A model generated the notes under the pieces. It was not told where the DNA came from and did no database searches. It saw only the letters and a program-made list of their open reading frames with translations. From the IMG/VR virus record IMGVR_UViG_3300045988_062454: 45,240 nucleotides of DNA. One strand, written 5' to 3'. Positions 1 through 45,240 of the stretch are shown one piece after another. Made by a program: the position numbers and the translations under genes. Source of the stretch: a virus. Positions within the stretch are counted from its first letter, which is position 1. Each line of letters starts with the position of its first letter.

Positions 1-55
1 AGTGGATGATTCCGATCCGCTCAAAGGAAATATGAATCCCCCGGAAGCACCTGAA
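1..55. repeat. 55-bp terminal direct repeat, identical to 45186..45240 (assembly overlap of a circular or circularly permuted genome)
   Basis: Base-by-base comparison shows agtggatgattccgatccgctcaaaggaaatatgaatcccccggaagcacctgaa at both ends. Confidence 0.95.
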
Positions 56-106
56 ACCCCGGCACAGGAAGAAAAGCCCCGCCGTAAGCGTAAGGCAAGA
101 GATTAA
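1..106 (+). CDS. 3' end of the wrap-around ORF that starts at 43456 (C-terminal tail of the nuclease/ATPase ORF)
   Basis: The reading frame open at 45240 continues in phase after the 55-bp overlap. It reads ...TPAQEEKPRRKRKARD and stops at TAA 104..106. Confidence 0.6.
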   Translation, partial: VDDSDPLKGNMNPPEAPETPAQEEKPRRKRKARD

Positions 107-125
107 AGAAAGGTAGGTACTTAGT

Positions 126-383
126 ATGAATATGTTTGGTTTACCCGATGAAGTAATGGATGCGATTGTAAAAAGTGCAATTCGCAGTCAGATGAGCGGA
201 AACAGCCGCACCCCGTTTGAGAAGTCGCAGGAAGTTCCGAAACCGAAAGAAGTTGACACGGCAGCAAGGGCGGCTAAGTCTGCAAAGGTCGCAAAAGAAC
301 TGTATGTTGCTTATCTGAAAGAAGGATTCTCAGAAGCGCAAGCATTTGAACTGACAAAAGGCAATCTGTACGCAAAATTATAA
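126..383 (+). CDS. hypothetical protein
   Basis: 85-aa ORF with an aaaggtagg RBS upstream. It is Lys/Ala-rich and has no recognisable motif. Confidence 0.45.
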   Translation: MNMFGLPDEVMDAIVKSAIRSQMSGNSRTPFEKSQEVPKPKEVDTAARAAKSAKVAKELYVAYLKEGFSEAQAFELTKGNLYAKL

Positions 384-403
384 GAAAAGGAAGGTAAATA
401 ATC

Positions 404-868
404 ATGGCTAATATTTGGGATGAATTTGATAAGGCGTTTGACACGGAAGCACTTGCAAAGGATGTTGAGGAAGCGGCGGAAAATGGGGGGCGGCGTGATG
501 TTCCCCATGATACCTATGAAATCTCTGTTCAGAAGTTGGAACTAACAAAAAGCAAGAAGGGCGATCCGATGGTTACTTGCTGGATGAAGATTGTTGAAGG
601 TGAGTACAAAGGCAGCTTGATCTTTATGAATCAGGTGGTTACACAGGGATTTCAAATTCATATTGTCAATGAATTTGTGCGTTCCCTTATTTCTGAAATG
701 GCTGATCCGATTGATGTTCACTTCAAAACATACGCGCAGTATCACGATATGTTGATGGATGTAATGGAAGCCATTGACAACAACTTTGAATATTCCCTTG
801 ATTACCGGGAAAACAGCAAAGGTTACAACGAGTTCGAGATCAAGGAAGTTTACGTTCTGGAAGATTAA
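404..868 (+). CDS. DUF669-like protein (SSB-like partner of Sak4-type ATPases)
   Basis: 154 aa, with a GDPM..W.KIVEGEYKGSLIF pattern. It sits between the AAA ATPase and the DNA polymerase, as in known Sak4/DUF669 modules. The family call is from memory. Confidence 0.55.
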   Translation: MANIWDEFDKAFDTEALAKDVEEAAENGGRRDVPHDTYEISVQKLELTKSKKGDPMVTCWMKIVEGEYKGSLIFMNQVVTQGFQIHIVNEFVRSLISEMADPIDVHFKTYAQYHDMLMDVMEAIDNNFEYSLDYRENSKGYNEFEIKEVYVLED

Positions 869-934
869 GCAGCGGGAAGCCGTGGCGGGGAGCAATCCCC
901 GCCCGGTATATCCCTTTTAGGAAGGGGTGAAGAA

Positions 935-2644
935 ATGCTTTTCTATGATTTTGAGGTTTTCAAGTATGATTGGCTTGTTGTGGTTATGGATATGACTACC
1001 CGGAAAACCCATGTAATAATCAATTCCCCGGAAGAACTTGAAGCCTTATATAAGGCAAATATAAAGGAAATATGGTGTGGATTTAACAGCCGTCACTACG
1101 ATCAATATATATTGAAAGCAATCCTTTGTGGGTTCGATCCAAAGAAGGTAAACGATTATATCATTGTGCGGGGAAATCCCGGTTGGAAGTATAGCAGCCT
1201 TTTCAAACAGTTCCCCCTTCTGAACTATGATGTGATGCTTGGGACGGACAGGGGCTTGAAATCCTTTGAAGGGTTTATGGGGAATGACATTAAGGAAAGT
1301 TCCGTTCCCTTTGACATAGATAGAAAGCTGACGGAAGAAGAAATTGCTGAAACTGTGAAATACTGCAAGCACGATGTTTCCAATACGGTTCAGGTATTCT
1401 TGAAAAGAACGGAAGAATTTAATACCATGATGTATTTCATCAAGCATTTCAATCTTCCGATTGATTTTATTTCAAAGACGAAAGCGCAGCTTGCGGCTGA
1501 AATCTTGGGCGGTAACAGGAAGGGGCAGGATTTTCACGATGAATTTGATTTCCCAATTTTGGATTGCCTTGACCTGAAAAAATATCGCTTCATTGCCGAT
1601 TGGTACAGGCAGCCGGAAAACCACGATTACACCCGGAAGCAGGATAAAGTGATGGTTGCCGGGGTGGAACACACCTTTTCTTGGGGCGGTGGACACGGCG
1701 CAAGGGCAAAATATTCATCTTCTGGCATTTTCCTGATTATTGATGTGACTGCCTACTACCCTTCTTTGCAGAAGAAATATCACTTTGGGTATCGGGTTAT
1801 GAACCACCCTGAAAATTTTGAGTTCATCCACGATTCAAACATTGAATTCAAGCGGAAGGGTGACAAAAAAGCAAGACAGCCATTCAAGATCATGGACAAC
1901 GCCATTTCAGGGCAGATGAAGCAAAAGCAATCTTCCCTGTATGATCCCATGAGTAACAATAGCATTTGCATAAATGGACAGCTTTTATTACTGGATTTGG
2001 TTGAACACATTGAACCGTATTGTGAACTTATCCAAAACAACACCGATGGTATCATTGTGAAAATTAAAGACTATGACCGGGATTTTGATAGGCTGGATGA
2101 TATTGTCTATGAGTGGGAGCAACGCACAGGAATGAAGATGGATTTTGATACCTTCATAGGTGATATATACCAAAAGGATGTAAACAATTATCTTTTGATT
2201 GACCGTGAAACGGGTGCGGTAAAGTCAAAGGGCGGCTATGTGATGAAGCTGAATGACCTTAGTTATGATTTACCGATTATCAACCGGGCTTTGGTGGATT
2301 ACATGATAAAAGGTATTCCGGTTGAAAGAACGGTGAACGAGTGTGACGATTTGCGGGAATTTCAGCTTGTATCAAGGATTAGCAGTAAGTACACCCACAT
2401 TCTATACGGCGATAAGCCGATAAAAGAAAAGTGTATCAGGATATTTGCTTCAAAATCAAATTCTGATCCGGGTGTAAAGAAAGTTCACGCCACAACAAAG
2501 CGGGCGGCAAAATTACAGAATTCCCCTGAACATTGCTTCATTTGGAATGATGATGTGAAGGGTGTTTCCGTTCCTGACAAGCTGGATCGGGAATGGTATA
2601 TCAGCTTTGCAAGAAAAAGATTATCAGATTTTGGGGTGATGTGA
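935..2644 (+). CDS. DNA polymerase with N-terminal 3'-5' exonuclease (family-B-like motifs)
   Basis: Exo motifs are FYDFEVF, NSRHYDQYIL and YCKHDV. Pol motifs are IDVTAYYPSL (like DxxSLYPS), KIMDNAISGQ and NNTDGIIV. Confidence 0.8.
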   Translation: MLFYDFEVFKYDWLVVVMDMTTRKTHVIINSPEELEALYKANIKEIWCGFNSRHYDQYILKAILCGFDPKKVNDYIIVRGNPGWKYSSLFKQFPLLNYDVMLGTDRGLKSFEGFMGNDIKESSVPFDIDRKLTEEEIAETVKYCKHDVSNTVQVFLKRTEEFNTMMYFIKHFNLPIDFISKTKAQLAAEILGGNRKGQDFHDEFDFPILDCLDLKKYRFIADWYRQPENHDYTRKQDKVMVAGVEHTFSWGGGHGARAKYSSSGIFLIIDVTAYYPSLQKKYHFGYRVMNHPENFEFIHDSNIEFKRKGDKKARQPFKIMDNAISGQMKQKQSSLYDPMSNNSICINGQLLLLDLVEHIEPYCELIQNNTDGIIVKIKDYDRDFDRLDDIVYEWEQRTGMKMDFDTFIGDIYQKDVNNYLLIDRETGAVKSKGGYVMKLNDLSYDLPIINRALVDYMIKGIPVERTVNECDDLREFQLVSRISSKYTHILYGDKPIKEKCIRIFASKSNSDPGVKKVHATTKRAAKLQNSPEHCFIWNDDVKGVSVPDKLDREWYISFARKRLSDFGVM

Positions 2645-3072
2645 TGGACGATTTACATATTAAGTGGGAAACGGGAAGAATGGTGATCCATTTAGAAAAC
2701 TTCTTTCCTACCAGTCAGGCAAGGTTGAAAAAGCTTATCAAAATCATTCGCCTTGACTGGCAACATTCAGATGAATTGATTGAAAAATTGAAAGTTTACT
2801 TTCAAGAAAAAATCCCGGAAAGTGAAGCTGAATTTCAGCGTTGCGGGAAAAAGTACATGGATTTTAAGCAGCGGGTGGCAGATACCGGACGAATGGTGCA
2901 GAGTAAAAAACGCCCTAATGGTGTTCCGCTGACAAAAGAAGAATTGAAAACCGAAAAAGAGCGGTTAAAAGATTACCGTGAATGGGAAAAGGACTATTTG
3001 CGGCAGGCAAAGAAGCACCAGCAGGAAAAGAAACAATACTTGGAACATTTGGAATATCTAAAAAAGGTGTAA
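2644..3072 (+). CDS. hypothetical coiled-coil protein
   Basis: ATG 2644 overlaps the polymerase stop (TGATG). The tracked ORF starts at 2593, but that start lies inside the polymerase gene. Confidence 0.45.
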   Translation: MDDLHIKWETGRMVIHLENFFPTSQARLKKLIKIIRLDWQHSDELIEKLKVYFQEKIPESEAEFQRCGKKYMDFKQRVADTGRMVQSKKRPNGVPLTKEELKTEKERLKDYREWEKDYLRQAKKHQQEKKQYLEHLEYLKKV

Positions 3073-3080
3073 GGTGGTGA

Positions 3081-4982
3081 TTGGAATTGTTCTTCAAAGG
3101 TTATGTGGAAACCAAAAATAAAAAATGTATTGAGAAATTCAAGGGCAGGACGGATTTCAAGACCTTTGAACAGGTTCAGTCATTGCCGGAGTATGCCGGG
3201 ATTTTGGCAGCAGAAACGATTTTGATTGATATTGATAATTTTGAGGAATCGGAAATTCTGTTTAACATTGTTCAAGAATTGAAATTGTGTTGCCGGGTGT
3301 ATAAAACCACACGAGGAAAACATTTCCTGTTCAAAAACAGCGGCGTTACTTCCAATGTGACAGGTAAGCCGGATCGCAGAACGGCAATAGGGTTGATTGC
3401 TGATATTAAGCTTGGTACAAGAAATTCCTATGAAGTTCTGAAATACGATGGCAGACAAAGGGAAGTTCTTTATGACACCGCAGAAAATGAGGAAGCCCAA
3501 CCCCTTCCCCGCTGGCTTTTTCCTATCAAGTCAAAAATGGAATTCGTTGATATGGATGCCGGAGACGGGAGAAATCAAGCCCTGTTCAACTATATTTTGA
3601 CCTTGCAGGCGAATGATTTTTCAGTCAGTGACGCAAGGGAAACAATCAGGATTATCAATAAGTATGTGCTGAAAGTCCCGCTGTCTGATAGTGAGATTGA
3701 AACCGTTCTTAGGGATGATGCGTTCAAAAAGCCCGTATTCTTTTCGGGATCAAGCTTCCTGTTTGATAAATTCGCAACCTTTTTGAAGAACAACAACCAC
3801 ATTATCAAAATCAATAATCAGCTTCACATTTATAAGAATGGTATCTATGTTTCCGGCTATTCTGAAATTGAAGCTGCTATGATACAGCATATTCCACAGC
3901 TTAACAGGGCAAAGAGGACGGAAGTTCTTGCCTACCTTGAAATTTTGATCCGTGAGAATACACGGGCGGAAGATGCAAACCTGATTGCCTTTGAAAATGG
4001 GCTATATAACATTGTGGATGATTCCTTCATAGAGTTTACTCCGGAACACATTATCACAAACAAAATCAGGTGGAAATATAATCCTGATACTTATTCAAAG
4101 ATTGCGGATGATGTGCTGAACCGTATTGCCTGTAACGATCCACAGATTAGGGCATTGTTGGAAGAAGCCATTGGGTATTGCTTCTATCGCAGGAATGAAC
4201 TTGGAAAGGCATTTATCCTGACCGGGGACAAGGCCAACGGAAAAAGCACCTTCCTTTCAATGGTGCAGAACCTTTTGGGGGAAGAAAATATTGCTTCCCT
4301 TGACCTGAAAGAACTTGGGGACAGGTTCAAAACCGCTGAATTGTTTGGCAAGCTTGCGAATGTGGGTGATGATATTGGGGATGAATTCATTGCCAATGCC
4401 GCCATTTTTAAGAAATTGGTGACAGGTGACAGAGTTTCCGCAGAGCGAAAAGGGCAAAACCCCTTTGAATTCAACAACTATTCAAAGCTTCTGTTTTCAG
4501 CCAATAACATTCCCCGTATCAAGGATAAAACGGGGGCGGTGCAGCGGCGTTTGACAATTATTCCTTTTGATGCAAAGTTCAGTGCTTCCGATCCTGATTT
4601 CAACCCGTATATCAAGCACCTGTTAAAGACTGATGAAGTCATGGAATACTTGATAAATTTGGGTATTGCAGGCTTAAAGCGGGTGCTTACTAATAGACAG
4701 TTCACACTTTCAACGAAAGTTCAAAAGGCAATGGACGAATACGAGGAAAGCAACAACCCTATTCTTGGCTTCTTCCGGGAATGTGAAGATGAAGATTTCC
4801 AAATTGAGAATGAGCCAACAAACAAGGTTTATAAGCGGTATCAGGAATATTGCCTTGCGAATAGCTTACAGCCTATGAGCAATATTGAATTTTCAAAGCA
4901 AGTGAACAGGATTTTGAATATGAAGGTTGTAGATAAATGGCTGAATGGAAGAAAACACCGGATTTTCGTTCCGGCAGAGTAA
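3081..4982 (+). CDS. bifunctional primase-polymerase / SF3 (D5/P4-type) helicase
   Basis: TTG start after RBS aaggtggtga. It has ILIDIDNF and TTRGKHFLF prim-pol motifs, Walker A GDKANGKST and Walker B VGDDIGDEF. Confidence 0.85.
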   Translation: MELFFKGYVETKNKKCIEKFKGRTDFKTFEQVQSLPEYAGILAAETILIDIDNFEESEILFNIVQELKLCCRVYKTTRGKHFLFKNSGVTSNVTGKPDRRTAIGLIADIKLGTRNSYEVLKYDGRQREVLYDTAENEEAQPLPRWLFPIKSKMEFVDMDAGDGRNQALFNYILTLQANDFSVSDARETIRIINKYVLKVPLSDSEIETVLRDDAFKKPVFFSGSSFLFDKFATFLKNNNHIIKINNQLHIYKNGIYVSGYSEIEAAMIQHIPQLNRAKRTEVLAYLEILIRENTRAEDANLIAFENGLYNIVDDSFIEFTPEHIITNKIRWKYNPDTYSKIADDVLNRIACNDPQIRALLEEAIGYCFYRRNELGKAFILTGDKANGKSTFLSMVQNLLGEENIASLDLKELGDRFKTAELFGKLANVGDDIGDEFIANAAIFKKLVTGDRVSAERKGQNPFEFNNYSKLLFSANNIPRIKDKTGAVQRRLTIIPFDAKFSASDPDFNPYIKHLLKTDEVMEYLINLGIAGLKRVLTNRQFTLSTKVQKAMDEYEESNNPILGFFRECEDEDFQIENEPTNKVYKRYQEYCLANSLQPMSNIEFSKQVNRILNMKVVDKWLNGRKHRIFVPAE

Positions 4983-5006
4983 AGAAGGTGAATTTTTTGA
5001 ATGAGC

Positions 5007-5024
5007 AGAGAGAGAGAGAGAGAG
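5007..5024. repeat. (AG)9 dinucleotide repeat
   Basis: Counted directly: atgagc(ag)9cagaca. It lies between ATG 5001 and the methyltransferase body. Confidence 0.95.
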
Positions 5025-5142
5025 CAGACAAGGGCTTGACTGGACAGGCAACCAGCGTAGCATTTATACAACCCTTGGTGCTTCAAACCACACGGACAAA
5101 GAACGGCAGCAACATGATTATTATGCCACAGAGCCTAAAGCA

Positions 5143-5628
5143 ATGGAACTTCTGCTTGCAGAGGAAGATTTTTCACCTGTCATTTGGGAATGTGCTTGCG
5201 GTGAAGGGCATTTGTCAAAAGTGCTTGAAGAACACGGCTTCGAGGTTATCAGCACAGATTTAATATATCGGGGCTTTGGTGATCCTGAACCGCTGGACTT
5301 CCTGAAAGATACTTTGGAAGATTTTGAAGGGGATATTATCACAAACCCGCCTTACAAATACGCTTTGGAATTTGTTCAAAAGGCGTTGGACAGTGTGCAG
5401 CCGGGAAAGAAAGTGGCAATGTTCCTGAAACTGCAATTCCTTGAAGGAAAGAGCCGCAAGCAGTTCTTTCTACATAATCCCCCAAAGGTGGTATATGTTA
5501 GTTCTTCCCGCCTTATATGCGCTATGAATGGGGAATTTGAGAAATACCCGTCAAGTGCGGTTGCTTATGCGTGGTTCGTTTGGGAAAAGGGGTTCAAGGG
5601 CGATCCTATAATCAAGTGGATAAATTGA
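5143..5628 (+). CDS. N6-adenine-type (NPPY) DNA methyltransferase; the conserved N-terminus extends upstream to ~5025 without an in-frame start
   Basis: It has WECACGEGHLS (AdoMet motif I-like) and DIITNPPY (motif IV). The same frame upstream reads ...SNHTDKERQQHDYYATEPKA. That looks like part of the protein, but the frame has no ATG, GTG or TTG between the stop at 5002 and 5143. Confidence 0.8.
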   Translation: MELLLAEEDFSPVIWECACGEGHLSKVLEEHGFEVISTDLIYRGFGDPEPLDFLKDTLEDFEGDIITNPPYKYALEFVQKALDSVQPGKKVAMFLKLQFLEGKSRKQFFLHNPPKVVYVSSSRLICAMNGEFEKYPSSAVAYAWFVWEKGFKGDPIIKWIN

Positions 5629-5640
5629 AAGGGGTGCAAG

Positions 5641-5847
5641 ATGAATAATCCAAAATATAACAGCGAGGGTTATGCCGATCCTACGGCTTATTATGGCACA
5701 AAGGAGATTATCAGAGAAGAAAGCGAAACAGAAAAACGGGCTTATGACCTGATAAAAGTGTTGAAGTTTATTATTCGTTCATGTGGCTTTGAATTGATTG
5801 AACGGGTAAAAATCAAAGATACCAAAACCGGAAGGGAGTTCAAATAA
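5641..5847 (+). CDS. hypothetical protein
   Basis: 68-aa ORF with RBS aaaggggtg upstream. Confidence 0.4.
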   Translation: MNNPKYNSEGYADPTAYYGTKEIIREESETEKRAYDLIKVLKFIIRSCGFELIERVKIKDTKTGREFK

Positions 5848-6083
5848 TGGATATGATGAAACAGCTTGATGAAGCAATCGGGGCAGCTTTTGAAGAATTC
5901 AAGAAGGAATTTGGAGAAGATGTTAAGCTTGAAGAAGGGGACGAATTTGTAACTGTATTTAATAATGCGGTTCTTGTGATTGGTGTTGAAGATTATACCC
6001 TGAAAACAAAGTTTATTGGTGGTAAACCATATAAGGTAGATATGACACTTGCAATTTATGAAGGGGGTTCGGATGATGAATAA
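5847..6083 (+). CDS. hypothetical acidic protein
   Basis: 78-aa ORF whose start overlaps the previous stop (TAATG). Confidence 0.4.
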   Translation: MDMMKQLDEAIGAAFEEFKKEFGEDVKLEEGDEFVTVFNNAVLVIGVEDYTLKTKFIGGKPYKVDMTLAIYEGGSDDE

Positions 6084-6609
6084 TTTTAGTGAAGCAGATA
6101 GAATTGAACAGTTTGAAAAGTTAATGAACCCTTATATTTCAAAGGAATTCAGGAATTGGCTGATTGCCAATGGATTTTTCACAGCCCCGGCTTCTATTCA
6201 TCACCACGGGGCATATACAGGGGCGTTGTTCGATCATAGCTTTGCAGTAACCAAAACGCTTCTTTCCTTCACAGAACGGCTTGGGTTATCGTGGATGAAA
6301 GAGCGCAGCCCCTATATTGTGGGTATGTTCCATGATTTGTGTAAGATTGATAATTACACATATTCGGGGAATGAAGCGTGGGAATATAACAATGCAACCT
6401 TTCTTCCGGGACATGGTGAAAAGTCGGTGATTATGCTGCAACAGCACATGAACCTTACAGATGAAGAAATGCTTTGTATCAGGTGGCACATGGGGGCTTT
6501 TGATGATAAAGAGCATTGGAACAGCTACGGGCGATCCGTGACACATTTTCCGAACGTGCTTTACACTCATACCGCAGATATGGTTGCAGCCCGTATTTTG
6601 GGGGTGTGA
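6073..6609 (+). CDS. HD-domain phosphohydrolase (YhaM-like HD domain)
   Basis: Motifs are SIHHHGAYTGALFDHS, GMFHDLCK, GHGEKS and IRWHMG. ATG 6073/6076 follows RBS aaggggg. The tracked ORF begins at 6049. Confidence 0.7.
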   Translation: MMNNFSEADRIEQFEKLMNPYISKEFRNWLIANGFFTAPASIHHHGAYTGALFDHSFAVTKTLLSFTERLGLSWMKERSPYIVGMFHDLCKIDNYTYSGNEAWEYNNATFLPGHGEKSVIMLQQHMNLTDEEMLCIRWHMGAFDDKEHWNSYGRSVTHFPNVLYTHTADMVAARILGV

Positions 6610-6611
6610 TT

Positions 6612-6749
6612 ATGAGCCGTGAACAGGATGATTTGGATCAGTTGAAATATATTCAAGAATGGACAAAGAAACAGGCGCAAAAAAGAGCAAGGCGAAAAGA
6701 ATTTGTTCAAAAATTCAAAAATAAATTGAAATGGTGGTGTAGAAAATGA
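6612..6749 (+). CDS. small basic protein (hypothetical)
   Basis: ATG 6612 follows ggggtg. 45 aa, Lys/Arg-rich. It overlaps the next start. Confidence 0.3.
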   Translation: MSREQDDLDQLKYIQEWTKKQAQKRARRKEFVQKFKNKLKWWCRK

Positions 6750-7642
6750 AGATATATGATGGAATTATGGGTTTGGTTGTCGCTGATGCGGTTGGTGTTC
6801 CGTTTGAGTTTAAGAAGCGTGATACTTTCAAGGCGGATAAAATGACCGGGTACGGGACTTACAATCAGCCGCCCGGTACTTGGTCGGATGATAGCAGTTT
6901 GACACTTGCCACGGTTGCAAGCATGGGAAGAAAGGGGAAGATTGATCCGGCTGATATAATGAACAATTTCTTCTTATGGCTGGATGATGGGGCATATACC
7001 CCTTATGGGAAGGTGTTTGATGTGGGCGGCAGCACAAGAAAGGCAATTTCAAGATATGCGAACGGCGTTGAACCTTTGAACTGTGGTGGCAAAACCCGCA
7101 TGGATAACGGCAACGGTGCTTTAATGCGTATTCTTCCACTGGCGTTCATCCCCCATACTGCACAGGATATTTTGAAGGTTGGTAAGCTGACACACGCACA
7201 TGAGATTTCACAAACTGCTTGCCGCTTATATGTTCACCTTGCCGGAAAGCTTATTGAAGGAACGCCGATAAAGGAAGCAATCTGTTCTTTGGCTTATCTT
7301 CCACCCGTTACACAGATGAAGGAATTTGAACGGATTGCCTATATTGGTGAACTGAACCGGGATGAAATCAAAAGTTCCGGGTATGTGGTTGACACACTGG
7401 AAGCCGCCCTTTGGTGTTTATGGGCAACCAACACTTACAAGGATTGTGTGCTTACCGCCGTGAATTTGGGTGAAGATACTGACACAGTGGCAGCGGTGGC
7501 AGGCGGGCTTGCCGGGATTGTTTATGGTTGTGGTGGTAAAAACGGCATACCTACCCGCTGGATCAATCAGATTGCCCGCAAAGAATGGATTCAGATGCTT
7601 TGTGATAATTTTGAAAGTAAATTTTCAAAACATTCAACTTGA
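6746..7642 (+). CDS. ADP-ribosylglycohydrolase (ARH/DraG family)
   Basis: Motifs are GLVVADAVGVPFE, GTWSDDSSLTLA, GNGALMRILP and GEDTDTVAAVAGGLAG. Confidence 0.85.
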   Translation: MKIYDGIMGLVVADAVGVPFEFKKRDTFKADKMTGYGTYNQPPGTWSDDSSLTLATVASMGRKGKIDPADIMNNFFLWLDDGAYTPYGKVFDVGGSTRKAISRYANGVEPLNCGGKTRMDNGNGALMRILPLAFIPHTAQDILKVGKLTHAHEISQTACRLYVHLAGKLIEGTPIKEAICSLAYLPPVTQMKEFERIAYIGELNRDEIKSSGYVVDTLEAALWCLWATNTYKDCVLTAVNLGEDTDTVAAVAGGLAGIVYGCGGKNGIPTRWINQIARKEWIQMLCDNFESKFSKHST

Positions 7643-7787
7643 TATTCAAGATACATTCAAGTTGTAGTTGTTAAAACTTGAATGATGAAAAAGCTTGATA
7701 TTATGCTAATTTTCTAATATTCATTCAAGTTATTCAAGTTGTTTTCATGTTCTTTATAAATGGTATTTTTATAGTTTTGTGACTTAC

Positions 7788-7839
7788 TATTTTTTCACAA
7801 AAAATAATATAAAGAGAAACAACAAGTTGAAGTTGAATG
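7788..7839 (+). repeat. 52-bp perfect inverted-repeat copy A (partner at 35828..35879)
   Basis: tattttttcacaaaaaataatataaagagaaacaacaagttgaagttgaatg equals the reverse complement of 35828..35879. Flanking bases differ on both sides. Confidence 0.95.
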
Positions 7840-7928
7840 AAGCTATATGCGCTTTTTCTCAAATACAGATAGAATCAAGGCTTTTTACACATTCAAGATA
7901 AATTCAAGTTAGGAAAGGAAGTTGTACC

Positions 7929-8351
7929 ATGCGGGCGAAAGAATATTTGCAGCAGTTACGGCGGTTAGATACCGTCATAGATCAGAAAATCAAGGAATTA
8001 GACGATTTGAAGGTAAAGTCAACCTGTATCGGCGGGTTTGATTATTCAAAAGAACGGGTGCAGACAAGCCCTTCCGGTGATGCGCCGTATGTAAGGACAG
8101 TAAGCCGGATTGTTGATCTGAATGAAGAAATCAACCGGGAAATTGATGATTTTGTTGACCGGAAGCACAAGATTATCAATCAGATTCAGGGGTTAGACAA
8201 TCCTAATTACATTAAGCTTCTGTTCAAGCGGTATGTTGAATTCAAAAAGTTTGAAGAAATCGCTTTTGAATTAGATTTTACATACCAATACACCATAGAA
8301 CTTCACGGGTATGCGCTTAAAGAATTTGAAAAAACCTATCTCACCCAATGA
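7929..8351 (+). CDS. putative late-gene transcription regulator (DUF1492 / sigma-70 region-4-like)
   Basis: 140 aa. It has an N-terminal EYLQQLRRLDTVIDQKIKELDDL pattern and a C-terminal FEEIAFELDFTYQYTIELHGYALKEF (HTH-like). It sits directly upstream of terS. The family call is from memory. Confidence 0.5.
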   Translation: MRAKEYLQQLRRLDTVIDQKIKELDDLKVKSTCIGGFDYSKERVQTSPSGDAPYVRTVSRIVDLNEEINREIDDFVDRKHKIINQIQGLDNPNYIKLLFKRYVEFKKFEEIAFELDFTYQYTIELHGYALKEFEKTYLTQ

Positions 8352-8407
8352 AAACCTATGTCTGTCCCGTGGTAACTTATATATGTATGTGCTATTATGA
8401 TAGGGTG

Positions 8408-8443
8408 AAAAATCTGCAAGGTGAAAGCTTTGCAGATTTTTTC
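8408..8443 (+). terminator. rho-independent terminator
   Basis: The stem is atctgcaag / cttTgcagat, followed by tttttt. Confidence 0.6.
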
Positions 8444-8447
8444 ATTT

Positions 8448-8512
8448 CCCGGTGGGGTTTTCATAGGCGGGCATGGGCAACCCGCTGAACTCCTACCCAC
8501 CGGGAATTTTTT
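8448..8512 (+). terminator. long hairpin plus T-run (second terminator-like element)
   Basis: cccggtggg (8448..8456) pairs with cccaccggg (8496..8504). An inner gcggg/cccgc stem is present, followed by aatttttt. Confidence 0.5.
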
Positions 8513-8547
8513 CTTAGGACGGAAATTTGCAGAAAGGGGTTGTTGCT

Positions 8548-8961
8548 ATGAACGCAAGACAGAAGCGGTTTTGTGATGAATACCTGATTGATTGCAATGC
8601 TACACAGGCAGCAATCCGGGCGGGGTATTCTCCGAAAACTGCAAAGGTGACAGGGGCTAAAATGCTAACAAATGCTAACCTGAAAGCCTATATTGATGAA
8701 CAGCTTGAACGAATTCACAATGAAAAGACCGCTGATGCACAGGAAGTTCTTGAATACCTGACCGCTGTAATGCGGGGACAACATACGGAACAGACTTTGC
8801 AGCTTATCGGTGATGGTGTTCAAAAAATCGCTGATATTGACGTTTCCGCAAAGGAACGCTTGAAAGCCGCTGAACTGATTGGGAAGCGGTATGGTATGTT
8901 CAAAGATAATGTCGGGATTGACCTTGAACCCGTGGTTATTGTGAATGACCTGAAAGAATAA
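8548..8961 (+). CDS. terS: terminase small subunit
   Basis: MNARQKRFCDEYLIDCNATQAAIRAGYSPKTAKVTGAKMLTN is the Terminase_2 signature. ATG 8548 follows RBS aaagggg. Confidence 0.85.
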   Translation: MNARQKRFCDEYLIDCNATQAAIRAGYSPKTAKVTGAKMLTNANLKAYIDEQLERIHNEKTADAQEVLEYLTAVMRGQHTEQTLQLIGDGVQKIADIDVSAKERLKAAELIGKRYGMFKDNVGIDLEPVVIVNDLKE

Positions 8962-8973
8962 GGCGGTGATTGC

Positions 8974-10203
8974 ATGAAAGTATCATTGCAAGAAGCCGTT
9001 GGAAAGAACTATGCTGACTTTTGGAATTGTCGGCAGAGATACAGAGTTTGCAAGGGCAGCCGTGGATCAAAGAAAAGCAAAACTACCGCTTTGAATATGA
9101 TTTATCGCTTGTTTGAATATCCCGAAAGCAATGGTTTATGCGTTCGGCGGTATTCAAATACCTTGCGGGATTCTGTTTACAGTGATTTGAAATGGGCGAT
9201 TCATAAGTTGGGCTTTGACGGGTACTTTGATTGTACCGTGTCCCCCATGCAGATCACCCGCATAAAGACCGGGCAAAAGATTTTGTTCCGTGGGCTTGAC
9301 GATGGTTTGAAGATCACTTCAATTTCCGTTGATAAAGGTGTTCTATGTTGGGTGTGGATTGAAGAAGCCTATGAAATCACGAATGAGGATGATTTCAACA
9401 AGCTTGATTTGTCTATCCGTGGTGAAGTCCCGGAAGGGTATTTTAAGCAGATCACAATGACCTTCAACCCGTGGAGTGCAACAAGTTGGCTGAAAGCCCG
9501 CTTCTTTGATACCCCGGATGAAGATACCTTCACCAAAACTACCACATGGCAATGCAATGAATGGCTGGATGAAGCTGACCGCAACATTTTCTTGAAAATG
9601 AAGGTTCAAAATCCCCGCCGTTACCGCATTGAAGGTGATGGGGATTGGGGTATTGCGGAAGGGCTGATCTATACCAATGTTCGGGTTGATGATTTTGATA
9701 TTGATGAAATCCGAAAAATCAAGGGTATCAAGGCAGCCTTTAACCTTGACTTTGGTTTTACTGATCCGAACGCCTTTGTGTGTGAAATGGTGGATAACGC
9801 TGCAATGCGTATCTACATTTTCGATGAATGGTATAAAACAGGCGTTACCAACAAAACCATAGCTGAACAGATTAAAAAAATGGGCTATGGTGGGCAGCGC
9901 ATTGTTTGCGATTCAGCAGAGCCAAAGAGCATTGCCGAATTGCAGGATGAAGGTATCAAGGCTGAACCTTCCCGCAAGGGCAAGGACAGTGTGAACCACG
10001 GTATTCAGCTTATACAGAACTATGAAATTGTGGTTCACCCACGATGTACAGAGTTCTACAAAGAAATCAGCAATTATTGTTGGGCGAAAGATAAAGACGG
10101 GAAATTGACCGATAAGCCGGATCACGAATTTTCGCATGGTATGGATTCCATGCGGTACGGTGTTTCTAAGCTTCTTCTGCCTGACACATTCAGTTTTGAT
10201 TGA
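8974..10203 (+). CDS. terL: terminase large subunit (PBSX-type)
   Basis: Walker A is KGSRGSKKSKTTA. The C-terminal nuclease region has DHEFSHGMDSMRY. Position and size fit. Confidence 0.9.
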   Translation: MKVSLQEAVGKNYADFWNCRQRYRVCKGSRGSKKSKTTALNMIYRLFEYPESNGLCVRRYSNTLRDSVYSDLKWAIHKLGFDGYFDCTVSPMQITRIKTGQKILFRGLDDGLKITSISVDKGVLCWVWIEEAYEITNEDDFNKLDLSIRGEVPEGYFKQITMTFNPWSATSWLKARFFDTPDEDTFTKTTTWQCNEWLDEADRNIFLKMKVQNPRRYRIEGDGDWGIAEGLIYTNVRVDDFDIDEIRKIKGIKAAFNLDFGFTDPNAFVCEMVDNAAMRIYIFDEWYKTGVTNKTIAEQIKKMGYGGQRIVCDSAEPKSIAELQDEGIKAEPSRKGKDSVNHGIQLIQNYEIVVHPRCTEFYKEISNYCWAKDKDGKLTDKPDHEFSHGMDSMRYGVSKLLLPDTFSFD

Positions 10204-10395
10204 CATTTCCGGGCAGGATGTACAGTATCAGCAGCTTTTGACTGTCAAATACCTGACCTCCGGGGCGGTTTACTGGATGCCGCCTATGGTGCTTGCATAA
10301 CTGCCCTTCAATAACAAATTAGTATCAAACGCCCTTGGAAAGCTTGTGTTTCCGGGGCTTTGTCTTTATTACGCAATAGAAAGGGGTGAAATGAA

Positions 10396-11925
10396 GTGTT
10401 TGGCTTTGTCGGAAACATGGCTTTGCGTGTGTCAAATTGGGCTTTGCAAGGTGTTCATGGAAAAATGCACGATAAAGAATTCCTTGAACGGGAAATTGAA
10501 AAGTGGAAAAACAGCCCGCAGCGTATCATGCAGATCAAAGGTCATTTGTACTATGATAATGAACACGACATTTTAACCCGCAAAAGAACCATGATCGGTG
10601 AAGATGGCAAGCTGCAAGTGGTTGATAATCTTCCGAATAATCGGGTGATTGATAATCAGTATGCAAAGCTTGTCAATCAGAAAGCAAATTATCTTTTGGG
10701 ACAACCTTTTGCCATTGATTGTAATAATGAACAGTACGTTGAACTTTTGAAAAAGGTTTTCAACAAGCGATTTATGAAAACAATCAAGAACGCTGGAAAG
10801 GCTATGATGAACAGCGGTATTTGCTGGCTTTATCCGTATTATACGGAAACGGGGGAATTTTCCTTCCGTCTGTTCCCCGGATATGAAATTCTTCCCTTTT
10901 GGAAGGATAACGAACACACAATCCTTGATTATGCGGTGCGCCTGTATTTGGTGGTTGGGTATGAAGGTATATCCCCCGTGGTAATTGAAAAGGTTGAAGT
11001 GTACGATTTAGACGGGGTACATAGGTTTATTTTAGATGGTGGTGTGCTAATCCCTGATGTTGTCAATCAGGAAAACTCTGATTCTTACCACGTTATGACT
11101 ATGAATGAAAACGGGGAAGTTCAGGGCTTTAACTGGACACGGGTTCCGCTTATCCCGCTGAAATACAATGAACAGGAAACCCCGCTGATAAAAAAGGTGA
11201 AATCTTTGCAGGACGGTATCAATATTATGCTGTCTGACTTTGAAAATGGTATGCAAGAGGACACCCGAAACACTATTCTTGTTCTGAAAAACTATGATGG
11301 CACGAATTTAGGGGAATTCCGGCGCAACCTTGCCACTTTTGGGGCGGTGAAGGTTCGCTATGATGGGGAAACCAAAGGCGGGGTTGAAACCCTTGAAATT
11401 ACCGTCAATTCCGAAAACTACAAGGCTATTTTGGAGATATTCAAAAAGGCTATCATTGAAAACGGCATGGGGTATGATGCCAAAGATGATAGGTTGTCCG
11501 GCAATCCTAATCAGATGAACATTCAATCAATGTATTCTGATATTGATTTGGATGCTAACGATATGGAAACCGAACTGCAAGCGGCTTTTGAAGATGTGCT
11601 TTGGTTTGTAAACGCTTATCTTGCCAATTCCGGTTATGGGGATTTTGAAGGGGAAGATGTGAATATCATTTTCAACCGGGATATTCTCATAAACGAAAGT
11701 GAAGCCATTGATAATTGTGCAAAATCCGTTGGTATTCTTTCGGATGAAACCATCATTGGTATGCACCCGTGGGTGGATGATGTGCAGAAAGAAATGGATA
11801 GGCTTGAAGAACAGAAGCAAAAGGAAAAAGAGGAAGCAGAAGCCAATGCTTATAATCCTTTTGCACCGAACCCGCAGCAGCAAGGGGCTTCACAGCAAAA
11901 AGGCGGTGAAGTAGATGAAGAATAG
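10396..11925 (+). CDS. portal protein (SPP1 gp6-like)
   Basis: 509 aa, follows terL. It has a GTG start after aaagggg and an acidic or Gln-rich C-terminus. Confidence 0.8.
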   Translation: MFGFVGNMALRVSNWALQGVHGKMHDKEFLEREIEKWKNSPQRIMQIKGHLYYDNEHDILTRKRTMIGEDGKLQVVDNLPNNRVIDNQYAKLVNQKANYLLGQPFAIDCNNEQYVELLKKVFNKRFMKTIKNAGKAMMNSGICWLYPYYTETGEFSFRLFPGYEILPFWKDNEHTILDYAVRLYLVVGYEGISPVVIEKVEVYDLDGVHRFILDGGVLIPDVVNQENSDSYHVMTMNENGEVQGFNWTRVPLIPLKYNEQETPLIKKVKSLQDGINIMLSDFENGMQEDTRNTILVLKNYDGTNLGEFRRNLATFGAVKVRYDGETKGGVETLEITVNSENYKAILEIFKKAIIENGMGYDAKDDRLSGNPNQMNIQSMYSDIDLDANDMETELQAAFEDVLWFVNAYLANSGYGDFEGEDVNIIFNRDILINESEAIDNCAKSVGILSDETIIGMHPWVDDVQKEMDRLEEQKQKEKEEAEANAYNPFAPNPQQQGASQQKGGEVDEE

Positions 11926-14416
11926 TGATTACTGGAAGCAGCGTTTTGAACAGCTTGAAATTGCACAGAACCAAATAGGCGGTTCAGCCCTTGGGGAAAT
12001 CGTGCAGCAGTACAATGAAGCCCAAAAGCAGATTGAAGGTCAGATTGCCCGGTGGTATCAGCGTTTTGCCGATAACAACGGGATCACGATGGCAGAAGCC
12101 CGCCAATGGCTTTCCGCTTCTGACCTGAAAGAACTGAAATGGGATGTTCAGGAATATATCAAGTACGGTCAGGACAACGCCTTAATGGGTGGATGGATGA
12201 AGGAATTGGAAAATGCTTCGGCAAAGTACCATATTTCTAAGCTTGAAGCCCTGAAAATTCAGACACAGCAAAGCCTTGAAGTTATGTTTTCAAAACAGCT
12301 TGGGACTATGACCGGGGCAATGCAGGATGTTCTTGAAAGTGGCTATTTCCATACAATCTATGAACTTCAAAACGGATTCGGTATTGGGTGGGATATTGCA
12401 GGACTGGATCAGAAGCAGATTGAAAAGGTGCTTAGTAAACCTTGGGCGGCTGACGGTTACAATTTTTCTGATAGGATTTGGAACAATAAGCAAAAGCTGA
12501 TTTCAGAGGTTCACAGCGAACTTACCCAAAATATCATGCTTGGGGCTGATCCGCAGAAAGCCATTGATTCCCTTGCAAAGAAGATGAAAACTTCTAAGAA
12601 CAACGCCGGGCGGCTTGTTATGACGGAAGAAGCTTATTTCAGTTCCGTTGCACAAGGGGAAGCGTTCAATGAACTTGATGTTGAACAGTATGAAATCCTT
12701 GCAACGCTGGATTCCCACACTTCGGAAATATGCCGCAGCCTTGACGGGCAAGTGTTTCCTATGAAGGATTATGAAGCAGGTGTTACCGCCCCGCCATTTC
12801 ATGTTTATTGCCGTTCAACTACGGTTCCGCATTTTGATGAAAACTTCGGTCAGATTGGGGAACGGGCGGCGAGGGATGAAGAAACGGGCAAAACCTACTA
12901 CATTCCCGATGATATGAATTATCAGGACTGGAAGAAAACCTTTGTGGATGGCGGCGATAAGTCCGGCTTTGATGTGGTAGACGATGGTTCAGCCCTTCAC
13001 TACTCACACCACAAAGAGCCTGAACAGCCCAAACCTAAGAAGGAATATCTGACAAAGAAGAAGCTGCAAGCCTATATTGCGGGTGCGGAAGCTGATATTG
13101 AAGATTTGGAAAACCAATTCAATCAGCAGACAAGCGGCTTGATTTCTTGGGAAGATTTCAAGAAGGACTACGGCGGGGATTATTCCGCTATATCCTATGA
13201 CGGCGCAGAGGAAAAAGCCTTGAAAGCGATTGGGGATCAGATTGAAGCCCTGAACGCTCAAAAGGCAGAGTGGCAAGAAAAGCTGAATGAAAAGCTGGTA
13301 AAGGAACAGAAAAAAGCCCTTGCCAAACAGCAGCTTGATTTGGAAGCGCAGAAAGCCGCCTTGCAGCAGAAGCTTGATGATTTTGAGGTCAAAACCTATT
13401 CCGGCATTTGGAAGGATGATAAAACAACCGCTGATTGGGCTTCCCTGAATATTGAAGGCAAGAAGAAATACTATGAAGGGAAGTTCATTACTGAAAGTGA
13501 TCCTGACCTGATGAAGAAATATCAGGATTTGTACAATCAGCTTCAAGAGCTGGACACAGAGGGTAAAGCCTATGCGGATATTCAGAAAGAATTGCAGCAG
13601 GTCAATAAGCAGATCAGCAAAGTTCAATCTGATTTGAAAAAACTTGAAACTGATGGTATAATTGAATCGGTAGACGATGCCTTTTCGCAGGAAAGAAAAG
13701 ACGCTGCAATGTGGGCTAAGTCAACCAAAGAAGCAGATGCCCTTTTGCGTGATACTTGCGGTGAGGTGTGGCGCACTTCCCCGCCCATACAGAAAAATGC
13801 TATCTACGATTACACCCAAAGTTACCACAAATTCAATGAACCTTTGCGGGGCATTGAATACGGCAGCGAAAAGTTCTTAGGCGTTGGCAATGTGGATTTG
13901 GATCAAATCGGCGTGAAGTATGCTGGATGGCAGCCGGGTGCAATGCGGAAGGAAATCAACGCTATGACTGACATAATCGAAAAATCAACCTATCAGGAAG
14001 ATTTTTGGTTGCAGCGTGGTTGTAGATTTAAGGGCATGGATAAGTTCTTCAATGTTCCGATGGATAAATTGCAGCGGGCAACACAAGATGAATTGGAAGC
14101 CTTGCTTTTGGGTACTACACCCACAGAATACGGCTTTTGTTCATGCGGCGTTGCAAAGGGCAAAGGATTCAGCGGTGATATTATCCTGAATATCTACGCC
14201 CCTTCCGGCACTCAAATGATGTATGTTGAACCATTTTCCGCATTTGGTAATGGTTCGGGCAAGTCTTGGGATGGTATTGCAAAGCAATCTTCTTTCGGGC
14301 AGGAATCGGAAATCATCTTGCAGCAAGGAACAACCTTCCGTGTTACAAAGGTTGAGAAAACACCCGGCATGATATACATTGATCTTGAGGTCATAGGGCA
14401 AAACCCGCAGCGATAG
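11915..14416 (+). CDS. MuF/SPP1 gp7-like minor head protein fused to a C-terminal ADP-ribosyltransferase (R-S-E class) domain
   Basis: The MuF motif is LDSHTSEICRSLDGQVF...APPFHVYCRSTTVP. A long coiled coil follows. The C-terminus then has IYDYTQSYHKFNEPLRG, FWLQRG (Arg), GFCSCG (STS-like) and GQESEIILQQGTTF (ExE). Confidence 0.8.
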   Translation: MKNSDYWKQRFEQLEIAQNQIGGSALGEIVQQYNEAQKQIEGQIARWYQRFADNNGITMAEARQWLSASDLKELKWDVQEYIKYGQDNALMGGWMKELENASAKYHISKLEALKIQTQQSLEVMFSKQLGTMTGAMQDVLESGYFHTIYELQNGFGIGWDIAGLDQKQIEKVLSKPWAADGYNFSDRIWNNKQKLISEVHSELTQNIMLGADPQKAIDSLAKKMKTSKNNAGRLVMTEEAYFSSVAQGEAFNELDVEQYEILATLDSHTSEICRSLDGQVFPMKDYEAGVTAPPFHVYCRSTTVPHFDENFGQIGERAARDEETGKTYYIPDDMNYQDWKKTFVDGGDKSGFDVVDDGSALHYSHHKEPEQPKPKKEYLTKKKLQAYIAGAEADIEDLENQFNQQTSGLISWEDFKKDYGGDYSAISYDGAEEKALKAIGDQIEALNAQKAEWQEKLNEKLVKEQKKALAKQQLDLEAQKAALQQKLDDFEVKTYSGIWKDDKTTADWASLNIEGKKKYYEGKFITESDPDLMKKYQDLYNQLQELDTEGKAYADIQKELQQVNKQISKVQSDLKKLETDGIIESVDDAFSQERKDAAMWAKSTKEADALLRDTCGEVWRTSPPIQKNAIYDYTQSYHKFNEPLRGIEYGSEKFLGVGNVDLDQIGVKYAGWQPGAMRKEINAMTDIIEKSTYQEDFWLQRGCRFKGMDKFFNVPMDKLQRATQDELEALLLGTTPTEYGFCSCGVAKGKGFSGDIILNIYAPSGTQMMYVEPFSAFGNGSGKSWDGIAKQSSFGQESEIILQQGTTFRVTKVEKTPGMIYIDLEVIGQNPQR

Positions 14417-14431
14417 AAAGAAGGTGATTGA

Positions 14432-14659
14432 ATGGCTGAAAAGAAATCTTTGGAAGAACGGTATGCGGATGAAGTATTGAGCGACAACACGCAGATTGAA
14501 AAGTACCGTCAATGTAAAAATTGTATATTCAGGGATGGCGGCACAGTCTATTCAAACCACTATCAGAAAGGTTGTTGCCGGATGTACCCTTATCCGCAGT
14601 TCAAGCCTTATGAAGTGATGATGAATCAAATTCGATGTGAATACTACGAAAAGGAATAA
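14432..14659 (+). CDS. small Cys-rich protein (possible partner or immunity for the MuF toxin domain)
   Basis: 75 aa with the pattern CKNC...GCC...C. It sits immediately downstream of the MuF-ART gene. Confidence 0.4.
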   Translation: MAEKKSLEERYADEVLSDNTQIEKYRQCKNCIFRDGGTVYSNHYQKGCCRMYPYPQFKPYEVMMNQIRCEYYEKE

Positions 14660-14696
14660 GCACTTTTGAAAGTTTATTTTCAAGGGTGCTTTTTTC
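14659..14696 (+). terminator. rho-independent terminator
   Basis: agcacttttgaaa / ttttcaagggtgct (with G-U pairs) is followed by tttttt. Confidence 0.6.
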
Positions 14697-14865
14697 ATGC
14701 TTATTTTTAGGTAATAAATGTATCAAAGACTTTATTTCAGCCTGTATATAGGCATTATATAAGGTCGAATTTTTGAAGAAAGGGGGTTATTTCCGTGACT
14801 ATTGGCTTTCGCACTTAGAAAGGAACGGTGATCCGATTATCTCCCAACTATGGGTTAAATAGTGC

Positions 14866-14888
14866 AGCACCCTTGCGGGTGCTTTTTC
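14866..14888 (+). terminator. rho-independent terminator inside the 14.7-15.0 kb gap
   Basis: agcaccc-ttgc-gggtgct is followed by ttttt. Confidence 0.5.
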
Positions 14889-14981
14889 TTCGCCTTTTTT
14901 GCATTGCAGGCGGTAAAGAACAAGATTCATTCGTGGTTCGTCACCCACGGTAAACAACGGAAATGAAAGGATGGTACAAAC

Positions 14982-15569
14982 ATGAATAAAGAAGATTTGA
15001 TTGCAATGGGTTTGACAGAGGAACAGGCAAAGAAGGTAATGGATTCCCTTGATGGAAACTATGTCACCAAAACCCGATTTAATGAGGTCAACGAGGAAAA
15101 CAAGACTTTGAAAAAGTCCGTTTCTGATAGGGATAAGCAGCTTGAGGATTTGAAAAAGTCCAGCGGCGACAACGAGGAACTGAAAAAGCAGATTGAAACT
15201 TTGCAGCAGGAAAATGCTAATCAGAAAAAGGCGCATGACGCAGAAATGACACAGCTTCGCCTTGACAATGCCATTGATGCAGCTTTAACGGCGGCGGGGG
15301 CTAAAAATATCAAGGCAGTTCGTGCGCTGATCGACACTTCCAAAGTGAAGGTTGGGGAAGATGGTAAGCTGACAGGGTTTGATGATCTTCTTTCGGCAGT
15401 TCAGAAATCGGATTCTTACCTGTTTACTGAAAAACAGCAGAAGCAGAACTTCAAAGGATTTCAGCCGGGAGCTTCCGGCAATGTGAAGCCGGGAACTAAG
15501 GTGGATATGTCTAAAATGACCTATGAGGAATTGGCAAATTACATTGATCAGAACCCCGATGCTGAATAA
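14982..15569 (+). CDS. scaffolding protein (GP20-like)
   Basis: MNKEDLIAMGLTEEQAKKVMDSLDGNYVTKTRFNEV plus a coiled coil. It lies upstream of the capsid gene. Confidence 0.7.
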   Translation: MNKEDLIAMGLTEEQAKKVMDSLDGNYVTKTRFNEVNEENKTLKKSVSDRDKQLEDLKKSSGDNEELKKQIETLQQENANQKKAHDAEMTQLRLDNAIDAALTAAGAKNIKAVRALIDTSKVKVGEDGKLTGFDDLLSAVQKSDSYLFTEKQQKQNFKGFQPGASGNVKPGTKVDMSKMTYEELANYIDQNPDAE

Positions 15570-15597
15570 TTCATTTCAAAGAAAGGATTGAAAGATA

Positions 15598-16725
15598 ATG
15601 GCAAAATTTGATGCGAAAAGCTTTAACGAAAAAGCTTTCGGGAAGTATATGTCTGCTATCCCGAATGTGAAGCTGAATAAGCTTAGAGAATCCCGTGCAG
15701 TTATTACAGATCAGCGTTTGCGTGACGCTTTTCTTAATCCCGGTCAGACTGGTACTGTTTATGCAGTCCTTCCCTATTTTGGGCTGATTGGTGGGGATGC
15801 ACAGAACTATGACGGTGTAAGCAATCTTACCCCCGGTAGCACGGACACCTTTGAACAGGGTGTATTTACTTATGGTCGCATGATGGGCTGGACAGAAGCG
15901 GATTTCAGCTATGATGTGACTGGCGGCGTTGATTTTATGGCAAATGTCAGAAATCAGATCACCCGCTATTGGAATGACAGGGATCAGGACACGATTCTTG
16001 CCATTCTAAAAGGCATTTTCGCTATGCAGGCAACCGGTACGGGCAATGTCAAGACCGCCAATGCCGCTTTTGTAAGTGAACACACTTATGATATTTCTTC
16101 CGCTGGCGCACCTTCCACCACAGACGCTATGAAGATGGATGCAACCACCCTGAATAGCGCAATTCAGAAGGCTTGCGGCGATAACAAGCAGAAGTTCAGC
16201 CTTGTTATTTGTCATTCCGTTGTGGCAACCAACCTTGAAAACCTGAAACTGCTTGCTTATCTGAAATATACGGACGAACAGGGCATTGAGCGTGATCTTG
16301 GTATGGCAACTTGGAACGGCAGAACCGTTCTGATTGATGATTCTATGCCTGTTGAAAATGTGGATGCTGTTGAGGAAAGCGGTACACCCGGCGAGGGGAG
16401 TTATGTTGCAGCGCAGGATGCTTACACCAAATACACTACCTATGTTCTTGGTGAGGGCGCAATCAGCTTTGAGCCTGTCGGTGCAAAAGTGCCTTATGAA
16501 ATGGTGCGTGACGCAAAAACCCGTGGTGGTGAAGATACGCTTATTTCCCGCAGACGCAATGCTGTTGCGATTGCAGGCGTTTCTTACCTGAAAGCTTCGC
16601 AGGCAACAAACAGCCCCACGAACACCGAACTTGAAAACGGTAAAAACTGGTCGCTGGTAAGCAACGGTACTGATTGTATTGCGCACAAGGCAGTACCGAT
16701 TGCAAGGATCATTTCCAGAGGGTAA
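15598..16725 (+). CDS. major capsid protein
   Basis: 375 aa, follows the scaffold gene, with a strong RBS. Assigned by position and size. Confidence 0.75.
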   Translation: MAKFDAKSFNEKAFGKYMSAIPNVKLNKLRESRAVITDQRLRDAFLNPGQTGTVYAVLPYFGLIGGDAQNYDGVSNLTPGSTDTFEQGVFTYGRMMGWTEADFSYDVTGGVDFMANVRNQITRYWNDRDQDTILAILKGIFAMQATGTGNVKTANAAFVSEHTYDISSAGAPSTTDAMKMDATTLNSAIQKACGDNKQKFSLVICHSVVATNLENLKLLAYLKYTDEQGIERDLGMATWNGRTVLIDDSMPVENVDAVEESGTPGEGSYVAAQDAYTKYTTYVLGEGAISFEPVGAKVPYEMVRDAKTRGGEDTLISRRRNAVAIAGVSYLKASQATNSPTNTELENGKNWSLVSNGTDCIAHKAVPIARIISRG

Positions 16726-16744
16726 GAGAAAAGGCGGTGATTCT

Positions 16745-17134
16745 ATGCTGGAACGGGTTAAAACCCGCTTGCAGTCTTTCGGGTATGTGATGAAAGATGG
16801 GGATGAAGTCATTTTGATTTTCTCCATTGAGAAAGTCACGAATACTATTAAGAATGATTGCAATGTGTCTGAAATCCCTGACGGCTTAATGAACATCGCT
16901 ATTGATATGGTAGTAGGCGAATTCTTAACGGTGAAGAAAACTTTTTCACCGAATGACATTGCAGGGCTTGATTTGGATTATGCGGTAAAGCAGTTACAGG
17001 AAGGGGATAAAAATACGGTGTTTGCAACCGGGGAAGGAAGTTTGACCGCTGAACAGCGGTTGAACAATCTTTTGAACTATCTTCTAACCTATGGGCGGGA
17101 CGAATTTTCTTGTTACAGGCGGATCAGATGGTGA
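16745..17134 (+). CDS. head-tail connector (gp6-like)
   Basis: ATG 16745 follows aaaggcggtg. Assigned by position after the capsid gene. Confidence 0.5.
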   Translation: MLERVKTRLQSFGYVMKDGDEVILIFSIEKVTNTIKNDCNVSEIPDGLMNIAIDMVVGEFLTVKKTFSPNDIAGLDLDYAVKQLQEGDKNTVFATGEGSLTAEQRLNNLLNYLLTYGRDEFSCYRRIRW

Positions 17135-17514
17135 ACGCATTAGAAGCTGCACGAAAAGCGGCGAAAAAGGCGCACGAAAACCTGTACTACAACGGATTGT
17201 GTACGATTGTTGAATATGGCAGTGTTACCGATCCAGTAACCAAACGAACCACCCAAAAGGAAATAACCGTTATCGAAAATCAGCCCTGTAATTTGTCATT
17301 TGAAAAAATCAGTGCCGTTGTTCAGACGGACACGGCGGCGGCAGTTTCGCAAGGCACAAAGCTTTTCCTGTCACCTGAAATCAAAGTGAAATCAGGTTCA
17401 AAAATTATTGTGGAACAAAACGGTATAAAAACCGAATATTCCGCAAGCAGCGAACCCGCCATATATCCCGAACATCAGGAAATCATGCTTGAACTTTTCA
17501 AGGGTTGGGCTTAA
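17128..17514 (+). CDS. head-tail joining protein (hypothetical)
   Basis: Overlapping start (ATG 17128). Assigned by position in the connector cluster. Confidence 0.4.
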   Translation: MVNALEAARKAAKKAHENLYYNGLCTIVEYGSVTDPVTKRTTQKEITVIENQPCNLSFEKISAVVQTDTAAAVSQGTKLFLSPEIKVKSGSKIIVEQNGIKTEYSASSEPAIYPEHQEIMLELFKGWA

Positions 17515-18020
17515 TGGCTTCTAAAATGGGCGGGTTTTCAACGGCAGGAATGAAAAAGCTTCAAAAGCAGTTGAACAAATTGCAGCAATCAGAGGTTGAA
17601 GCCTTTGTTGATTCGTGTGCTAAGGAACTTGCCGCCCGTCTGCTTGCCAAAGTCATAAAGCGTACACCCGTTGGGGATTATCCGAAAGGATCAGGCAAAA
17701 AGGGCGGTACACTTAGGCGTGGGTGGACTTCAAAAACCCATGAGGAAGCCGCAGGCGGAACGGGTAAAGGTTCGATTGCGGCGGGGAAAGCCTACGCTGA
17801 TTCCCTGAAAGTGAACCACTTTGGGAACTTCCTTGTGGTTGAGATTGTAAACCCTGTTGAATATGCTTCTTATGTGGAGTTTGGACACAGGACAGCTAAC
17901 CATGAAGGATGGGTTCAAGGTCGGTTCATGCTGACGATTTCAGAAGGGGAAATTCAGGATATTGCCCCGCAAGTGCTTGAAGCCAAAATCAAAAAATTCT
18001 TAGGGGGCGTGATGAAGTGA
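17514..18020 (+). CDS. HK97 gp10-like tail-component protein
   Basis: It has AKELAARLLAKVIKRTPVGDY...GGTLRRGW. ATG 17514 overlaps the previous TAA. Confidence 0.6.
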   Translation: MASKMGGFSTAGMKKLQKQLNKLQQSEVEAFVDSCAKELAARLLAKVIKRTPVGDYPKGSGKKGGTLRRGWTSKTHEEAAGGTGKGSIAAGKAYADSLKVNHFGNFLVVEIVNPVEYASYVEFGHRTANHEGWVQGRFMLTISEGEIQDIAPQVLEAKIKKFLGGVMK

Positions 18021-18451
18021 CAGATTCCGTAAATTTGATAACTGACGCTATCAGCATTGCCCTGAACGGGGAATTTGGTGATGGCTATACAAACTACACA
18101 GAGAATGTGAAGCAAGGCTTGAAAGAACCTTGCTTTTTTATTTTCTGTATCAACCCCACCCATGAACTTTTCCTTGGGAAGCGGTATTTCAGGGAAAATC
18201 CGTTTTGCATACAGTTCTTTCCAGCTGACAAGCAGAATATGAACGCTGAATGTCACGCCATAGCGGAACGGTTGGAATTTTGCCTTGAGTGGATCACTGT
18301 TACCGGGGATTTGGTGCATGGCACGAAAATGAAATATGAAATTGTGGATGGGGTGCTTAACTTCTTTGTGAATTACGATATGTTCGTATATCGCAGAAGT
18401 GAATCGCAGCCTATGGAAGAAATTGAACAGGCTGTTTCCGTGAAAGGTTAA
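18017..18451 (+). CDS. tail completion/terminator-like protein
   Basis: The GTG start overlaps the previous stop. It lies directly upstream of the sheath gene. Confidence 0.4.
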   Translation: MTDSVNLITDAISIALNGEFGDGYTNYTENVKQGLKEPCFFIFCINPTHELFLGKRYFRENPFCIQFFPADKQNMNAECHAIAERLEFCLEWITVTGDLVHGTKMKYEIVDGVLNFFVNYDMFVYRRSESQPMEEIEQAVSVKG

Positions 18452-18460
18452 GGTGATGGA

Positions 18461-18673
18461 ATGGCGGTAAGGAAAACCACAAAAACCGCTGCAAAGGAAG
18501 CTGAAAATATTGAAAGTGAATTTTCAAAAAATCAGCTTCTTGCGGCAAAGCGTTTCAGAGGTAAGCGGGATGCCCTGAACGCTGTTCTTTCTAAATATCC
18601 CGATGATGAAAAATTCACGGTGAAAACCGTTGAACAAATGATTGAAGATTATATGAAAGGTAAGGTGAACTAA
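18461..18673 (+). CDS. hypothetical protein
   Basis: 70-aa ORF with RBS aaggtgatgg. Confidence 0.35.
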   Translation: MAVRKTTKTAAKEAENIESEFSKNQLLAAKRFRGKRDALNAVLSKYPDDEKFTVKTVEQMIEDYMKGKVN

Positions 18674-18674
18674 G

Positions 18675-19982
18675 ATGGCTTTGGGCGGTGGAACTTTTGT
18701 TACACAGAATAAAACCCTTCCCGGTGCTTATATCAACTTTGTATCGGCAGCAGCCGCAAGCGCAACCCTTTCTGATAGAGGTATCGCAACTATGCCCCTT
18801 GAACTGGATTGGGGCAAGGAAGGGGAAGTCTTTGAAGTTACCAATGGTGATTTTCAGAAGAACAGTATGGAAATCTTCGGATATGAGTACACCAACAATA
18901 AGTTGAAGGGGCTTCGTGACCTGTTTCTTGGGGCAAGAACCCTGTACGCTTACCGCCTGAACGGTGGTGGCACAAAGGCAAGTAATACCTATGCGGAAGC
19001 CCTGTATGGCGGCACCCGTGGTAATGACCTGAAAATCGTGATTCAGAAAAACGCTGATAACGATGAACTTTTCGATGTGACAACCATTCTTGGCACTTCG
19101 GAAGTTGATGTTCAGACGGTTGCCGCAGCTTCTAATCTTGTACCGAACAAGTATGTGAAGTTCAAAACGGAAGCTGAACTTGCAGTCACCGCTTCTACCC
19201 CGCTTACTGGCGGTACAAATAAGACGGTGGACGGCGCAGCTTATCAGGCGTACTTGGATAAGATTGAAGCTTATACCTATAACACGATGGGCGTTGTGGT
19301 AACTGATGATACCACAAAGAACCTGTTTGTTTCCTTCGTGAAGCGGCTTCGTGATGAAATGGGTATCAAGTTCCAGCTTGTTCTTCACAATAAGGCAGCC
19401 GATTACTACGGTGTTATCAATGTGAAAAATTCTGTTACCGATGCCGCTTTTGGTGCAGCCGCACTTGTTTATTGGGTAACTGGTGCGGAAGCCGGGTGTG
19501 AGGTCAATAGAAGCTGTCAGAACAAGGTTTATGACGGTGAATTTGATGTTGGTGTGGACTACACGCAGAATGAACTGATTGCCGCTATCAATGCGGGTGA
19601 ATTCGTTCTTCATAAGGTCGGTACTGATATTCGTGTGCTGTCTGACATTAACAGCATGACTACCACTTCCGACACGCAGGGCGATATTTTCAAGGACAAT
19701 CAGACGATCCGGGTTATCGATCAGATTGCAAATGATATTGCCGTCCTGTTCAAAGATAAGTATTTGGGCGTTGTTCCCAACGATGCAGCGGGGCGCATTT
19801 CTCTTTGGTCGGATATTGTGAAGCACCATCAGCAGCTTAATGATATTCGTGCCATTGAAGATTTTGCCGATTCTGATGTGGTTGTGGAACAGGGCGACAC
19901 TAAGAAATCGGTTGTGGTAACGGACGCTGTAACGGTTGTAAATGCTATGGATAAGCTTTATATGACCGTTACAGTGGCATAA
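18675..19982 (+). CDS. contractile tail sheath protein (XkdK-like)
   Basis: The N-terminus is MALGGGTFVTQNKTLPGAYINFVS. 435 aa. Confidence 0.85.
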   Translation: MALGGGTFVTQNKTLPGAYINFVSAAAASATLSDRGIATMPLELDWGKEGEVFEVTNGDFQKNSMEIFGYEYTNNKLKGLRDLFLGARTLYAYRLNGGGTKASNTYAEALYGGTRGNDLKIVIQKNADNDELFDVTTILGTSEVDVQTVAAASNLVPNKYVKFKTEAELAVTASTPLTGGTNKTVDGAAYQAYLDKIEAYTYNTMGVVVTDDTTKNLFVSFVKRLRDEMGIKFQLVLHNKAADYYGVINVKNSVTDAAFGAAALVYWVTGAEAGCEVNRSCQNKVYDGEFDVGVDYTQNELIAAINAGEFVLHKVGTDIRVLSDINSMTTTSDTQGDIFKDNQTIRVIDQIANDIAVLFKDKYLGVVPNDAAGRISLWSDIVKHHQQLNDIRAIEDFADSDVVVEQGDTKKSVVVTDAVTVVNAMDKLYMTVTVA

Positions 19983-19999
19983 GAAAGGGGTGAAATTCA

Positions 20000-20479
20000 G
20001 TGAACAACATTGTGATGAAAGGCAAAGACACAATCGCCGCTAAGATGGCGGAGTGCTTTATCACTATTGGGGATCGCCGCTATAACTTTATGCAGATGAT
20101 TGATATGGAAGTTCAGGTTGAAAAAACCAAAACCACCGTTCCCCGCCTTGGGGCAATCATGGCAGGTCATAAGTCTTGCGGTATGGAAGGTACTTTTTCC
20201 GGCACAGCCCATTACAATCAGTCTGTAATGCGGCAGCTTCTTCTTGACTACAAGAACAGCGGTGTTGATGCCTACTTTGAAATGCAGATCACCAACGATG
20301 ATCCCGGTTCGGACGCTGGCAGACAGACGATTGTTCTTTATGACTGCAACACGGACGGCGGTATTTTGGCTAAGTTCGATGCAGACGGTGAATATCTGGA
20401 TGAAGAAATTGAAGGTACTTTCGAGGATTTCTCCATGCCGGAATCTTTTGCACAGCTTACGGGCTTCCTTACGAACTAA
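20000..20479 (+). CDS. tail tube protein (XkdM-like)
   Basis: 159 aa, directly after the sheath gene. Confidence 0.75.
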   Translation: MNNIVMKGKDTIAAKMAECFITIGDRRYNFMQMIDMEVQVEKTKTTVPRLGAIMAGHKSCGMEGTFSGTAHYNQSVMRQLLLDYKNSGVDAYFEMQITNDDPGSDAGRQTIVLYDCNTDGGILAKFDADGEYLDEEIEGTFEDFSMPESFAQLTGFLTN

Positions 20480-20484
20480 GGTTA

Positions 20485-20529
20485 AACCCCTTGTGTGGGC
20501 TTTATATAGGCTCATATAAGGGGTTTTTC
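20485..20529 (+). terminator. hairpin plus T-run after the tube gene
   Basis: aaccccttgtgtgggc pairs with gctcatataaggggtt (G-U pairs), followed by ttttt. Confidence 0.5.
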
Positions 20530-20552
20530 TTATCACTCGATAAACAGAAAGG

Positions 20553-20996
20553 ATGAATGAAAAAATGTCTAAATTCGCTAAATTTATGAAAGCAAACAAA
20601 ACCGTGAAAGAGAACGGTTTTTATCCGGCTACTAAGTCCCTTTGTGACGATAACGGCAACCCCCTTGAATGGGAGTTCCGCCATATCACTTCTAAGGAAA
20701 ATGAAGATATTCGTGAATCCTGTACGCTTGATGTGCCTGTTACGGGTAAGCCGAATATGTACCGTCCAAAGCTGAAATCCAACCTGTATATTCAGAAAAT
20801 GATTGTGGCTTCCATCGTTACCCCTGATATGTACAACGCTGAATTGCAGGATTCCTACGGCGTAAAAACCCCGGAAGATCTGCTTATGGCTATGGTGGAT
20901 GATCCGGGTGAGTATAACGATCTTGCCGCATTTGTACAGAAATTTCAGGGCTTTAATGTGTCCTTTGACGATAAGGTGAATGAAGCAAAAAACTAA
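20553..20996 (+). CDS. tail assembly chaperone (XkdN-like), zero-frame product
   Basis: 147 aa between the tube and tape measure genes. Confidence 0.7.
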   Translation: MNEKMSKFAKFMKANKTVKENGFYPATKSLCDDNGNPLEWEFRHITSKENEDIRESCTLDVPVTGKPNMYRPKLKSNLYIQKMIVASIVTPDMYNAELQDSYGVKTPEDLLMAMVDDPGEYNDLAAFVQKFQGFNVSFDDKVNEAKN

Positions 20997-21193
20997 TTGA
21001 AGAAGGGGATTGGGAAGCAAACTTTGCTTACTATGCCCTTCTTAAACTTCATATTCTTCCTTCTGTTTGGCTTGCTATGGACGAGCAGGAAAAAGCCTTT
21101 TGCGTTGCCGCTATCCGGGTAAAGCTTGAAAAGGATAAGAAGGAAAAGAAACGGATTGAGAGTAAGAGCAAAGGCAAAAAGAAAGGTAGGTGA
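20553..21193 (+). CDS. tail assembly chaperone, -1 frameshift extension product (G-T-like)
   Basis: The -1 frame after 20993 reads LIEEGDWEANFAYYALLKLHILPSVWLAMDEQEKAF...KGKKKGR and stops at TGA 21191..21193. It has no start codon of its own. Confidence 0.55.
20987..20993 (+). promoter_or_regulatory. -1 programmed frameshift slippery heptamer A AAA AAC
   Basis: The zero-frame codons gcA AAA AAC are followed by TAA. The -1 frame is open for 66 further codons. Confidence 0.6.
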
Positions 21194-23844
21194 TAAGCGT
21201 GGCGACAATCCGAACAGCGATTGAATTACAGGATAACTTTTCGGGGATTCTGTACGGCATTACAAACGCTGTAAATATGAGCCTTTCCGTCATGGAAGAT
21301 TTGAACCGGGCTATGAACGAACCCGTGGACACCACTTCCATTCAAGCGGCAAGGGAAGCAATCAATCAAGCCACGATTGCGGCGCAGCAATGGGAAGCCG
21401 CTATGCAGAATGTAGATGCGCCGCAAACTTCCACGCCTACCACCCCGCAGCCTTCCACGCCGCAGCCCGTTCCTGTACAGTGGCAATCTGATTCAATGGA
21501 TGTGTTTACCACTTCCGGCGTTGAAAGATTTCAGCAAGAAATTCAAAGTGCAAATAATATGTTGAACACTTTGAACACTACGCAGGAACGGATTGCGGCA
21601 ACGGCGGCGGGAACTGATATGTTCCCGGCAAGTGCTGTTGCGGATATGAACAGTATGCAATCCCGCTTGCAAGCCATTCAGCAACGGATTCAGCAGATCG
21701 AAAGCAACCCCATGAATTTGGGGACGGACACCGCAAACGCTGAATTGGAGCAGCTTAGAAGTCAGTTGAATCAGGCGGTTCAGAATCAGGAAGATTTGAA
21801 CCGGGCTATGGAGCGGATGGACGTTTCCGCAGCCAATGAAGCCTACTTGCGGTTATCCAGTACAGTAAGCAATACAGAACGCTATATCCGTGACAATACG
21901 GACGAACAGGGGCGTTTTAATCGTGCCATTGATGAAGGTACGCAGGGCGCAGGCGATTTGATGAACATGATTAAGGGGGCAGTTGCCGCTTATGCAAGTG
22001 TTCAGACAATCGGAAAGGTGATGGATTTATCCGATCAGCTTACTTCTACAACCGCCCGCCTGAATTTAATGAACGATGGTCTGCAAACCACACAGGATTT
22101 GCAGAATATGATTTACCTTTCGGCTGAACGGTCAAGGGGCGCATATCAGGCAACCGCTGACGCTGTTTCCAAATTGGGACTTATGGCGGGTGATGCTTTC
22201 AGCAGTTCAGAAGAAATCATTGCATTTACTGAACAGTTGAACAAGCAATTTACCATTGCCGGTACAGAAACGGCAGGCATTGAAGCCGCCATGTTGCAGC
22301 TTACACAGGCTATGGGTTCGGGTGTTCTTCGTGGTGAAGAATATAATTCAATCCTTGAACAAGCCCCGAATATCATTCAGGCGATTGCTGATTACATGGA
22401 AGTTCCAAAAGGGCAGCTTAAAGATATGGCGGCGGAAGGTGAAATCACCGCTGAAATCGTCAAGAACGCCATGTTTGCGGCGGCAGATGAAACCAACGCC
22501 AAATTTGAAGCGATGCCTAAAACCTTTTCGCAGATTTGGACTTCTTTTCAGAATACCGCTTTGATGGCGTTTCAGCCCGTACTTCAAAGGTTGAACGATG
22601 TAGCGAACAGTGAAGCGTTCCAAACCTTTATAAATGGTGCGATTGAAGCCCTTTCAATGGTGGCGGGTATCGTGGTTGAAATCTTCAACCTAATTGCTTC
22701 TGTTGGGACAATGATTGCAGACAACTGGTCTTGGTTATCCCCTATCATTTATGGGGTTGCAGCCGCATTGTTAGTGTATTATGGGCGGCTGATGCTTGTA
22801 AGAGGGGCTGAACTTGCTCTTGCAGCGGTTCAAGGGGTTGTTGCAGTCGCAAAAGGAATATTGGCAGCGGCAACAATGCTTGTGACTGGCGCAACATGGG
22901 CGCAGACAACGGCGCAATATGGCTTAAACGCTGCAATGTACGCTTGTCCCATTGTTTGGATTATCATTTTGATTATCGCCCTGATTGCCCTATTTTATGC
23001 GGCGGTTGCGGCGGTGAATAAATTTGCCGGGACTTCCGTTTCTGCAACTGGTATCATTTGCGGGGTGTTCATGGTGGCGGCAGCGTTCATTGGAAATCTG
23101 TTCGTTGCCCTGATTAACTTTGTCATTGATATTTTCGTGGTACTTTGGAATTTCATTGCCGCATTTGCAAACTTCTTTGGGAATGTGTTCAATGATCCGG
23201 TTGGGGCAATCGCAAGATTGTTTTTTGATTTGGTTGATACCGTCCTTTCCCTGTTGCAGTCTTTGGCAAGTGCCATTGACACAATCTTTGGTTCAAACCT
23301 TGCGGGGGCGGTTCAAGGTTGGCGTGATTCCCTTGGTGGGTGGGTTGATTCCACCTTCGGGCAAGGGGAAGAAATCATGGCAAAGCTAAATGCGGAAGAT
23401 TTGCATTTAGATAGATTTGAGTATTCCAGCGCATGGGATGCGGGGTATTCGTTCGGTGAAGGAATAGATGAAAGCATTGCAAACTTCGATCCTTCTTCCC
23501 TGTTTGATACCAATGTTCCGGGTGCTGGTGACTATGCCGATCTTAGCGGATACGGCAGCGATTTAGGCGGGCTTGGTGGTATCGGAAGCGGTGTGGATGA
23601 TATTGCCGGGAACACCGGAGCAATCGCTGACAGCATGGATATTACAGAAGAAGATTTGAAGTATCTTCGTGATATTGCAGAGCAGGAAGCGGTGAACCGA
23701 TTTACAACCGCTGAAATTAGCGTTGATATGTCCGGTATGCAGAACAACATTTCTAACGGAATGGATTTGGACGGCGTTATTTCCGGGTTGACAGAAGGTG
23801 TAAATGAAGCGATTGATAGCATGGCGGAAGGGGTGCATACATGA
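21190..23844 (+). CDS. tail tape measure protein
   Basis: 884 aa with coiled coils, hydrophobic Ala/Val/Ile-rich segments and a TP901-type core ([26 protein letters not shown]). GTG 21199 is an alternative start. Confidence 0.9.
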
Positions 23845-24530
23845 TGAAAAGTGGATATGATTTTTACTTGAAGAAGTGCTTGCTTCCCGTCACCCCGCAG
23901 AAGCTTGAAATCAAAATCAACAATGCCAATGATACGGTAACGCTGATAAATGAAGGGGAAATTAACATTCTGAAAACCGCAGCACTTACGGATATTGAAT
24001 TTGAATGTGAAATCCCACAGGTGAAACAGCCCTATGCAGTCTATAAGTCAGGCTTTCAGGGGGCTTCTTATTTCCTTGATTACTTTGAAGGGCTGAAAAC
24101 TTCCAAACAGCCCTTCCAATTCCTTGTGTCAAGGACAATGCCGAATGGCAAAGTGTTGTTTTCCACGAATATCAAAGTTTCAATGGAAGATTACAAAATC
24201 ACAGAAGATTCAAAGAATGGCTTTGATCTGAAAGTGAAGATTTCCTTGAAGCAATATAGGGAATACAGCACAAAAACGGTAAATATTCAGATTCAGGCTT
24301 CTAAGCCTAAAGCAACGGTTCAGCAGACGAGGGCGGCGGAAACAAGCCCCGCCCCCGCTGCTTCTCAAACTTATACGGTGGTAAGCGGTGATTGCCTTTG
24401 GAACATTGCAAAGCGTTTCTATGGAAACGGTGCAAAGTACACAGTGATCTATGACGCTAACCGGGGTGTTATCGGTGGAAATCCAAACCTAATTTACCCC
24501 GGTCAGGTGCTTACCATTCCGGCAGCTTAA
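23841..24530 (+). CDS. LysM-domain tail protein (XkdP-like)
   Basis: The C-terminal LysM is [31 protein letters not shown]...[10 protein letters not shown]. Confidence 0.8.
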
Positions 24531-24543
24531 AGGGGGTGCTTCA

Positions 24544-25527
24544 ATGAATGTTGAACTTTTGATTGCCGATCCTTCCGGCAGCAAGGCATATTTGCCGATT
24601 GTGGAAGAAGGGATCGAATGGACTACGGAAAGAAGAAGCACCCCCGGAAAGCTGACCTTCAAGGTTGTAAAAGACAGCATAATCAATTTTCAAGAGGGTG
24701 CAGCGGTACGCCTGAAAGTGGACGGCAAAGGGATTTTCTTTGGGTTCGTATTCAGCAAAAAGCGGGATAAGGATCAGATTATCAGCGTTACCGCCTACGA
24801 TCAGTTGCGTTATCTGAACAACAAAGATACCTATGTTTATGAAAATAAAACCGCAGCGCAGTTTATCAAGATGATTGCAGCGGATTTTTCTTTGAACGTG
24901 GGGACTATTGAAGATACCCCGTTTGTAATTGCTTCAAGGGTTGAGGACAACACTTCCCTTTTCGATATGATAGAAAATGCCCTTGATTTGGAATTGCAGA
25001 ACAACGGGAATATGTTCATTTTGTATGATGATTTTGGAAAGCTTACCCTGAAATTCCTTGGGAATATGTATGTTGGGGACAATTCTTCCGGGTATCTGAT
25101 GATTGATGAAGAAACCGGGGAAAATTTTGACTACACTTCCAGTATTGACAGCGACACCTACAATAAAGTGAAGCTGACCTATGACAATGACGAAACCGGA
25201 AAGCGAGAAGTCTATATTGCACAGGACGGCAGCCATATCAACGAATGGGGAATTTTGCAGTATTTTGATACGCTGTCAAAAGGTGAAAACGGGCAGGCGA
25301 AAGCCGATGCCCTTTTGCAGCTTTACAATAAGAAAACCCGTAACTTGAAAATTACCAATGCTTTAGGTGATACCCGTGTGAGAGCCGGAAGCATGGTGGT
25401 TGTCAACCTTGATTTGGGTGATATGAAGCTGAAAAATTTCATGCTGGTTGAAAAAGTTACACACAAGTTCAATCTTGATGAACATTTTATGGATTTGACA
25501 CTTAGAGGGGGTGAGTTCGTTGCCTGA
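24544..25527 (+). CDS. baseplate hub / late-control-D-like protein (XkdQ-like)
   Basis: 327 aa. Assigned by position and N-terminal pattern, from memory. Confidence 0.6.
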   Translation: MNVELLIADPSGSKAYLPIVEEGIEWTTERRSTPGKLTFKVVKDSIINFQEGAAVRLKVDGKGIFFGFVFSKKRDKDQIISVTAYDQLRYLNNKDTYVYENKTAAQFIKMIAADFSLNVGTIEDTPFVIASRVEDNTSLFDMIENALDLELQNNGNMFILYDDFGKLTLKFLGNMYVGDNSSGYLMIDEETGENFDYTSSIDSDTYNKVKLTYDNDETGKREVYIAQDGSHINEWGILQYFDTLSKGENGQAKADALLQLYNKKTRNLKITNALGDTRVRAGSMVVVNLDLGDMKLKNFMLVEKVTHKFNLDEHFMDLTLRGGEFVA

Positions 25528-25903
25528 CGCAACCGAATTAACAAAAGCGATTAAAAAAGCGGCAAGCAAGGCGGTAAAGGCAGAAAAGCCCGTTGAAGTC
25601 TGCTTTGGAAAGGTAACAAGTGCTTCCCCGTTGCAGATATTGGTGGATCAGAAGTTCACCCTTGGGGCAGCGCAGCTTGTCCTTACCCGCAATGTGACGG
25701 ATTTTACAACGAATGTAACGGTAAGTTGGAACACCGAAAATAAATCAGGCGGAAGTGGGGAAAGTTCCTTTGCTTCCCACAATCATGCAATTACCGGAAG
25801 GAAATCAATCACTGTTCATAATGGGTTGGTTGTTGGTGATGAAGTTATCCTTATCCGGCAGCAGGGCGGGCAAAAATATGTTGTGGTGGATAGAATCGGA
25901 TGA
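25511..25903 (+). CDS. XkdR-like (DUF2577) baseplate protein
   Basis: It has VEVCFGKVTSASPLQILVDQKFTL. TTG 25520 is a possible alternative start. Confidence 0.5.
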   Translation: MSSLPDATELTKAIKKAASKAVKAEKPVEVCFGKVTSASPLQILVDQKFTLGAAQLVLTRNVTDFTTNVTVSWNTENKSGGSGESSFASHNHAITGRKSITVHNGLVVGDEVILIRQQGGQKYVVVDRIG

Positions 25904-26304
25904 TTCCTTCAATTACTGGATTTCTTGAACAGGATTTTGAACTTGAAGAACAACCAACCTACACTTACAAAATGAATTTGGACACGGGTTCTATTCGTGG
26001 CTATACGGATGGGCTTGACGCTATGAGACAGGCGATTTTCAAAATTCTTCAAACAGAACGCTATCAATATATCATGTATAGCTGGAATTATGGGATTGAA
26101 ACGCTTGACTTGTACGGCGAACCCATTTCCTATGTATGTCCCGAACTGGAACGCAGGATCACAGAAGCCTTGCTTTGGGATGAACGAATTGAAAGCGTTG
26201 ATAACTTTGAATTTGACCTTCCGCAGAAAGGCGTGGTTCATGTGTCCTTTACAGCACATACCATTTTCGGGGATGTGCAAGCAGAAAGGACGGTGAATTT
26301 TTAA
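25900..26304 (+). CDS. XkdS-like (DUF2634) baseplate protein
   Basis: 134 aa with an overlapping start. Assigned by position. Confidence 0.5.
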   Translation: MIPSITGFLEQDFELEEQPTYTYKMNLDTGSIRGYTDGLDAMRQAIFKILQTERYQYIMYSWNYGIETLDLYGEPISYVCPELERRITEALLWDERIESVDNFEFDLPQKGVVHVSFTAHTIFGDVQAERTVNF

Positions 26305-27509
26305 TGTACGAGGATCAAACCTATGAAGTCATTCTTGAACGGATGCTTGCCCGTGTCAATGAAAAATTTGATAAGCGGGAAGGTGCGGTCATTTTCGACA
26401 CCCATTCACCAACCGCCATTGAATTTCAGATTTTATACATTGAACTTGATACCATTTTGCGGGAAGCATACGGGGACACCGCTTCAAGGGAATTCCTGAT
26501 TTTGCGCTGCAAGGAAAGAGGTATCACCCCCGATCCGGCAACCAACGCAATCTTGCGTGGCGTGTTCACCCCTTCAAACATTGATGTGATTGGTAAGCGG
26601 TTCAATATCGGTACTATGAACTATGTTGTTTTGAGGGAAGCAACGGACGGTGAAGGGGGTTATGAAGTCCAGTGTGAAACACCCGGCATAATCGGAAATC
26701 AGTATTTGGGACAGATGATCCCGATTGAATATATTGACGGGCTGGAAACCGCAACGCTGACGGAAATTCTTATTCCCGGTGAGGATGAAGAAGATACAGA
26801 GGTCTTGCGGGATCGCTACTTTGCTTCTTTTGAAGAAAAAGCTTTCGGCGGAAACCGGGCGGATTATATCAACAAAACCAACGCCATTCCCGGAGTTGGC
26901 AGCACAAAGGTAACGAGGGTTTGGAACGGGGATATTTCCCCCGCTTCCATGATCCCGAATGAAGCGGTGCAGGCTTGGTACAAAACGGGCTTATCTTCCC
27001 TTCCCGCAGATGTTCAGGCATGGATCAAAGCAATATATGAAGCTGCAATCAATTTGAAGCTGACAACCGGGGGAACGGTACTTATAACGATCCTGAATTC
27101 AAATTTTGATGTGGCAAATGAAACGCTGCTTAATTTGGTGAAGGAAACGCTTGATCCCGATGAATATACCGGGGAAGGTTACGGGCTTGCGCCTATCGGT
27201 CATGTGGTGAATGTGAAAAGCGCAAAAGCAGAGCCGATCACCATAAAAACCACAATCACCTTTGATGTGGGTTATAGCTGGTCGAATTTGCAGACTTCCA
27301 TTGATGGAGTAATTGAAGATTATCTTCTTGAACTTAGAAAGACTTGGGCGGATGAAGATCATTTGATTGTGCGTATCAGCCAAATTGAAACAAGGCTTCT
27401 TGGTATCAAGGGCATTGTGGATATAAATGGCACGACAATCAACGGCGTTGCCGATAACTTCACTTTAGGGAAGTATGAAGTTCCCGTGTATGAGGGGGCA
27501 AGCGCATGA
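26304..27509 (+). CDS. baseplate J-like protein (XkdT-like)
   Basis: 401 aa. Assigned by position and size. Confidence 0.7.
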   Translation: MYEDQTYEVILERMLARVNEKFDKREGAVIFDTHSPTAIEFQILYIELDTILREAYGDTASREFLILRCKERGITPDPATNAILRGVFTPSNIDVIGKRFNIGTMNYVVLREATDGEGGYEVQCETPGIIGNQYLGQMIPIEYIDGLETATLTEILIPGEDEEDTEVLRDRYFASFEEKAFGGNRADYINKTNAIPGVGSTKVTRVWNGDISPASMIPNEAVQAWYKTGLSSLPADVQAWIKAIYEAAINLKLTTGGTVLITILNSNFDVANETLLNLVKETLDPDEYTGEGYGLAPIGHVVNVKSAKAEPITIKTTITFDVGYSWSNLQTSIDGVIEDYLLELRKTWADEDHLIVRISQIETRLLGIKGIVDINGTTINGVADNFTLGKYEVPVYEGASA

Positions 27510-28303
27510 TTAGAGAAGTTGACCTTGTATCTTATTTGCCCCCATACTTACAGGAATACAATCAGGAAACCGTTGCAGCACTGGAAGCGGAAAACCCCGA
27601 ATTCAGACTAATTTGGGAAGCTTCTGACCGGGTTTTATACAATGAGTTCATAGCAACCGCCGATGAATACGGTATTTCAAGGTTTGAAAAAATATTGAAT
27701 ATTCTTCCGTCAAAGGAAGATACCCTTGAAAGTAGGCGGGCAAGGGTACAATCAAGGTGGTTTACGGAAATCCCGTACACCTTGAAAGCCCTGATTTCAA
27801 AGCTGATTGCCCTTTGCGGTGATTCAAATTTTGAAATCACAAAAGACTTCCTGTATTACAAAATCGGGATTGAAACCAACCTTGAACTGTTTGGACAGGT
27901 TGAAGAACTGGAACACATTATTGAAACAATGCTTCCCTGTAATATGGTTGTGGATTCGGTGAACAAAATCCCGTGTGATGCAGATGGAGTTGCCTTTTGG
28001 GGTGGCGGTATTTGTGCCGTTGAATTCTTTATTATCACAAATGATGAACGGACAGAACACACAATCACAGGTAAAGCAAATGTAGGCGGTGCGCTTAGTG
28101 GTGCAGCCGCTTATTTTATTACCAATGACAGCAAGGAAACCATAACGGCAAACGGTTCGGCAAGTCACGGCGGCGGTGCTGTAAATGCGGTAAGCGTGAC
28201 AATCACAAATGATTTCAATGAACAGTTCAACATAGACGGAACAAATTCACTTGGTTCAGGTGCGGTTGTTACTGAAATCATTGGAATAAACGATGAAGAA
28301 TAG
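27506..28303 (+). CDS. XkdU-like (Tail_P2_I/DUF2313) baseplate protein
   Basis: The N-terminus has YLPPYLQEY...LYNEFIATADEYGISRFEKILNI. Confidence 0.6.
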   Translation: MIREVDLVSYLPPYLQEYNQETVAALEAENPEFRLIWEASDRVLYNEFIATADEYGISRFEKILNILPSKEDTLESRRARVQSRWFTEIPYTLKALISKLIALCGDSNFEITKDFLYYKIGIETNLELFGQVEELEHIIETMLPCNMVVDSVNKIPCDADGVAFWGGGICAVEFFIITNDERTEHTITGKANVGGALSGAAAYFITNDSKETITANGSASHGGGAVNAVSVTITNDFNEQFNIDGTNSLGSGAVVTEIIGINDEE

Positions 28304-28318
28304 AAAGGATGAAATGAC

Positions 28319-30166
28319 ATGGCAGAATTTTCAAAGTTGGTTATCACCAACAAAGGGCAGGCTTTAATTGCAAAGATGATTGCCGGGGAAGGAAACATTG
28401 ACTTCACCAAAATCAGCACTTCAAGCACACAGTATGAAGTTGATGATTTGGAAGCACTCACCGCCTTAACTGGTGTGAAGCAGACTTCCCTTATTTCCAA
28501 AGTTACCCGTACAAACGATGTTGCAATCAAGGTTGAAGCGGCGTTCACCAATACGGATTTAACGGCGGGCTATTATATGCGTACTTTGGGCTTATATGCC
28601 GTTGATCCCGATGAAGGGGAAATCCTGTACGCTGTTACAATCGAAACTTCCGGTAACTGCTATATGCCGCCATATAATGGCGTTACCGTGTCGGGTGCTT
28701 ATGTGCAGCTTGTAACTACGGTTGGTAATGCTGATAGCGTTTCCCTTGAAGTAGATCAGGCGGCAGTTGCTACAATCGGAGATATTCAGGAATTGCAGAA
28801 GCAGATTTCCGATTTGCAGGCGTTTGTGGGCTATACCGATGATGATATTTTCGGTGTGGAAGTGGATTTTGTAAATAAAAAATTCACCCGCCTTGCGGCA
28901 GCCGTAAACCGTACACCGGGGGAAGGTTTTGACGATATTCCTTGCTTTGGCGGGCGTAAACGCTGCAACGTAACCGATGATGGCAGAGTTGCCGCCTACT
29001 ACGGTGAAGCGGGATTTTCCACCACAGGTAAGCTTACACAGGCGATTGACCGCAACCCGGAAGATGTGGAAGAACCTGATACTTCCTTGCAGTTTGCAAG
29101 CGGTACGATTGTTCAAACGATGGTTGAACAGCCTAAGTTTTATTACAAGGTCGTTCCGCTGCTTGTGGAGAATACAGCAAAAGGACAGATCACCCGAAAA
29201 GTACGCTACTATGTTTCCCCCGTTGCAAAGGCTGGATTCAAGCTTCACCCGGCGTTCATTTCCAACGGCAGACAGCTTGAAAAGATTTACCTTGCAGCCT
29301 TTGAAGGTTGCCTTTGGGACGCTTCCGCAGGAACGGGAGGGGCTTACATTTTGGATGATGAACAGGTAGCTTCTTTCACAAGTGCAGTTGGTACAGGTGA
29401 TAAGTTGTCCAGCATTGCTAATGCAAAGCCTATGTCTGGAAAGACACAGAACCTTACAAGGGGAAATGCCCGTATTATTGCCCGGAATCGTGGTACAGGT
29501 TGGGAACAGTCTTATGCCGCAACCGTGGGCGCAACTCAAATTCTGATGCTGATTGAATATGCGTCCTTTGATATGCAGTCTAAAATCGGAAGTGGTGTGA
29601 GTGGTAAAACGGACGATGCAACCAATAATATGGCAGAAAACACCGGGGCAACCGTTAGCCTTGGTAATGCTTCCGGTTCTGTCACTAACGATGGGGGCTT
29701 TAATATTGTATCTTATCGTGGTGAAGAAAACTTTTGGGCTAATATTTGGACTTGGGTTGATGGTATGAATGAACAGAACCCTTCCGATTGGACGAACACG
29801 GAAGATTTCAGCGGTGAATATGGTGATCTGTATGTTGCGGATCACGGGTTTGTAGACGATACAGGAAGTTCCCCGTATGTCAACACCAACCTTCACCCTT
29901 GCTATGGTGAAGGGTACATTTCCGCTTTCTGCTATTCGGAAGATTTTGATTGGATGTTCATTACAGGTGAAGTTTCCGGTAATTCTTCCCTTCCCGTTGG
30001 CGATTACTTTTGGAATCGTTATTCTGGCTGGCGGGTGGTTAGTTTGGGCGGTTTATGGAATTATGGTTCTAGGTGCGGCGGCTTCTATTGGCATCTGACT
30101 TATGCTTCTTCTAATCGCTATCGGATTATCGGCGGGCGGTTGGTGTATGTACCGCAGGCAGCCTAA
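28319..30166 (+). CDS. tail fibre / receptor-binding protein; DGR target with C-terminal variable region
   Basis: 615 aa, follows the baseplate genes. Its last ~48 codons are the VR of the DGR. Confidence 0.8.
   Translation: MAEFSKLVITNKGQALIAKMIAGEGNIDFTKISTSSTQYEVDDLEALTALTGVKQTSLISKVTRTNDVAIKVEAAFTNTDLTAGYYMRTLGLYAVDPDEGEILYAVTIETSGNCYMPPYNGVTVSGAYVQLVTTVGNADSVSLEVDQAAVATIGDIQELQKQISDLQAFVGYTDDDIFGVEVDFVNKKFTRLAAAVNRTPGEGFDDIPCFGGRKRCNVTDDGRVAAYYGEAGFSTTGKLTQAIDRNPEDVEEPDTSLQFASGTIVQTMVEQPKFYYKVVPLLVENTAKGQITRKVRYYVSPVAKAGFKLHPAFISNGRQLEKIYLAAFEGCLWDASAGTGGAYILDDEQVASFTSAVGTGDKLSSIANAKPMSGKTQNLTRGNARIIARNRGTGWEQSYAATVGATQILMLIEYASFDMQSKIGSGVSGKTDDATNNMAENTGATVSLGNASGSVTNDGGFNIVSYRGEENFWANIWTWVDGMNEQNPSDWTNTEDFSGEYGDLYVADHGFVDDTGSSPYVNTNLHPCYGEGYISAFCYSEDFDWMFITGEVSGNSSLPVGDYFWNRYSGWRVVSLGGLWNYGSRCGGFYWHLTYASSNRYRIIGGRLVYVPQAA
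30023..30166 (+). repeat. DGR variable region (VR)
   Basis: It aligns to 30262..30403 at a constant offset of +239. Differences are almost only where the TR has A. Confidence 0.9.
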
Positions 30167-30261
30167 AACCGTTCAATAATTATTGAAAAATTGAAAATAT
30201 GGGGGATTCAGGGAGTTTTGTTGTTTACTCACCGATATAGGGGAGAAAGCAGAAAAAAGAA

Positions 30262-30403
30262 ACCATATAGCAGGTAGCTAAATTAGGCAGTAAATGGAAT
30301 AATGGTTCTAAATGCAGCAGCTTCTATTGGAATCTGAATAATGCTTCTTCTAATCGCAATCGGAATATCAGCAGGCAGTTAGTAAATGCACGATTCAGCC
30401 TAT
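30262..30403 (+). repeat. DGR template repeat (TR), non-coding
   Basis: It is an A-rich copy of the VR and contains an in-frame tag. It has nine AAT codons in the VR frame. The 5' boundary is uncertain by about 10 nt because the flank is A-rich. Confidence 0.9.
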
Positions 30404-30432
30404 GGGGTAGCGTTTTACTACCCCATAGGCTG
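30396..30432 (+). other. 15-bp-stem hairpin at the 3' edge of the TR
   Basis: cagcctatggggtag (30396..30410) pairs with ctaccccataggctg (30418..30432). The loop is cgtttta. Confidence 0.7.
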
Positions 30433-30601
30433 TTTCAAATAAATCTCTGTATTCCTGAATCGCCCCGCCGCTCGGCGGAACAGACAGCCCCCGAAAGGGG
30501 GAAGTTAAAAATAAAATTGGGCTGTATTGGTAGACTTTGAAAGTTTATTTTCAAAGGTTGAAGATTCGGCTTAATGTGCATACAAAGGGAACATTCGACA
30601 A

Positions 30602-31720
30602 ATGAAGCGATATGGAAATCTATATGAACAGATTTGTTCGATGGATAACCTACGCAAAGCCCACCAAAACGCAAAGAAGGGAAAAGGCTGGTATGAGGAA
30701 GTAAAAGAGGTTGAAGCGGATGTTGACGGCTATTTGACACGGCTTCAAGAAATGCTTATCAATCACACCTACCAAACTTCCAAATATGAAAAATTTATCA
30801 AGCGGGAAAACGGAAAGGAACGGGAAATTTTCAAATTGCCTTACTTCCCGGATCGTATTTGTCAATGGGCGATTCTGCAAGTCATTGAACCGTATCTATT
30901 GCGGTATATGACAAAGAACACCTATTCAGCAATCCCTGACCGGGGAATCCATGCGGCGTTGCAAGATGTAAGGGACGCTATGCAAAAGGATGTTCCCGGC
31001 TGTCAGTATTGTTTGAAGCTTGATGTAAGAAAGTTTTACCCTTCTATCAATCACGATATTTTGAAACAGAAATTCAGGAGATTGTTCAAAGATGCTGAAT
31101 TGCTTTGGTTGTTGGATGAAATCATAGATAGCATTTGTACCGCTAAAATTGAAGATATGCGTGATATTTGGTTGCTTGATGAAGATATTGATTCTGAAAC
31201 AGGCATACCAATAGGGAATTACCTTTCCCAATATTGCGGCAACTTCTATCTTTCAGGATTCGATCACTGGATCAAGGAAGAAAAGCGGGTGAAACACTAC
31301 TTCCGGTATATGGATGATATTGTGATATTCGGTGCTGATAAAGCAGAACTTCACCGATTACTAAAAGAAATTGACGCTTATTTCCGGCAGAATTTGAAGC
31401 TGACTATCAAGGGAAATTGGCAAGTGTTTCCTTCTTATGTGCGGGGTGTAGATTTTGTGGGGTATCGAACATTTTTGAATTATACGCTTTTGAGGAAATC
31501 AAGCTGTAAGAGATTCAAGGCAAGGATGGTTGCAATCAGGAAAAAGACGGAAACCGGGCAGATGATGAATTATTCTGAATGGTGTTCCGTGAATTCTTAT
31601 AAGGGGTGGTTAAAGCATTGCGATAGTTACCGCTTACAGCAAAAGTACCTTGCACCGATCCAGCCGGATGCCGATAGGTATTATTTGGAAGTCATAAAAT
31701 CTAAAAGAAAGGCGGCGTAA
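30602..31720 (+). CDS. DGR-type reverse transcriptase
   Basis: Motifs are IPDRGIH, LKLDVRKFYPSINH, GIPIGNYLSQYCGN (the IGxxxSQ DGR hallmark), YFRYMDDIVIFG (YMDD) and VDFVGYR. Confidence 0.95.
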   Translation: MKRYGNLYEQICSMDNLRKAHQNAKKGKGWYEEVKEVEADVDGYLTRLQEMLINHTYQTSKYEKFIKRENGKEREIFKLPYFPDRICQWAILQVIEPYLLRYMTKNTYSAIPDRGIHAALQDVRDAMQKDVPGCQYCLKLDVRKFYPSINHDILKQKFRRLFKDAELLWLLDEIIDSICTAKIEDMRDIWLLDEDIDSETGIPIGNYLSQYCGNFYLSGFDHWIKEEKRVKHYFRYMDDIVIFGADKAELHRLLKEIDAYFRQNLKLTIKGNWQVFPSYVRGVDFVGYRTFLNYTLLRKSSCKRFKARMVAIRKKTETGQMMNYSEWCSVNSYKGWLKHCDSYRLQQKYLAPIQPDADRYYLEVIKSKRKAA

Positions 31721-31722
31721 CA

Positions 31723-31986
31723 ATGGTTGATTACGGAAAAGTAAGAAGCACTGTCAAGCCCGAAAGCATTGTGATTGATGATTTCAGCGTTTGGCAGCAC
31801 ACCAATATTCAAGAAGTTTCTGAAAATGTTGGTGAAGAAAATGAATTCAAAGGGTTTGAATTTAACATGATTCAGTACACCAAAGATGAATTCATTTTAC
31901 AGCAGGCGGCAGAAAATGTTTCCCTGTCACAACAAGTAACAGATATGCAGCTTGCTTTGTGTGAAGTCTATGAAATGATACCATAA
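31723..31986 (+). CDS. hypothetical acidic protein (possibly XkdW-like)
   Basis: 87 aa, starts 2 nt after the RT stop. Confidence 0.4.
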   Translation: MVDYGKVRSTVKPESIVIDDFSVWQHTNIQEVSENVGEENEFKGFEFNMIQYTKDEFILQQAAENVSLSQQVTDMQLALCEVYEMIP

Positions 31987-32003
31987 GAAAGGGGTGATAA
32001 ATT

Positions 32004-32111
32004 ATGGCAAAAATCTATGCTGAACTTATCAGAAAAGGTCTTAAAACCATTGATGATGTACCGGACAATCTCAAAGAAGATGTTCAGGGTATTCTTGGTG
32101 GTGATGACTGA
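32004..32111 (+). CDS. small protein, CD1375/XkdX-like
   Basis: Not in the ORF track (35 aa): MAKIYAELIRKGLKTIDDVPDNLKEDVQGILGGDD. RBS aaaggggtg is present. Confidence 0.5.
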   Translation: MAKIYAELIRKGLKTIDDVPDNLKEDVQGILGGDD

Positions 32112-32161
32112 TGTTTCAGTTCATCATATATCAAATCTTATTTAGAAAGGATGTGAAAGAA

Positions 32162-32287
32162 ATGGCAGTTGTTTATGCAACCCTTATCGTGAAAGGCAAG
32201 AAGGATTTTTCTGATGTTCCTGAAAGAATTCAGGATCAGGTGAAAGAAGTTCTGATTGACCTTGATTTGGCTGAATTGGCGCAGTAA
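32162..32287 (+). CDS. small protein, paralogue of 32004..32111
   Basis: Not in the ORF track (41 aa): MAVVYATLIVKGKKDFSDVPERIQDQVKEVLIDLDLAELAQ. It shares the YA.LI.KG...DVP pattern. RBS aaaggatgtg is present. Confidence 0.5.
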   Translation: MAVVYATLIVKGKKDFSDVPERIQDQVKEVLIDLDLAELAQ

Positions 32288-32310
32288 AGTAAAATATCAA
32301 ATGCTAACTT

Positions 32311-32356
32311 AAAACCCTTATATGGGGCTTATATAAGCCCTGTATAGGGGTTTTTA
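32311..32356 (+). terminator. hairpin plus T-run
   Basis: aaaacccttatatggggctta pairs with taagccctgtataggggtttt. Confidence 0.5.
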
Positions 32357-32383
32357 AGTTACACAGAAAGGCGGTGATACCCG

Positions 32384-32695
32384 ATGGAAAATTTGCTTTT
32401 GGAAACCTATTCCATTGCGCTTCCCATTGTTTTAACTGCTTTGATGGGGTATATTGTATGGCTTCTGCAAAAGCAGAAAAAAGACAGGGACGCAAACAGT
32501 AAAGGCACAATGCTTTTACTTAGGGTTCAGCTTATCGAATACCACGATAAGTACACAATTTTAGGTTCAATCCCTTCTTATGCCTATGAAAACTTTTGTG
32601 AAATGTATGAAGCATATCACGAATTGGGCGGAAATGGGATGATTACCAAAATGAAAGAAGAAATTGACGAATTACATTTGAAAAAGAAAGGGTGA
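32384..32695 (+). CDS. single-pass membrane protein in the lysis cassette (function unknown)
   Basis: It has an N-terminal TM segment IALPIVLTALMGYIVWLL. It lies directly upstream of the holin. Confidence 0.45.
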   Translation: MENLLLETYSIALPIVLTALMGYIVWLLQKQKKDRDANSKGTMLLLRVQLIEYHDKYTILGSIPSYAYENFCEMYEAYHELGGNGMITKMKEEIDELHLKKKG

Positions 32696-32976
32696 ATTTT
32701 ATGAACAACATTAACTGGATTGTAAGGTTTAAGAACAAGGCGTTTTGGGTTGCGCTTATCCCGGCGATTCTGCTTCTGGTACAGGTTGTGGCGGCTGTTT
32801 TCGGCTTCACGCTGGATTTGGGCGATCTTGGGAACAAGCTGCTTGATGTGGTAAATGCGCTGTTTGCCGTCCTTACCATTCTTGGTATCGTGGTTGATCC
32901 GACAACCGCAGGAACGGGTGACAGTGTACAGGCTATGACTTATACCGAACCGAAAAGAAAGGATGATGTAAAATGA
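32692..32976 (+). CDS. holin (phi LC3-family-like)
   Basis: Motifs are NWIVRFKNKAFWVALIPAILLLVQVV and LGIVVDPTTAGTGDS. It has two or three TM segments. Confidence 0.75.
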   Translation: MNFMNNINWIVRFKNKAFWVALIPAILLLVQVVAAVFGFTLDLGDLGNKLLDVVNALFAVLTILGIVVDPTTAGTGDSVQAMTYTEPKRKDDVK

Positions 32977-33914
32977 GTAATTCAAGCTTAGTATCTTATA
33001 CGCTGCTTTCCCCGAACCATTCGGGGAAGCGCACACACGCCATTGACCGCATCACCCCGCATTGTGTGGTAGGGCAGCTTTCCGCTGCAAGTATTTGTGG
33101 CTGTTTTACAAGCCCTGACCGTGAGGCAAGCTGTAACTATGGTATTGGCAAAGATGGGCAGATTTCCCTTTGTGTGGACGAGGGAAACCGTTCTTGGTGT
33201 TCTTCCAGCAATGCCAACGATCAGCGGGCAGTTACGATTGAATGTGCATCCGACAAGGAACACCCCTACGCTATGACGGATGCGGTTTATCAGTCGCTTA
33301 TCAAACTTTGCGTGGATATTTGCCGCCGCAACGGAAAAAGCAAGCTGCTTTGGTTTGGCGACAAGGATAAAACCCTTGCTTATGAGCCGAAAGCGGGTGA
33401 AATGGTGCTTACCGTTCACAGGTGGTTTGCCAACAAAGCTTGCCCCGGCGATTGGTTGTATTCCCGCCTTGGCGATCTTGCCGCAAAGGTAACGGCGCAG
33501 CTTGGCAGCGGTGCTTCCACCCCTTCCACGGATGGGACGCTGTACCGGGTGCAGGCGGGGGCTTTCAAGAACAAAGAAAACGCTGATAGACAGCTTGAAA
33601 AAATCAAGGCAGCCGGATTTGATACTTACATGGTGCAAGCTGGCGGCTACTACAAAATTCAGGTTGGGGCTTACAGCGTAAAAGCCAACGCTGAAAATAT
33701 GCTTGCCAAAGTAAAAGCGGCGGGCTTCGATGCCTTTGTCACCACAGAACAGGGGCAGGCTGTTTCTCCTACCCCGGCAAAGAAATCCGTTGATGAAATT
33801 GCCCGTGAAGTGATCCGTGGAGATTGGGGCAACGGGCAGGACAGAAAGAACAGGCTGACGGCGGCGGGCTATGATTATGCCGCTGTGCAGGCAAGGGTGA
33901 ATCAGCTTCTTTGA
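32973..33914 (+). CDS. endolysin: N-acetylmuramoyl-L-alanine amidase plus SPOR repeats plus a CW_7-like C-terminus
   Basis: The Amidase_2 region is ITPHCVVGQ...CNYGIG...AVTIECASD. The SPOR repeats are YRVQAGAFKNKENADRQLEKIKAAGFD and YKIQVGAYSVKANAENMLAKVKAAGFD. Confidence 0.9.
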   Translation: MSNSSLVSYTLLSPNHSGKRTHAIDRITPHCVVGQLSAASICGCFTSPDREASCNYGIGKDGQISLCVDEGNRSWCSSSNANDQRAVTIECASDKEHPYAMTDAVYQSLIKLCVDICRRNGKSKLLWFGDKDKTLAYEPKAGEMVLTVHRWFANKACPGDWLYSRLGDLAAKVTAQLGSGASTPSTDGTLYRVQAGAFKNKENADRQLEKIKAAGFDTYMVQAGGYYKIQVGAYSVKANAENMLAKVKAAGFDAFVTTEQGQAVSPTPAKKSVDEIAREVIRGDWGNGQDRKNRLTAAGYDYAAVQARVNQLL

Positions 33915-34061
33915 TGGCTGAAAATCTGTTACTATTTTGTTACTAACTGACCGATTTTATATAGGTTTTGCATAGCCTTATATATTGAACAACCTTGAAT
34001 TTATCGACATTTTCAGGGCTTCAAATAAGCGGTCAATTATGGTATAATATCCACAGAATAA

Positions 34062-34100
34062 GCGGGAAGCCTTGATTTTACAGGGCTTCCCGCCTTTTTT
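34062..34100 (+). terminator. rho-independent terminator ending the late operon
   Basis: gcgggaagcc / ggcttcccgc is followed by ctttttt. Confidence 0.7.
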
Positions 34101-34104
34101 GTTA

Positions 34105-35115
34105 CTAATTCGTTATTAGTTCAATGTTCGTTCGCAGTTCTTCTATATTTTTATGAGTGTACACCCGTTCGCCCGTACCCTTCGACTTATGTCCCATAAG
34201 TCTATCAATACACACCTTATTTGCCCCGGCAGAATCAAGCCTTGAACGGAAGGTGTGGCGGCACTCATGCGGGGTATGTTTCATTTTCAGCTTATCCATG
34301 AGGTCAGCCCAAATTTCACGGTATTTGCTTTCGCTTACTTCCTTTCCTTCATACTCAAAGAGATACCCGGCTTTTGACTGTTCAAAGCGTTTCTGAACAA
34401 TACTTTGAATTTTTGAATGTACGGGAACAAGCCTGTTCTTCCCGGCTTCTGTTTTGACACCGCCCCGCATAGTCCATTCTTTCAGGTCAACATTGGCAGT
34501 CCGTAAAGAAAGCATTTCTGAAATCCGAAACCCCGTATAAATGAAGAACAGGATTGAATCCACCCACGGAAGATTTTGATTTTCCCAAAGGCGGGAAATT
34601 TCTTTATCCGTGAAAACTTCCTTGGTTGTTTCGGGGATTGGTTCAGAGGTTAAAAGATTAGAATTACATTTCATAATTATATCTAACTCCATTGCAAAGC
34701 GGTCAAGATGCCCCCACAGGTTTTTGATTGCCCCTTGTGTGGAATATCCTTTCCCGCAGCCGTCAATGCAATCTTGCATTTGGTATGATTTGATTTGCTT
34801 ATAGTTTGTCTTTGCTAATTTGGAACAATGCTTATATGCCGATTTCAAGGAACTTCGATTTGAAGCACCCAATTTTACAGCCCGTTTTTCAAGCCATAGC
34901 GTATAGAGTTCTTCCAGCGTGATTTTGTCCGTCTTAATGTCCCACGGATCATTGTTGTATTGTGCAAGCAGGATAAGCCCTTCTTCCTTAGTAGCAGTAT
35001 AACCAATAGGCTTCTGCTTCCCGGACTTACCTTCTTTCACAATCCACGGTTTACGCCTGTTCCCTGACAGCTTTGTTACTGTTCCGTACCCATTCGGATT
35101 TTTCAATAACATCAC
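34105..35115 (-). CDS. int: tyrosine site-specific integrase
   Basis: The C-terminal motifs are HTPHECRHTFRSRL, LMGH and ERVYTH (R..HxxR..Y). Confidence 0.9.
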   Translation of the reverse strand: MMLLKNPNGYGTVTKLSGNRRKPWIVKEGKSGKQKPIGYTATKEEGLILLAQYNNDPWDIKTDKITLEELYTLWLEKRAVKLGASNRSSLKSAYKHCSKLAKTNYKQIKSYQMQDCIDGCGKGYSTQGAIKNLWGHLDRFAMELDIIMKCNSNLLTSEPIPETTKEVFTDKEISRLWENQNLPWVDSILFFIYTGFRISEMLSLRTANVDLKEWTMRGGVKTEAGKNRLVPVHSKIQSIVQKRFEQSKAGYLFEYEGKEVSESKYREIWADLMDKLKMKHTPHECRHTFRSRLDSAGANKVCIDRLMGHKSKGTGERVYTHKNIEELRTNIELITN

Positions 35116-35238
35116 CGCCCGTCTTGAGAAATGGCGGTCAAAGTGATATAATAAACCTGACCGCCTAAAATCACTTCATCCTGATTTTCGGTCATTCGTC
35201 CCCGTTGGTGTTGCAGCACTGACGGGGATATTTTTTGT

Positions 35239-35784
35239 TTATTGGTCAAAGTAGTTCAAATTATAGGTTACATAAACGGTATCAAAAGTTTTTGTTTCTT
35301 CATCGTAATTGTAAAACTCAACTTGTGCAACCTTATCTGATACGGGTGAAAATTTATGAGTTGTTCCCGTGTCAACAGTTTTCTTTGCATTTTCCCCCGG
35401 TTCTATTCCAAACATGGCAAATATGTTGTCTGAATCGTTCCCTTCAACTTTCCATTGTGAATTTGAAAACAGGCGCAGCTTCACAACGGAATCTTCATAT
35501 AAAATGAATTCAGCATAGCAATCTTCTAAGTTATAGGAATAAATTTGCATTTGGAAATCCCCCTTAGAAGTTTCATTAGTCCAATCTTCTATATTTTCGG
35601 GTTCTCCAAACTCATTTTTCAATTCTTCCGATGAAATTCTACTAAATTTTGAACAGTCTAAAATCACAGACACAAGTTCATCTTGACTTTGATACTTTTC
35701 AGGATTTTGTGCGATGCGTGAAATACCAAAGCACAACGCCCCAACTAAAATCACCGCTAAAGCTATACCGATCTTTTTCTTCAT
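35239..35784 (-). CDS. secreted/membrane-anchored protein of unknown function (lysogeny-module moron)
   Basis: ATG 35784 follows RBS aaagga. The signal/TM segment is MKKKIGIALAVILVGALCFG. The gene is AT-rich. The tracked ORF extends to 35817. Confidence 0.5.
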   Translation of the reverse strand: MKKKIGIALAVILVGALCFGISRIAQNPEKYQSQDELVSVILDCSKFSRISSEELKNEFGEPENIEDWTNETSKGDFQMQIYSYNLEDCYAEFILYEDSVVKLRLFSNSQWKVEGNDSDNIFAMFGIEPGENAKKTVDTGTTHKFSPVSDKVAQVEFYNYDEETKTFDTVYVTYNLNYFDQ

Positions 35785-35827
35785 AAAACCATTCCTTTCT
35801 TGAAAAATAAACTTCAAAACATCCAGC

Positions 35828-35879
35828 CATTCAACTTCAACTTGTTGTTTCTCTTTATATTATTTTTTGTGAAAAAATA
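35828..35879 (-). repeat. 52-bp perfect inverted-repeat copy B (partner at 7788..7839)
   Basis: Its reverse complement is identical to 7788..7839. Confidence 0.95.
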
Positions 35880-36025
35880 TGAAGAACAATAATATTTTTA
35901 CTTCATATCGTAAGAAACTAAAATTAAGTTGAATGACTTGAATGATTCGGTTGCTACAAGGAAATTCAACTTGAATGGAAACTTGAATATAATTGAATTT
36001 TATCTTGGAGTAAAATCTACATATA

Positions 36026-36499
36026 TTAAATTGCCTTCCCGCTTGATGATCCGTCTTTTGCAGAATATTTTTTATCCTCTAACATTGCTTCCATGCGCTC
36101 CAAAGCCCTTCCTTGGTCGGTAGAATCAAGCTGAATAAATAATTCTACGGCTTGCTGAGTGGATAAGCCATATATATTTTGAATTTCTCTCAAAAGTTCC
36201 GTTTCCTTTGAAAGCTTATCAGCATTGAATTCCACATTCCACTTTTGATAATCCTGTTCGGAAGGAACATCATACCCCATAAGCCAAACTTCATTTACTT
36301 TTAACGCCATAGCCAAAATAGATAATTTGTCTTGCTTTGGTATCACTTTACCGGAAACATATTGGGAAAGATCGTTTTTATTCAGCTTAACATTGTATTT
36401 TATACAGTAAGGCTTGCAGGCTTCCAAAATGTCTACTTGCTTCAACCCCCGTTCATTCATAATTTGCTTTAATCTGTCAGCGGTAGAAATTTCCTTCAA
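36026..36499 (-). CDS. XRE-family (cI-like) repressor
   Basis: The HTH is LKQIMNERGLKQVDILEAC...LSQYVSGKVIPKQDKLSILAMALKVNEVWLMG. It has a TTG start after aaagggg. Confidence 0.8.
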   Translation of the reverse strand: MKEISTADRLKQIMNERGLKQVDILEACKPYCIKYNVKLNKNDLSQYVSGKVIPKQDKLSILAMALKVNEVWLMGYDVPSEQDYQKWNVEFNADKLSKETELLREIQNIYGLSTQQAVELFIQLDSTDQGRALERMEAMLEDKKYSAKDGSSSGKAI

Positions 36500-36531
36500 G
36501 GCGACACACCCCTTTCTTTGTTTGTAATGCT

Positions 36532-36560
36532 ATTATAATGTATCTTGAAGATAAGTTCAA
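36532..36560 (-). promoter_or_regulatory. sigma-70-type promoter for the repressor (TTGAAC-17-TATAAT on the - strand)
   Basis: The reverse complement of 36555..36560 is ttgaac and of 36532..36537 is tataat. The spacer is 17 nt. Confidence 0.55.
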
Positions 36561-36601
36561 GGGGGTAAAGAAAAAAAGTTCAAAAAACTTGAATTTAAGT
36601 A

Positions 36602-36630
36602 TTGACAGCTACAAAGACGGATGCTATAAT
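36602..36630 (+). promoter_or_regulatory. early rightward promoter TTGACA-17-TATAAT
   Basis: ttgaca is at 36602..36607 and tataat at 36625..36630, with an exact 17-nt spacer. Confidence 0.65.
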
Positions 36631-36636
36631 GAGGAC

Positions 36637-36657
36637 AAGTTCAAAGGAATTGAACTT
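36637..36657. promoter_or_regulatory. operator palindrome AAGTTCAA-N5-TTGAACTT
   Basis: It has perfect 8-bp arms and begins 7 nt after the -10 box of the early promoter. Confidence 0.5.
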
Positions 36658-36700
36658 AAAAACAAAGCCGCTGCAACGGTAGGAAGGATGAAGTGATTTT

Positions 36701-36976
36701 ATGAAAAATTTCATTATGAAGCTGGTTAAGGATTTCAACGATTATTCAGAATTGGTTGCCCTGAATTACGCACAGATGAAAGAGGGCAAATGTGATGAAG
36801 GGACGCTTCAATGGAACAGAGGAAATTTAAGCCGAATTGAAGATTACCTGAAACAGCTTGCTGAAAGCACAGACGGGGTAAACCTCAAATGGGAACTTAA
36901 AGAACACACTTTCGGATTTGACGATTGGAAGCGACAACTTGAATATAGAACGGTTCGGGTTGTTTTCGATAATTAA
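36701..36976 (+). CDS. hypothetical early protein
   Basis: 91-aa ORF with RBS aggaaggatg. Confidence 0.4.
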   Translation: MKNFIMKLVKDFNDYSELVALNYAQMKEGKCDEGTLQWNRGNLSRIEDYLKQLAESTDGVNLKWELKEHTFGFDDWKRQLEYRTVRVVFDN

Positions 36977-36993
36977 GAAAGGCGGTGCAATCC

Positions 36994-37656
36994 ATGAGTG
37001 AAACGAGTTTGAAGCCTGTAATTGATAAACTTGAAAATTTATTTTCAAAATTCAATGAAAAGTTCTACGGTGGGGAACTTCAAAAGGCGATTATCACAGT
37101 AAGCCCCGACACAACAAAGGGTGCTTACGGATGGTGTACCGCTTGGAAAGCTTGGAGCAATCAAGAGCCGAAAAAGATTTCTGATATGAAGCCGGAAGAA
37201 ATTGAAGCGGCAAAATCAGAAGGGTTCTATGAAATCAATATTTGCGCTGAATATCTTGCCCGCCCCTTTGAACAGATTTGCGAAACCCTTTTACATGAAA
37301 TGGTTCACCTTTACAATCTGCAAGTTGGGGTTCAGGACACAAGCCGCAGCGGGACTTACCACAATAAGAAATATAAGGAAGCCGCTGAACAGCATGGGTT
37401 GACCGTTGACAAGGATTCAAAGTACGGTTGGACGAAAACAAGCCTGAATGATGAAGCGAAAGCCTTTGTTGAAGGGCTGCAAGATAAGAAGTTCCAGCTT
37501 TTCAGGAAACCTTCCTTCAATATGGGTGGTTCTTCCAAAACCAAACAATCTACCCGCAAATATGTTTGCCCCATGTGCGGCTGCATTATTAGAGCAACCA
37601 AAGAAGTTCATGTGATATGCGGTGATTGTGATGTAGAGTTTGAGGAAGCGGAGTAA
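36994..37656 (+). CDS. SprT-like zinc metalloprotease with C-terminal zinc ribbon
   Basis: It has LLHEMVHLYN (HExxH) and CPMCG...CGDC. ATG 36994 follows aaaggcgg. Confidence 0.8.
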   Translation: MSETSLKPVIDKLENLFSKFNEKFYGGELQKAIITVSPDTTKGAYGWCTAWKAWSNQEPKKISDMKPEEIEAAKSEGFYEINICAEYLARPFEQICETLLHEMVHLYNLQVGVQDTSRSGTYHNKKYKEAAEQHGLTVDKDSKYGWTKTSLNDEAKAFVEGLQDKKFQLFRKPSFNMGGSSKTKQSTRKYVCPMCGCIIRATKEVHVICGDCDVEFEEAE

Positions 37657-37684
37657 AACCCGCTTCCCGGAAAGGATGATAGAT

Positions 37685-37873
37685 ATGAAAAGAATATTCA
37701 TTCCGTTATGGAAAGCCTTGAAAGATGCCCGTGAAAGATATGATTATCCTAACGATTGGGGTATAATGGCTTGCTATGAAGTGGAAAATATGGGCTTTTG
37801 CAAGGACGGAAAAACAAGATGGTATCACTTTACTTCGGTTGATGGTGTTCCAGCTTACACCTTGAAATATTGA
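37685..37873 (+). CDS. hypothetical protein
   Basis: ATG 37685 follows ggaaagg. 62 aa. Confidence 0.35.
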   Translation: MKRIFIPLWKALKDARERYDYPNDWGIMACYEVENMGFCKDGKTRWYHFTSVDGVPAYTLKY

Positions 37874-37889
37874 TTGGGGGTGTGAAGAT

Positions 37890-38099
37890 ATGAGATATTA
37901 CAGCACACAACGCCCGATTGTGCCGGGAAGTTTCCCTAAACCGGAAGGAAACACGGTTGAACGGATTGTAAATTTCCCCGCCAAAACCTATGTGGATGAA
38001 ATTTGGAAACAGGCTTGGGGGTATATCGACTATGAAAAGCCCCTTTCCGAAAAGGATGCTTCCGATTATGAGTTGACGCAAGGCGGGGCTTTTCACTAA
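37890..38099 (+). CDS. hypothetical protein
   Basis: 69-aa ORF with RBS ggggtgtgaag. Confidence 0.4.
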   Translation: MRYYSTQRPIVPGSFPKPEGNTVERIVNFPAKTYVDEIWKQAWGYIDYEKPLSEKDASDYELTQGGAFH

Positions 38100-38100
38100 T

Positions 38101-38260
38101 ACAGCCGAAACCGGGGAAGCCCGGTCACACGGAAATGACCGTCCGTGTCTGATGATGGCAGGTCAACGGCACTTTGAAAACTGAATCTATCCGGCAGCGG
38201 CTTAGTCAACCGCAAGGGGTAACACTGTAAGTCCCCTGTATAAGTGCCGTACAAATTCAA
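38101..38260 (+). other. structured non-coding gap (candidate ncRNA or leader)
   Basis: It contains hairpins accggg-gaag-cccggt and acacgga/tccgtgt. A 9-bp long-range helix joins acggcactt (38166..38174) and aagtgccgt (38242..38250). No credible ORF is present. Confidence 0.3.
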
Positions 38261-38280
38261 GTGAAAGGAATGGTGATACG

Positions 38281-38505
38281 ATGGCATACGATTATTCTAA
38301 GCTTAACGGGCGAATTGTAGAAAAGTGTGGTACACAAGCTGTATTTGCCGACAGAATGGGACTTTCTGAAAGAACAGTATCTTTGAAGTTAAATAACAAG
38401 GTTGCTTGGAAGCAGCCGGAAATGCAGAAAGCGGCTGTGATCTTGGAATTCCCGGAAACGGAAATTCAGACATATTTTTTTACTATGAAAGTTCAAAATA
38501 ATTGA
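38281..38505 (+). CDS. DUF739-like HTH (Cro/CI-type) protein
   Basis: It reads KLNGRIVEKCGTQAVFADRMGLSERTVSLKLNNKVAWKQPE...YFF. Confidence 0.6.
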   Translation: MAYDYSKLNGRIVEKCGTQAVFADRMGLSERTVSLKLNNKVAWKQPEMQKAAVILEFPETEIQTYFFTMKVQNN

Positions 38506-38509
38506 ACTT
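38489..38509. promoter_or_regulatory. second copy of the operator palindrome AAGTTCAA-N5-TTGAACTT
   Basis: aagttcaa-aataa-ttgaactt overlaps the stop codon of the 38281..38505 gene. Confidence 0.45.
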
Positions 38510-38528
38510 ACGAAAGGCGGTGAATAGG

Positions 38529-38720
38529 ATGAAGAAAGTGATTGCAGCGTGTATTGAACGAATTCTTGATTTTGATACCCCGGAAGAAGCGGCAGCTTAC
38601 ATTGAGGGGTTGAGAAATAAAAAGACCGATTTTGTCATTGTTTCCCGTGAGGAAGCAGGCGGCAAGTATCGTATCAGGGTTAAAGAGCAGTACAACAAAA
38701 GCCCGATGATTCAAAACTAA
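38529..38720 (+). CDS. hypothetical protein
   Basis: ATG 38529 follows aaaggcggtg. 63 aa. Confidence 0.35.
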   Translation: MKKVIAACIERILDFDTPEEAAAYIEGLRNKKTDFVIVSREEAGGKYRIRVKEQYNKSPMIQN

Positions 38721-38739
38721 AAGAAAGGATGAAGTGAAA

Positions 38740-39159
38740 ATGAGTTTTGCAGAAAAATTGAAAGCCCTTATGGGCGAACTGGATTTATCACAGTCCAAAC
38801 TTTCAGACCTTACCGGGATTGGTAAATCTTCGATCAGTCAGTATCTTTCCGGTAAGAATGAACCTTCCAAAGACAGGAAGAAGGAAATTGCCCGGAAATT
38901 GGGCGTTCAGGAAGATTACTTTGATACCTTTGAAACCGCTGCAACGGTTCAGCATGACGGGGTTTTCAATCTTCCGGTTACATTGGCAGCTAAGTTGATG
39001 GGGAAGTCCAAAGAGTGGGTGAAACAGGGCTTGCGTGATGGTGTATTCCCGTGGGGATATGCCGTGAAGCTTACGAATTGGAGTTACTTTATTTCTTCCG
39101 TCAAGTTTACAGAATATACAGGAATCAAAGTTCCTTTGAAGTTAGAAAGTGAGGGTTAA
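38740..39159 (+). CDS. XRE-type HTH DNA-binding protein
   Basis: It reads FAEKLKALMGELDLSQSKLSDLTGIGKSSISQYLSGKNEPS. Confidence 0.65.
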   Translation: MSFAEKLKALMGELDLSQSKLSDLTGIGKSSISQYLSGKNEPSKDRKKEIARKLGVQEDYFDTFETAATVQHDGVFNLPVTLAAKLMGKSKEWVKQGLRDGVFPWGYAVKLTNWSYFISSVKFTEYTGIKVPLKLESEG

Positions 39160-39163
39160 GCGA

Positions 39164-39979
39164 ATGAGTGAAACAGGAGTTATCAGAGGATTCAAAGTGT
39201 TCAATCCTGATTGGACTTGCAGAGACAAACAGTACACTTGCCCCGGTGCATTTGAAGAAGATGTTGCCCCTTCCGTTTGTGATAGAGGGATGCACTTCTG
39301 TAAGAAAGCGGCTGACTGCTTCAATTATTACAGTTTTAACCCGGAAAACAAGGTTGCGGAAGTGATTGCCATTGCTGAACGCACCGTTGAAGATGGTGAC
39401 AAATGCGCCACAAATTACCTTGAAATTGTCCGTGAAATCAGTTGGCAGGAAGTTCTTGAAATTGTGAATACGGGAAAGGGTTGCACCGGACTTTGCAACA
39501 GCGGCGATTGCAACAGCGGCGATTGGAACAGCGGCAATTGGAACAGCGGCAATCGGAACAGCGGCGATTGGAACAGCGGCAATCGGAACAGCGGCAATCG
39601 GAACAGCGGCGATTGGAACAAGTGCAGCTTTTCCAACGGGTGCTTTAATACGGTTGAACCGAAAATTTACCTGTTCAATAAGCCGTCTGACTGGACTTAT
39701 AGGGATTGGCTGAATAGCGATGCCCGTTATCTTCTGAATCAGATTCCGGGTGATGTTCTTGAATATGTGTGGTTCGAGGATATGACGGATGAAGAAAAGA
39801 CAGCACACCCGGAAGCCAAAACCACAGGTGGTTATCTGAAACAGCTTGACAATTCCGAATGTGGTTCTATTTGGTGGCGTGGGCTTAATGACTATGAAAA
39901 ATCTATTATCAAGGCAATTCCGAACTTTGACAAGGAAATCTTCAAAGAGATCACCGGGGTTGATGTTGATATGGAATAA
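39164..39979 (+). CDS. repeat protein: conserved Cys/His N-domain plus (NSGxx)n pentapeptide-type repeats
   Basis: The N-terminus is GFKVFNPDWTCRDKQYTCPG...CDRGMHFC. The repeat region is CNSGDCNSGDWNSGNWNSGNRNSGDWNSGNRNSGNRNSGDWN. Confidence 0.6.
   Translation: MSETGVIRGFKVFNPDWTCRDKQYTCPGAFEEDVAPSVCDRGMHFCKKAADCFNYYSFNPENKVAEVIAIAERTVEDGDKCATNYLEIVREISWQEVLEIVNTGKGCTGLCNSGDCNSGDWNSGNWNSGNRNSGDWNSGNRNSGNRNSGDWNKCSFSNGCFNTVEPKIYLFNKPSDWTYRDWLNSDARYLLNQIPGDVLEYVWFEDMTDEEKTAHPEAKTTGGYLKQLDNSECGSIWWRGLNDYEKSIIKAIPNFDKEIFKEITGVDVDME
39497..39616 (+). repeat. eight tandem 15-bp units aacagcggcRatYgS (coding)
   Basis: Units were counted directly at 15-nt spacing, starting at 39497, 39512, 39527, 39542, 39557, 39572, 39587 and 39602. 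Confidence 0.95.
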
Positions 39980-39991
39980 GGGGGTGCTGAT

Positions 39992-41257
39992 ATGCAGCTA
40001 TTTCCCCACCAACAAAGAGCCTTGCGGGAAACAGAGAAATTCAACCGGGTTGCTTATTACCTTGATATGGGTTTGGGAAAAACCTTTGTAGGCAGCGAAA
40101 AGGCGAATTCATTTCCTGAAAATATCATTCTGATTTGCCAAAAATCAAAAATTCAAGATTGGGTTGAACATTTCCGGCAGTATTACCCTATGGGGGTGTT
40201 TGATCTGACGAATAAAAAGCAGTTTGAAGAATTTCAAGGCACAGTCGGAAGATTTGTAGGTGTGATTAACTACGATTTAGTGTTCAGGCGTTCATATTTT
40301 GCCCATATAAGCGGTTTTACCCTTGTACTTGATGAAAGTTCCATTATCCAAAATGAAACCGCTAAACGGTCAAAATTTATCCTGAAAATGAAGCCTAAAA
40401 ATGTGATCCTTCTTTCCGGCACACCAACAGCCGGGAAATATGAAAAGCTTTGGTCGCAGCTTCACCTATTGGGGTGGGAAATCAGCAAAGACCTGTTCTA
40501 TAAGCAGTATGTTGAAATCGAGTGGATCGAGGATCACAACAGCGGATTCAGGATTCCCCAAATTGTGGGTTATAAGAATGTTGACCGCCTGAAACGGAAG
40601 CTGGCTGAACACGGGGCAATTTTTATGAAGTCGGAAGAAGTCTTTGACCTTCCTGAACAGGTAGTAATTCCGGTATATTCCAAACCAACAAAGGAATACA
40701 GAAAATTCATGCGGGATGCAGTTATTACCATTGATGGGCGGGAATTTATCGGGGACACCATTCTTTCAAAGCGGATATATGCCCGGATGATGTGCAGCTA
40801 TTTGAATAAAGGACGGGTGGCAGCCTTTAAGGATTTGGTGCAGTCCACGGAAGAACGGTTGATTGTGTTCTATAACTTCAATGAAGAATTGAACACAATG
40901 CAGGAAGCGATTGCCGAACTGGAAAGACCTGTTTCTATCGTGAACGGCAGCATTAAAGATTTGGATTCTTACGAATTTGCAAGCGATTCAATCACATTCG
41001 TTCAGTATCAGGCCGGGGCTATGGGGCTGAATTTGCAGAAAGCAAACAGAATCATTTACTTTTCCATGACAGATAGAAGTGAACTGTTTGAACAGTCCAA
41101 AAAGCGTATTCACCGCATAGGGCAGAAAAAACCTTGCTTCTATTATCAGATGATTTGTCCCGGTACGGTTGAAGAAGATATTCTTCACACTTTGGAACTT
41201 AGAAAGGATTATACCGATGAACTATTCAAGAAATATCAAGAAAGCTTCGATAGGTAG
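39992..41257 (+). CDS. SNF2-family helicase
   Basis: Motifs are LDMGLGKT, VLDESS, LLSGTP, QYQAGAMGLNLQ and RIHRIGQ. Confidence 0.85.
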   Translation: MQLFPHQQRALRETEKFNRVAYYLDMGLGKTFVGSEKANSFPENIILICQKSKIQDWVEHFRQYYPMGVFDLTNKKQFEEFQGTVGRFVGVINYDLVFRRSYFAHISGFTLVLDESSIIQNETAKRSKFILKMKPKNVILLSGTPTAGKYEKLWSQLHLLGWEISKDLFYKQYVEIEWIEDHNSGFRIPQIVGYKNVDRLKRKLAEHGAIFMKSEEVFDLPEQVVIPVYSKPTKEYRKFMRDAVITIDGREFIGDTILSKRIYARMMCSYLNKGRVAAFKDLVQSTEERLIVFYNFNEELNTMQEAIAELERPVSIVNGSIKDLDSYEFASDSITFVQYQAGAMGLNLQKANRIIYFSMTDRSELFEQSKKRIHRIGQKKPCFYYQMICPGTVEEDILHTLELRKDYTDELFKKYQESFDR

Positions 41258-41918
41258 AAGGATCGTGATTTCATGGCTGATTGTGGCAGCCGTCTTTTCC
41301 CTGATAGGTTTGGGGATCGGGGTTCTTATCCCAAAAAGCGGGGCGGCAGACATTGAGCCGGAAGAAACTTCCCCGAATGTGCTTATTTACGGTGCGCCGG
41401 ACGGAAAAATCTATGAAGGTGGCTTCCCTGAATCCTATGAACTGGAAAATGATTTTGTGTTCACCACTGAAATTCCCGTCACCTTTGGGGAAGATTTGCA
41501 GGAATTCACCTATTACCTATCGGCAGCCTATGACATTGATTATACCCTTGTTCTTGCGATTATCTCAAAGGAAAGCAGCTTTATGTCGGATGGTATCAGT
41601 TCAACAAATGATTATGGGCTGATGCAGATCAACGCTTGCAACCACGAATGGCTTACAGAAGAACTTGGTATCACGGATTTCATTGATCCCTATGAAAATA
41701 TCAAAGCCGGGTTGTTTATCCTTCGTGGGTTGTTTGAAAAGTACGATTCTACTTCAAAAGTCCTGATGGCTTACAACATGGGTGAAAACGGTGCTTCTAA
41801 GCTATGGGAACAAGGGATATTTGAAAGTAACTATTCAAAAGATGTGCTGCAAAGACAGGAAACATACCGCCAAATTTTAGGATGGGCGGCGATTGAAGGG
41901 AGTGCTGAAAATGATTAA
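41217..41918 (+). CDS. membrane-anchored lytic transglycosylase (SLT domain)
   Basis: The TM segment is IVISWLIVAAVFSLIGLGIGVLI. It also has AIISKESSF and YGLMQIN. ATG 41217 follows agaaagga. Confidence 0.8.
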   Translation: MNYSRNIKKASIGRRIVISWLIVAAVFSLIGLGIGVLIPKSGAADIEPEETSPNVLIYGAPDGKIYEGGFPESYELENDFVFTTEIPVTFGEDLQEFTYYLSAAYDIDYTLVLAIISKESSFMSDGISSTNDYGLMQINACNHEWLTEELGITDFIDPYENIKAGLFILRGLFEKYDSTSKVLMAYNMGENGASKLWEQGIFESNYSKDVLQRQETYRQILGWAAIEGSAEND

Positions 41919-42375
41919 GTGTAAACAGATTATGGGCGGTGAAAAGCCTGATTGTGGCAAAGAAATTTGCTGCTATGAATGTGAACAGCGTGAAGGTTGT
42001 GTCAACGCTTGCAACTACTATGAGGATGAACCGGAAAGGGCTTCTGAATGTGAAGATAGGTTCAATGATGAAAATGCCCTTGTGACAATGAAGCAGGAAG
42101 CGGCAGGGGTTATCAAGGCGATTGCCAACCTGACTTTGCAGAAAAAGGCGATTGAGGATCAGGAAAAAGCTATGCGGCAGCAGTTACAGGTGGCAATGGA
42201 GAAGTACGGGGTGAAAACCTTTGAGACAGAGGAAATCAAGTTCACCTATGTTGCCCCGACAACCCGCACCACGATTGACAGCGCAAAGCTGAAAAAAGAA
42301 ATGCCGGATGTGGCAGCTAAGTATTCTAAAACTTCCAATGTTTCCGCTTCCGTGAAAATCACGGTAAAGGAGTGA
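41911..42375 (+). CDS. Cys-rich N-terminus plus coiled-coil protein (Gp157-like, tentative)
   Basis: It has CGKEICCYECEQREGCVNAC followed by a coiled coil. The family call is from memory only. Confidence 0.35.
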   Translation: MIKCKQIMGGEKPDCGKEICCYECEQREGCVNACNYYEDEPERASECEDRFNDENALVTMKQEAAGVIKAIANLTLQKKAIEDQEKAMRQQLQVAMEKYGVKTFETEEIKFTYVAPTTRTTIDSAKLKKEMPDVAAKYSKTSNVSASVKITVKE

Positions 42376-42379
42376 TGAA

Positions 42380-43120
42380 ATGAATGCGATAGATATTCCA
42401 ATTAAAATTTGGAATCAATATATAGACCTAAAAAACGGGGATGACCTTCCTTTGAAAATTAAAATTGAACTATTTGAAAAAGGATTTCCAATCAGGGAAG
42501 GGCTTATTGGAACAACAGAACTTAATTCAATAATGACCTTTACGGGTGACAATCCCGGTATGTATCCACTTATAGCCTTTAATTTAAAAGATGATTTTTC
42601 TGAAATTATAATTGGGCGATATGAGGAGAAATGGACTGATAATCAATGCTTATTTGAACTTAAAGATATTTCAATTACACCAAATGTTAAGAAATCAGTT
42701 GACTATTTTGATTTTGATGTGAATTGGTGTGATAACTATTTCCTTAATGATAAAGGGGTAGTAGATGCAAATATGTGTTCTTTTTTACGGAAATGCGTTT
42801 TCTTAATTTTAGGTGTTCAAACATTGTTTGCTACCAGCAAGAAAAATGAGATCTACATTGAAGGAAAAGAATTAGAAAAGCGTCACAAAACTAAGCACAA
42901 AAAACAGGATGGGATATCCGTTGTAAGAATTGGAAATATCACAATTACCCACTATGGGAGAAAAAACAATGGATATGAAAGAGTTGCTGAATCTTGGGAT
43001 GTACGTGGACATTGGAGACATTACAAAAACGGACATTCGATTTTTATTCAACCTTATCAAAAAGGGAAGGGAAGAGCAAATCCTAAAATATACAAAATAG
43101 GGAATAAAGGTGGTGATTAA
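42380..43120 (+). CDS. hypothetical protein, AT-rich orphan
   Basis: 246 aa. The C-terminus reads WDVRGHWRHYKNGHSIFIQPYQKGKG. No domain was recognised. Confidence 0.4.
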   Translation: MNAIDIPIKIWNQYIDLKNGDDLPLKIKIELFEKGFPIREGLIGTTELNSIMTFTGDNPGMYPLIAFNLKDDFSEIIIGRYEEKWTDNQCLFELKDISITPNVKKSVDYFDFDVNWCDNYFLNDKGVVDANMCSFLRKCVFLILGVQTLFATSKKNEIYIEGKELEKRHKTKHKKQDGISVVRIGNITITHYGRKNNGYERVAESWDVRGHWRHYKNGHSIFIQPYQKGKGRANPKIYKIGNKGGD

Positions 43121-43534
43121 GTGGCAGAAGAAAAACTTTTCGAGGGGCGGATCAAAAAATACTTCCATTCCGTGGGGATTTATCCGGCTGGATTTCCTAC
43201 GGACAGAATGAAAGCCCCTATGGTTGGATGGTACACAAAAATTTGGGGCGGCGGTTTTCAGAAGTCTGGCATACCTGACCTTATATGTTGTGTGAACGGG
43301 GTTACGGTGGCGGTTGAAATCAAAGCTTCCAATGGTAGACCTTCCGAACTGCAAAAGCTGAATATCAGCCGGATCAACTATTCTGGGGGCATTGGGGTTT
43401 TCCTTTACCCGGAAGGGTTTGAACAATTCAAAGAACTTTTGAAAGGGGTGATAAATTGCGGTACTCACATTCCAGCATTGATTGCTTTGAAAAATGCAAA
43501 TTCAAGTACAAAATGCGATATTTGGACGGGATAA
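43121..43534 (+). CDS. VRR-NUC domain nuclease
   Basis: It has GIPDLICCVNGVTVAVEIKASNGRPSELQ. The GTG start follows aaggtggtga. Confidence 0.7.
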   Translation: MAEEKLFEGRIKKYFHSVGIYPAGFPTDRMKAPMVGWYTKIWGGGFQKSGIPDLICCVNGVTVAVEIKASNGRPSELQKLNISRINYSGGIGVFLYPEGFEQFKELLKGVINCGTHIPALIALKNANSSTKCDIWTG

Positions 43535-45240
43535 CCGCCGACACACCAGCGGAAGCAGACAACCCCTTGATTTTGGGAACAGCCTTACATACAGGCATTG
43601 AACGCAGCCTTGAAGAAGCACTTCACGAATATGCTTTCAGCTTCCCTATTATCACGGATGAACATATCCATGAAATGATAAAGCTTGAAACAGTGATTCC
43701 GCTTGCAAGGTCGGCAATTCCCAAAGGTGGAAAATTTGAGGTTGAGATCAAAGACGATGATTTCCACGGATTCATTGATTACCTTGTCCCTATGGGGTGG
43801 ATGCCAAAGGATGCTTATACAAACCCGTATGGGGAAAGCGTTGATATATTCGATATTTACGATTTCAAGTATTCAAACAATGTTTCCGGCTATAAGCAGT
43901 CCAACCAACTTCACCTGTACAAATATTTCTTTGAGCGGGACAACCCCGGAAAGAAAATCCGTGATATGTACCTTGTGTTTGTCCCAAAGGTATCTATCAA
44001 GCAGAAGAAAACTGAAACCTTGGTGGAATTCAGGCAACGCCTGAAAGGTGAATTGTCAAAGGTTGAAGTAAAAATTGTTCAAATTGGGTTCAATCCCAAA
44101 AAGGTGATTGATTTCCTGTTTGGAATAAAAGCGGTGAATGATGAAACAGAGTTCCCGCAGGCAAACAAAAGCTATCTTTGCCGTTTTTGTGAATTTCAAG
44201 ATTATTGTATGAAAGGATGGGATTACATGATTAAGTTGCCCGAAAACAAAAGAAGAAACCTTGAGGAAGTCAAGAAGCGTGTGCTTTGGATTTATGGTGT
44301 TCCGTTTTGCGGAAAAACCACCTTTGCAAACAGCTTTCCCGATCCGCTTATGCTGAACACGGATGGTAATATCAAGTTCGTTGATGCGCCTTTTGTCCGT
44401 ATCAGGGATGAAGTGAAGGTTGAGGGTAGGCAGACGAAAAGAACGCTTGCTTGGGATGTGTTTAAGGACACGATTTCCGAACTGGAAAAGAAGGAAAACA
44501 CTTTCAAAACGATTGTGGTTGACCTTCTGGAAGATTTGTATGAGCATTGCCGCCTGTATATGTATCAGCAGATGGGGATCACCCATGAATCGGACGATTC
44601 TTTCCGGGCATGGGACAAGGTAAGGGGTGAATTTCTGAATACCCTGAAACGCCTTATGAACCTTGATTATGAAAATATCATTCTGATTTCCCATGAGGAC
44701 ACCAGCAAGGATATTACCAAAAAGGGCGGCGATAAGATCACAGCCATTAAGCCGAATTTGCAGGATAAGGTTGCAAACAAGGTTGCCGGCATGGTGGATG
44801 TGGTTGCCCGTATCGTGGCAGATGGTGACACCCGCACATTTTCCTTCAAGTCGAATGAAGTTATTTTCGGCGGCGGGCGGCTTAGAGTTACCGCAAAGGA
44901 TATTCCCCTTGATGTGAACGCCTTGTTTGCGGTTTACGATGAAGCCAATAAAAACGCTGCTTCCGGGGTTGTTCCCGCATCTGAAACTACAAGTAGAGCC
45001 GCAAGACGGAAAAAGGCAGAGGAAGCCCCCGCAGCAGGCGCAGATAAGCCGCAGGACAGCCCCAAAGAGGAACAGACGGTAAGTGATACCCCCGAACAGG
45101 AAACGCCTGTAAATGAGCCGCAGGAAAGCGCAGACGATAAGCCGCCGTTTGATGAAGCTGGAACATGGACACCGGGCGGCGGTGAAGTGGATGATTCCGA
45201 TCCGCTCAAAGGAAATATGAATCCCCCGGAAGCACCTGAA
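43456..45240 (+). CDS. single open frame joining a Cas4-like PD-(D/E)XK nuclease (N-terminal) to an AAA_24/Sak4-like ATPase (C-terminal); it runs off the window and continues at 56..106
   Basis: This ORF is not in the track because it has no stop inside the window. TTG 43456 follows gaaagggg. The nuclease motifs are SSIDCFEKC, DDDFHGFIDYL, DIYDFKYS, QLHLY and CRFCEFQDYC (CX2CX5C). The ATPase has IYGVPFCGKTTFA (Walker A) and TIVVDLLEDL (Walker B). I translated every codon from 43456 to 45240 and found no stop. Confidence 0.7.
   Translation, partial: MRYSHSSIDCFEKCKFKYKMRYLDGITADTPAEADNPLILGTALHTGIERSLEEALHEYAFSFPIITDEHIHEMIKLETVIPLARSAIPKGGKFEVEIKDDDFHGFIDYLVPMGWMPKDAYTNPYGESVDIFDIYDFKYSNNVSGYKQSNQLHLYKYFFERDNPGKKIRDMYLVFVPKVSIKQKKTETLVEFRQRLKGELSKVEVKIVQIGFNPKKVIDFLFGIKAVNDETEFPQANKSYLCRFCEFQDYCMKGWDYMIKLPENKRRNLEEVKKRVLWIYGVPFCGKTTFANSFPDPLMLNTDGNIKFVDAPFVRIRDEVKVEGRQTKRTLAWDVFKDTISELEKKENTFKTIVVDLLEDLYEHCRLYMYQQMGITHESDDSFRAWDKVRGEFLNTLKRLMNLDYENIILISHEDTSKDITKKGGDKITAIKPNLQDKVANKVAGMVDVVARIVADGDTRTFSFKSNEVIFGGGRLRVTAKDIPLDVNALFAVYDEANKNAASGVVPASETTSRAARRKKAEEAPAAGADKPQDSPKEEQTVSDTPEQETPVNEPQESADDKPPFDEAGTWTPGGGEVDDSDPLKGNMNPPEAPE

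Follow-up and report, generated by a model that had tools for sequence, protein, structure and literature searches.

The window, by which we mean the whole stretch of 45,240 nt that was analysed (IMGVR_UViG_3300045988_062454), carries a predicted DNA methyltransferase (MTase) gene in which a perfect dinucleotide repeat lies between the start codons and the conserved body. The features of this locus are given below, n being the number of AG units in the tract.

3081..4982, plus strand: upstream gene, coding for a D5-like primase/helicase (Pfam DUF5906, D5_N, Pox_D5).
4984..4990, plus strand: Shine-Dalgarno-like gaaggtg, common to both start codons (from reading the sequence).
4997..5004, plus strand: octamer TTGAATGA (from reading the sequence).
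4997..5263, plus strand: out-of-frame 88-codon ORF that starts from TTG at n = 9 and overlaps the MTase body; part of ORF 4937..5263.
5001..5039, plus strand: abortive 12-codon ORF at n = 9, product MSREREREQTRA, stop at 5037..5039 (from reading the sequence).
5005..5628, plus strand: MTase frame, 207 codons plus stop, intact (translation, PHROG 799, homologues).
5007..5024, plus strand: (AG)9 simple sequence repeat, the candidate frameshifting element (TRF, pattern test, relatives with 3 to 24 units).
5038..5142, plus strand: conserved N-terminal segment DWTGNQRSIYTTLGASNHTDKERQQHDYYATEPKA, with the motif-X-like DYYATEP at 5116..5136 (pN/pS, invariant columns).
5176..5211, plus strand: AdoMet-binding motif I region VIWECACGEGHL (invariant residues, model).
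5341..5355, plus strand: catalytic motif IV, TNPPY (translation, conservation).

The window also has genes for a DNA polymerase, terminase, portal, major head protein, tape measure protein and integrase, and the carrier is a tailed, temperate phage of gut Clostridia. Hosts belong to the Lachnospiraceae and to other Clostridia, among them [Clostridium] asparagiforme DSM 15981. A megablast search of positions 3000..8000 against 50,697 GenBank phage records returned nothing, and thus the phage has no cultured close relative there. The locus itself is present in two cultured strains, C. asparagiforme DSM 15981, with (AG)24 in the complete genome (NZ_CP102272.1), and Otoolea muris DSM 111138, with (AG)5. 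An old draft assembly of the former strain breaks within the tract, which is an indirect hint of switching.

The TAA stop of the primase/helicase gene lies 14 nt ahead of TTG 4997, and the order of primase and MTase is kept in related contigs. Because the primase/helicase is directly upstream, the MTase is placed in the replication (early) module of the phage. Its neighbours are the primase, small ORFs, an HD phosphohydrolase and an ADP-ribosylglycohydrolase; Res, HsdR and HsdS were not found among them. In phasevarions the MTase is part of a restriction-modification (R-M) locus, as Mod in Type III and as HsdM/HsdS in Type I; the protein described here has about 200 aa and is not such a component. 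In some relatives (four loci) a second, unrelated MTase gene adjoins, and in two of these four the same start region, NTGAATGA, has a (CA)n tract behind it.

The gene at 4997..5628 appears to code for a small orphan MTase of the M.TaqI-like N6-adenine type; we infer its activity, target motif and DNA substrate from sequence and model. Motifs X, I and IV follow each other in this order (DYYATEP at residues 38-44, ECACGEGH at 62-69, TNPPY at 113-117), which, together with a catalytic motif of the (D/N)PPY form, is the arrangement of the gamma class (M.TaqI-like). In the motif I region, W61, E62, A64, C65, G66, G68 and H69 are invariant among 33 sequences; T113, N114, P116 and Y117 of motif IV are invariant as well, and P115 is nearly so. 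The AlphaFold2 model has a Rossmann-like fold with a moderate mean pLDDT of 71. A Foldseek search of the PDB returned M.TaqI as the best match (E = 3.9e-7, TM 0.54), followed by M.BseCI and CamA, with tRNA and rRNA MTases scoring similarly. About 90 residues follow motif IV, among which a large target-recognition domain is not evident.

The score of the MTase against Pfam Dam (PF05869, phage T1-type Dam) is 20.4 bits and below the cut-off of 28.1, and a precomputed PF05869 match exists for a few homologues. No match to the MTase was obtained from NCBIfam, and the PDB sequence search gave only noise (E at least 0.19). Homologues found in phage records by protein search all have less than 60% identity and are annotated as DNA/SAM methyltransferase or as NAD(P)-dependent oxidoreductase. 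In public annotations the protein appears with 161-185 aa as "hypothetical protein" or even as "NAD(P)-dependent oxidoreductase", and the top BFVD match is annotated with 160 aa.

The perfect (AG)9 tract is the sole dinucleotide run of at least 5 units across the 45,240 bases of the window, in which homopolymers of at least 8 nt are absent. In 100 dinucleotide-preserving shuffles the 12-base AG pattern did not occur once. The tract begins 3 nt past ATG 5001 and 7 nt past TTG 4997, and it translates as Arg-Glu repeats in each of the three frames, so that it never creates a stop codon. One Shine-Dalgarno-like element precedes both start codons, with a spacing of 6 nt to TTG 4997 and of 10 nt to ATG 5001; relatives have GGAAGGTG or AAGGGGTG at unchanged spacing. 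Within the octamer TTGAATGA, TTG is a start in frame a, TGA followed by ATG is a stop and then a start in frame b, and TGA is a stop in frame c, which is the MTase frame in the window. Two frames are thus provided with a start and the third is closed.

The MTase frame is closed by TGA 5002..5004, is open from 5005 to its stop at 5626..5628, and has no ATG, GTG or TTG before ATG 5143. TTG 4997 and ATG 5001 occupy one each of the two other frames, and the window thus represents an OFF allele. The 88-codon ORF that is read from the TTG probably has no function. The MTase is joined to ATG 5001 when n = 1 mod 3 and to TTG 4997 when n = 2 mod 3, while n = 0 mod 3 is OFF. An earlier note on this DNA had read the locus in the same way, with gaaggtg as ribosome-binding site of two starts in the wrong frames, a 12-codon peptide from the ATG, and fusions of (AG)10 to the ATG and of (AG)8 to the TTG. 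TRF, the ORF listing and the translation agree with it on every point; its frame arithmetic holds, and MS(RE)n and MNEQ(RE)n proteins do exist.

That note had called for a comparison of repeat length in related genomes. We collected loci in which TTGAATG, (AG)n and KDW occur in this order and are followed by the DYYATEP anchor; most matches of the underlying metagenome pattern scan were chance hits in unrelated environmental contigs, and loci without the anchor were dropped. Among the matches listed, 46 loci are non-identical, and n ranges from 3 to 24 in them. All three phases occur: 20 of these 46 loci are OFF and the others are ON, 15 of them from the ATG and 11 from the TTG, a distribution compatible with the three frames being used equally (chi-square p = 0.27). 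The share of OFF loci (43%, with 33% expected) is not significantly raised (p = 0.098), and we therefore make no claim of selection for OFF. The full octamer is present in 45 of the 46 loci, L033 being the exception; TTGAATG itself was a selection criterion.

All repeat-length variation seen is variation between assemblies. The closest comparison is provided by loci L007, L118, L008 and L003, where n is 9, 10, 11 and 17, respectively, while the 600 bases downstream are identical and the 300 upstream differ by 0-1 base. L007 (n = 9, OFF) and L118 (n = 10, ON) have only 3 differences in 6,500 flanking bases. As such near-identical flanks surround tracts of different length, the tract mutates much faster than the sequence around it. 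The lineage of the window contains ON alleles with n = 7 and 10 (from the ATG) and n = 14 (from the TTG) as well as OFF alleles with n = 9, 12 and 18. Ten contigs encode exactly the 161-aa truncated product of the window, and in these n is 9 (8 of 10), 12 or 18, all 0 mod 3 as predicted. Proteins made from both starts are found, MS(RE)n from the ATG and MNEQ(RE)n from the TTG, and single 90%-identity protein clusters contain MNEQ(RE)1-5 and MS(RE)1-5 along with forms truncated to 161-185 aa. The repeat is also specific in its position: related loci totalling 952 kb contain 35 dinucleotide repeats of at least 6 units, and 30 of these lie exactly at the MTase start site.

We consider it very likely that translation of the MTase is controlled by slipped-strand changes in (AG)n length between the start codons and the conserved body. 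The earlier note had proposed this as a candidate phase-variable arrangement, and the proposal gains support from the length polymorphism in relatives and from the conservation of the N-terminus. As in other contingency loci, a perfect repeat with a unit length that is not divisible by 3 is located between start codon and body, and in-frame alleles coexist with out-of-frame alleles that are otherwise intact. A single ribosome-binding site would feed two overlapping starts, with the third frame shut by TGA. Each AG unit gained or lost would shift the MTase body by 2 nt, and thus the gene would cycle through three phases: MNEQ(RE)x... from the TTG at n = 2 mod 3, MS(RE)x... from the ATG at n = 1 mod 3, and OFF at n = 0 mod 3. 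Since Arg-Glu is encoded in every frame, the tract would just add a tail of variable length before the DW...DYYATEP N-terminus. At n = 9, as in the window, ribosomes would yield a 12- or 88-residue out-of-frame peptide and no MTase. Switching within a population is presumed to be frequent and reversible, and the ON protein is predicted to methylate adenines in DNA.

The gene could instead be dispensable and its tract a neutral mutational hot spot, with no selection for switching and with OFF as the first step to loss. OFF alleles are indeed common among the loci listed, and the 161-aa truncated product of the (AG)9 OFF allele occurs in 644 blocks of a public collection. Within the lineage this could reflect either an advantage of the OFF state or a fair stability of n = 9. 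The tract is interrupted in L024 and L043, which are fixed in the OFF phase. Further downstream truncations affect 3 of 26 ON loci, the extra-truncated copies being L119, L277 and L290, and so some copies do decay. However, the OFF alleles themselves do not behave in this way. In all 19 OFF loci that could be evaluated the ORF is intact, with 199-201 codons, and pN/pS is equal in OFF and ON alleles (0.167 and 0.161); judged by this constraint, OFF alleles are not decaying. Plain pseudogene decay was rejected on these grounds and on those that follow. Perfect tracts have moreover survived in lineages whose proteins now share about 78% identity (L032, L033), and more distant homologues have no repeat and start directly at M(x)KDW. 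We therefore regard a neutral hot spot as unlikely.

What further argues against neutrality is that other lineages of the same MTase converge on repeats at this one position. One lineage has (AGCA)n with 3 to 8 units, where two starts in ATGATTGATGA lead to MIDET.. or MKQQ.. proteins. Another has poly-G, with G7, G9 and G10 being ON from two ATGs; a separate poly-G locus with different flanks, L035, has G8, is OFF and contains ATGAATGA. In yet another lineage (GACA)5 is found at the equivalent spot. Thus, four repeat types occur at one position, and in the AG, AGCA and poly-G lineages the repeat stands behind two start codons in two frames.

It is very unlikely that the OFF phase is leaky, so that frameshifting, transcriptional slippage or internal initiation supplies some enzyme and tract length merely tunes its level. 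Many relatives have an in-frame TTG 42 nt 5′ of DYYATEP, which gene callers use to give products of 180-185 aa. This codon is absent from the window, where the MTase frame offers no start between 5005 and 5143. We know of no case in which AG dinucleotide tracts have been established as sites of transcriptional slippage.

The 161-aa product is often the one called by ORF finders and in public annotations, and the top BFVD match has nearly this length; this would fit a true start at ATG 5143, with a non-coding frame upstream and the repeat in a 5′ untranslated region. The sequence ahead of this ATG makes such a start scarcely credible. Over the 35 codons upstream of it pN/pS is 0.127, as compared to 0.173 for the remaining gene, and seven residues of this part, R34, D38, Y40, A41, T42, P44 and A46, several of them in DYYATEP, are invariant among 33 sequences. 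These codons are coding and under strong purifying selection, and the segment 5038..5142 is absent from any product begun at ATG 5143. PHROG 799, "DNA methyltransferase", matches residues 7-207 of the translation from 5005 (E = 1.9e-64), and homologues have 76-95% identity at 92-100% query coverage. Full-length homologues start upstream of the repeat and not at the equivalent of M5143, and the distant repeat-less ones begin at M(x)KDW, 84 nt 5′ of DYYATEP; a Shine-Dalgarno site is lacking before 5143. ATG 5143 was thus rejected as the true start because constrained, conserved codons precede it, and the genuine N-terminus that the earlier note had suspected upstream of it is borne out by the homologues.

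Hardly more credit can be given to an indel from sequencing or assembly in a phage with a simple in-frame gene: dinucleotide repeats are error-prone on some platforms and the old C. asparagiforme draft is broken inside the tract, but an artefact was rejected as at least 10 independent assemblies, built from different samples and by different assemblers, all show (AG)9 with unchanged flanks (L001, L297, L324, L325, L327, L328, L330-L333), a range of 3 to 24 units is not explicable as stutter, and an 18-bp tract is far below read or k-mer length.

Given slipped-strand control of the MTase, its benefit is probably bet-hedging of phage DNA methylation, because the gene lies in the replication module. 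Methylated DNA would be protected from classical restriction-modification, while unmethylated DNA would escape methylation-dependent restriction; the hedge would then be between hosts whose restriction is blocked by methylation and hosts whose restriction depends on it. An effect on gene expression of the lysogen is a second possibility. More broadly, the MTase family of temperate gut-Clostridia phages may have repeatedly evolved a "two-start, three-phase" switch, with mixed methylated and unmethylated genomes being released as a form of bet-hedging. We put this forward tentatively, as a possibility that falls somewhat short of being probable. (AG)n, (AGCA)n, (GACA)n and poly-G at one spot would then reflect the repeated origin of the switch, and phages would have in it their own equivalent of the phase-variable R-M systems of bacteria.

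If the switch works as described, phage populations and possibly lysogens would be epigenetically mixed, and the crossing of restriction barriers would be affected. Metagenome binning and host assignment that are based on methylation could be misled by such mixed states. The two cultured carrier strains, C. asparagiforme DSM 15981 and O. muris DSM 111138, make the locus testable.

Most known phase-variable DNA MTases belong to Type I and Type III systems on the chromosomes of host-adapted pathogens. Type III Mod and Type I MTases of this kind, whose switching governs a regulon (the "phasevarions"), occur in Haemophilus, Neisseria, Helicobacter, Moraxella and Streptococcus suis (PMC5909438, PMC7383803, PMC6265453). 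They resemble the gut-phage gene in that a DNA N6-adenine MTase has a repeat within its coding sequence, with repeat number shifting the frame between ON and OFF and varying between closely related strains. In contrast, the gut-phage enzyme is M.TaqI-like, has about 200 aa and lacks a Res/HsdR/HsdS partner nearby; it belongs to the replication module of a temperate gut-Clostridia phage, and its repeat directly follows two alternative starts.

For the lic loci of H. influenzae, Weiser, Love and Moxon reportedly described in 1989 a (CAAT)n repeat behind multiple starts in different frames. The architecture is alike, with a repeat just 3′ of initiation codons in two frames and with two expressing phases and one null phase. 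However, these are chromosomal genes of LPS biosynthesis with a tetranucleotide repeat, and they are neither phage genes nor MTases. General context for lic-type translational switches is given in PMC2651432. Phase-variable Type II/IIG MTases with homopolymer or dinucleotide tracts are found in Helicobacter pylori and, as cj0031, in Campylobacter jejuni (PMC3936762, PMC4889913). They, too, have frameshifting tracts within the gene, and correction of tract length restores activity, but they are chromosomal, mostly have poly-G or poly-C, and often belong to R-M systems or fusions.

Among phages, hypermutable poly-G tracts are said to occur in genes of Campylobacter phages (Sorensen et al., 2021). 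There, as is proposed here, a phage-encoded contingency locus leads to phenotypic diversity in the phage population; the genes affected are receptor-binding or structural genes and not DNA modification genes. PamA, an MTase of a Staphylococcus aureus prophage that can alter host phenotype as cited in PMC13076061, is likewise a phage-encoded orphan adenine MTase, for which repeat switching is not reported in that citing account. A close parallel is M.Btr192IV, a prophage orphan m6A MTase of Bibersteinia trehalosi that resembles Hia5 and M.HindVII and has (CAAG)12 starting 63 bp past the start codon (PMC4996451). It is again a prophage orphan adenine MTase, and its gene has a repeat of non-triplet units close to the 5′ end. 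M.Btr192IV was found with one repeat length in two strains, was not expressed in the native host, and its "significance" was called "unclear" (PMC4996451); the paper on Hia5 (PMC3299994) makes no mention of repeats. The gut-phage MTase differs in MTase family and in host phylum (Pasteurellaceae for M.Btr192IV), and in its case variation in repeat length, the occurrence of all three phases and the convergence of repeat types are documented.

A full-text literature search that included the reviews PMC13076061 and PMC12707154 did not return any account of a phage MTase of this kind that is switched by a repeat. In summary, slipped-strand translational phase variation is a known mechanism, and it is the carrier, an orphan MTase of gut-Clostridia temperate phages, that is less familiar; a type of switch known mainly from host-adapted pathogens is met here on temperate phages of abundant gut commensals.

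The earlier note had claimed that an AG repeat uncouples the DNA methyltransferase (MTase) gene from its start codons. Direct reading confirms the sequence features on which this was based: the ribosome-binding site, TTG and ATG in frames other than that of the MTase, the (AG)9 tract, the MTase frame lacking a start before 5143 and the 12-codon peptide. The elements of the start region are:

4984..4990, plus strand: ribosome-binding site gaaggtg
4997..5004, plus strand: octamer TTGAATGA, downstream of the ribosome-binding site
5007..5024, plus strand: perfect (AG)9, separated from the octamer by two bases, GC

The octamer contains TTG 4997 in frame a, TGA 4998 and then ATG 5001 in frame b, and TGA 5002 in frame c, the MTase frame, which stays open between 5005 and its stop at 5626..5628, with ATG 5143 as the first start codon. 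With n = 9 AG units, the product of ATG 5001 ends at 5037..5039, and TTG 4997 opens an out-of-frame ORF of 88 codons. A chance origin of the tract is ruled out, as it is the only dinucleotide run of at least five units in the window, the AG pattern occurred in 0 of 100 shuffled sequences, and 30 of the 35 dinucleotide repeats of at least six units in 952 kb of related loci are found at exactly the MTase start site.

A conserved N-terminus ahead of ATG 5143 had also been proposed, and alignment bears this out. PHROG 799 ('DNA methyltransferase') matches residues 7-207 of the translation from 5005 (E = 1.9e-64), and the best 120 of thousands of relatives in a protein search are 191-218 aa long with a query coverage of 91-100%. 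Seven residues upstream of M47, which corresponds to ATG 5143, are invariant among 33 aligned sequences (R34, D38, Y40, A41, T42, P44, A46). In 41 relatives, pN/pS is 0.127 for the 35 codons before ATG 5143 versus 0.173 in the remaining gene. The motif order X, I, IV (DYYATEP, ECACGEGH, TNPPY) is that of gamma-class amino-MTases, and translation from M5143 would yield a product without motif X. In more distant homologues (up to 82% identity) the repeat is missing, and M(x)KDWTGN forms the very start of the protein. The stretch ahead of ATG 5143 is therefore coding.

Repeat length was compared among relatives drawn from IMG/VR, metagenomes and a set of one genome per GTDB species, retaining loci with TTGAATG and an AG tract ahead of the conserved DYYATEP anchor. 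Among the matches listed, n ranges from 3 to 24 in 46 non-identical loci. Direct ORF analysis assigns 20 of these to OFF (MTase body out of frame), 15 to ON from ATG and 11 to ON from TTG, which is compatible with all three frames being used equally (chi-square p = 0.27; p = 0.098 for an excess of OFF). Loci L007, L118, L008 and L003 have n = 9, 10, 11 and 17, respectively, while their 600 downstream bases are identical and 0-1 differences occur in 300 upstream bases; although L007 is OFF and L118 is ON, a comparison of 6,500 flanking positions shows 3 differences between them. Tract length evolves far faster than the flanks.

All three phases are present within the lineage of the window, where L301 (n = 7) and L290 (n = 10) are ON from ATG and L275 (n = 14) is ON from TTG. 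Ten contigs have the exact 161-aa truncated product of the window, with n = 9 in eight cases and 12 and 18 in the others; all are multiples of three and match the prediction from frame arithmetic. The earlier calculation that (AG)10 fuses ATG 5001, and (AG)8 TTG 4997, to the MTase frame agrees with the MS(RE)n and MNEQ(RE)n proteins found and with OFF contigs that are all 0 mod 3. Single 90%-identity protein clusters contain MNEQ(RE)1-5, MS(RE)1-5 and truncated calls of 161-185 aa. Among cultured strains, [Clostridium] asparagiforme DSM 15981 (complete genome) has (AG)24 and Otoolea muris DSM 111138 has (AG)5, both ON.

In an older C. asparagiforme draft (IMG genome 643886112), contigs L017 and L104 both terminate inside the tract, with 100% identity to the complete genome on either side. 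One of them ends in (AG)25 plus junk, against (AG)24 in the complete genome, which points to heterogeneous reads or to problems with the repeat. In L020 and L119, (CG)4 directly follows (AG)n as a compound repeat.

That OFF alleles are decaying genes is rejected, since an intact ORF of 199-201 codons follows the tract in all 19 evaluable OFF loci and pN/pS is equal in OFF (0.167) and ON alleles (0.161). Damaged copies are few: L277, L290 and L119 are truncated, the last with a premature stop 54 codons downstream of the tract, and the tract is interrupted in L024 and L043. A perfect tract persists at divergence to ~78% protein identity (L032, L033). The (AG)9 OFF allele is listed in 644 blocks of a public collection; given this abundance, OFF could in many cases be the state that is favoured or more stable. 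OFF alleles have been deposited in databases as hypothetical proteins of 160-185 aa.

In other lineages of the same MTase, different repeats occupy the corresponding position between the start region and KDW:

L319, L334-L337: (AGCA)n
L320-L323, L338-L340, L035: poly-G
L318: (GACA)5

For (AGCA)n, n = 7 (ON) and n = 3 and 6 (OFF) occur in DNA, and n = 4, 5 and 8 were deduced from proteins; the preceding ATGATTGATGA has two ATGs in different frames, leading to MIDET.. and MKQQ.. proteins. Among the poly-G loci, the first ATG gives an ON state with G9 (MKNFEHGTGGGN..) and a second ATG does so with G10 and G7 (MELGG(G)N..); L035, a separate locus with different flanks, is OFF with G8 and also contains ATGAATGA. 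The AG, AGCA and poly-G lineages alike have start codons in two frames and a closed third frame. That different repeats were acquired independently at one site is an argument for selection on switchability itself.

In four relatives, a second, unrelated small MTase-like gene (ILDLCGGTGSW...PPCTEFS), absent from the window, lies directly downstream of the first:

L121, 3611-3646
L013, about 3600-3640
L022, 3609-4268, with an internal (AC)12 at 3721
L123, about 3600

In L121 and L013 it opens with TTGAATGAAC or GTGAATGAAC and continues into (CA)8 or (CA)5. In poly-G loci L320-L323 and L340, a 324-aa gene and a PF00145 C5-cytosine MTase come after the MTase, which gives these phages several MTases. 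Proteins P0048, P0054 and P0114 are mosaics with the N-terminal third from a repeat-free lineage (MSGSKKVFTTLGSSNHVPEEREAF...); the remainder is identical to the window protein in the former two and differs at a few residues in P0114, which indicates recombination within the gene.

The window is the complete genome of a temperate tailed phage, coding for DNA polymerase, D5-like primase, terminase, portal, major head protein, tape measure protein, tail proteins and integrase. The MTase gene is in the replication module, immediately after the primase. Prophage locations identify Lachnospiraceae and other Clostridia as hosts, including the two cultured strains. Fold matches of an AlphaFold2 model (mean pLDDT 71, low for the N-terminal 41 residues) are best to M.TaqI, then to M.BseCI and CamA, and include small RNA MTases; a Pfam Dam match is below threshold, and NCBIfam and PDB sequence searches gave no match. 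The best reading is a putative orphan M.TaqI-like N6-adenine DNA MTase, DNA substrate and motif being inferred. The name 'NAD(P)-dependent oxidoreductase', given to family members in NCBI and UniRef records (P0089 and phage-record matches H1-H2), is probably a misannotation.

Elsewhere in the window, a 15-bp tandem repeat (39493-39620, 8.5 copies) within ORF 39149-39979 (plus strand) encodes a pentapeptide stretch (NSGDW/NSGNW/NSGNR) of a 276-aa protein without assigned function; being in frame, copy-number changes would alter protein length and not frame. The minor head protein (11915-14416, plus strand) has a C-terminal ADP-ribosyltransferase-like region (PHROGs 16625 and 3895), and an ADP-ribosylglycohydrolase (6746-7642, plus strand) is encoded three genes after the MTase; they may be a toxin and reversal pair.

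For a slipped-strand translational switch, both the anatomy and the population genetics are established, and polymorphism, the coding N-terminus and intact OFF alleles support the earlier interpretation as a repeat-switched phase-variable phage MTase. The three phases are two ON isoforms, with a short N-terminal Arg-Glu tail as their sole difference, and an OFF state in which methylation is presumably lost; switching is expected to be reversible and frequent within populations. Epigenetic effects in lysogens would be the alternative role. Variable methylation of progeny phage DNA is favoured by the location among early replication genes, and might serve as bet-hedging against both methylation-blocked and methylation-dependent restriction.

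The two-start design resembles that of the H. influenzae lic loci. The mechanism corresponds to that of phase-variable Mod and Type I MTases (PMC5909438, PMC7383803) and of MTases from H. pylori and C. jejuni (PMC3936762, PMC4889913). A Bibersteinia prophage orphan MTase has (CAAG)12 near its start, 'significance unclear' (PMC4996451). Full-text literature searches and recent reviews yielded neither a description of this MTase family nor a documented case of a repeat-switched MTase on a phage. Not being a Type III or Type I component, the phage MTase does not, strictly speaking, count as a phasevarion; we file it as an 'SSR phase-variable DNA MTase' whose carrier is unusual and whose evolution is clearly convergent. 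While the switch mechanism is familiar, the phage context, the broad natural polymorphism and the convergent repeats make this a good case for direct testing.

Follow-up and report, generated by a model that had tools for sequence, protein, structure and literature searches.

A MuF-family head protein fused to an ADP-ribosyltransferase, with two candidate antidotes, in a temperate phage related to prophages of gut Clostridia

The association of a MuF-ADP-ribosyltransferase (ART) with both a binding and an enzymatic immunity protein is already known experimentally from a Bacteroides phage. In this system, the toxin Bxa is antibacterial and arginine-specific, and is neutralized by the enzyme BAH and by Bsi, which acts by binding (PMC11699363). 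MuF-fused (p)ppApp synthetase toxins have been described as well (Apk2/Aph1/Tis1, cited in PMC11699363). [quoted passage not shown]

We analyzed a viral sequence of 45,240 nucleotides (IMG/VR record IMGVR_UViG_3300045988_062454), referred to below as the window. It has an integrase gene at 34105-35115, and the relatives of the phage are prophages of gut Clostridia; a close one resides in the [Clostridium] asparagiforme DSM 15981 chromosome. Our main reading, to which we assign a probability of roughly 0.7, is that this is a temperate phage of gut Clostridia in which one gene of the head module specifies a MuF-family polymorphic toxin, accompanied by two antidotes and a nested transcription unit. 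The elements involved are the following:

6746..7642, + strand: ADP-ribosyl(arginine) hydrolase, candidate enzymatic immunity protein; the late regulator and terS come next
11915..14416, + strand: MuF-ART fusion gene, 833 aa, ATG start; between the portal and scaffold genes
12506..12835, + strand: MuF/SPP1 gp7 head-morphogenesis domain, aa 198-307 (PF04233, TIGR01641)
12962..13684, + strand: charged middle region, partly coiled-coil, aa ~350-590 (composition and heptad periodicity)
13634..13662, + strand: sigma-70-like promoter motif inside the MuF-ART gene, TTGAAA-17-TATAAT with TG, at the linker/ART junction
13673..14413, + strand: C3/VIP2-type ADP-ribosyltransferase domain, aa ~587-833 (PF03496)
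14432..14659, + strand: 75-aa Cys4 protein, candidate binding-type immunity protein; C28, C31, C49 and C69 in the family alignment
14658..14691, + strand: intrinsic-terminator hairpin directly 3' of the small ORF, 15-bp stem and T-run

The 833-aa and 75-aa ORFs lie exactly where the original prediction placed them, and the motifs that it quoted are present: CRSLDGQVF (aa 273) and PPFHVYCRST (aa 293) for MuF, and YDYTQSYHKFNEPLRG (aa 631), WLQRG (aa 698), GFCSCG (aa 740) and GQESEIILQQGTTF (aa 795) for the ART. The proposed fusion is borne out by profile HMMs. In the N-terminal part, the protein matches Phage_Mu_F (PF04233, aa 198-303, 56 bits for a cut-off of 29.6) and TIGR01641 phageSPP1_gp7 (79 bits for a cut-off of 39.65), and in the C-terminal part ADPrib_exo_Tox (PF03496, aa 623-815, 63.6 bits for a cut-off of 23.4). 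Among PHROG profiles, it resembles the phrog_115 minor head protein (E 3e-166) and, over aa 432-832, phrog_16625, 'Bxa ADP-ribosyl transferase' (E 2.7e-33). The gene is flanked by the portal gene, directly upstream, and by the scaffold gene, downstream. The MuF/gp7 domain makes up the head-internal, portal-associated module of the protein. Kinship with MuF toxins, as first suggested, agrees with the published polymorphic toxin family (PMC5576092). In the ART-less sister phages, MuF proteins measure 510-685 aa, and in two relatives (L119 and L130) a PBECR2 nuclease takes the place of the ART; the toxin domain differs among relatives that share the same N-domain.

Between the two domains, the original prediction saw a coiled-coil linker of about 250 aa. 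This middle region is indeed charged and helical-looking, being rich in K, E, Q, D, L and A, but heptad periodicity (z = 3-7) is significant only at aa ~386-460 and ~519-580, so that it is not one continuous coiled coil. Its C-terminal part matches the Bxa-family PHROG profile.

Modeling of the C-terminal domain, which had been put forward as a check, yielded an ART fold of high confidence (AF2, pLDDT 93.9, pTM 0.91). In a Foldseek comparison, this model has 142 PDB matches at E <= 1e-3, the top ones being C3, C3stau, Certhrax, VIP2 and CDTa (probability 1.00); it aligns with C3bot 1gzf at E 8e-14 and with 8za7_B at E 2e-13, and TM scores to C3 exoenzymes and 8za7_B are 0.76-0.79. Viral matches of this fold comprise 'minor capsid protein' entries and MuF-ART fusions. 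The acceptor is most likely arginine residues on proteins, because the domain has an ExE motif and is homologous to the Bxa-annotated PHROG, and because the phage encodes a Tri1-like ADP-ribosylarginine hydrolase. The target of this ART had been called unknown; these indications narrow its class.

What such an enzyme is for is a separate matter. It could be injected as a host-takeover or anti-defense enzyme, for which T4 Alt, a capsid-packaged arginine ART, is a model, or be released at lysis and act on animal host cells, its partners only preventing self-harm during production. We hold this to be possible, if doubtful. It fits the same molecular mechanism, and the relatives of the phage are prophages of gut Clostridia, yet T4 Alt is not known to have dedicated antidotes, and the nested promoter of the small ORF, if real, would suit a need to shield lysogens from incoming toxin better than a need to shield producers alone. 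Nothing in the sequence separates such a role from killing. Bxa itself was originally reported as a gut-colonization factor that targets epithelial cells, and promiscuity may explain its antibacterial effect as a by-product (PMC11699363, discussion). Jamet et al. proposed that MuF-ARTs of low toxicity could influence the choice between lysis and lysogeny or counteract host defenses.

By analogy with the Bxa/BAH/Bsi system, the ARH gene is likely to encode a second, enzymatic antidote to the toxin. The original prediction mentioned this gene merely as a control. Its product is a genuine ARH (ADP_ribosyl_GH, PF03747, 230.8 bits), with Lmo0067 (8za7_A, E 2e-70) and Tri1 (6dre, E 5e-44) as best PDB matches. 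Its best NCBIfam match is the Tri1 model NF041672 (201 bits, below the cut-off of 490), where the alignment spans positions 73-354 of the 361 in the profile; in the Tri1 chain, it begins at residue 75. In Tri1, an N-terminal extension plugs the Tre1 active site. The window ARH, unlike Tri1, begins at profile position 73 and so has no such extension; without this plug, removal of ADP-ribose from arginine would be its sole mode of action. The catalytic Glu and the metal-binding motifs are conserved, and E21 aligns with E15 of BAH, mutation of which abolishes BAH activity (PMC11699363). Since the gene stands at the end of the replication module, the ARH is probably made before the late genes.

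The ARH might instead be a general accessory gene of the phage backbone, for example one that reverses a host ADP-ribosylation-based defense, a reading that we find unlikely. It draws on the distance between the two genes, as the ARH gene lies about 4.3-5 kb upstream of the toxin gene in another module, and on divergence, which for the ARH correlates better with the phage (MuF) backbone (r = 0.51) than with the ART (r = 0.31). The two relatives with a PBECR2 nuclease in place of the ART keep the ARH, and conversely no ARH is found within 8-10 kb of the ART in L031, L036 and L038, or near the ART in L154. An enzymatic antidote, however, acts on the product of the toxin and need not co-diverge with it. 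Moreover, the ARH is strongly tied to the ART, being present in 31 of 34 ART-bearing contigs versus 2 of 16 ART-less ones (raw counts, shared ancestry included); in the Bacteroidota clade it directly adjoins the ART, and its closest solved relatives, Lmo0067 and Tri1, were both crystallized with ART toxins.

The original prediction also pointed to the 75-aa ORF as an immunity candidate, a proposal that gains from co-occurrence, divergence and mobility. The ORF starts 16 bp past the MuF-ART stop codon and belongs to an unnamed Cys4 family of about 199 clusters. Of 48 ART-bearing contigs, 41 have a Cys4 ORF at most 300 bp downstream of the ART, with a spacing of -3 to +73 bp where measured; among 21 sister contigs that lack an ART, the number is 0 (again raw contig counts that include shared ancestry). 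Divergence of the Cys4 protein follows that of the ART domain (r = 0.86; partial r = 0.82 when controlling for MuF-N) and is independent of MuF-N (partial r = -0.02). The ART and Cys4 pair also occurs with an unfused 410-aa ART, with split MuF and ART genes and with other MuF backbones. These arrangements suggest a mobile cassette and strengthen the small ORF as an immunity candidate. Two weak family members, on contigs shorter than 700 bp, have no ART fragment upstream of them. The protein has no match in Pfam, PHROG, NCBIfam or PADLOC and does not detectably resemble the 107-aa Bsi-like protein of phage Versailles, matches to which are confined to Bacteroidota-type loci. Its structural model is poor (pLDDT 57). 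Given this model and the lack of likeness to Bsi, our case for binding of the Cys4 protein to the ART comes from genomics only. The four cysteines probably bind zinc.

An internal promoter-like site and a terminator after the small ORF suggest that the latter belongs to a nested transcription unit. The predicted promoter, ~770 nt upstream of the small ORF, is the top-scoring site in a scan of the 5-16 kb region, and one of three TG-extended sites with at least 11/12 matches in the whole window, where 0.085 would be expected. Among 824 in-phase segments compared in 17 non-redundant genes, the one at the motif ranks first in conservation of third-codon positions, while amino-acid conservation there is lower than the gene mean. 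Homology to foreign ART cassettes starts at the boundary on which the motif sits, and a recombination junction could therefore be what conservation of the DNA reflects instead. The terminator hairpin is conserved with compensatory changes, and two relatives (L044 and L040) have unrelated terminator hairpins instead.

It is improbable, in our view, that the Cys4 protein is an obligate helper of the ART, needed for its folding, activation by zinc, packaging or choice of target, or else a small protein of the head module with no relation to the ART. An obligate cofactor would equally predict tight linkage and co-divergence, and the protein has no homology to any characterized immunity protein. 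On the other hand, small ORFs right after polymorphic toxins typically encode immunity proteins, Bsi is a binding inhibitor in the equivalent system, and a promoter-terminator unit of its own suggests expression independent of the toxin. Absence of the ORF from 21 of 21 ART-less sister phages means that it is not a general head-module gene.

As to the enzyme itself, the catalytic residues are R701 (14015-14017), S743 (14141-14143), E797 (14303-14305) and E799 (14309-14311), and all four are invariant in 48 homologues of 35-98% identity. The 'STS-to-CSC' variant of the original prediction is one residue off: in the alignment register given by the C3 and Lmo0066 matches, S743, the middle residue of 'CSC', aligns with the first S of the C3 'STS' and is invariant, so that the motif reads S743-C744-G745. 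The homologous ART of an 869-aa protein of phage Versailles (36% identity over 258 aligned positions) also reads FMSCG, and has a Glu at position 820, as in Bxa; S-C-G is thus common to a Bxa-like Bacteroides phage protein and not peculiar to this window. That the domain is catalytically dead through a degenerate STS motif is highly improbable, as only the literal STS tripeptide is missing, while S743, R701 and E797-x-E799 are present and invariant and S-C-G recurs in the Versailles homologue, which belongs to the family of the enzymatically active Bxa (PMC11699363). Sequence analysis identifies the C-terminal domain as an intact R-S-ExE ADP-ribosyltransferase and a homologue of the Bxa-family ART.

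In our main reading, the ART would most likely ADP-ribosylate protein arginines, and the producing cell would be protected in two ways, by analogy with Bxa/Bsi/BAH. The adjacent Cys4 protein, which moves and diverges along with the ART domain, would bind and block it, and the Tri1/Lmo0067-like ARH at the end of the replication module would strip ADP-ribose from arginine. The nested unit could let lysogens produce the small protein even when the late operon is off. More tentatively, the Cys4 proteins may form a new, probably zinc-dependent family of ART inhibitors, with a constitutive promoter in the toxin gene and a terminator of their own, pre-immunizing lysogens against the capsid-delivered ART of sibling virions. 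If this is true, the phage particle would be a kin-discriminating toxin-delivery vehicle.

The closest known system, Bxa/BAH/Bsi of a Bacteroides stercoris prophage (PMC11699363), shares with this locus a head-module gene of about 830-870 aa in whose product a MuF N-domain and a middle domain precede a C-terminal arginine-type ART, the ARTs being homologous with S-C-G and ExE; an ARH and a small non-enzymatic ORF are present in both. Unlike there, the host phylum is Bacillota, the MuF N-domains have no detectable BLAST similarity, and the 75-aa Cys4 family is unrelated to the Bsi-like protein. The window ARH, of ~300 aa and of the Tri1/Lmo0067-like subfamily, shares 23% identity with the BAH-like protein of 257 aa; its gene is on the toxin strand about 5 kb upstream, whereas the BAH-like ARH adjoins the toxin on the opposite strand. 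MuF polymorphic toxins, among them that of EFV type in Enterococcus faecalis V583 (the EFV toxin; PMC5576092), are likewise found in temperate phages, with MuF followed by a toxin domain and a small ORF directly downstream.

Among solved structures, Lmo0066 of Listeria monocytogenes is the best sequence match to the ART domain (~21% identity) and Lmo0067 to the ARH. They share one crystal entry, deposited as an 'ART-ARH type toxin effector-immunity protein pair' (PDB 8za7), but form a chromosomal effector pair rather than a phage head protein, and the window ARH is without the first ~28 residues of Lmo0067. In Tre1-Tri1 (Serratia type VI secretion, PDB 6dre), an arginine ART toxin is similarly countered by a DraG-like ADP-ribosylarginine hydrolase. 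Apk2/Aph1/Tis1 also combine a MuF toxin with one protein that reverses its action enzymatically and a small one that inhibits by binding, but their chemistry is alarmone synthesis and not ADP-ribosylation. Colicin E structural genes contain constitutive immunity-gene promoters. With a promoter near the 3' end of the toxin gene, the downstream immunity gene would similarly be expressed independently of the toxin here, although this promoter is predicted from sequence and conservation alone and lies ~770 nt upstream of the small ORF. Compared with Bxa/Bsi/BAH, the locus departs in three respects: a different family of small protein, an unlinked ARH and a predicted nested transcription unit.

Both reading frames of the original prediction, and every peptide motif that it quoted from the 833-aa protein, were recovered. 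The toxin gene lies among head genes, with terS and the large terminase gene further upstream:

6746-7642, gene for an ADP-ribosyl(arginine) hydrolase (ARH)
10396-11925, SPP1-type portal gene, neighbour of the toxin gene
11915-14416, plus strand, toxin gene (833 aa)
14432-14659, plus strand, small Cys-rich ORF (75 aa)
14658-14691, terminator hairpin directly 3' of the small ORF
14982-15569, scaffold gene, neighbour of the toxin gene
34105-35115, minus strand, integrase

The proposed fusion of a MuF head protein with a C-terminal ADP-ribosyltransferase (ART) domain is borne out by Pfam, which places Phage_Mu_F at residues 198-303 and ADPrib_exo_Tox at residues 623-815, both above the curated cut-offs. 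NCBIfam adds an SPP1 gp7 domain, and PHROGs assigns the whole protein to 'minor head protein' and residues 432-832 to a family annotated 'Bxa ADP-ribosyl transferase'. An AlphaFold2 model of residues 581-833 (pLDDT 93.9, pTM 0.91) agrees with the profile match: Foldseek aligned it with C3bot, C3stau, C3lim, Certhrax, VIP2 and CDTa at E values of about 1e-13 to 1e-12, and with 8za7_B, whose PDB title is 'ART-ARH type toxin effector-immunity protein pair of Listeria monocytogenes'. The best matches among predicted viral structures were a 410-aa 'VIP2' (45% identity) and an 871-aa 'minor capsid protein' (37%), with several annotated MuF-ART fusions also among them. By sequence and by fold, the 833-aa protein belongs with the MuF toxins and with the R-S-E ARTs. 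Between the two domains, the expected coiled-coil linker is a region rich in charged residues; heptad periodicity appears in two stretches only, rather than in one continuous coil.

Across 48 aligned homologues of 35-98% identity, R701, S743, E797 and E799 do not vary. The STS-to-CSC variant proposed originally had the wrong register: phmmer aligns the serine of 'GFCSCG' with the first serine of the STS/STT motifs in C3 exoenzymes and in Listeria Lmo0066, so that the motif is S-C-G and not C-S-C. A Bxa-like protein of Bacteroides phage Versailles has 'FMSCG' at the same motif. The reading of a dead enzyme that has lost its STS motif was rejected, since the serine aligns in the C3 register and is invariant in the 48 homologues; judging from these residues, the ART domain is intact. 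Concerning the target, which the original prediction had left open, the class of acceptor can be proposed: arginine is the likely acceptor residue. Translation of a free ART isoform from an internal start is unlikely because the only in-frame downstream methionine, Met599, is not conserved (L in 16 sequences, M in 12, V in 8, others elsewhere); Shine-Dalgarno spacing is poor there, and a start at this position would drop conserved helix residues.

The 75-aa ORF downstream, a putative immunity gene, has no match in Pfam, PHROGs, NCBIfam or PADLOC, and tblastn found none among 50,697 phage records. It belongs to a family, hereafter Cys4, of about 199 clusters at 50% identity, nearly all of 60-100 aa, with an invariant C-x2-C and two more near-invariant cysteines; the family has no annotation in any library searched. 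A stand-alone AlphaFold2 model built on a 29-sequence alignment (pLDDT 57) was too poor for a fold search.

We compared 143 viral-contig loci, retrieved with three queries (ART domain, MuF N-domain and ARH), together with 9 loci from genomes. Co-occurrence was counted per contig, with loci grouped by 1200-mers. A Cys4 ORF lies within 300 bp downstream in 41 of the 48 ART-bearing contigs; six others, all Bacteroidota-type loci, have instead a protein resembling Bsi, the small binding antidote of the Bacteroides toxin Bxa, and one has neither. Contigs with an ART-less MuF protein (510-685 aa) carry no Cys4 ORF (0/21) and no Bsi-like ORF (0/21), all 21 having neither. Measured gaps put the start of the Cys4 ORF at -3 to +73 bp relative to the toxin stop codon. 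The ARH is present in 31 of the 34 ART-bearing contigs with enough flank (missing in L031, L036 and L038) and in 2 of 16 such ART-less contigs, with 14 lacking it. For the small ORF the Fisher p value is about 4e-12, and for the ARH about 7e-8; both are uncorrected for shared ancestry.

In the two ART-less contigs that keep the ARH, L119 and L130, a PBECR2 nuclease domain stands in place of the ART domain: the phage backbone is that of the window and the MuF C-terminus has been replaced (11904-13409 in L119, 11529-13355 in L130). Toxin domains have been swapped naturally here, and downstream of the MuF-PBECR2 gene come small RHH-like ORFs and a 218-aa gene.

Over 35 non-identical loci, Cys4 divergence tracks that of the ART domain (r = 0.86; partial r = 0.82 with the MuF N-domain controlled) and not that of the MuF N-domain (partial r = -0.02), and ARH divergence is closer to that of the backbone (r = 0.51) than to that of the ART domain (r = 0.31). 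Cys4 ORFs are also found behind a split MuF and ART, behind a different MuF backbone and, in an unrelated prophage type, behind a 410-aa ART that is not fused; a remote family member follows an ART C-terminal fragment. Two weak members, on contigs of less than 700 bp, have no ART fragment upstream. We regard Cys4 proteins as candidate ART inhibitors. In the unrelated prophage type (L154; features at 6001-7473 and 12780-12968), the unfused ART and Cys4 ORF lie upstream of ParB-methyltransferase and terminase genes; this phage has its MuF gene apart from the ART, and a small Cys-rich gene of another kind (Pfam Cys_rich_CPCC) sits between its portal and MuF genes.

The upstream ARH is likely a second antidote. 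Its closest solved relative is Lmo0067 (8za7 chain A; E 2e-70), whose toxin partner is the chain with the best match to the window's ART domain. The second closest is Tri1, deposited as 6dre, which serves as immunity protein against Tre1, a type VI secretion ART. The top NCBIfam model, 'ADP-ribosylarginine hydrolase Tri1', scores below its equivalog cut-off; the match begins at profile position 73, which means that the N-terminal extension of Tri1 is missing. The catalytic glutamate is kept (E21, aligned with E15 of the BAH-like protein), as are the SDD, GNG..MR and DTDT motifs. The ARH closes the run of genes ahead of an AT-rich gap, a phrog_36 transcriptional regulator and terS; from this we infer that it sits in a module transcribed before the head genes. 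A 45-codon ORF (6613-6750, plus strand) ends in an ATGA overlap with the ARH start codon, a hint that translation of the ARH is coupled to the upstream operon. The motif ATTCAAGWT, present in 13 copies against 1.8 expected, is concentrated in two places and looks like a set of shared operator sites that tie the start of the late operon to the lysogeny switch:

7644-7910, seven copies, in the gap that follows the ARH and precedes the phrog_36 regulator/terS
35968-36944, four copies, around a repressor-like HTH gene in the lysogeny-switch region

The best sigma-70-like site of the 5-16 kb region, TTGAAA-17-TATAAT with a preceding TG (13634-13662), falls within the toxin gene, where the linker meets the ART domain. 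The whole window has only four sites with at least 11 of 12 matches, and three are TG-extended against 0.085 expected. Of 824 in-phase windows, none has third-codon positions as conserved as those in the motif (0.93 against 0.55 gene-wide), and amino-acid conservation there, at 0.55, is below the gene mean of 0.70 (17 non-redundant genes in both cases). At the -10 element, nearly all relatives that keep the isoleucine use ATA, though this is only 19% of Ile codons in these genes. The hairpin 3' of the small ORF is kept with compensatory changes, and unrelated terminator hairpins replace it in L044 and L040. Promoter-like site, gene and terminator together suggest a nested unit from which the small protein could be made without relying on the late operon, resembling the colicin E genes with their internal immunity promoters. 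The conservation of the motif may instead mark a recombination junction, as homology to foreign ART cassettes begins at its position; we give the promoter reading about an even chance.

Other regulatory-looking elements were seen in the window. The other two TG-extended sigma-70 motifs are a perfect one (12/12) at 36602-36630 (plus strand), at the place expected for an early lytic promoter in the lysogeny-switch region, and a near-perfect one at 35124-35152 (plus strand), just past the end of the integrase gene and antisense to ORF 35239-35817. Directly 5' of the scaffold gene, a leader of about 95 nt (window ~14885-14981, and in relatives) exceeds the flanking coding DNA in conservation. One hairpin in it, CGYC..GRCG, shows a compensatory C-G to U-A change, and a second, CGUGG-UUCGUMA-CCACG, is invariant; the leader has no Rfam match and may be a cis-regulatory RNA or a late-promoter element for the scaffold-capsid genes. 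A further terminator-like hairpin (14866-14883) is restricted to the closest relatives.

An integrase, an HTH repressor-like gene and an endolysin show the window to be an essentially complete temperate phage genome. Its close relatives are Clostridia prophages, one of them inside the [Clostridium] asparagiforme DSM 15981 chromosome, with several others in Lachnospiraceae, Oscillospiraceae and Ruminococcus MAGs; no similar isolate phage turned up when the locus was searched by megablast in the 50,697 phage records of INPHARED. A type II hammerhead ribozyme (38103-38167, plus strand; 44.7 bits, above the Rfam gathering score) lies in the early/replication region. Two long minus-strand ORFs (472 and 200 aa; 18615-20599) within the otherwise plus-strand tail module are probably shadow ORFs. 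A complete diversity-generating retroelement (DGR) occupies 28319-31720:

30031-30152, variable repeat, at the 3' end of the tail-fibre gene 28319-30166
30270-30391, template repeat, 79% identical to the variable repeat, with 24 of 26 mismatches at template adenines
30483-30585, RT-17 RNA (Rfam)
30602-31720, reverse transcriptase

Overall, the MuF-ART toxin interpretation is supported, as amended for the S-C-G motif, the linker, the ARH as an antidote and arginine as acceptor. The sequence does not discriminate between roles in competition, host takeover or effects on an animal host. MuF toxins, as defined by Jamet et al. 2017, were found in that study only in temperate phages and prophages, and were proposed to be packaged in the capsid and delivered with the DNA (PMC5576092). 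The antibacterial Bxa is a prophage MuF-ART of Bacteroides stercoris that modifies arginine promiscuously; its modification is reversed without toxin binding by BAH, an ARH, and the small protein Bsi binds the toxin, with predicted occlusion of the active site (Alexei et al. 2024, PMC11699363). MuF-fused Apk2 toxins follow the same dual-antidote logic (PMC11699363).

Phage Versailles has, directly 3' of its toxin and on the opposite strand, a small ORF, an ARH and a second small ORF. This matches the layout described for Bxa and recurs in our most distant loci (L045-L052); the Versailles toxin also shares E at position 820, and its ARH shares E15, with the published Bxa-system proteins. The window and the Bxa system have homologous ART domains, but the MuF backbone is different, the small partner has no BLAST similarity to the Bsi-like protein, and the ARH is of another subfamily and lies about 5 kb from the toxin. 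The novelty is modest, consisting of the Cys4 family, now singled out as candidate inhibitors, and the nested-unit hypothesis, a testable idea on the timing of antidote production; this is no new kind of system. The dual-antidote design known experimentally from Bacteroides phages would extend to gut Clostridia prophages, in a widespread group carried by Lachnospiraceae and Oscillospiraceae. On present sequence comparisons, the window is a Bacillota counterpart of the Bxa system, and by analogy it would work mechanistically like Bxa, Bsi and BAH.

Follow-up and report, generated by a model that had tools for sequence, protein, structure and literature searches.

A compact, probably active diversity-generating retroelement without an accessory gene at the tail-fibre locus of a temperate myovirus from gut Lachnospiraceae

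The locus described here, a tail-fibre gene followed by a non-coding repeat of its 3' end and by a reverse transcriptase (RT) gene, raises the question of whether it is a working diversity-generating retroelement (DGR) and, if so, what such an element needs besides its RT. To our knowledge, DGRs are the only system by which bacteria and phages naturally hypermutate targeted proteins, and directed-evolution tools are being built on them; all mechanistic work on DGRs that we know of rests on the Avd-dependent Bordetella element. The window, i.e., the whole stretch of 45,240 nucleotides that was analysed, appears to be a complete circular genome, and it very probably carries an active target-TR-RT DGR without accessory gene, in a temperate myovirus of gut Lachnospiraceae. 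As an earlier note on this DNA had stated, the DGR class is already known; the same is true of the compact architecture (Architecture A), and the locus is another instance, ordinary as a DGR. It is a useful minimal example, lacking an Avd helper gene yet possessing a conserved structured RNA.

The cassette is arranged in the order VR, a gap of ~100-114 nt, TR, a gap of 210 nt, and RT, and comprises the following features:

28319-30166, + strand: target tail-fibre gene, an ORF of 615 aa with the VR at its extreme 3' end
29441-30163, + strand: C-terminal C-type-lectin-fold (CLec-fold) domain, aa 375-615, as predicted with AF2 and Foldseek
30028-30152, + strand: VR, the full TR-homologous stretch, in gapless alignment at an offset of 239
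30041-30130, + strand: hypervariable VR core, codons 575-604, in which close relatives vary
30131-30152, + strand: IMH-like element GGCGGGCGGTTGGTGTATGTAC, a G-rich invariant block that closes the VR on its 3' side and encodes GGRLVYV
30267-30391, + strand: TR (template repeat), non-coding, with an in-frame TAG and 31 adenines in mutagenised codons
30370-30391, + strand: putative IMH* AGCAGGCAGTTAGTAAATGCAC, corresponding to the IMH with A substitutions and ending in the 6 nt ATGCAC
30602-31720, + strand: DGR reverse transcriptase, an ORF of 372 aa (Pfam RVT_1; PHROG 1423)

Ahead of the tail-fibre gene, Pfam identified sheath-initiator, Baseplate_J and Mu gp48-like genes. The designation "temperate myovirus" in the earlier note agrees with the window's genes for sheath, tape measure, baseplate and integrase, the gene content indicating a virion of the PBSX/Xkd-like myovirus type. 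Identification of the target as a tail fibre is likewise borne out by its location downstream of the baseplate genes, by its N-terminal tail-collar fibre domain (aa 6-150; Phage_tail_fib, Pfam PF12571), and by a hit to PHROG 5302 "tail protein" at E = 1e-183. No GenBank phage was matched by the cassette in a Megablast search.

A computed gapless alignment agrees with the repeat core that had been aligned by hand, VR 30029-30152 against TR 30268-30391 (124 nt) at an offset of +239, and an independent repeat search returned 30031-30152 and 30270-30391 with 79 % identity. The hand count of 27 mismatches, 25 of them at TR adenines and two at other positions (TR 30278 and 30389), proved to be exact, and the estimate that about 25 of some 42 TR adenines are substituted matches the computed 25 of 42. 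The substitutions at TR adenines comprise 15 A>G, eight A>T and two A>C changes; mismatches are strongly enriched at A as compared to non-A positions of the TR (Fisher's exact p = 6e-13). A search of the window with the non-A positions of the TR found the VR as the sole match (65/66 positions) and no remote second VR. Occupying the last 47 codons of the tail fibre, the VR had been delimited as 30023-30166, which stands as regards the homology core; its 3' part does not, the last ~22 nt being a fixed putative IMH/IMH* pair rather than a site of mutagenesis. The nine AAT codons of the TR read N, Y, H, T, Y, N, Y, I and Y in the VR, as claimed. They support the suggested stop-free AAY design, but the TR is not purely AAY, as three AAA codons can mutate to stops. 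The TR had rightly been taken as untranslated, since it lies inside no ORF and contains an in-frame TAG at codon 571 (30268-30270). This TAG at its 5' edge, together with the three AAA codons, would give stops in a fraction of homing events.

Six of the 25 adenine mismatches (TR 30370, 30373, 30377, 30381, 30384 and 30385) show the identical substitution in every related locus shown, bar one position in locus L016; because they are shared across related loci, they are attributed to fixed IMH/IMH* differences and not to mutagenesis. One of the six is at a synonymous site (30145/30384). The 22-nt IMH block and its pattern of A in the TR and G in the VR recur essentially unchanged in the 17 loci shown, with RT identities of 57-99 %, and the encoded residues GGRLVYV are invariant within the target cluster. 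The diverging 3' ends of TR and VR were previously read as IMH versus IMH*, and the recurrence of the same differences in essentially all loci shown is consistent with such a putative pair.

Variation among close relatives was analysed in a set of 16 sequences that are at least 90 % identical (15 of them near-identical relatives). Eleven positions carry four to ten different residues each; all 11 correspond to AAA or AAT codons of the TR, and every residue observed there is reachable by an A-to-N change. Residues 576-600 account for 60 extra residue types in this set, as compared to 0-15 in other 25-residue bins. When the window is compared to L002, a 98 %-identical phage, the VR shows 19 differences, 17 of them at TR-A positions, and the TR shows one. 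The expectation of a VR that varies at TR-adenine codons beside a conserved TR is therefore borne out by a comparison between metagenomic relatives, as opposed to one within a single lineage or culture. The 90 %-identity cluster of the target contains 1372 distinct sequences. The same compact layout with A-only mismatches was found in about 70 of 80 IMG/VR relatives and in prophages of cultured strains, the A-only mismatch stretches of related loci measuring 114-121 nt. The DGR family, represented by 323 IMG/VR loci, is frequent in prophages of Lachnospiraceae and in gut viromes, and relatives occur as prophages in [Clostridium] asparagiforme DSM 15981, Otoolea muris DSM 111138, and Coprococcus comes MSK.16.63.

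Modelled at full length with AF2, the tail fibre gave an unusable result (mean pLDDT 50.8; VR region below 50); the model of the last 241 aa, calculated from a more diverse alignment, reached a pLDDT of 94.3 and a pTM of 0.90. In a Foldseek search against the PDB, this C-terminal domain matched TaqVP (5vf4) first (E = 4.5e-7), followed by Mtd (1yu0-4), TvpA (2y3c), FGE, and C-type lectins, and matches in BFVD were phage tail collar fibres, including those of crAss-like phages, with TM-scores up to 0.95. A sequence comparison of the C-terminal 185 aa with the PDB gave nothing meaningful, and Pfam and NCBIfam found no CLec, FGE-sulfatase or DUF1566 domain in the tail fibre. The confident model and the DGR variable proteins among its top structural matches support the C-type-lectin fold that had been suspected for the variable domain, and the predicted CLec-fold domain probably displays the variable residues.

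Both motifs reported earlier for the RT ORF 30602-31720, IGNYLSQ and YMDD, are present, the former corresponding to the DGR RT signature [I/V/L]GxxxSQ (PMC7826257). The best PDB match is the Bordetella bRT (8ub7; E = 9e-35); retron-type and group II RTs follow at about 1e-18 and score at least 50 bits below bRT. Residues aligned to R74, I181, G182, Q187 and D215/D216 of bRT are kept, and on the window ORFs the NCBIfam group II and retron models scored far below their cut-offs. The IGNYLSQ signature and the far better match to bRT thus point to a DGR-type RT, as had been proposed, rather than to a retron or group II enzyme. The nearest RT of a GenBank phage is that of Psychrobacillus phage Perkons (53 %), with those of crAss-like phages next (40-47 %). 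Many Bacteroidota relatives of the RT show 45-50 % identity, and it is solely from these that we infer a possible membership in Lineage 3 (Wu et al. 2018).

These data bear on two explanations that do without an active DGR. Recombination and diversifying selection commonly act on tail-fibre tips, so that the tip could vary by ordinary recombination and positive selection, with the repeat as a chance or regulatory duplication beside an unrelated RT of a retron or group II intron; we give this explanation almost no credence. It cannot explain variation limited to the adenines of a non-coding repeat 239 nt away, the RT, besides its preference for bRT, carries IGxxxSQ and not QGxxxSP, and Rfam reported RT-17 alone in the window, with no retron RNA or group II intron RNA. 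Adenine-restricted variation and RT type effectively refute it already. Very improbable, too, is a decayed or silent DGR, whose TR/VR pattern and whose relatives' diversity would be relics of past activity. That the phage is represented by a single genome is in its favour, but the RT ORF is intact and retains every catalytic and signature motif, the TR, the IMH and the RNA helices are intact and conserved, and phages with 92-98 % identical flanks have VRs that differ extensively and at A positions only, which indicates turnover that is recent relative to the background divergence. The sequence around the TR contains the following elements:

30202-30215, + strand: 5' arm of a TR-bracketing duplex, GGGGATTCAGGGAG, pairing with 30451-30464
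30396-30432, + strand: HP1, a perfect 15-bp hairpin directly 3' of the TR
30451-30464, + strand: 3' arm of the TR-bracketing duplex, ATTCCTGAATCGCC, ending in an invariant CC
30466-30487, + strand: HP2 (CGCC-GCTC-GGCG) followed by A-rich AACAGACAG, the most conserved element of the spacer
30483-30585, + strand: Rfam RT-17 RNA (RF03020), 48.0 bits as compared to a gathering score of 40.4
30576-30584, + strand: conserved GTGCATACA box, closely preceding the ribosome-binding site of the RT gene, with invariant or nearly invariant columns

RNAalifold, applied to a MAFFT alignment of the spacer, recovered HP2 alone, because the variable hairpins were misaligned; HP1 and the long-range duplex were therefore examined in the individual sequences and in anchored alignments. 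In 26 distinct loci, 92 % of the cells of the bracketing duplex are paired versus 63 % in shuffles and at most 56 % in slid controls, percentages which, like those for the GTGCAT box given below, are somewhat inflated because the RNA arms were set in the registers that give most pairing. Compensatory changes occur in 11 of the 13 pairs of this duplex. All 40 aligned loci have a hairpin (11-17 bp) at the position of HP1, formed by about ten unrelated stem sequences. A role of HP1 as intrinsic terminator of the tail-fibre operon was considered and is unsupported by a terminator scan of the window. In several relatives, a U-run follows the HP1 stem, and there the terminator reading stays an alternative.

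For HP2, RNAalifold gives four pairs, three of them with compensatory changes. The element coincides with the 5' end of the RT-17 model; an alignment with L016 indicates that the RT-17 element of the window really begins near 30461, a GAAA-capped hairpin (30488-30501) being an insertion. RT-17 is located directly upstream of the RT in seven of 16 related loci (42.5-63.3 bits). Near its 3' end, the GTGCATACA (GTGCAT) box is a candidate primer strand that might pair with TR 30386-30391 (ATGCAC). Such pairing is suggestive: it involves 6-9 contiguous bp in the clade of the window, with some compensatory changes, and 83 % of cells are paired versus 73 % in shuffles; it is weak in the L024-L053 subclade.

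As to proteins that might assist the RT, Pfam and NCBIfam gave no match to Avd (four-helix bundle, PF05635/TIGR02436) among all window ORFs of at least 60 aa, and the HRDC family was not matched among the scanned window ORFs. [quoted passage not shown] The VR-TR gap (~100-114 nt) and the TR-RT gap (~210 nt, taken up by structured RNA) are clade-wide features and too short for the cassette to house a further gene. An 87-aa ORF directly after the RT gene, considered as an Avd substitute, matches merely a PHROG of unknown function; it is not a conserved cassette member and was rejected because in this stretch the window and L002, whose RTs are 98 % identical, have diverged strongly. Accessory-free architecture accounts for 29 % of catalogued DGRs, which include one lineage without avd (Wu et al. 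2018, PMC5758913).

The DGR might nevertheless be active without being self-sufficient, if an unrecognised protein, i.e., a divergent four-helix protein or another phage or host factor, supplied the Avd function. Avd is essential for bRT activity in the Bordetella system, the literature describes avd genes as very weakly conserved, HP1 occupies the site of the Avd-binding stem-loops of Avd-containing DGRs, and several small ORFs of the phage have no assigned function. Set against these points, the failure of the window ORFs to match Avd, the clade-wide shortness of the gaps, the divergence of the stretch behind the RT gene, and the avd-lacking lineage already on record make a hidden helper rather unlikely. 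A bolder reading, conceivable but less likely than not, is that the clade is a naturally minimal, Avd-independent DGR, in which ~400 nt of cis RNA and the RT are all that self-primed, adenine-mutagenic synthesis of cDNA requires. This RNA would consist of the TR within the long-range duplex, HP1, and RT-17, whose GTGCAT box would pair with the TR at its 3' end, and the RNA scaffold and/or extra segments of the RT would replace positioning by Avd.

In the mechanism proposed here for the active DGR, an RNA of roughly 30200-30600, its extent being conjectural, would fold such that sequences upstream and downstream form a duplex bracketing the TR, with a stable hairpin after the TR and the RT-17 element adjoining the RT start. 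The RT (30602-31720) would copy the TR into cDNA, possibly primed in cis from the GTGCAT box, and would misincorporate at template adenines. The cDNA would then replace tail-fibre codons 575-604, the invariant G-rich IMH (30131-30152) setting the 3' boundary of the replaced stretch. Up to ~4e16 variants of the ligand-binding face of the CLec-fold tip could result, and such variants presumably change the host receptors bound by the phage; both this effect on tropism and the independence from Avd are what we infer.

Since no Avd was found and relatives reside as prophages in cultured strains, the family offers a tractable two-part system consisting of RT and RNA. The RNA elements supported by covariation are concrete mutation targets for the study of priming and template definition without Avd, in a DGR family that is very abundant in gut phages.

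The DGR of Bordetella phage BPP-1 (mtd-avd-TR-brt) also targets a tail fibre, with the VR at the 3' end of the gene and a CLec-fold tip, and shares the adenine-specific TR/VR differences, the G-rich IMH at their 3' limit, and a homologous RT, of which R74, I181, G182 and Q187 are conserved here. It differs in possessing avd, which the present locus is without, in its spacer RNA, which is RT-10 instead of Rfam RT-17, and in its RT, which is 44 aa shorter; the carrier described here is a PBSX/Xkd-like myovirus of a Gram-positive gut anaerobe. In BPP-1, a GC-rich inverted repeat follows the VR. Here it is absent, the DNA fold of 30150-30205 being no better than that of shuffled sequences (z = 0.17), and a strong hairpin follows the TR instead; the inverted repeat is present in only 34 % of DGRs (Wu et al. 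2018, PMC5758913). The Bordetella DGR RNA, with a stem-loop just 3' of the TR and a combination of upstream-downstream duplex, stem-loop and adenosines, is paralleled by HP1, the bracketing duplex, HP2 and RT-17. The target-TR-RT layout without accessory gene is that of Architecture A1 and of the avd-less Lineage 3 (Wu et al. 2018). Among DGRs of uncultured gut phages, those of crAss-like phages have near RTs, and the tail fibres of these phages rank with the closest structural matches of the target domain, but crAss-like phages differ in virion type and host phylum, and the rest of their genome is unrelated. TaqVP (5VF4), Mtd (1YU0-4) and TvpA (2Y3C) likewise have their variable residues encoded at the C-terminal end of the fold, although sequence identity is merely 13-15 % and TM-scores are modest (0.38-0.55). 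RT-17, finally, was first described by its proximity to RT genes, with speculative retron or DGR roles, RT-10 alone being tied to a DGR (Weinberg et al. 2017, PMC5737381); here, by contrast, it lies between a verified TR and its RT as the 3' part of a larger TR-bracketing fold, and this orphan Rfam motif probably gains a role in DGRs.

The diversity-generating retroelement (DGR) proposed in the earlier note for the end of the tail-fibre gene is real, and its interpretation was right in all essentials: adenine-specific mismatches between the variable repeat (VR) and the non-coding template repeat (TR), a DGR-type reverse transcriptase (RT), a target with a predicted C-type-lectin (CLec) fold, and population variation all agree. 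The element belongs to a known and very common class, the gut-phage DGRs on CLec-tipped tail fibres, with Architecture A (a TR–RT core without accessory gene). The present analysis adds the exact limits of the mutagenised core and of the IMH, the assignment of the RNA motif RT-17 to the DGR spacer of this lineage, an RNA fold surrounding the TR that is backed by covariation, and the finding that cultured strains carry relatives. The parts of the element are:

28319–30166 (+), tail-fibre target gene
30029–30152, VR
30041–30130, putative varied core of the VR (codons 575–604)
30131–30152, candidate IMH, the 3'-end block of the VR
30202–30215, 5' arm of a long-range duplex
30268–30391, TR
30280–30369, TR counterpart of the varied core
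30370–30391, candidate IMH*, the 3'-end block of the TR
30396–30432 (+), hairpin HP1, a perfect 15-bp stem
30451–30464, 3' arm of the long-range duplex
30461–30482, counterpart of the 5' end of the RT-17 model
30483–30585, match to RT-17
30576–30584, conserved GTGCATACA box
30602–31720 (+), RT

Positions 1–55 of the window, which has a GC content of 43%, are identical to 45186–45240. Since such ends are the k-mer overlap signature of a circular contig, the window most likely represents a complete phage genome, assembled as a circle, of about 45.2 kb. Among its products are both terminase subunits (small and large), an SPP1-type portal and a scaffold protein, as well as a sheath protein, an XkdN-like chaperone, a tape measure protein, a sheath initiator, Baseplate_J and a Mu gp48-like protein. 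Next to the gene of the last lies that of the 615-aa target, followed by those of the RT, a holin, an endolysin (amidase/SPOR/CW_7) and a tyrosine integrase. The phage is a temperate PBSX/Xkd-like myovirus; the sheath, tape measure, baseplate and integrase genes bear out an earlier assignment as a temperate myovirus. A small ORF between RT and holin (32111–32287, +) matches the NCBIfam "CD1375 family" (E = 5e-11; PHROG 1382), which is typical of clostridial phages. A Mu-F-like minor head protein (11915–14416, +) has an ADP-ribosyltransferase exoenzyme domain (PF03496) at its C-terminus, and an ADP-ribosylglycohydrolase is encoded at 6746–7642 (+; PF03747, E = 3e-68); the two may represent a virion-delivered ADP-ribosyltransferase and its reversing enzyme. 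In the lysogeny/early region, amid short, spurious-looking ORFs, a type II hammerhead ribozyme (RF02276) was detected at 38103–38167 (+), scoring 44.7 bits against an Rfam gathering score of 37.

When the alignment was recomputed, VR and TR matched without gaps at a constant offset of +239. The core contains 27 mismatches, 25 of which fall on the 42 TR adenines (A>G, 15; A>T, 8; A>C, 2) and two on non-A positions (TR 30278 and 30389), an enrichment with p = 6e-13 in Fisher's exact test; the hand alignment on which the proposal had been based is thereby reproduced. An independent repeat search recovered the same pair. A scan of both strands of the whole window with the TR's non-A positions revealed a single VR, matching at 65 of 66, and no second one, the runner-up reaching 35/66.

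At codon level, the nine AAT codons of the TR read N, Y, H, T, Y, N, Y, I and Y in the VR, and an in-frame TAG occurs at TR 30268–30270, both as described before. The stop-free AAY design attributed to the TR holds for the AAT codons but not for three AAA codons (575, 579 and 585; 30280–30282, 30292–30294 and 30310–30312), each of which can become TAA. As, in addition, the TAG lies opposite an invariant TGG in the VR, a fraction of homing events should truncate the fibre, in contrast to a stop-free design.

At their 3' ends the repeats differ in a fixed manner. In the 17 loci shown, whose RTs share 57–99% identity, the VR block reads GGCGG(G/T)CG(G/C)TTGGTGTATGTACC and the TR block AGCAG(G/T)CA(G/C)TTAGTAAATGCAC; the A-to-G difference pattern is uniform except for one position in one locus (L016). 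VR 30145 (TR 30384) occupies the third, synonymous position of a valine codon, yet is G in every VR shown, so selection at the protein level cannot explain the pattern. Residues 605–615 (GGRLVYVPQAA) are invariant in a cluster of relatives at 90% identity, where the TR encodes SRQLVN. Judged from these alignments, the block behaves as an IMH/IMH* pair marking the 3' limit of information transfer rather than as mutagenised sequence. The 3' part of the VR as delimited earlier thus appears to be fixed IMH, which would narrow the actively varied core to codons 575–604. The 31 TR adenines of this core permit about 4.6e18 DNA and 4.2e16 protein variants (computed). Fixed A(TR)/G(VR) differences are also present at the 5' edge (TR 30269, 30272 and 30276 versus VR 30030, 30033 and 30037), one of them converting the TAG to the invariant TGG; both ends of the homology carry G in the VR and A in the TR. 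The heptamer CAGCCTA at the end of the tail-fibre ORF (30160–30166) reappears at the opening of the HP1 stem (30396–30402), whereby similarity restarts past the IMH if a 2-nt gap is allowed. This recurrence, present in the window and the related locus L002 and absent from L001, may be due to chance or be a remnant of an ancestral duplication.

Searches with the C-terminal 416 aa of the target yielded 5879 protein matches, and a related RT is encoded at 323 IMG/VR loci; the family is thus abundant. Lachnospiraceae genomes also harbour related prophages, examples being those of [Clostridium] asparagiforme DSM 15981, Otoolea muris DSM 111138 and, with strain MSK.16.63, Coprococcus comes. The VR–TR–RT layout is common to about 70 of 80 IMG/VR loci and the prophages of cultured strains, some loci showing stretches of up to 121 nt with all mismatches at adenines. 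One 90%-identity cluster, whose representative (P0001) is 95% identical to the target, comprises 1372 distinct sequences. When 15 members of this cluster were aligned with the window protein, residues 576–600 exhibited 60 residue types beyond the first, compared with 0–15 in any other 25-residue bin. Eleven positions with 4–10 residues each (575, 579, 581, 582, 585, 592, 594, 595, 599, 601 and 603) coincide exactly with AAA or AAT codons of the TR, while positions 590 (TAT) and 604 (ATC) alternate between Y/C and I/V, respectively; adenine-only changes of the TR codon suffice for every residue at these variable positions. Compared with L002 (RT 98% identical), the window shows 19 differences in the VR, 17 of them at TR adenines, and one in the TR. 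Metagenomic relatives thus display the predicted hypervariation of the VR at TR adenines along with conservation of the TR. Two cluster members (P0124 and P0126) share residues that are unreachable from the window's TR (CGAF for CGGF, SA for AS, and L for S at residue 584), which implies, at the sequence level, that a variant TR allele circulates inside the same cluster.

The 372-aa RT is an RVT_1 protein whose best solved relative is 8ub7_A (E = 9e-35), with retron-type and group II RTs trailing at about 1e-18 in the same PDB search. The numbering of I181, G182, Q187 and D215/D216 in this chain coincides with positions published by the Ghosh laboratory, identifying it as the RT of Bordetella phage BPP-1 (bRT). 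The signature IGNYLSQ corresponds to the DGR motif [I/V/L]GxxxSQ, in place of which other RT classes have QGxxxSP (PMC7826257). Equivalents of R74 and I181, the two bRT residues shown to promote adenine mutagenesis, are kept. Motif and ranking agree with the DGR-type RT expected previously.

The N-terminus of the target is a tail-collar fibre (PF12571), and the protein matches PHROG 5302 ("tail protein", E = 1e-183); its C-terminus was not recognized by Pfam, NCBIfam or PDB sequence searches. The full-length AF2 model was poor, whereas residues 375–615, modelled from a 112-sequence alignment, gave a pLDDT of 94.3 and a pTM of 0.90. In a Foldseek search of the PDB, the top match was TaqVP, a DGR variable protein of Thermus (E = 4.5e-7, probability 1.0); the five Mtd variants of Bordetella came next, ahead of TvpA of Treponema, formylglycine-generating enzymes and C-type lectins of snake venom. 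This ranking of the model supports the CLec fold guessed for the C-terminal domain. According to BFVD, numerous uncultured gut phages have "tail collar fibre" proteins tipped by the same domain (29441–30163); they include the crAss-like phages cr55_1, cr6_1 and cr7_1 (A0A7M1RUR1, A0A7M1RTM8 and A0A7M1RS57), and RTs of crAss-like phages are among those closest to the window RT in GenBank phages. The nearest annotated relatives of both RT and CLec domain are in crAss-like Bacteroides phages, which suggests that the whole cassette moves between unrelated phage lineages.

The TR–RT spacer contains a match to RT-17 (RF03020) above the gathering score, found at the corresponding position in 7 of 16 relatives. 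Motifs RT-1 to RT-19 were described solely as motifs near RT genes, RT-10 alone being tied to a DGR, in the TR–RT spacer of BPP-1 (Weinberg et al. 2017, PMC5737381). Alignment to L016 indicated that the 5' end of the RT-17 model comprises ACC, a 4-bp hairpin and AAAC; a GAAA-capped hairpin at 30488–30501, taken by the Rfam scan for the 5' stem of the model, is an insertion. In an alignment of 40 distinct spacers, HP1 directly follows the TR in all loci, with 11–17 bp and about ten unrelated stem sequences. A long-range duplex joins an arm about 50–65 nt upstream of the TR to one after HP1, both anchored by an invariant GG...CC (arm pairs, e.g., GGTTGAAAGAAC/GTTCTTTCAACC, GGCAAGCAG/CTGCTTGCC and GGTTAATATCAT/ATGATATTGACC). 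The fraction of paired cells in 26 distinct arm pairs was 92.3%, versus 63.2% after shuffling and ≤56% with slid register, the register having been picked to maximise pairing, which biases the percentage upward; compensatory changes occur at 11 of 13 pairs. The 3' arm is directly adjoined by a second hairpin, HP2, in which three of four pairs covary, and then by AAACAGA; HP2 and AAACAGA together form the most conserved stretch of the spacer. Immediately before the RT ribosome-binding site, GTGCAT (30576–30581) of the GTGCATACA box is complementary to ATGCAC at the 3' end of TR/IMH* (30386–30391). In the window's clade, as in several other clades, 6–9 pairs are contiguous. Some changes are compensatory (C:G to A:T or T:A), and in L063/L076 the pairing extends to 9 bp; it is weaker in the L024–L053 subclade and overall comprises 83% of cells versus 73% shuffled, likewise in a register chosen for maximal pairing and hence biased upward. 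This comparison of sequences is suggestive only. Between VR and 5' arm, TTCAA/TTGAA motifs recur at 30173–30198 (TTCAATAATTATTGAAAAATTGAAAA), with similar TTGAA repeats in related loci; a promoter scan called no sigma-70-like promoter there.

The gaps between VR and TR (about 100 nt) and between TR and RT (210 nt) are short, and the clade as a whole shares this compact layout. No ORF of ≥60 aa in the window matched the Avd/23S-IVP (Pfam) or four-helix-bundle (NCBIfam) families of the Bordetella accessory protein Avd. The avd-less state is already known: Architecture A accounts for 29% of DGRs, and a lineage without avd has been noted (Wu et al. 2018, PMC5758913). Two loci with more distant RTs (44–45% identity), L109 of Flavobacterium facile and L129 of Alistipes putredinis DSM 17216, have VR–TR offsets of about 550 nt as compared to about 200–270 nt; the extra length would accommodate a small accessory gene, and these loci might mark a point of Avd loss or gain.

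Three RNA features have been reported across 278 Avd-containing DGRs: in most of them (207), a stem-loop immediately 3' of the TR, the counterpart of which in the Bordetella element binds Avd; in the same 207 members, a "cPRT Stop" duplex between sequences on either side of the TR; and, in a 47-member subset, a further adjacent stem-loop, with adenosines following it in nearly all cases (Handa et al., bioRxiv 2023.10.23.563531). In the Bordetella element, a spacer adenosine that lies in a short duplex to the TR 3' end serves as the primer of cDNA synthesis. Unlike Avd-containing DGRs, the window's clade lacks Avd, and unlike in BPP-1, folding of the region downstream of the VR gave no stable inverted repeat. 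Nevertheless, HP1, the bracketing duplex, HP2 with its A-rich stretch, and the box:TR pairing map one-to-one onto the RNA elements of Bordetella and Avd-type DGRs. From this anatomy and the covariation, we think that the mechanism of reverse transcription is probably the same in outline as in Bordetella: a pre-folded RNA would define the template and cis-prime cDNA synthesis, the positioning role of Avd being assumed by the RNA, the RT, or another factor.
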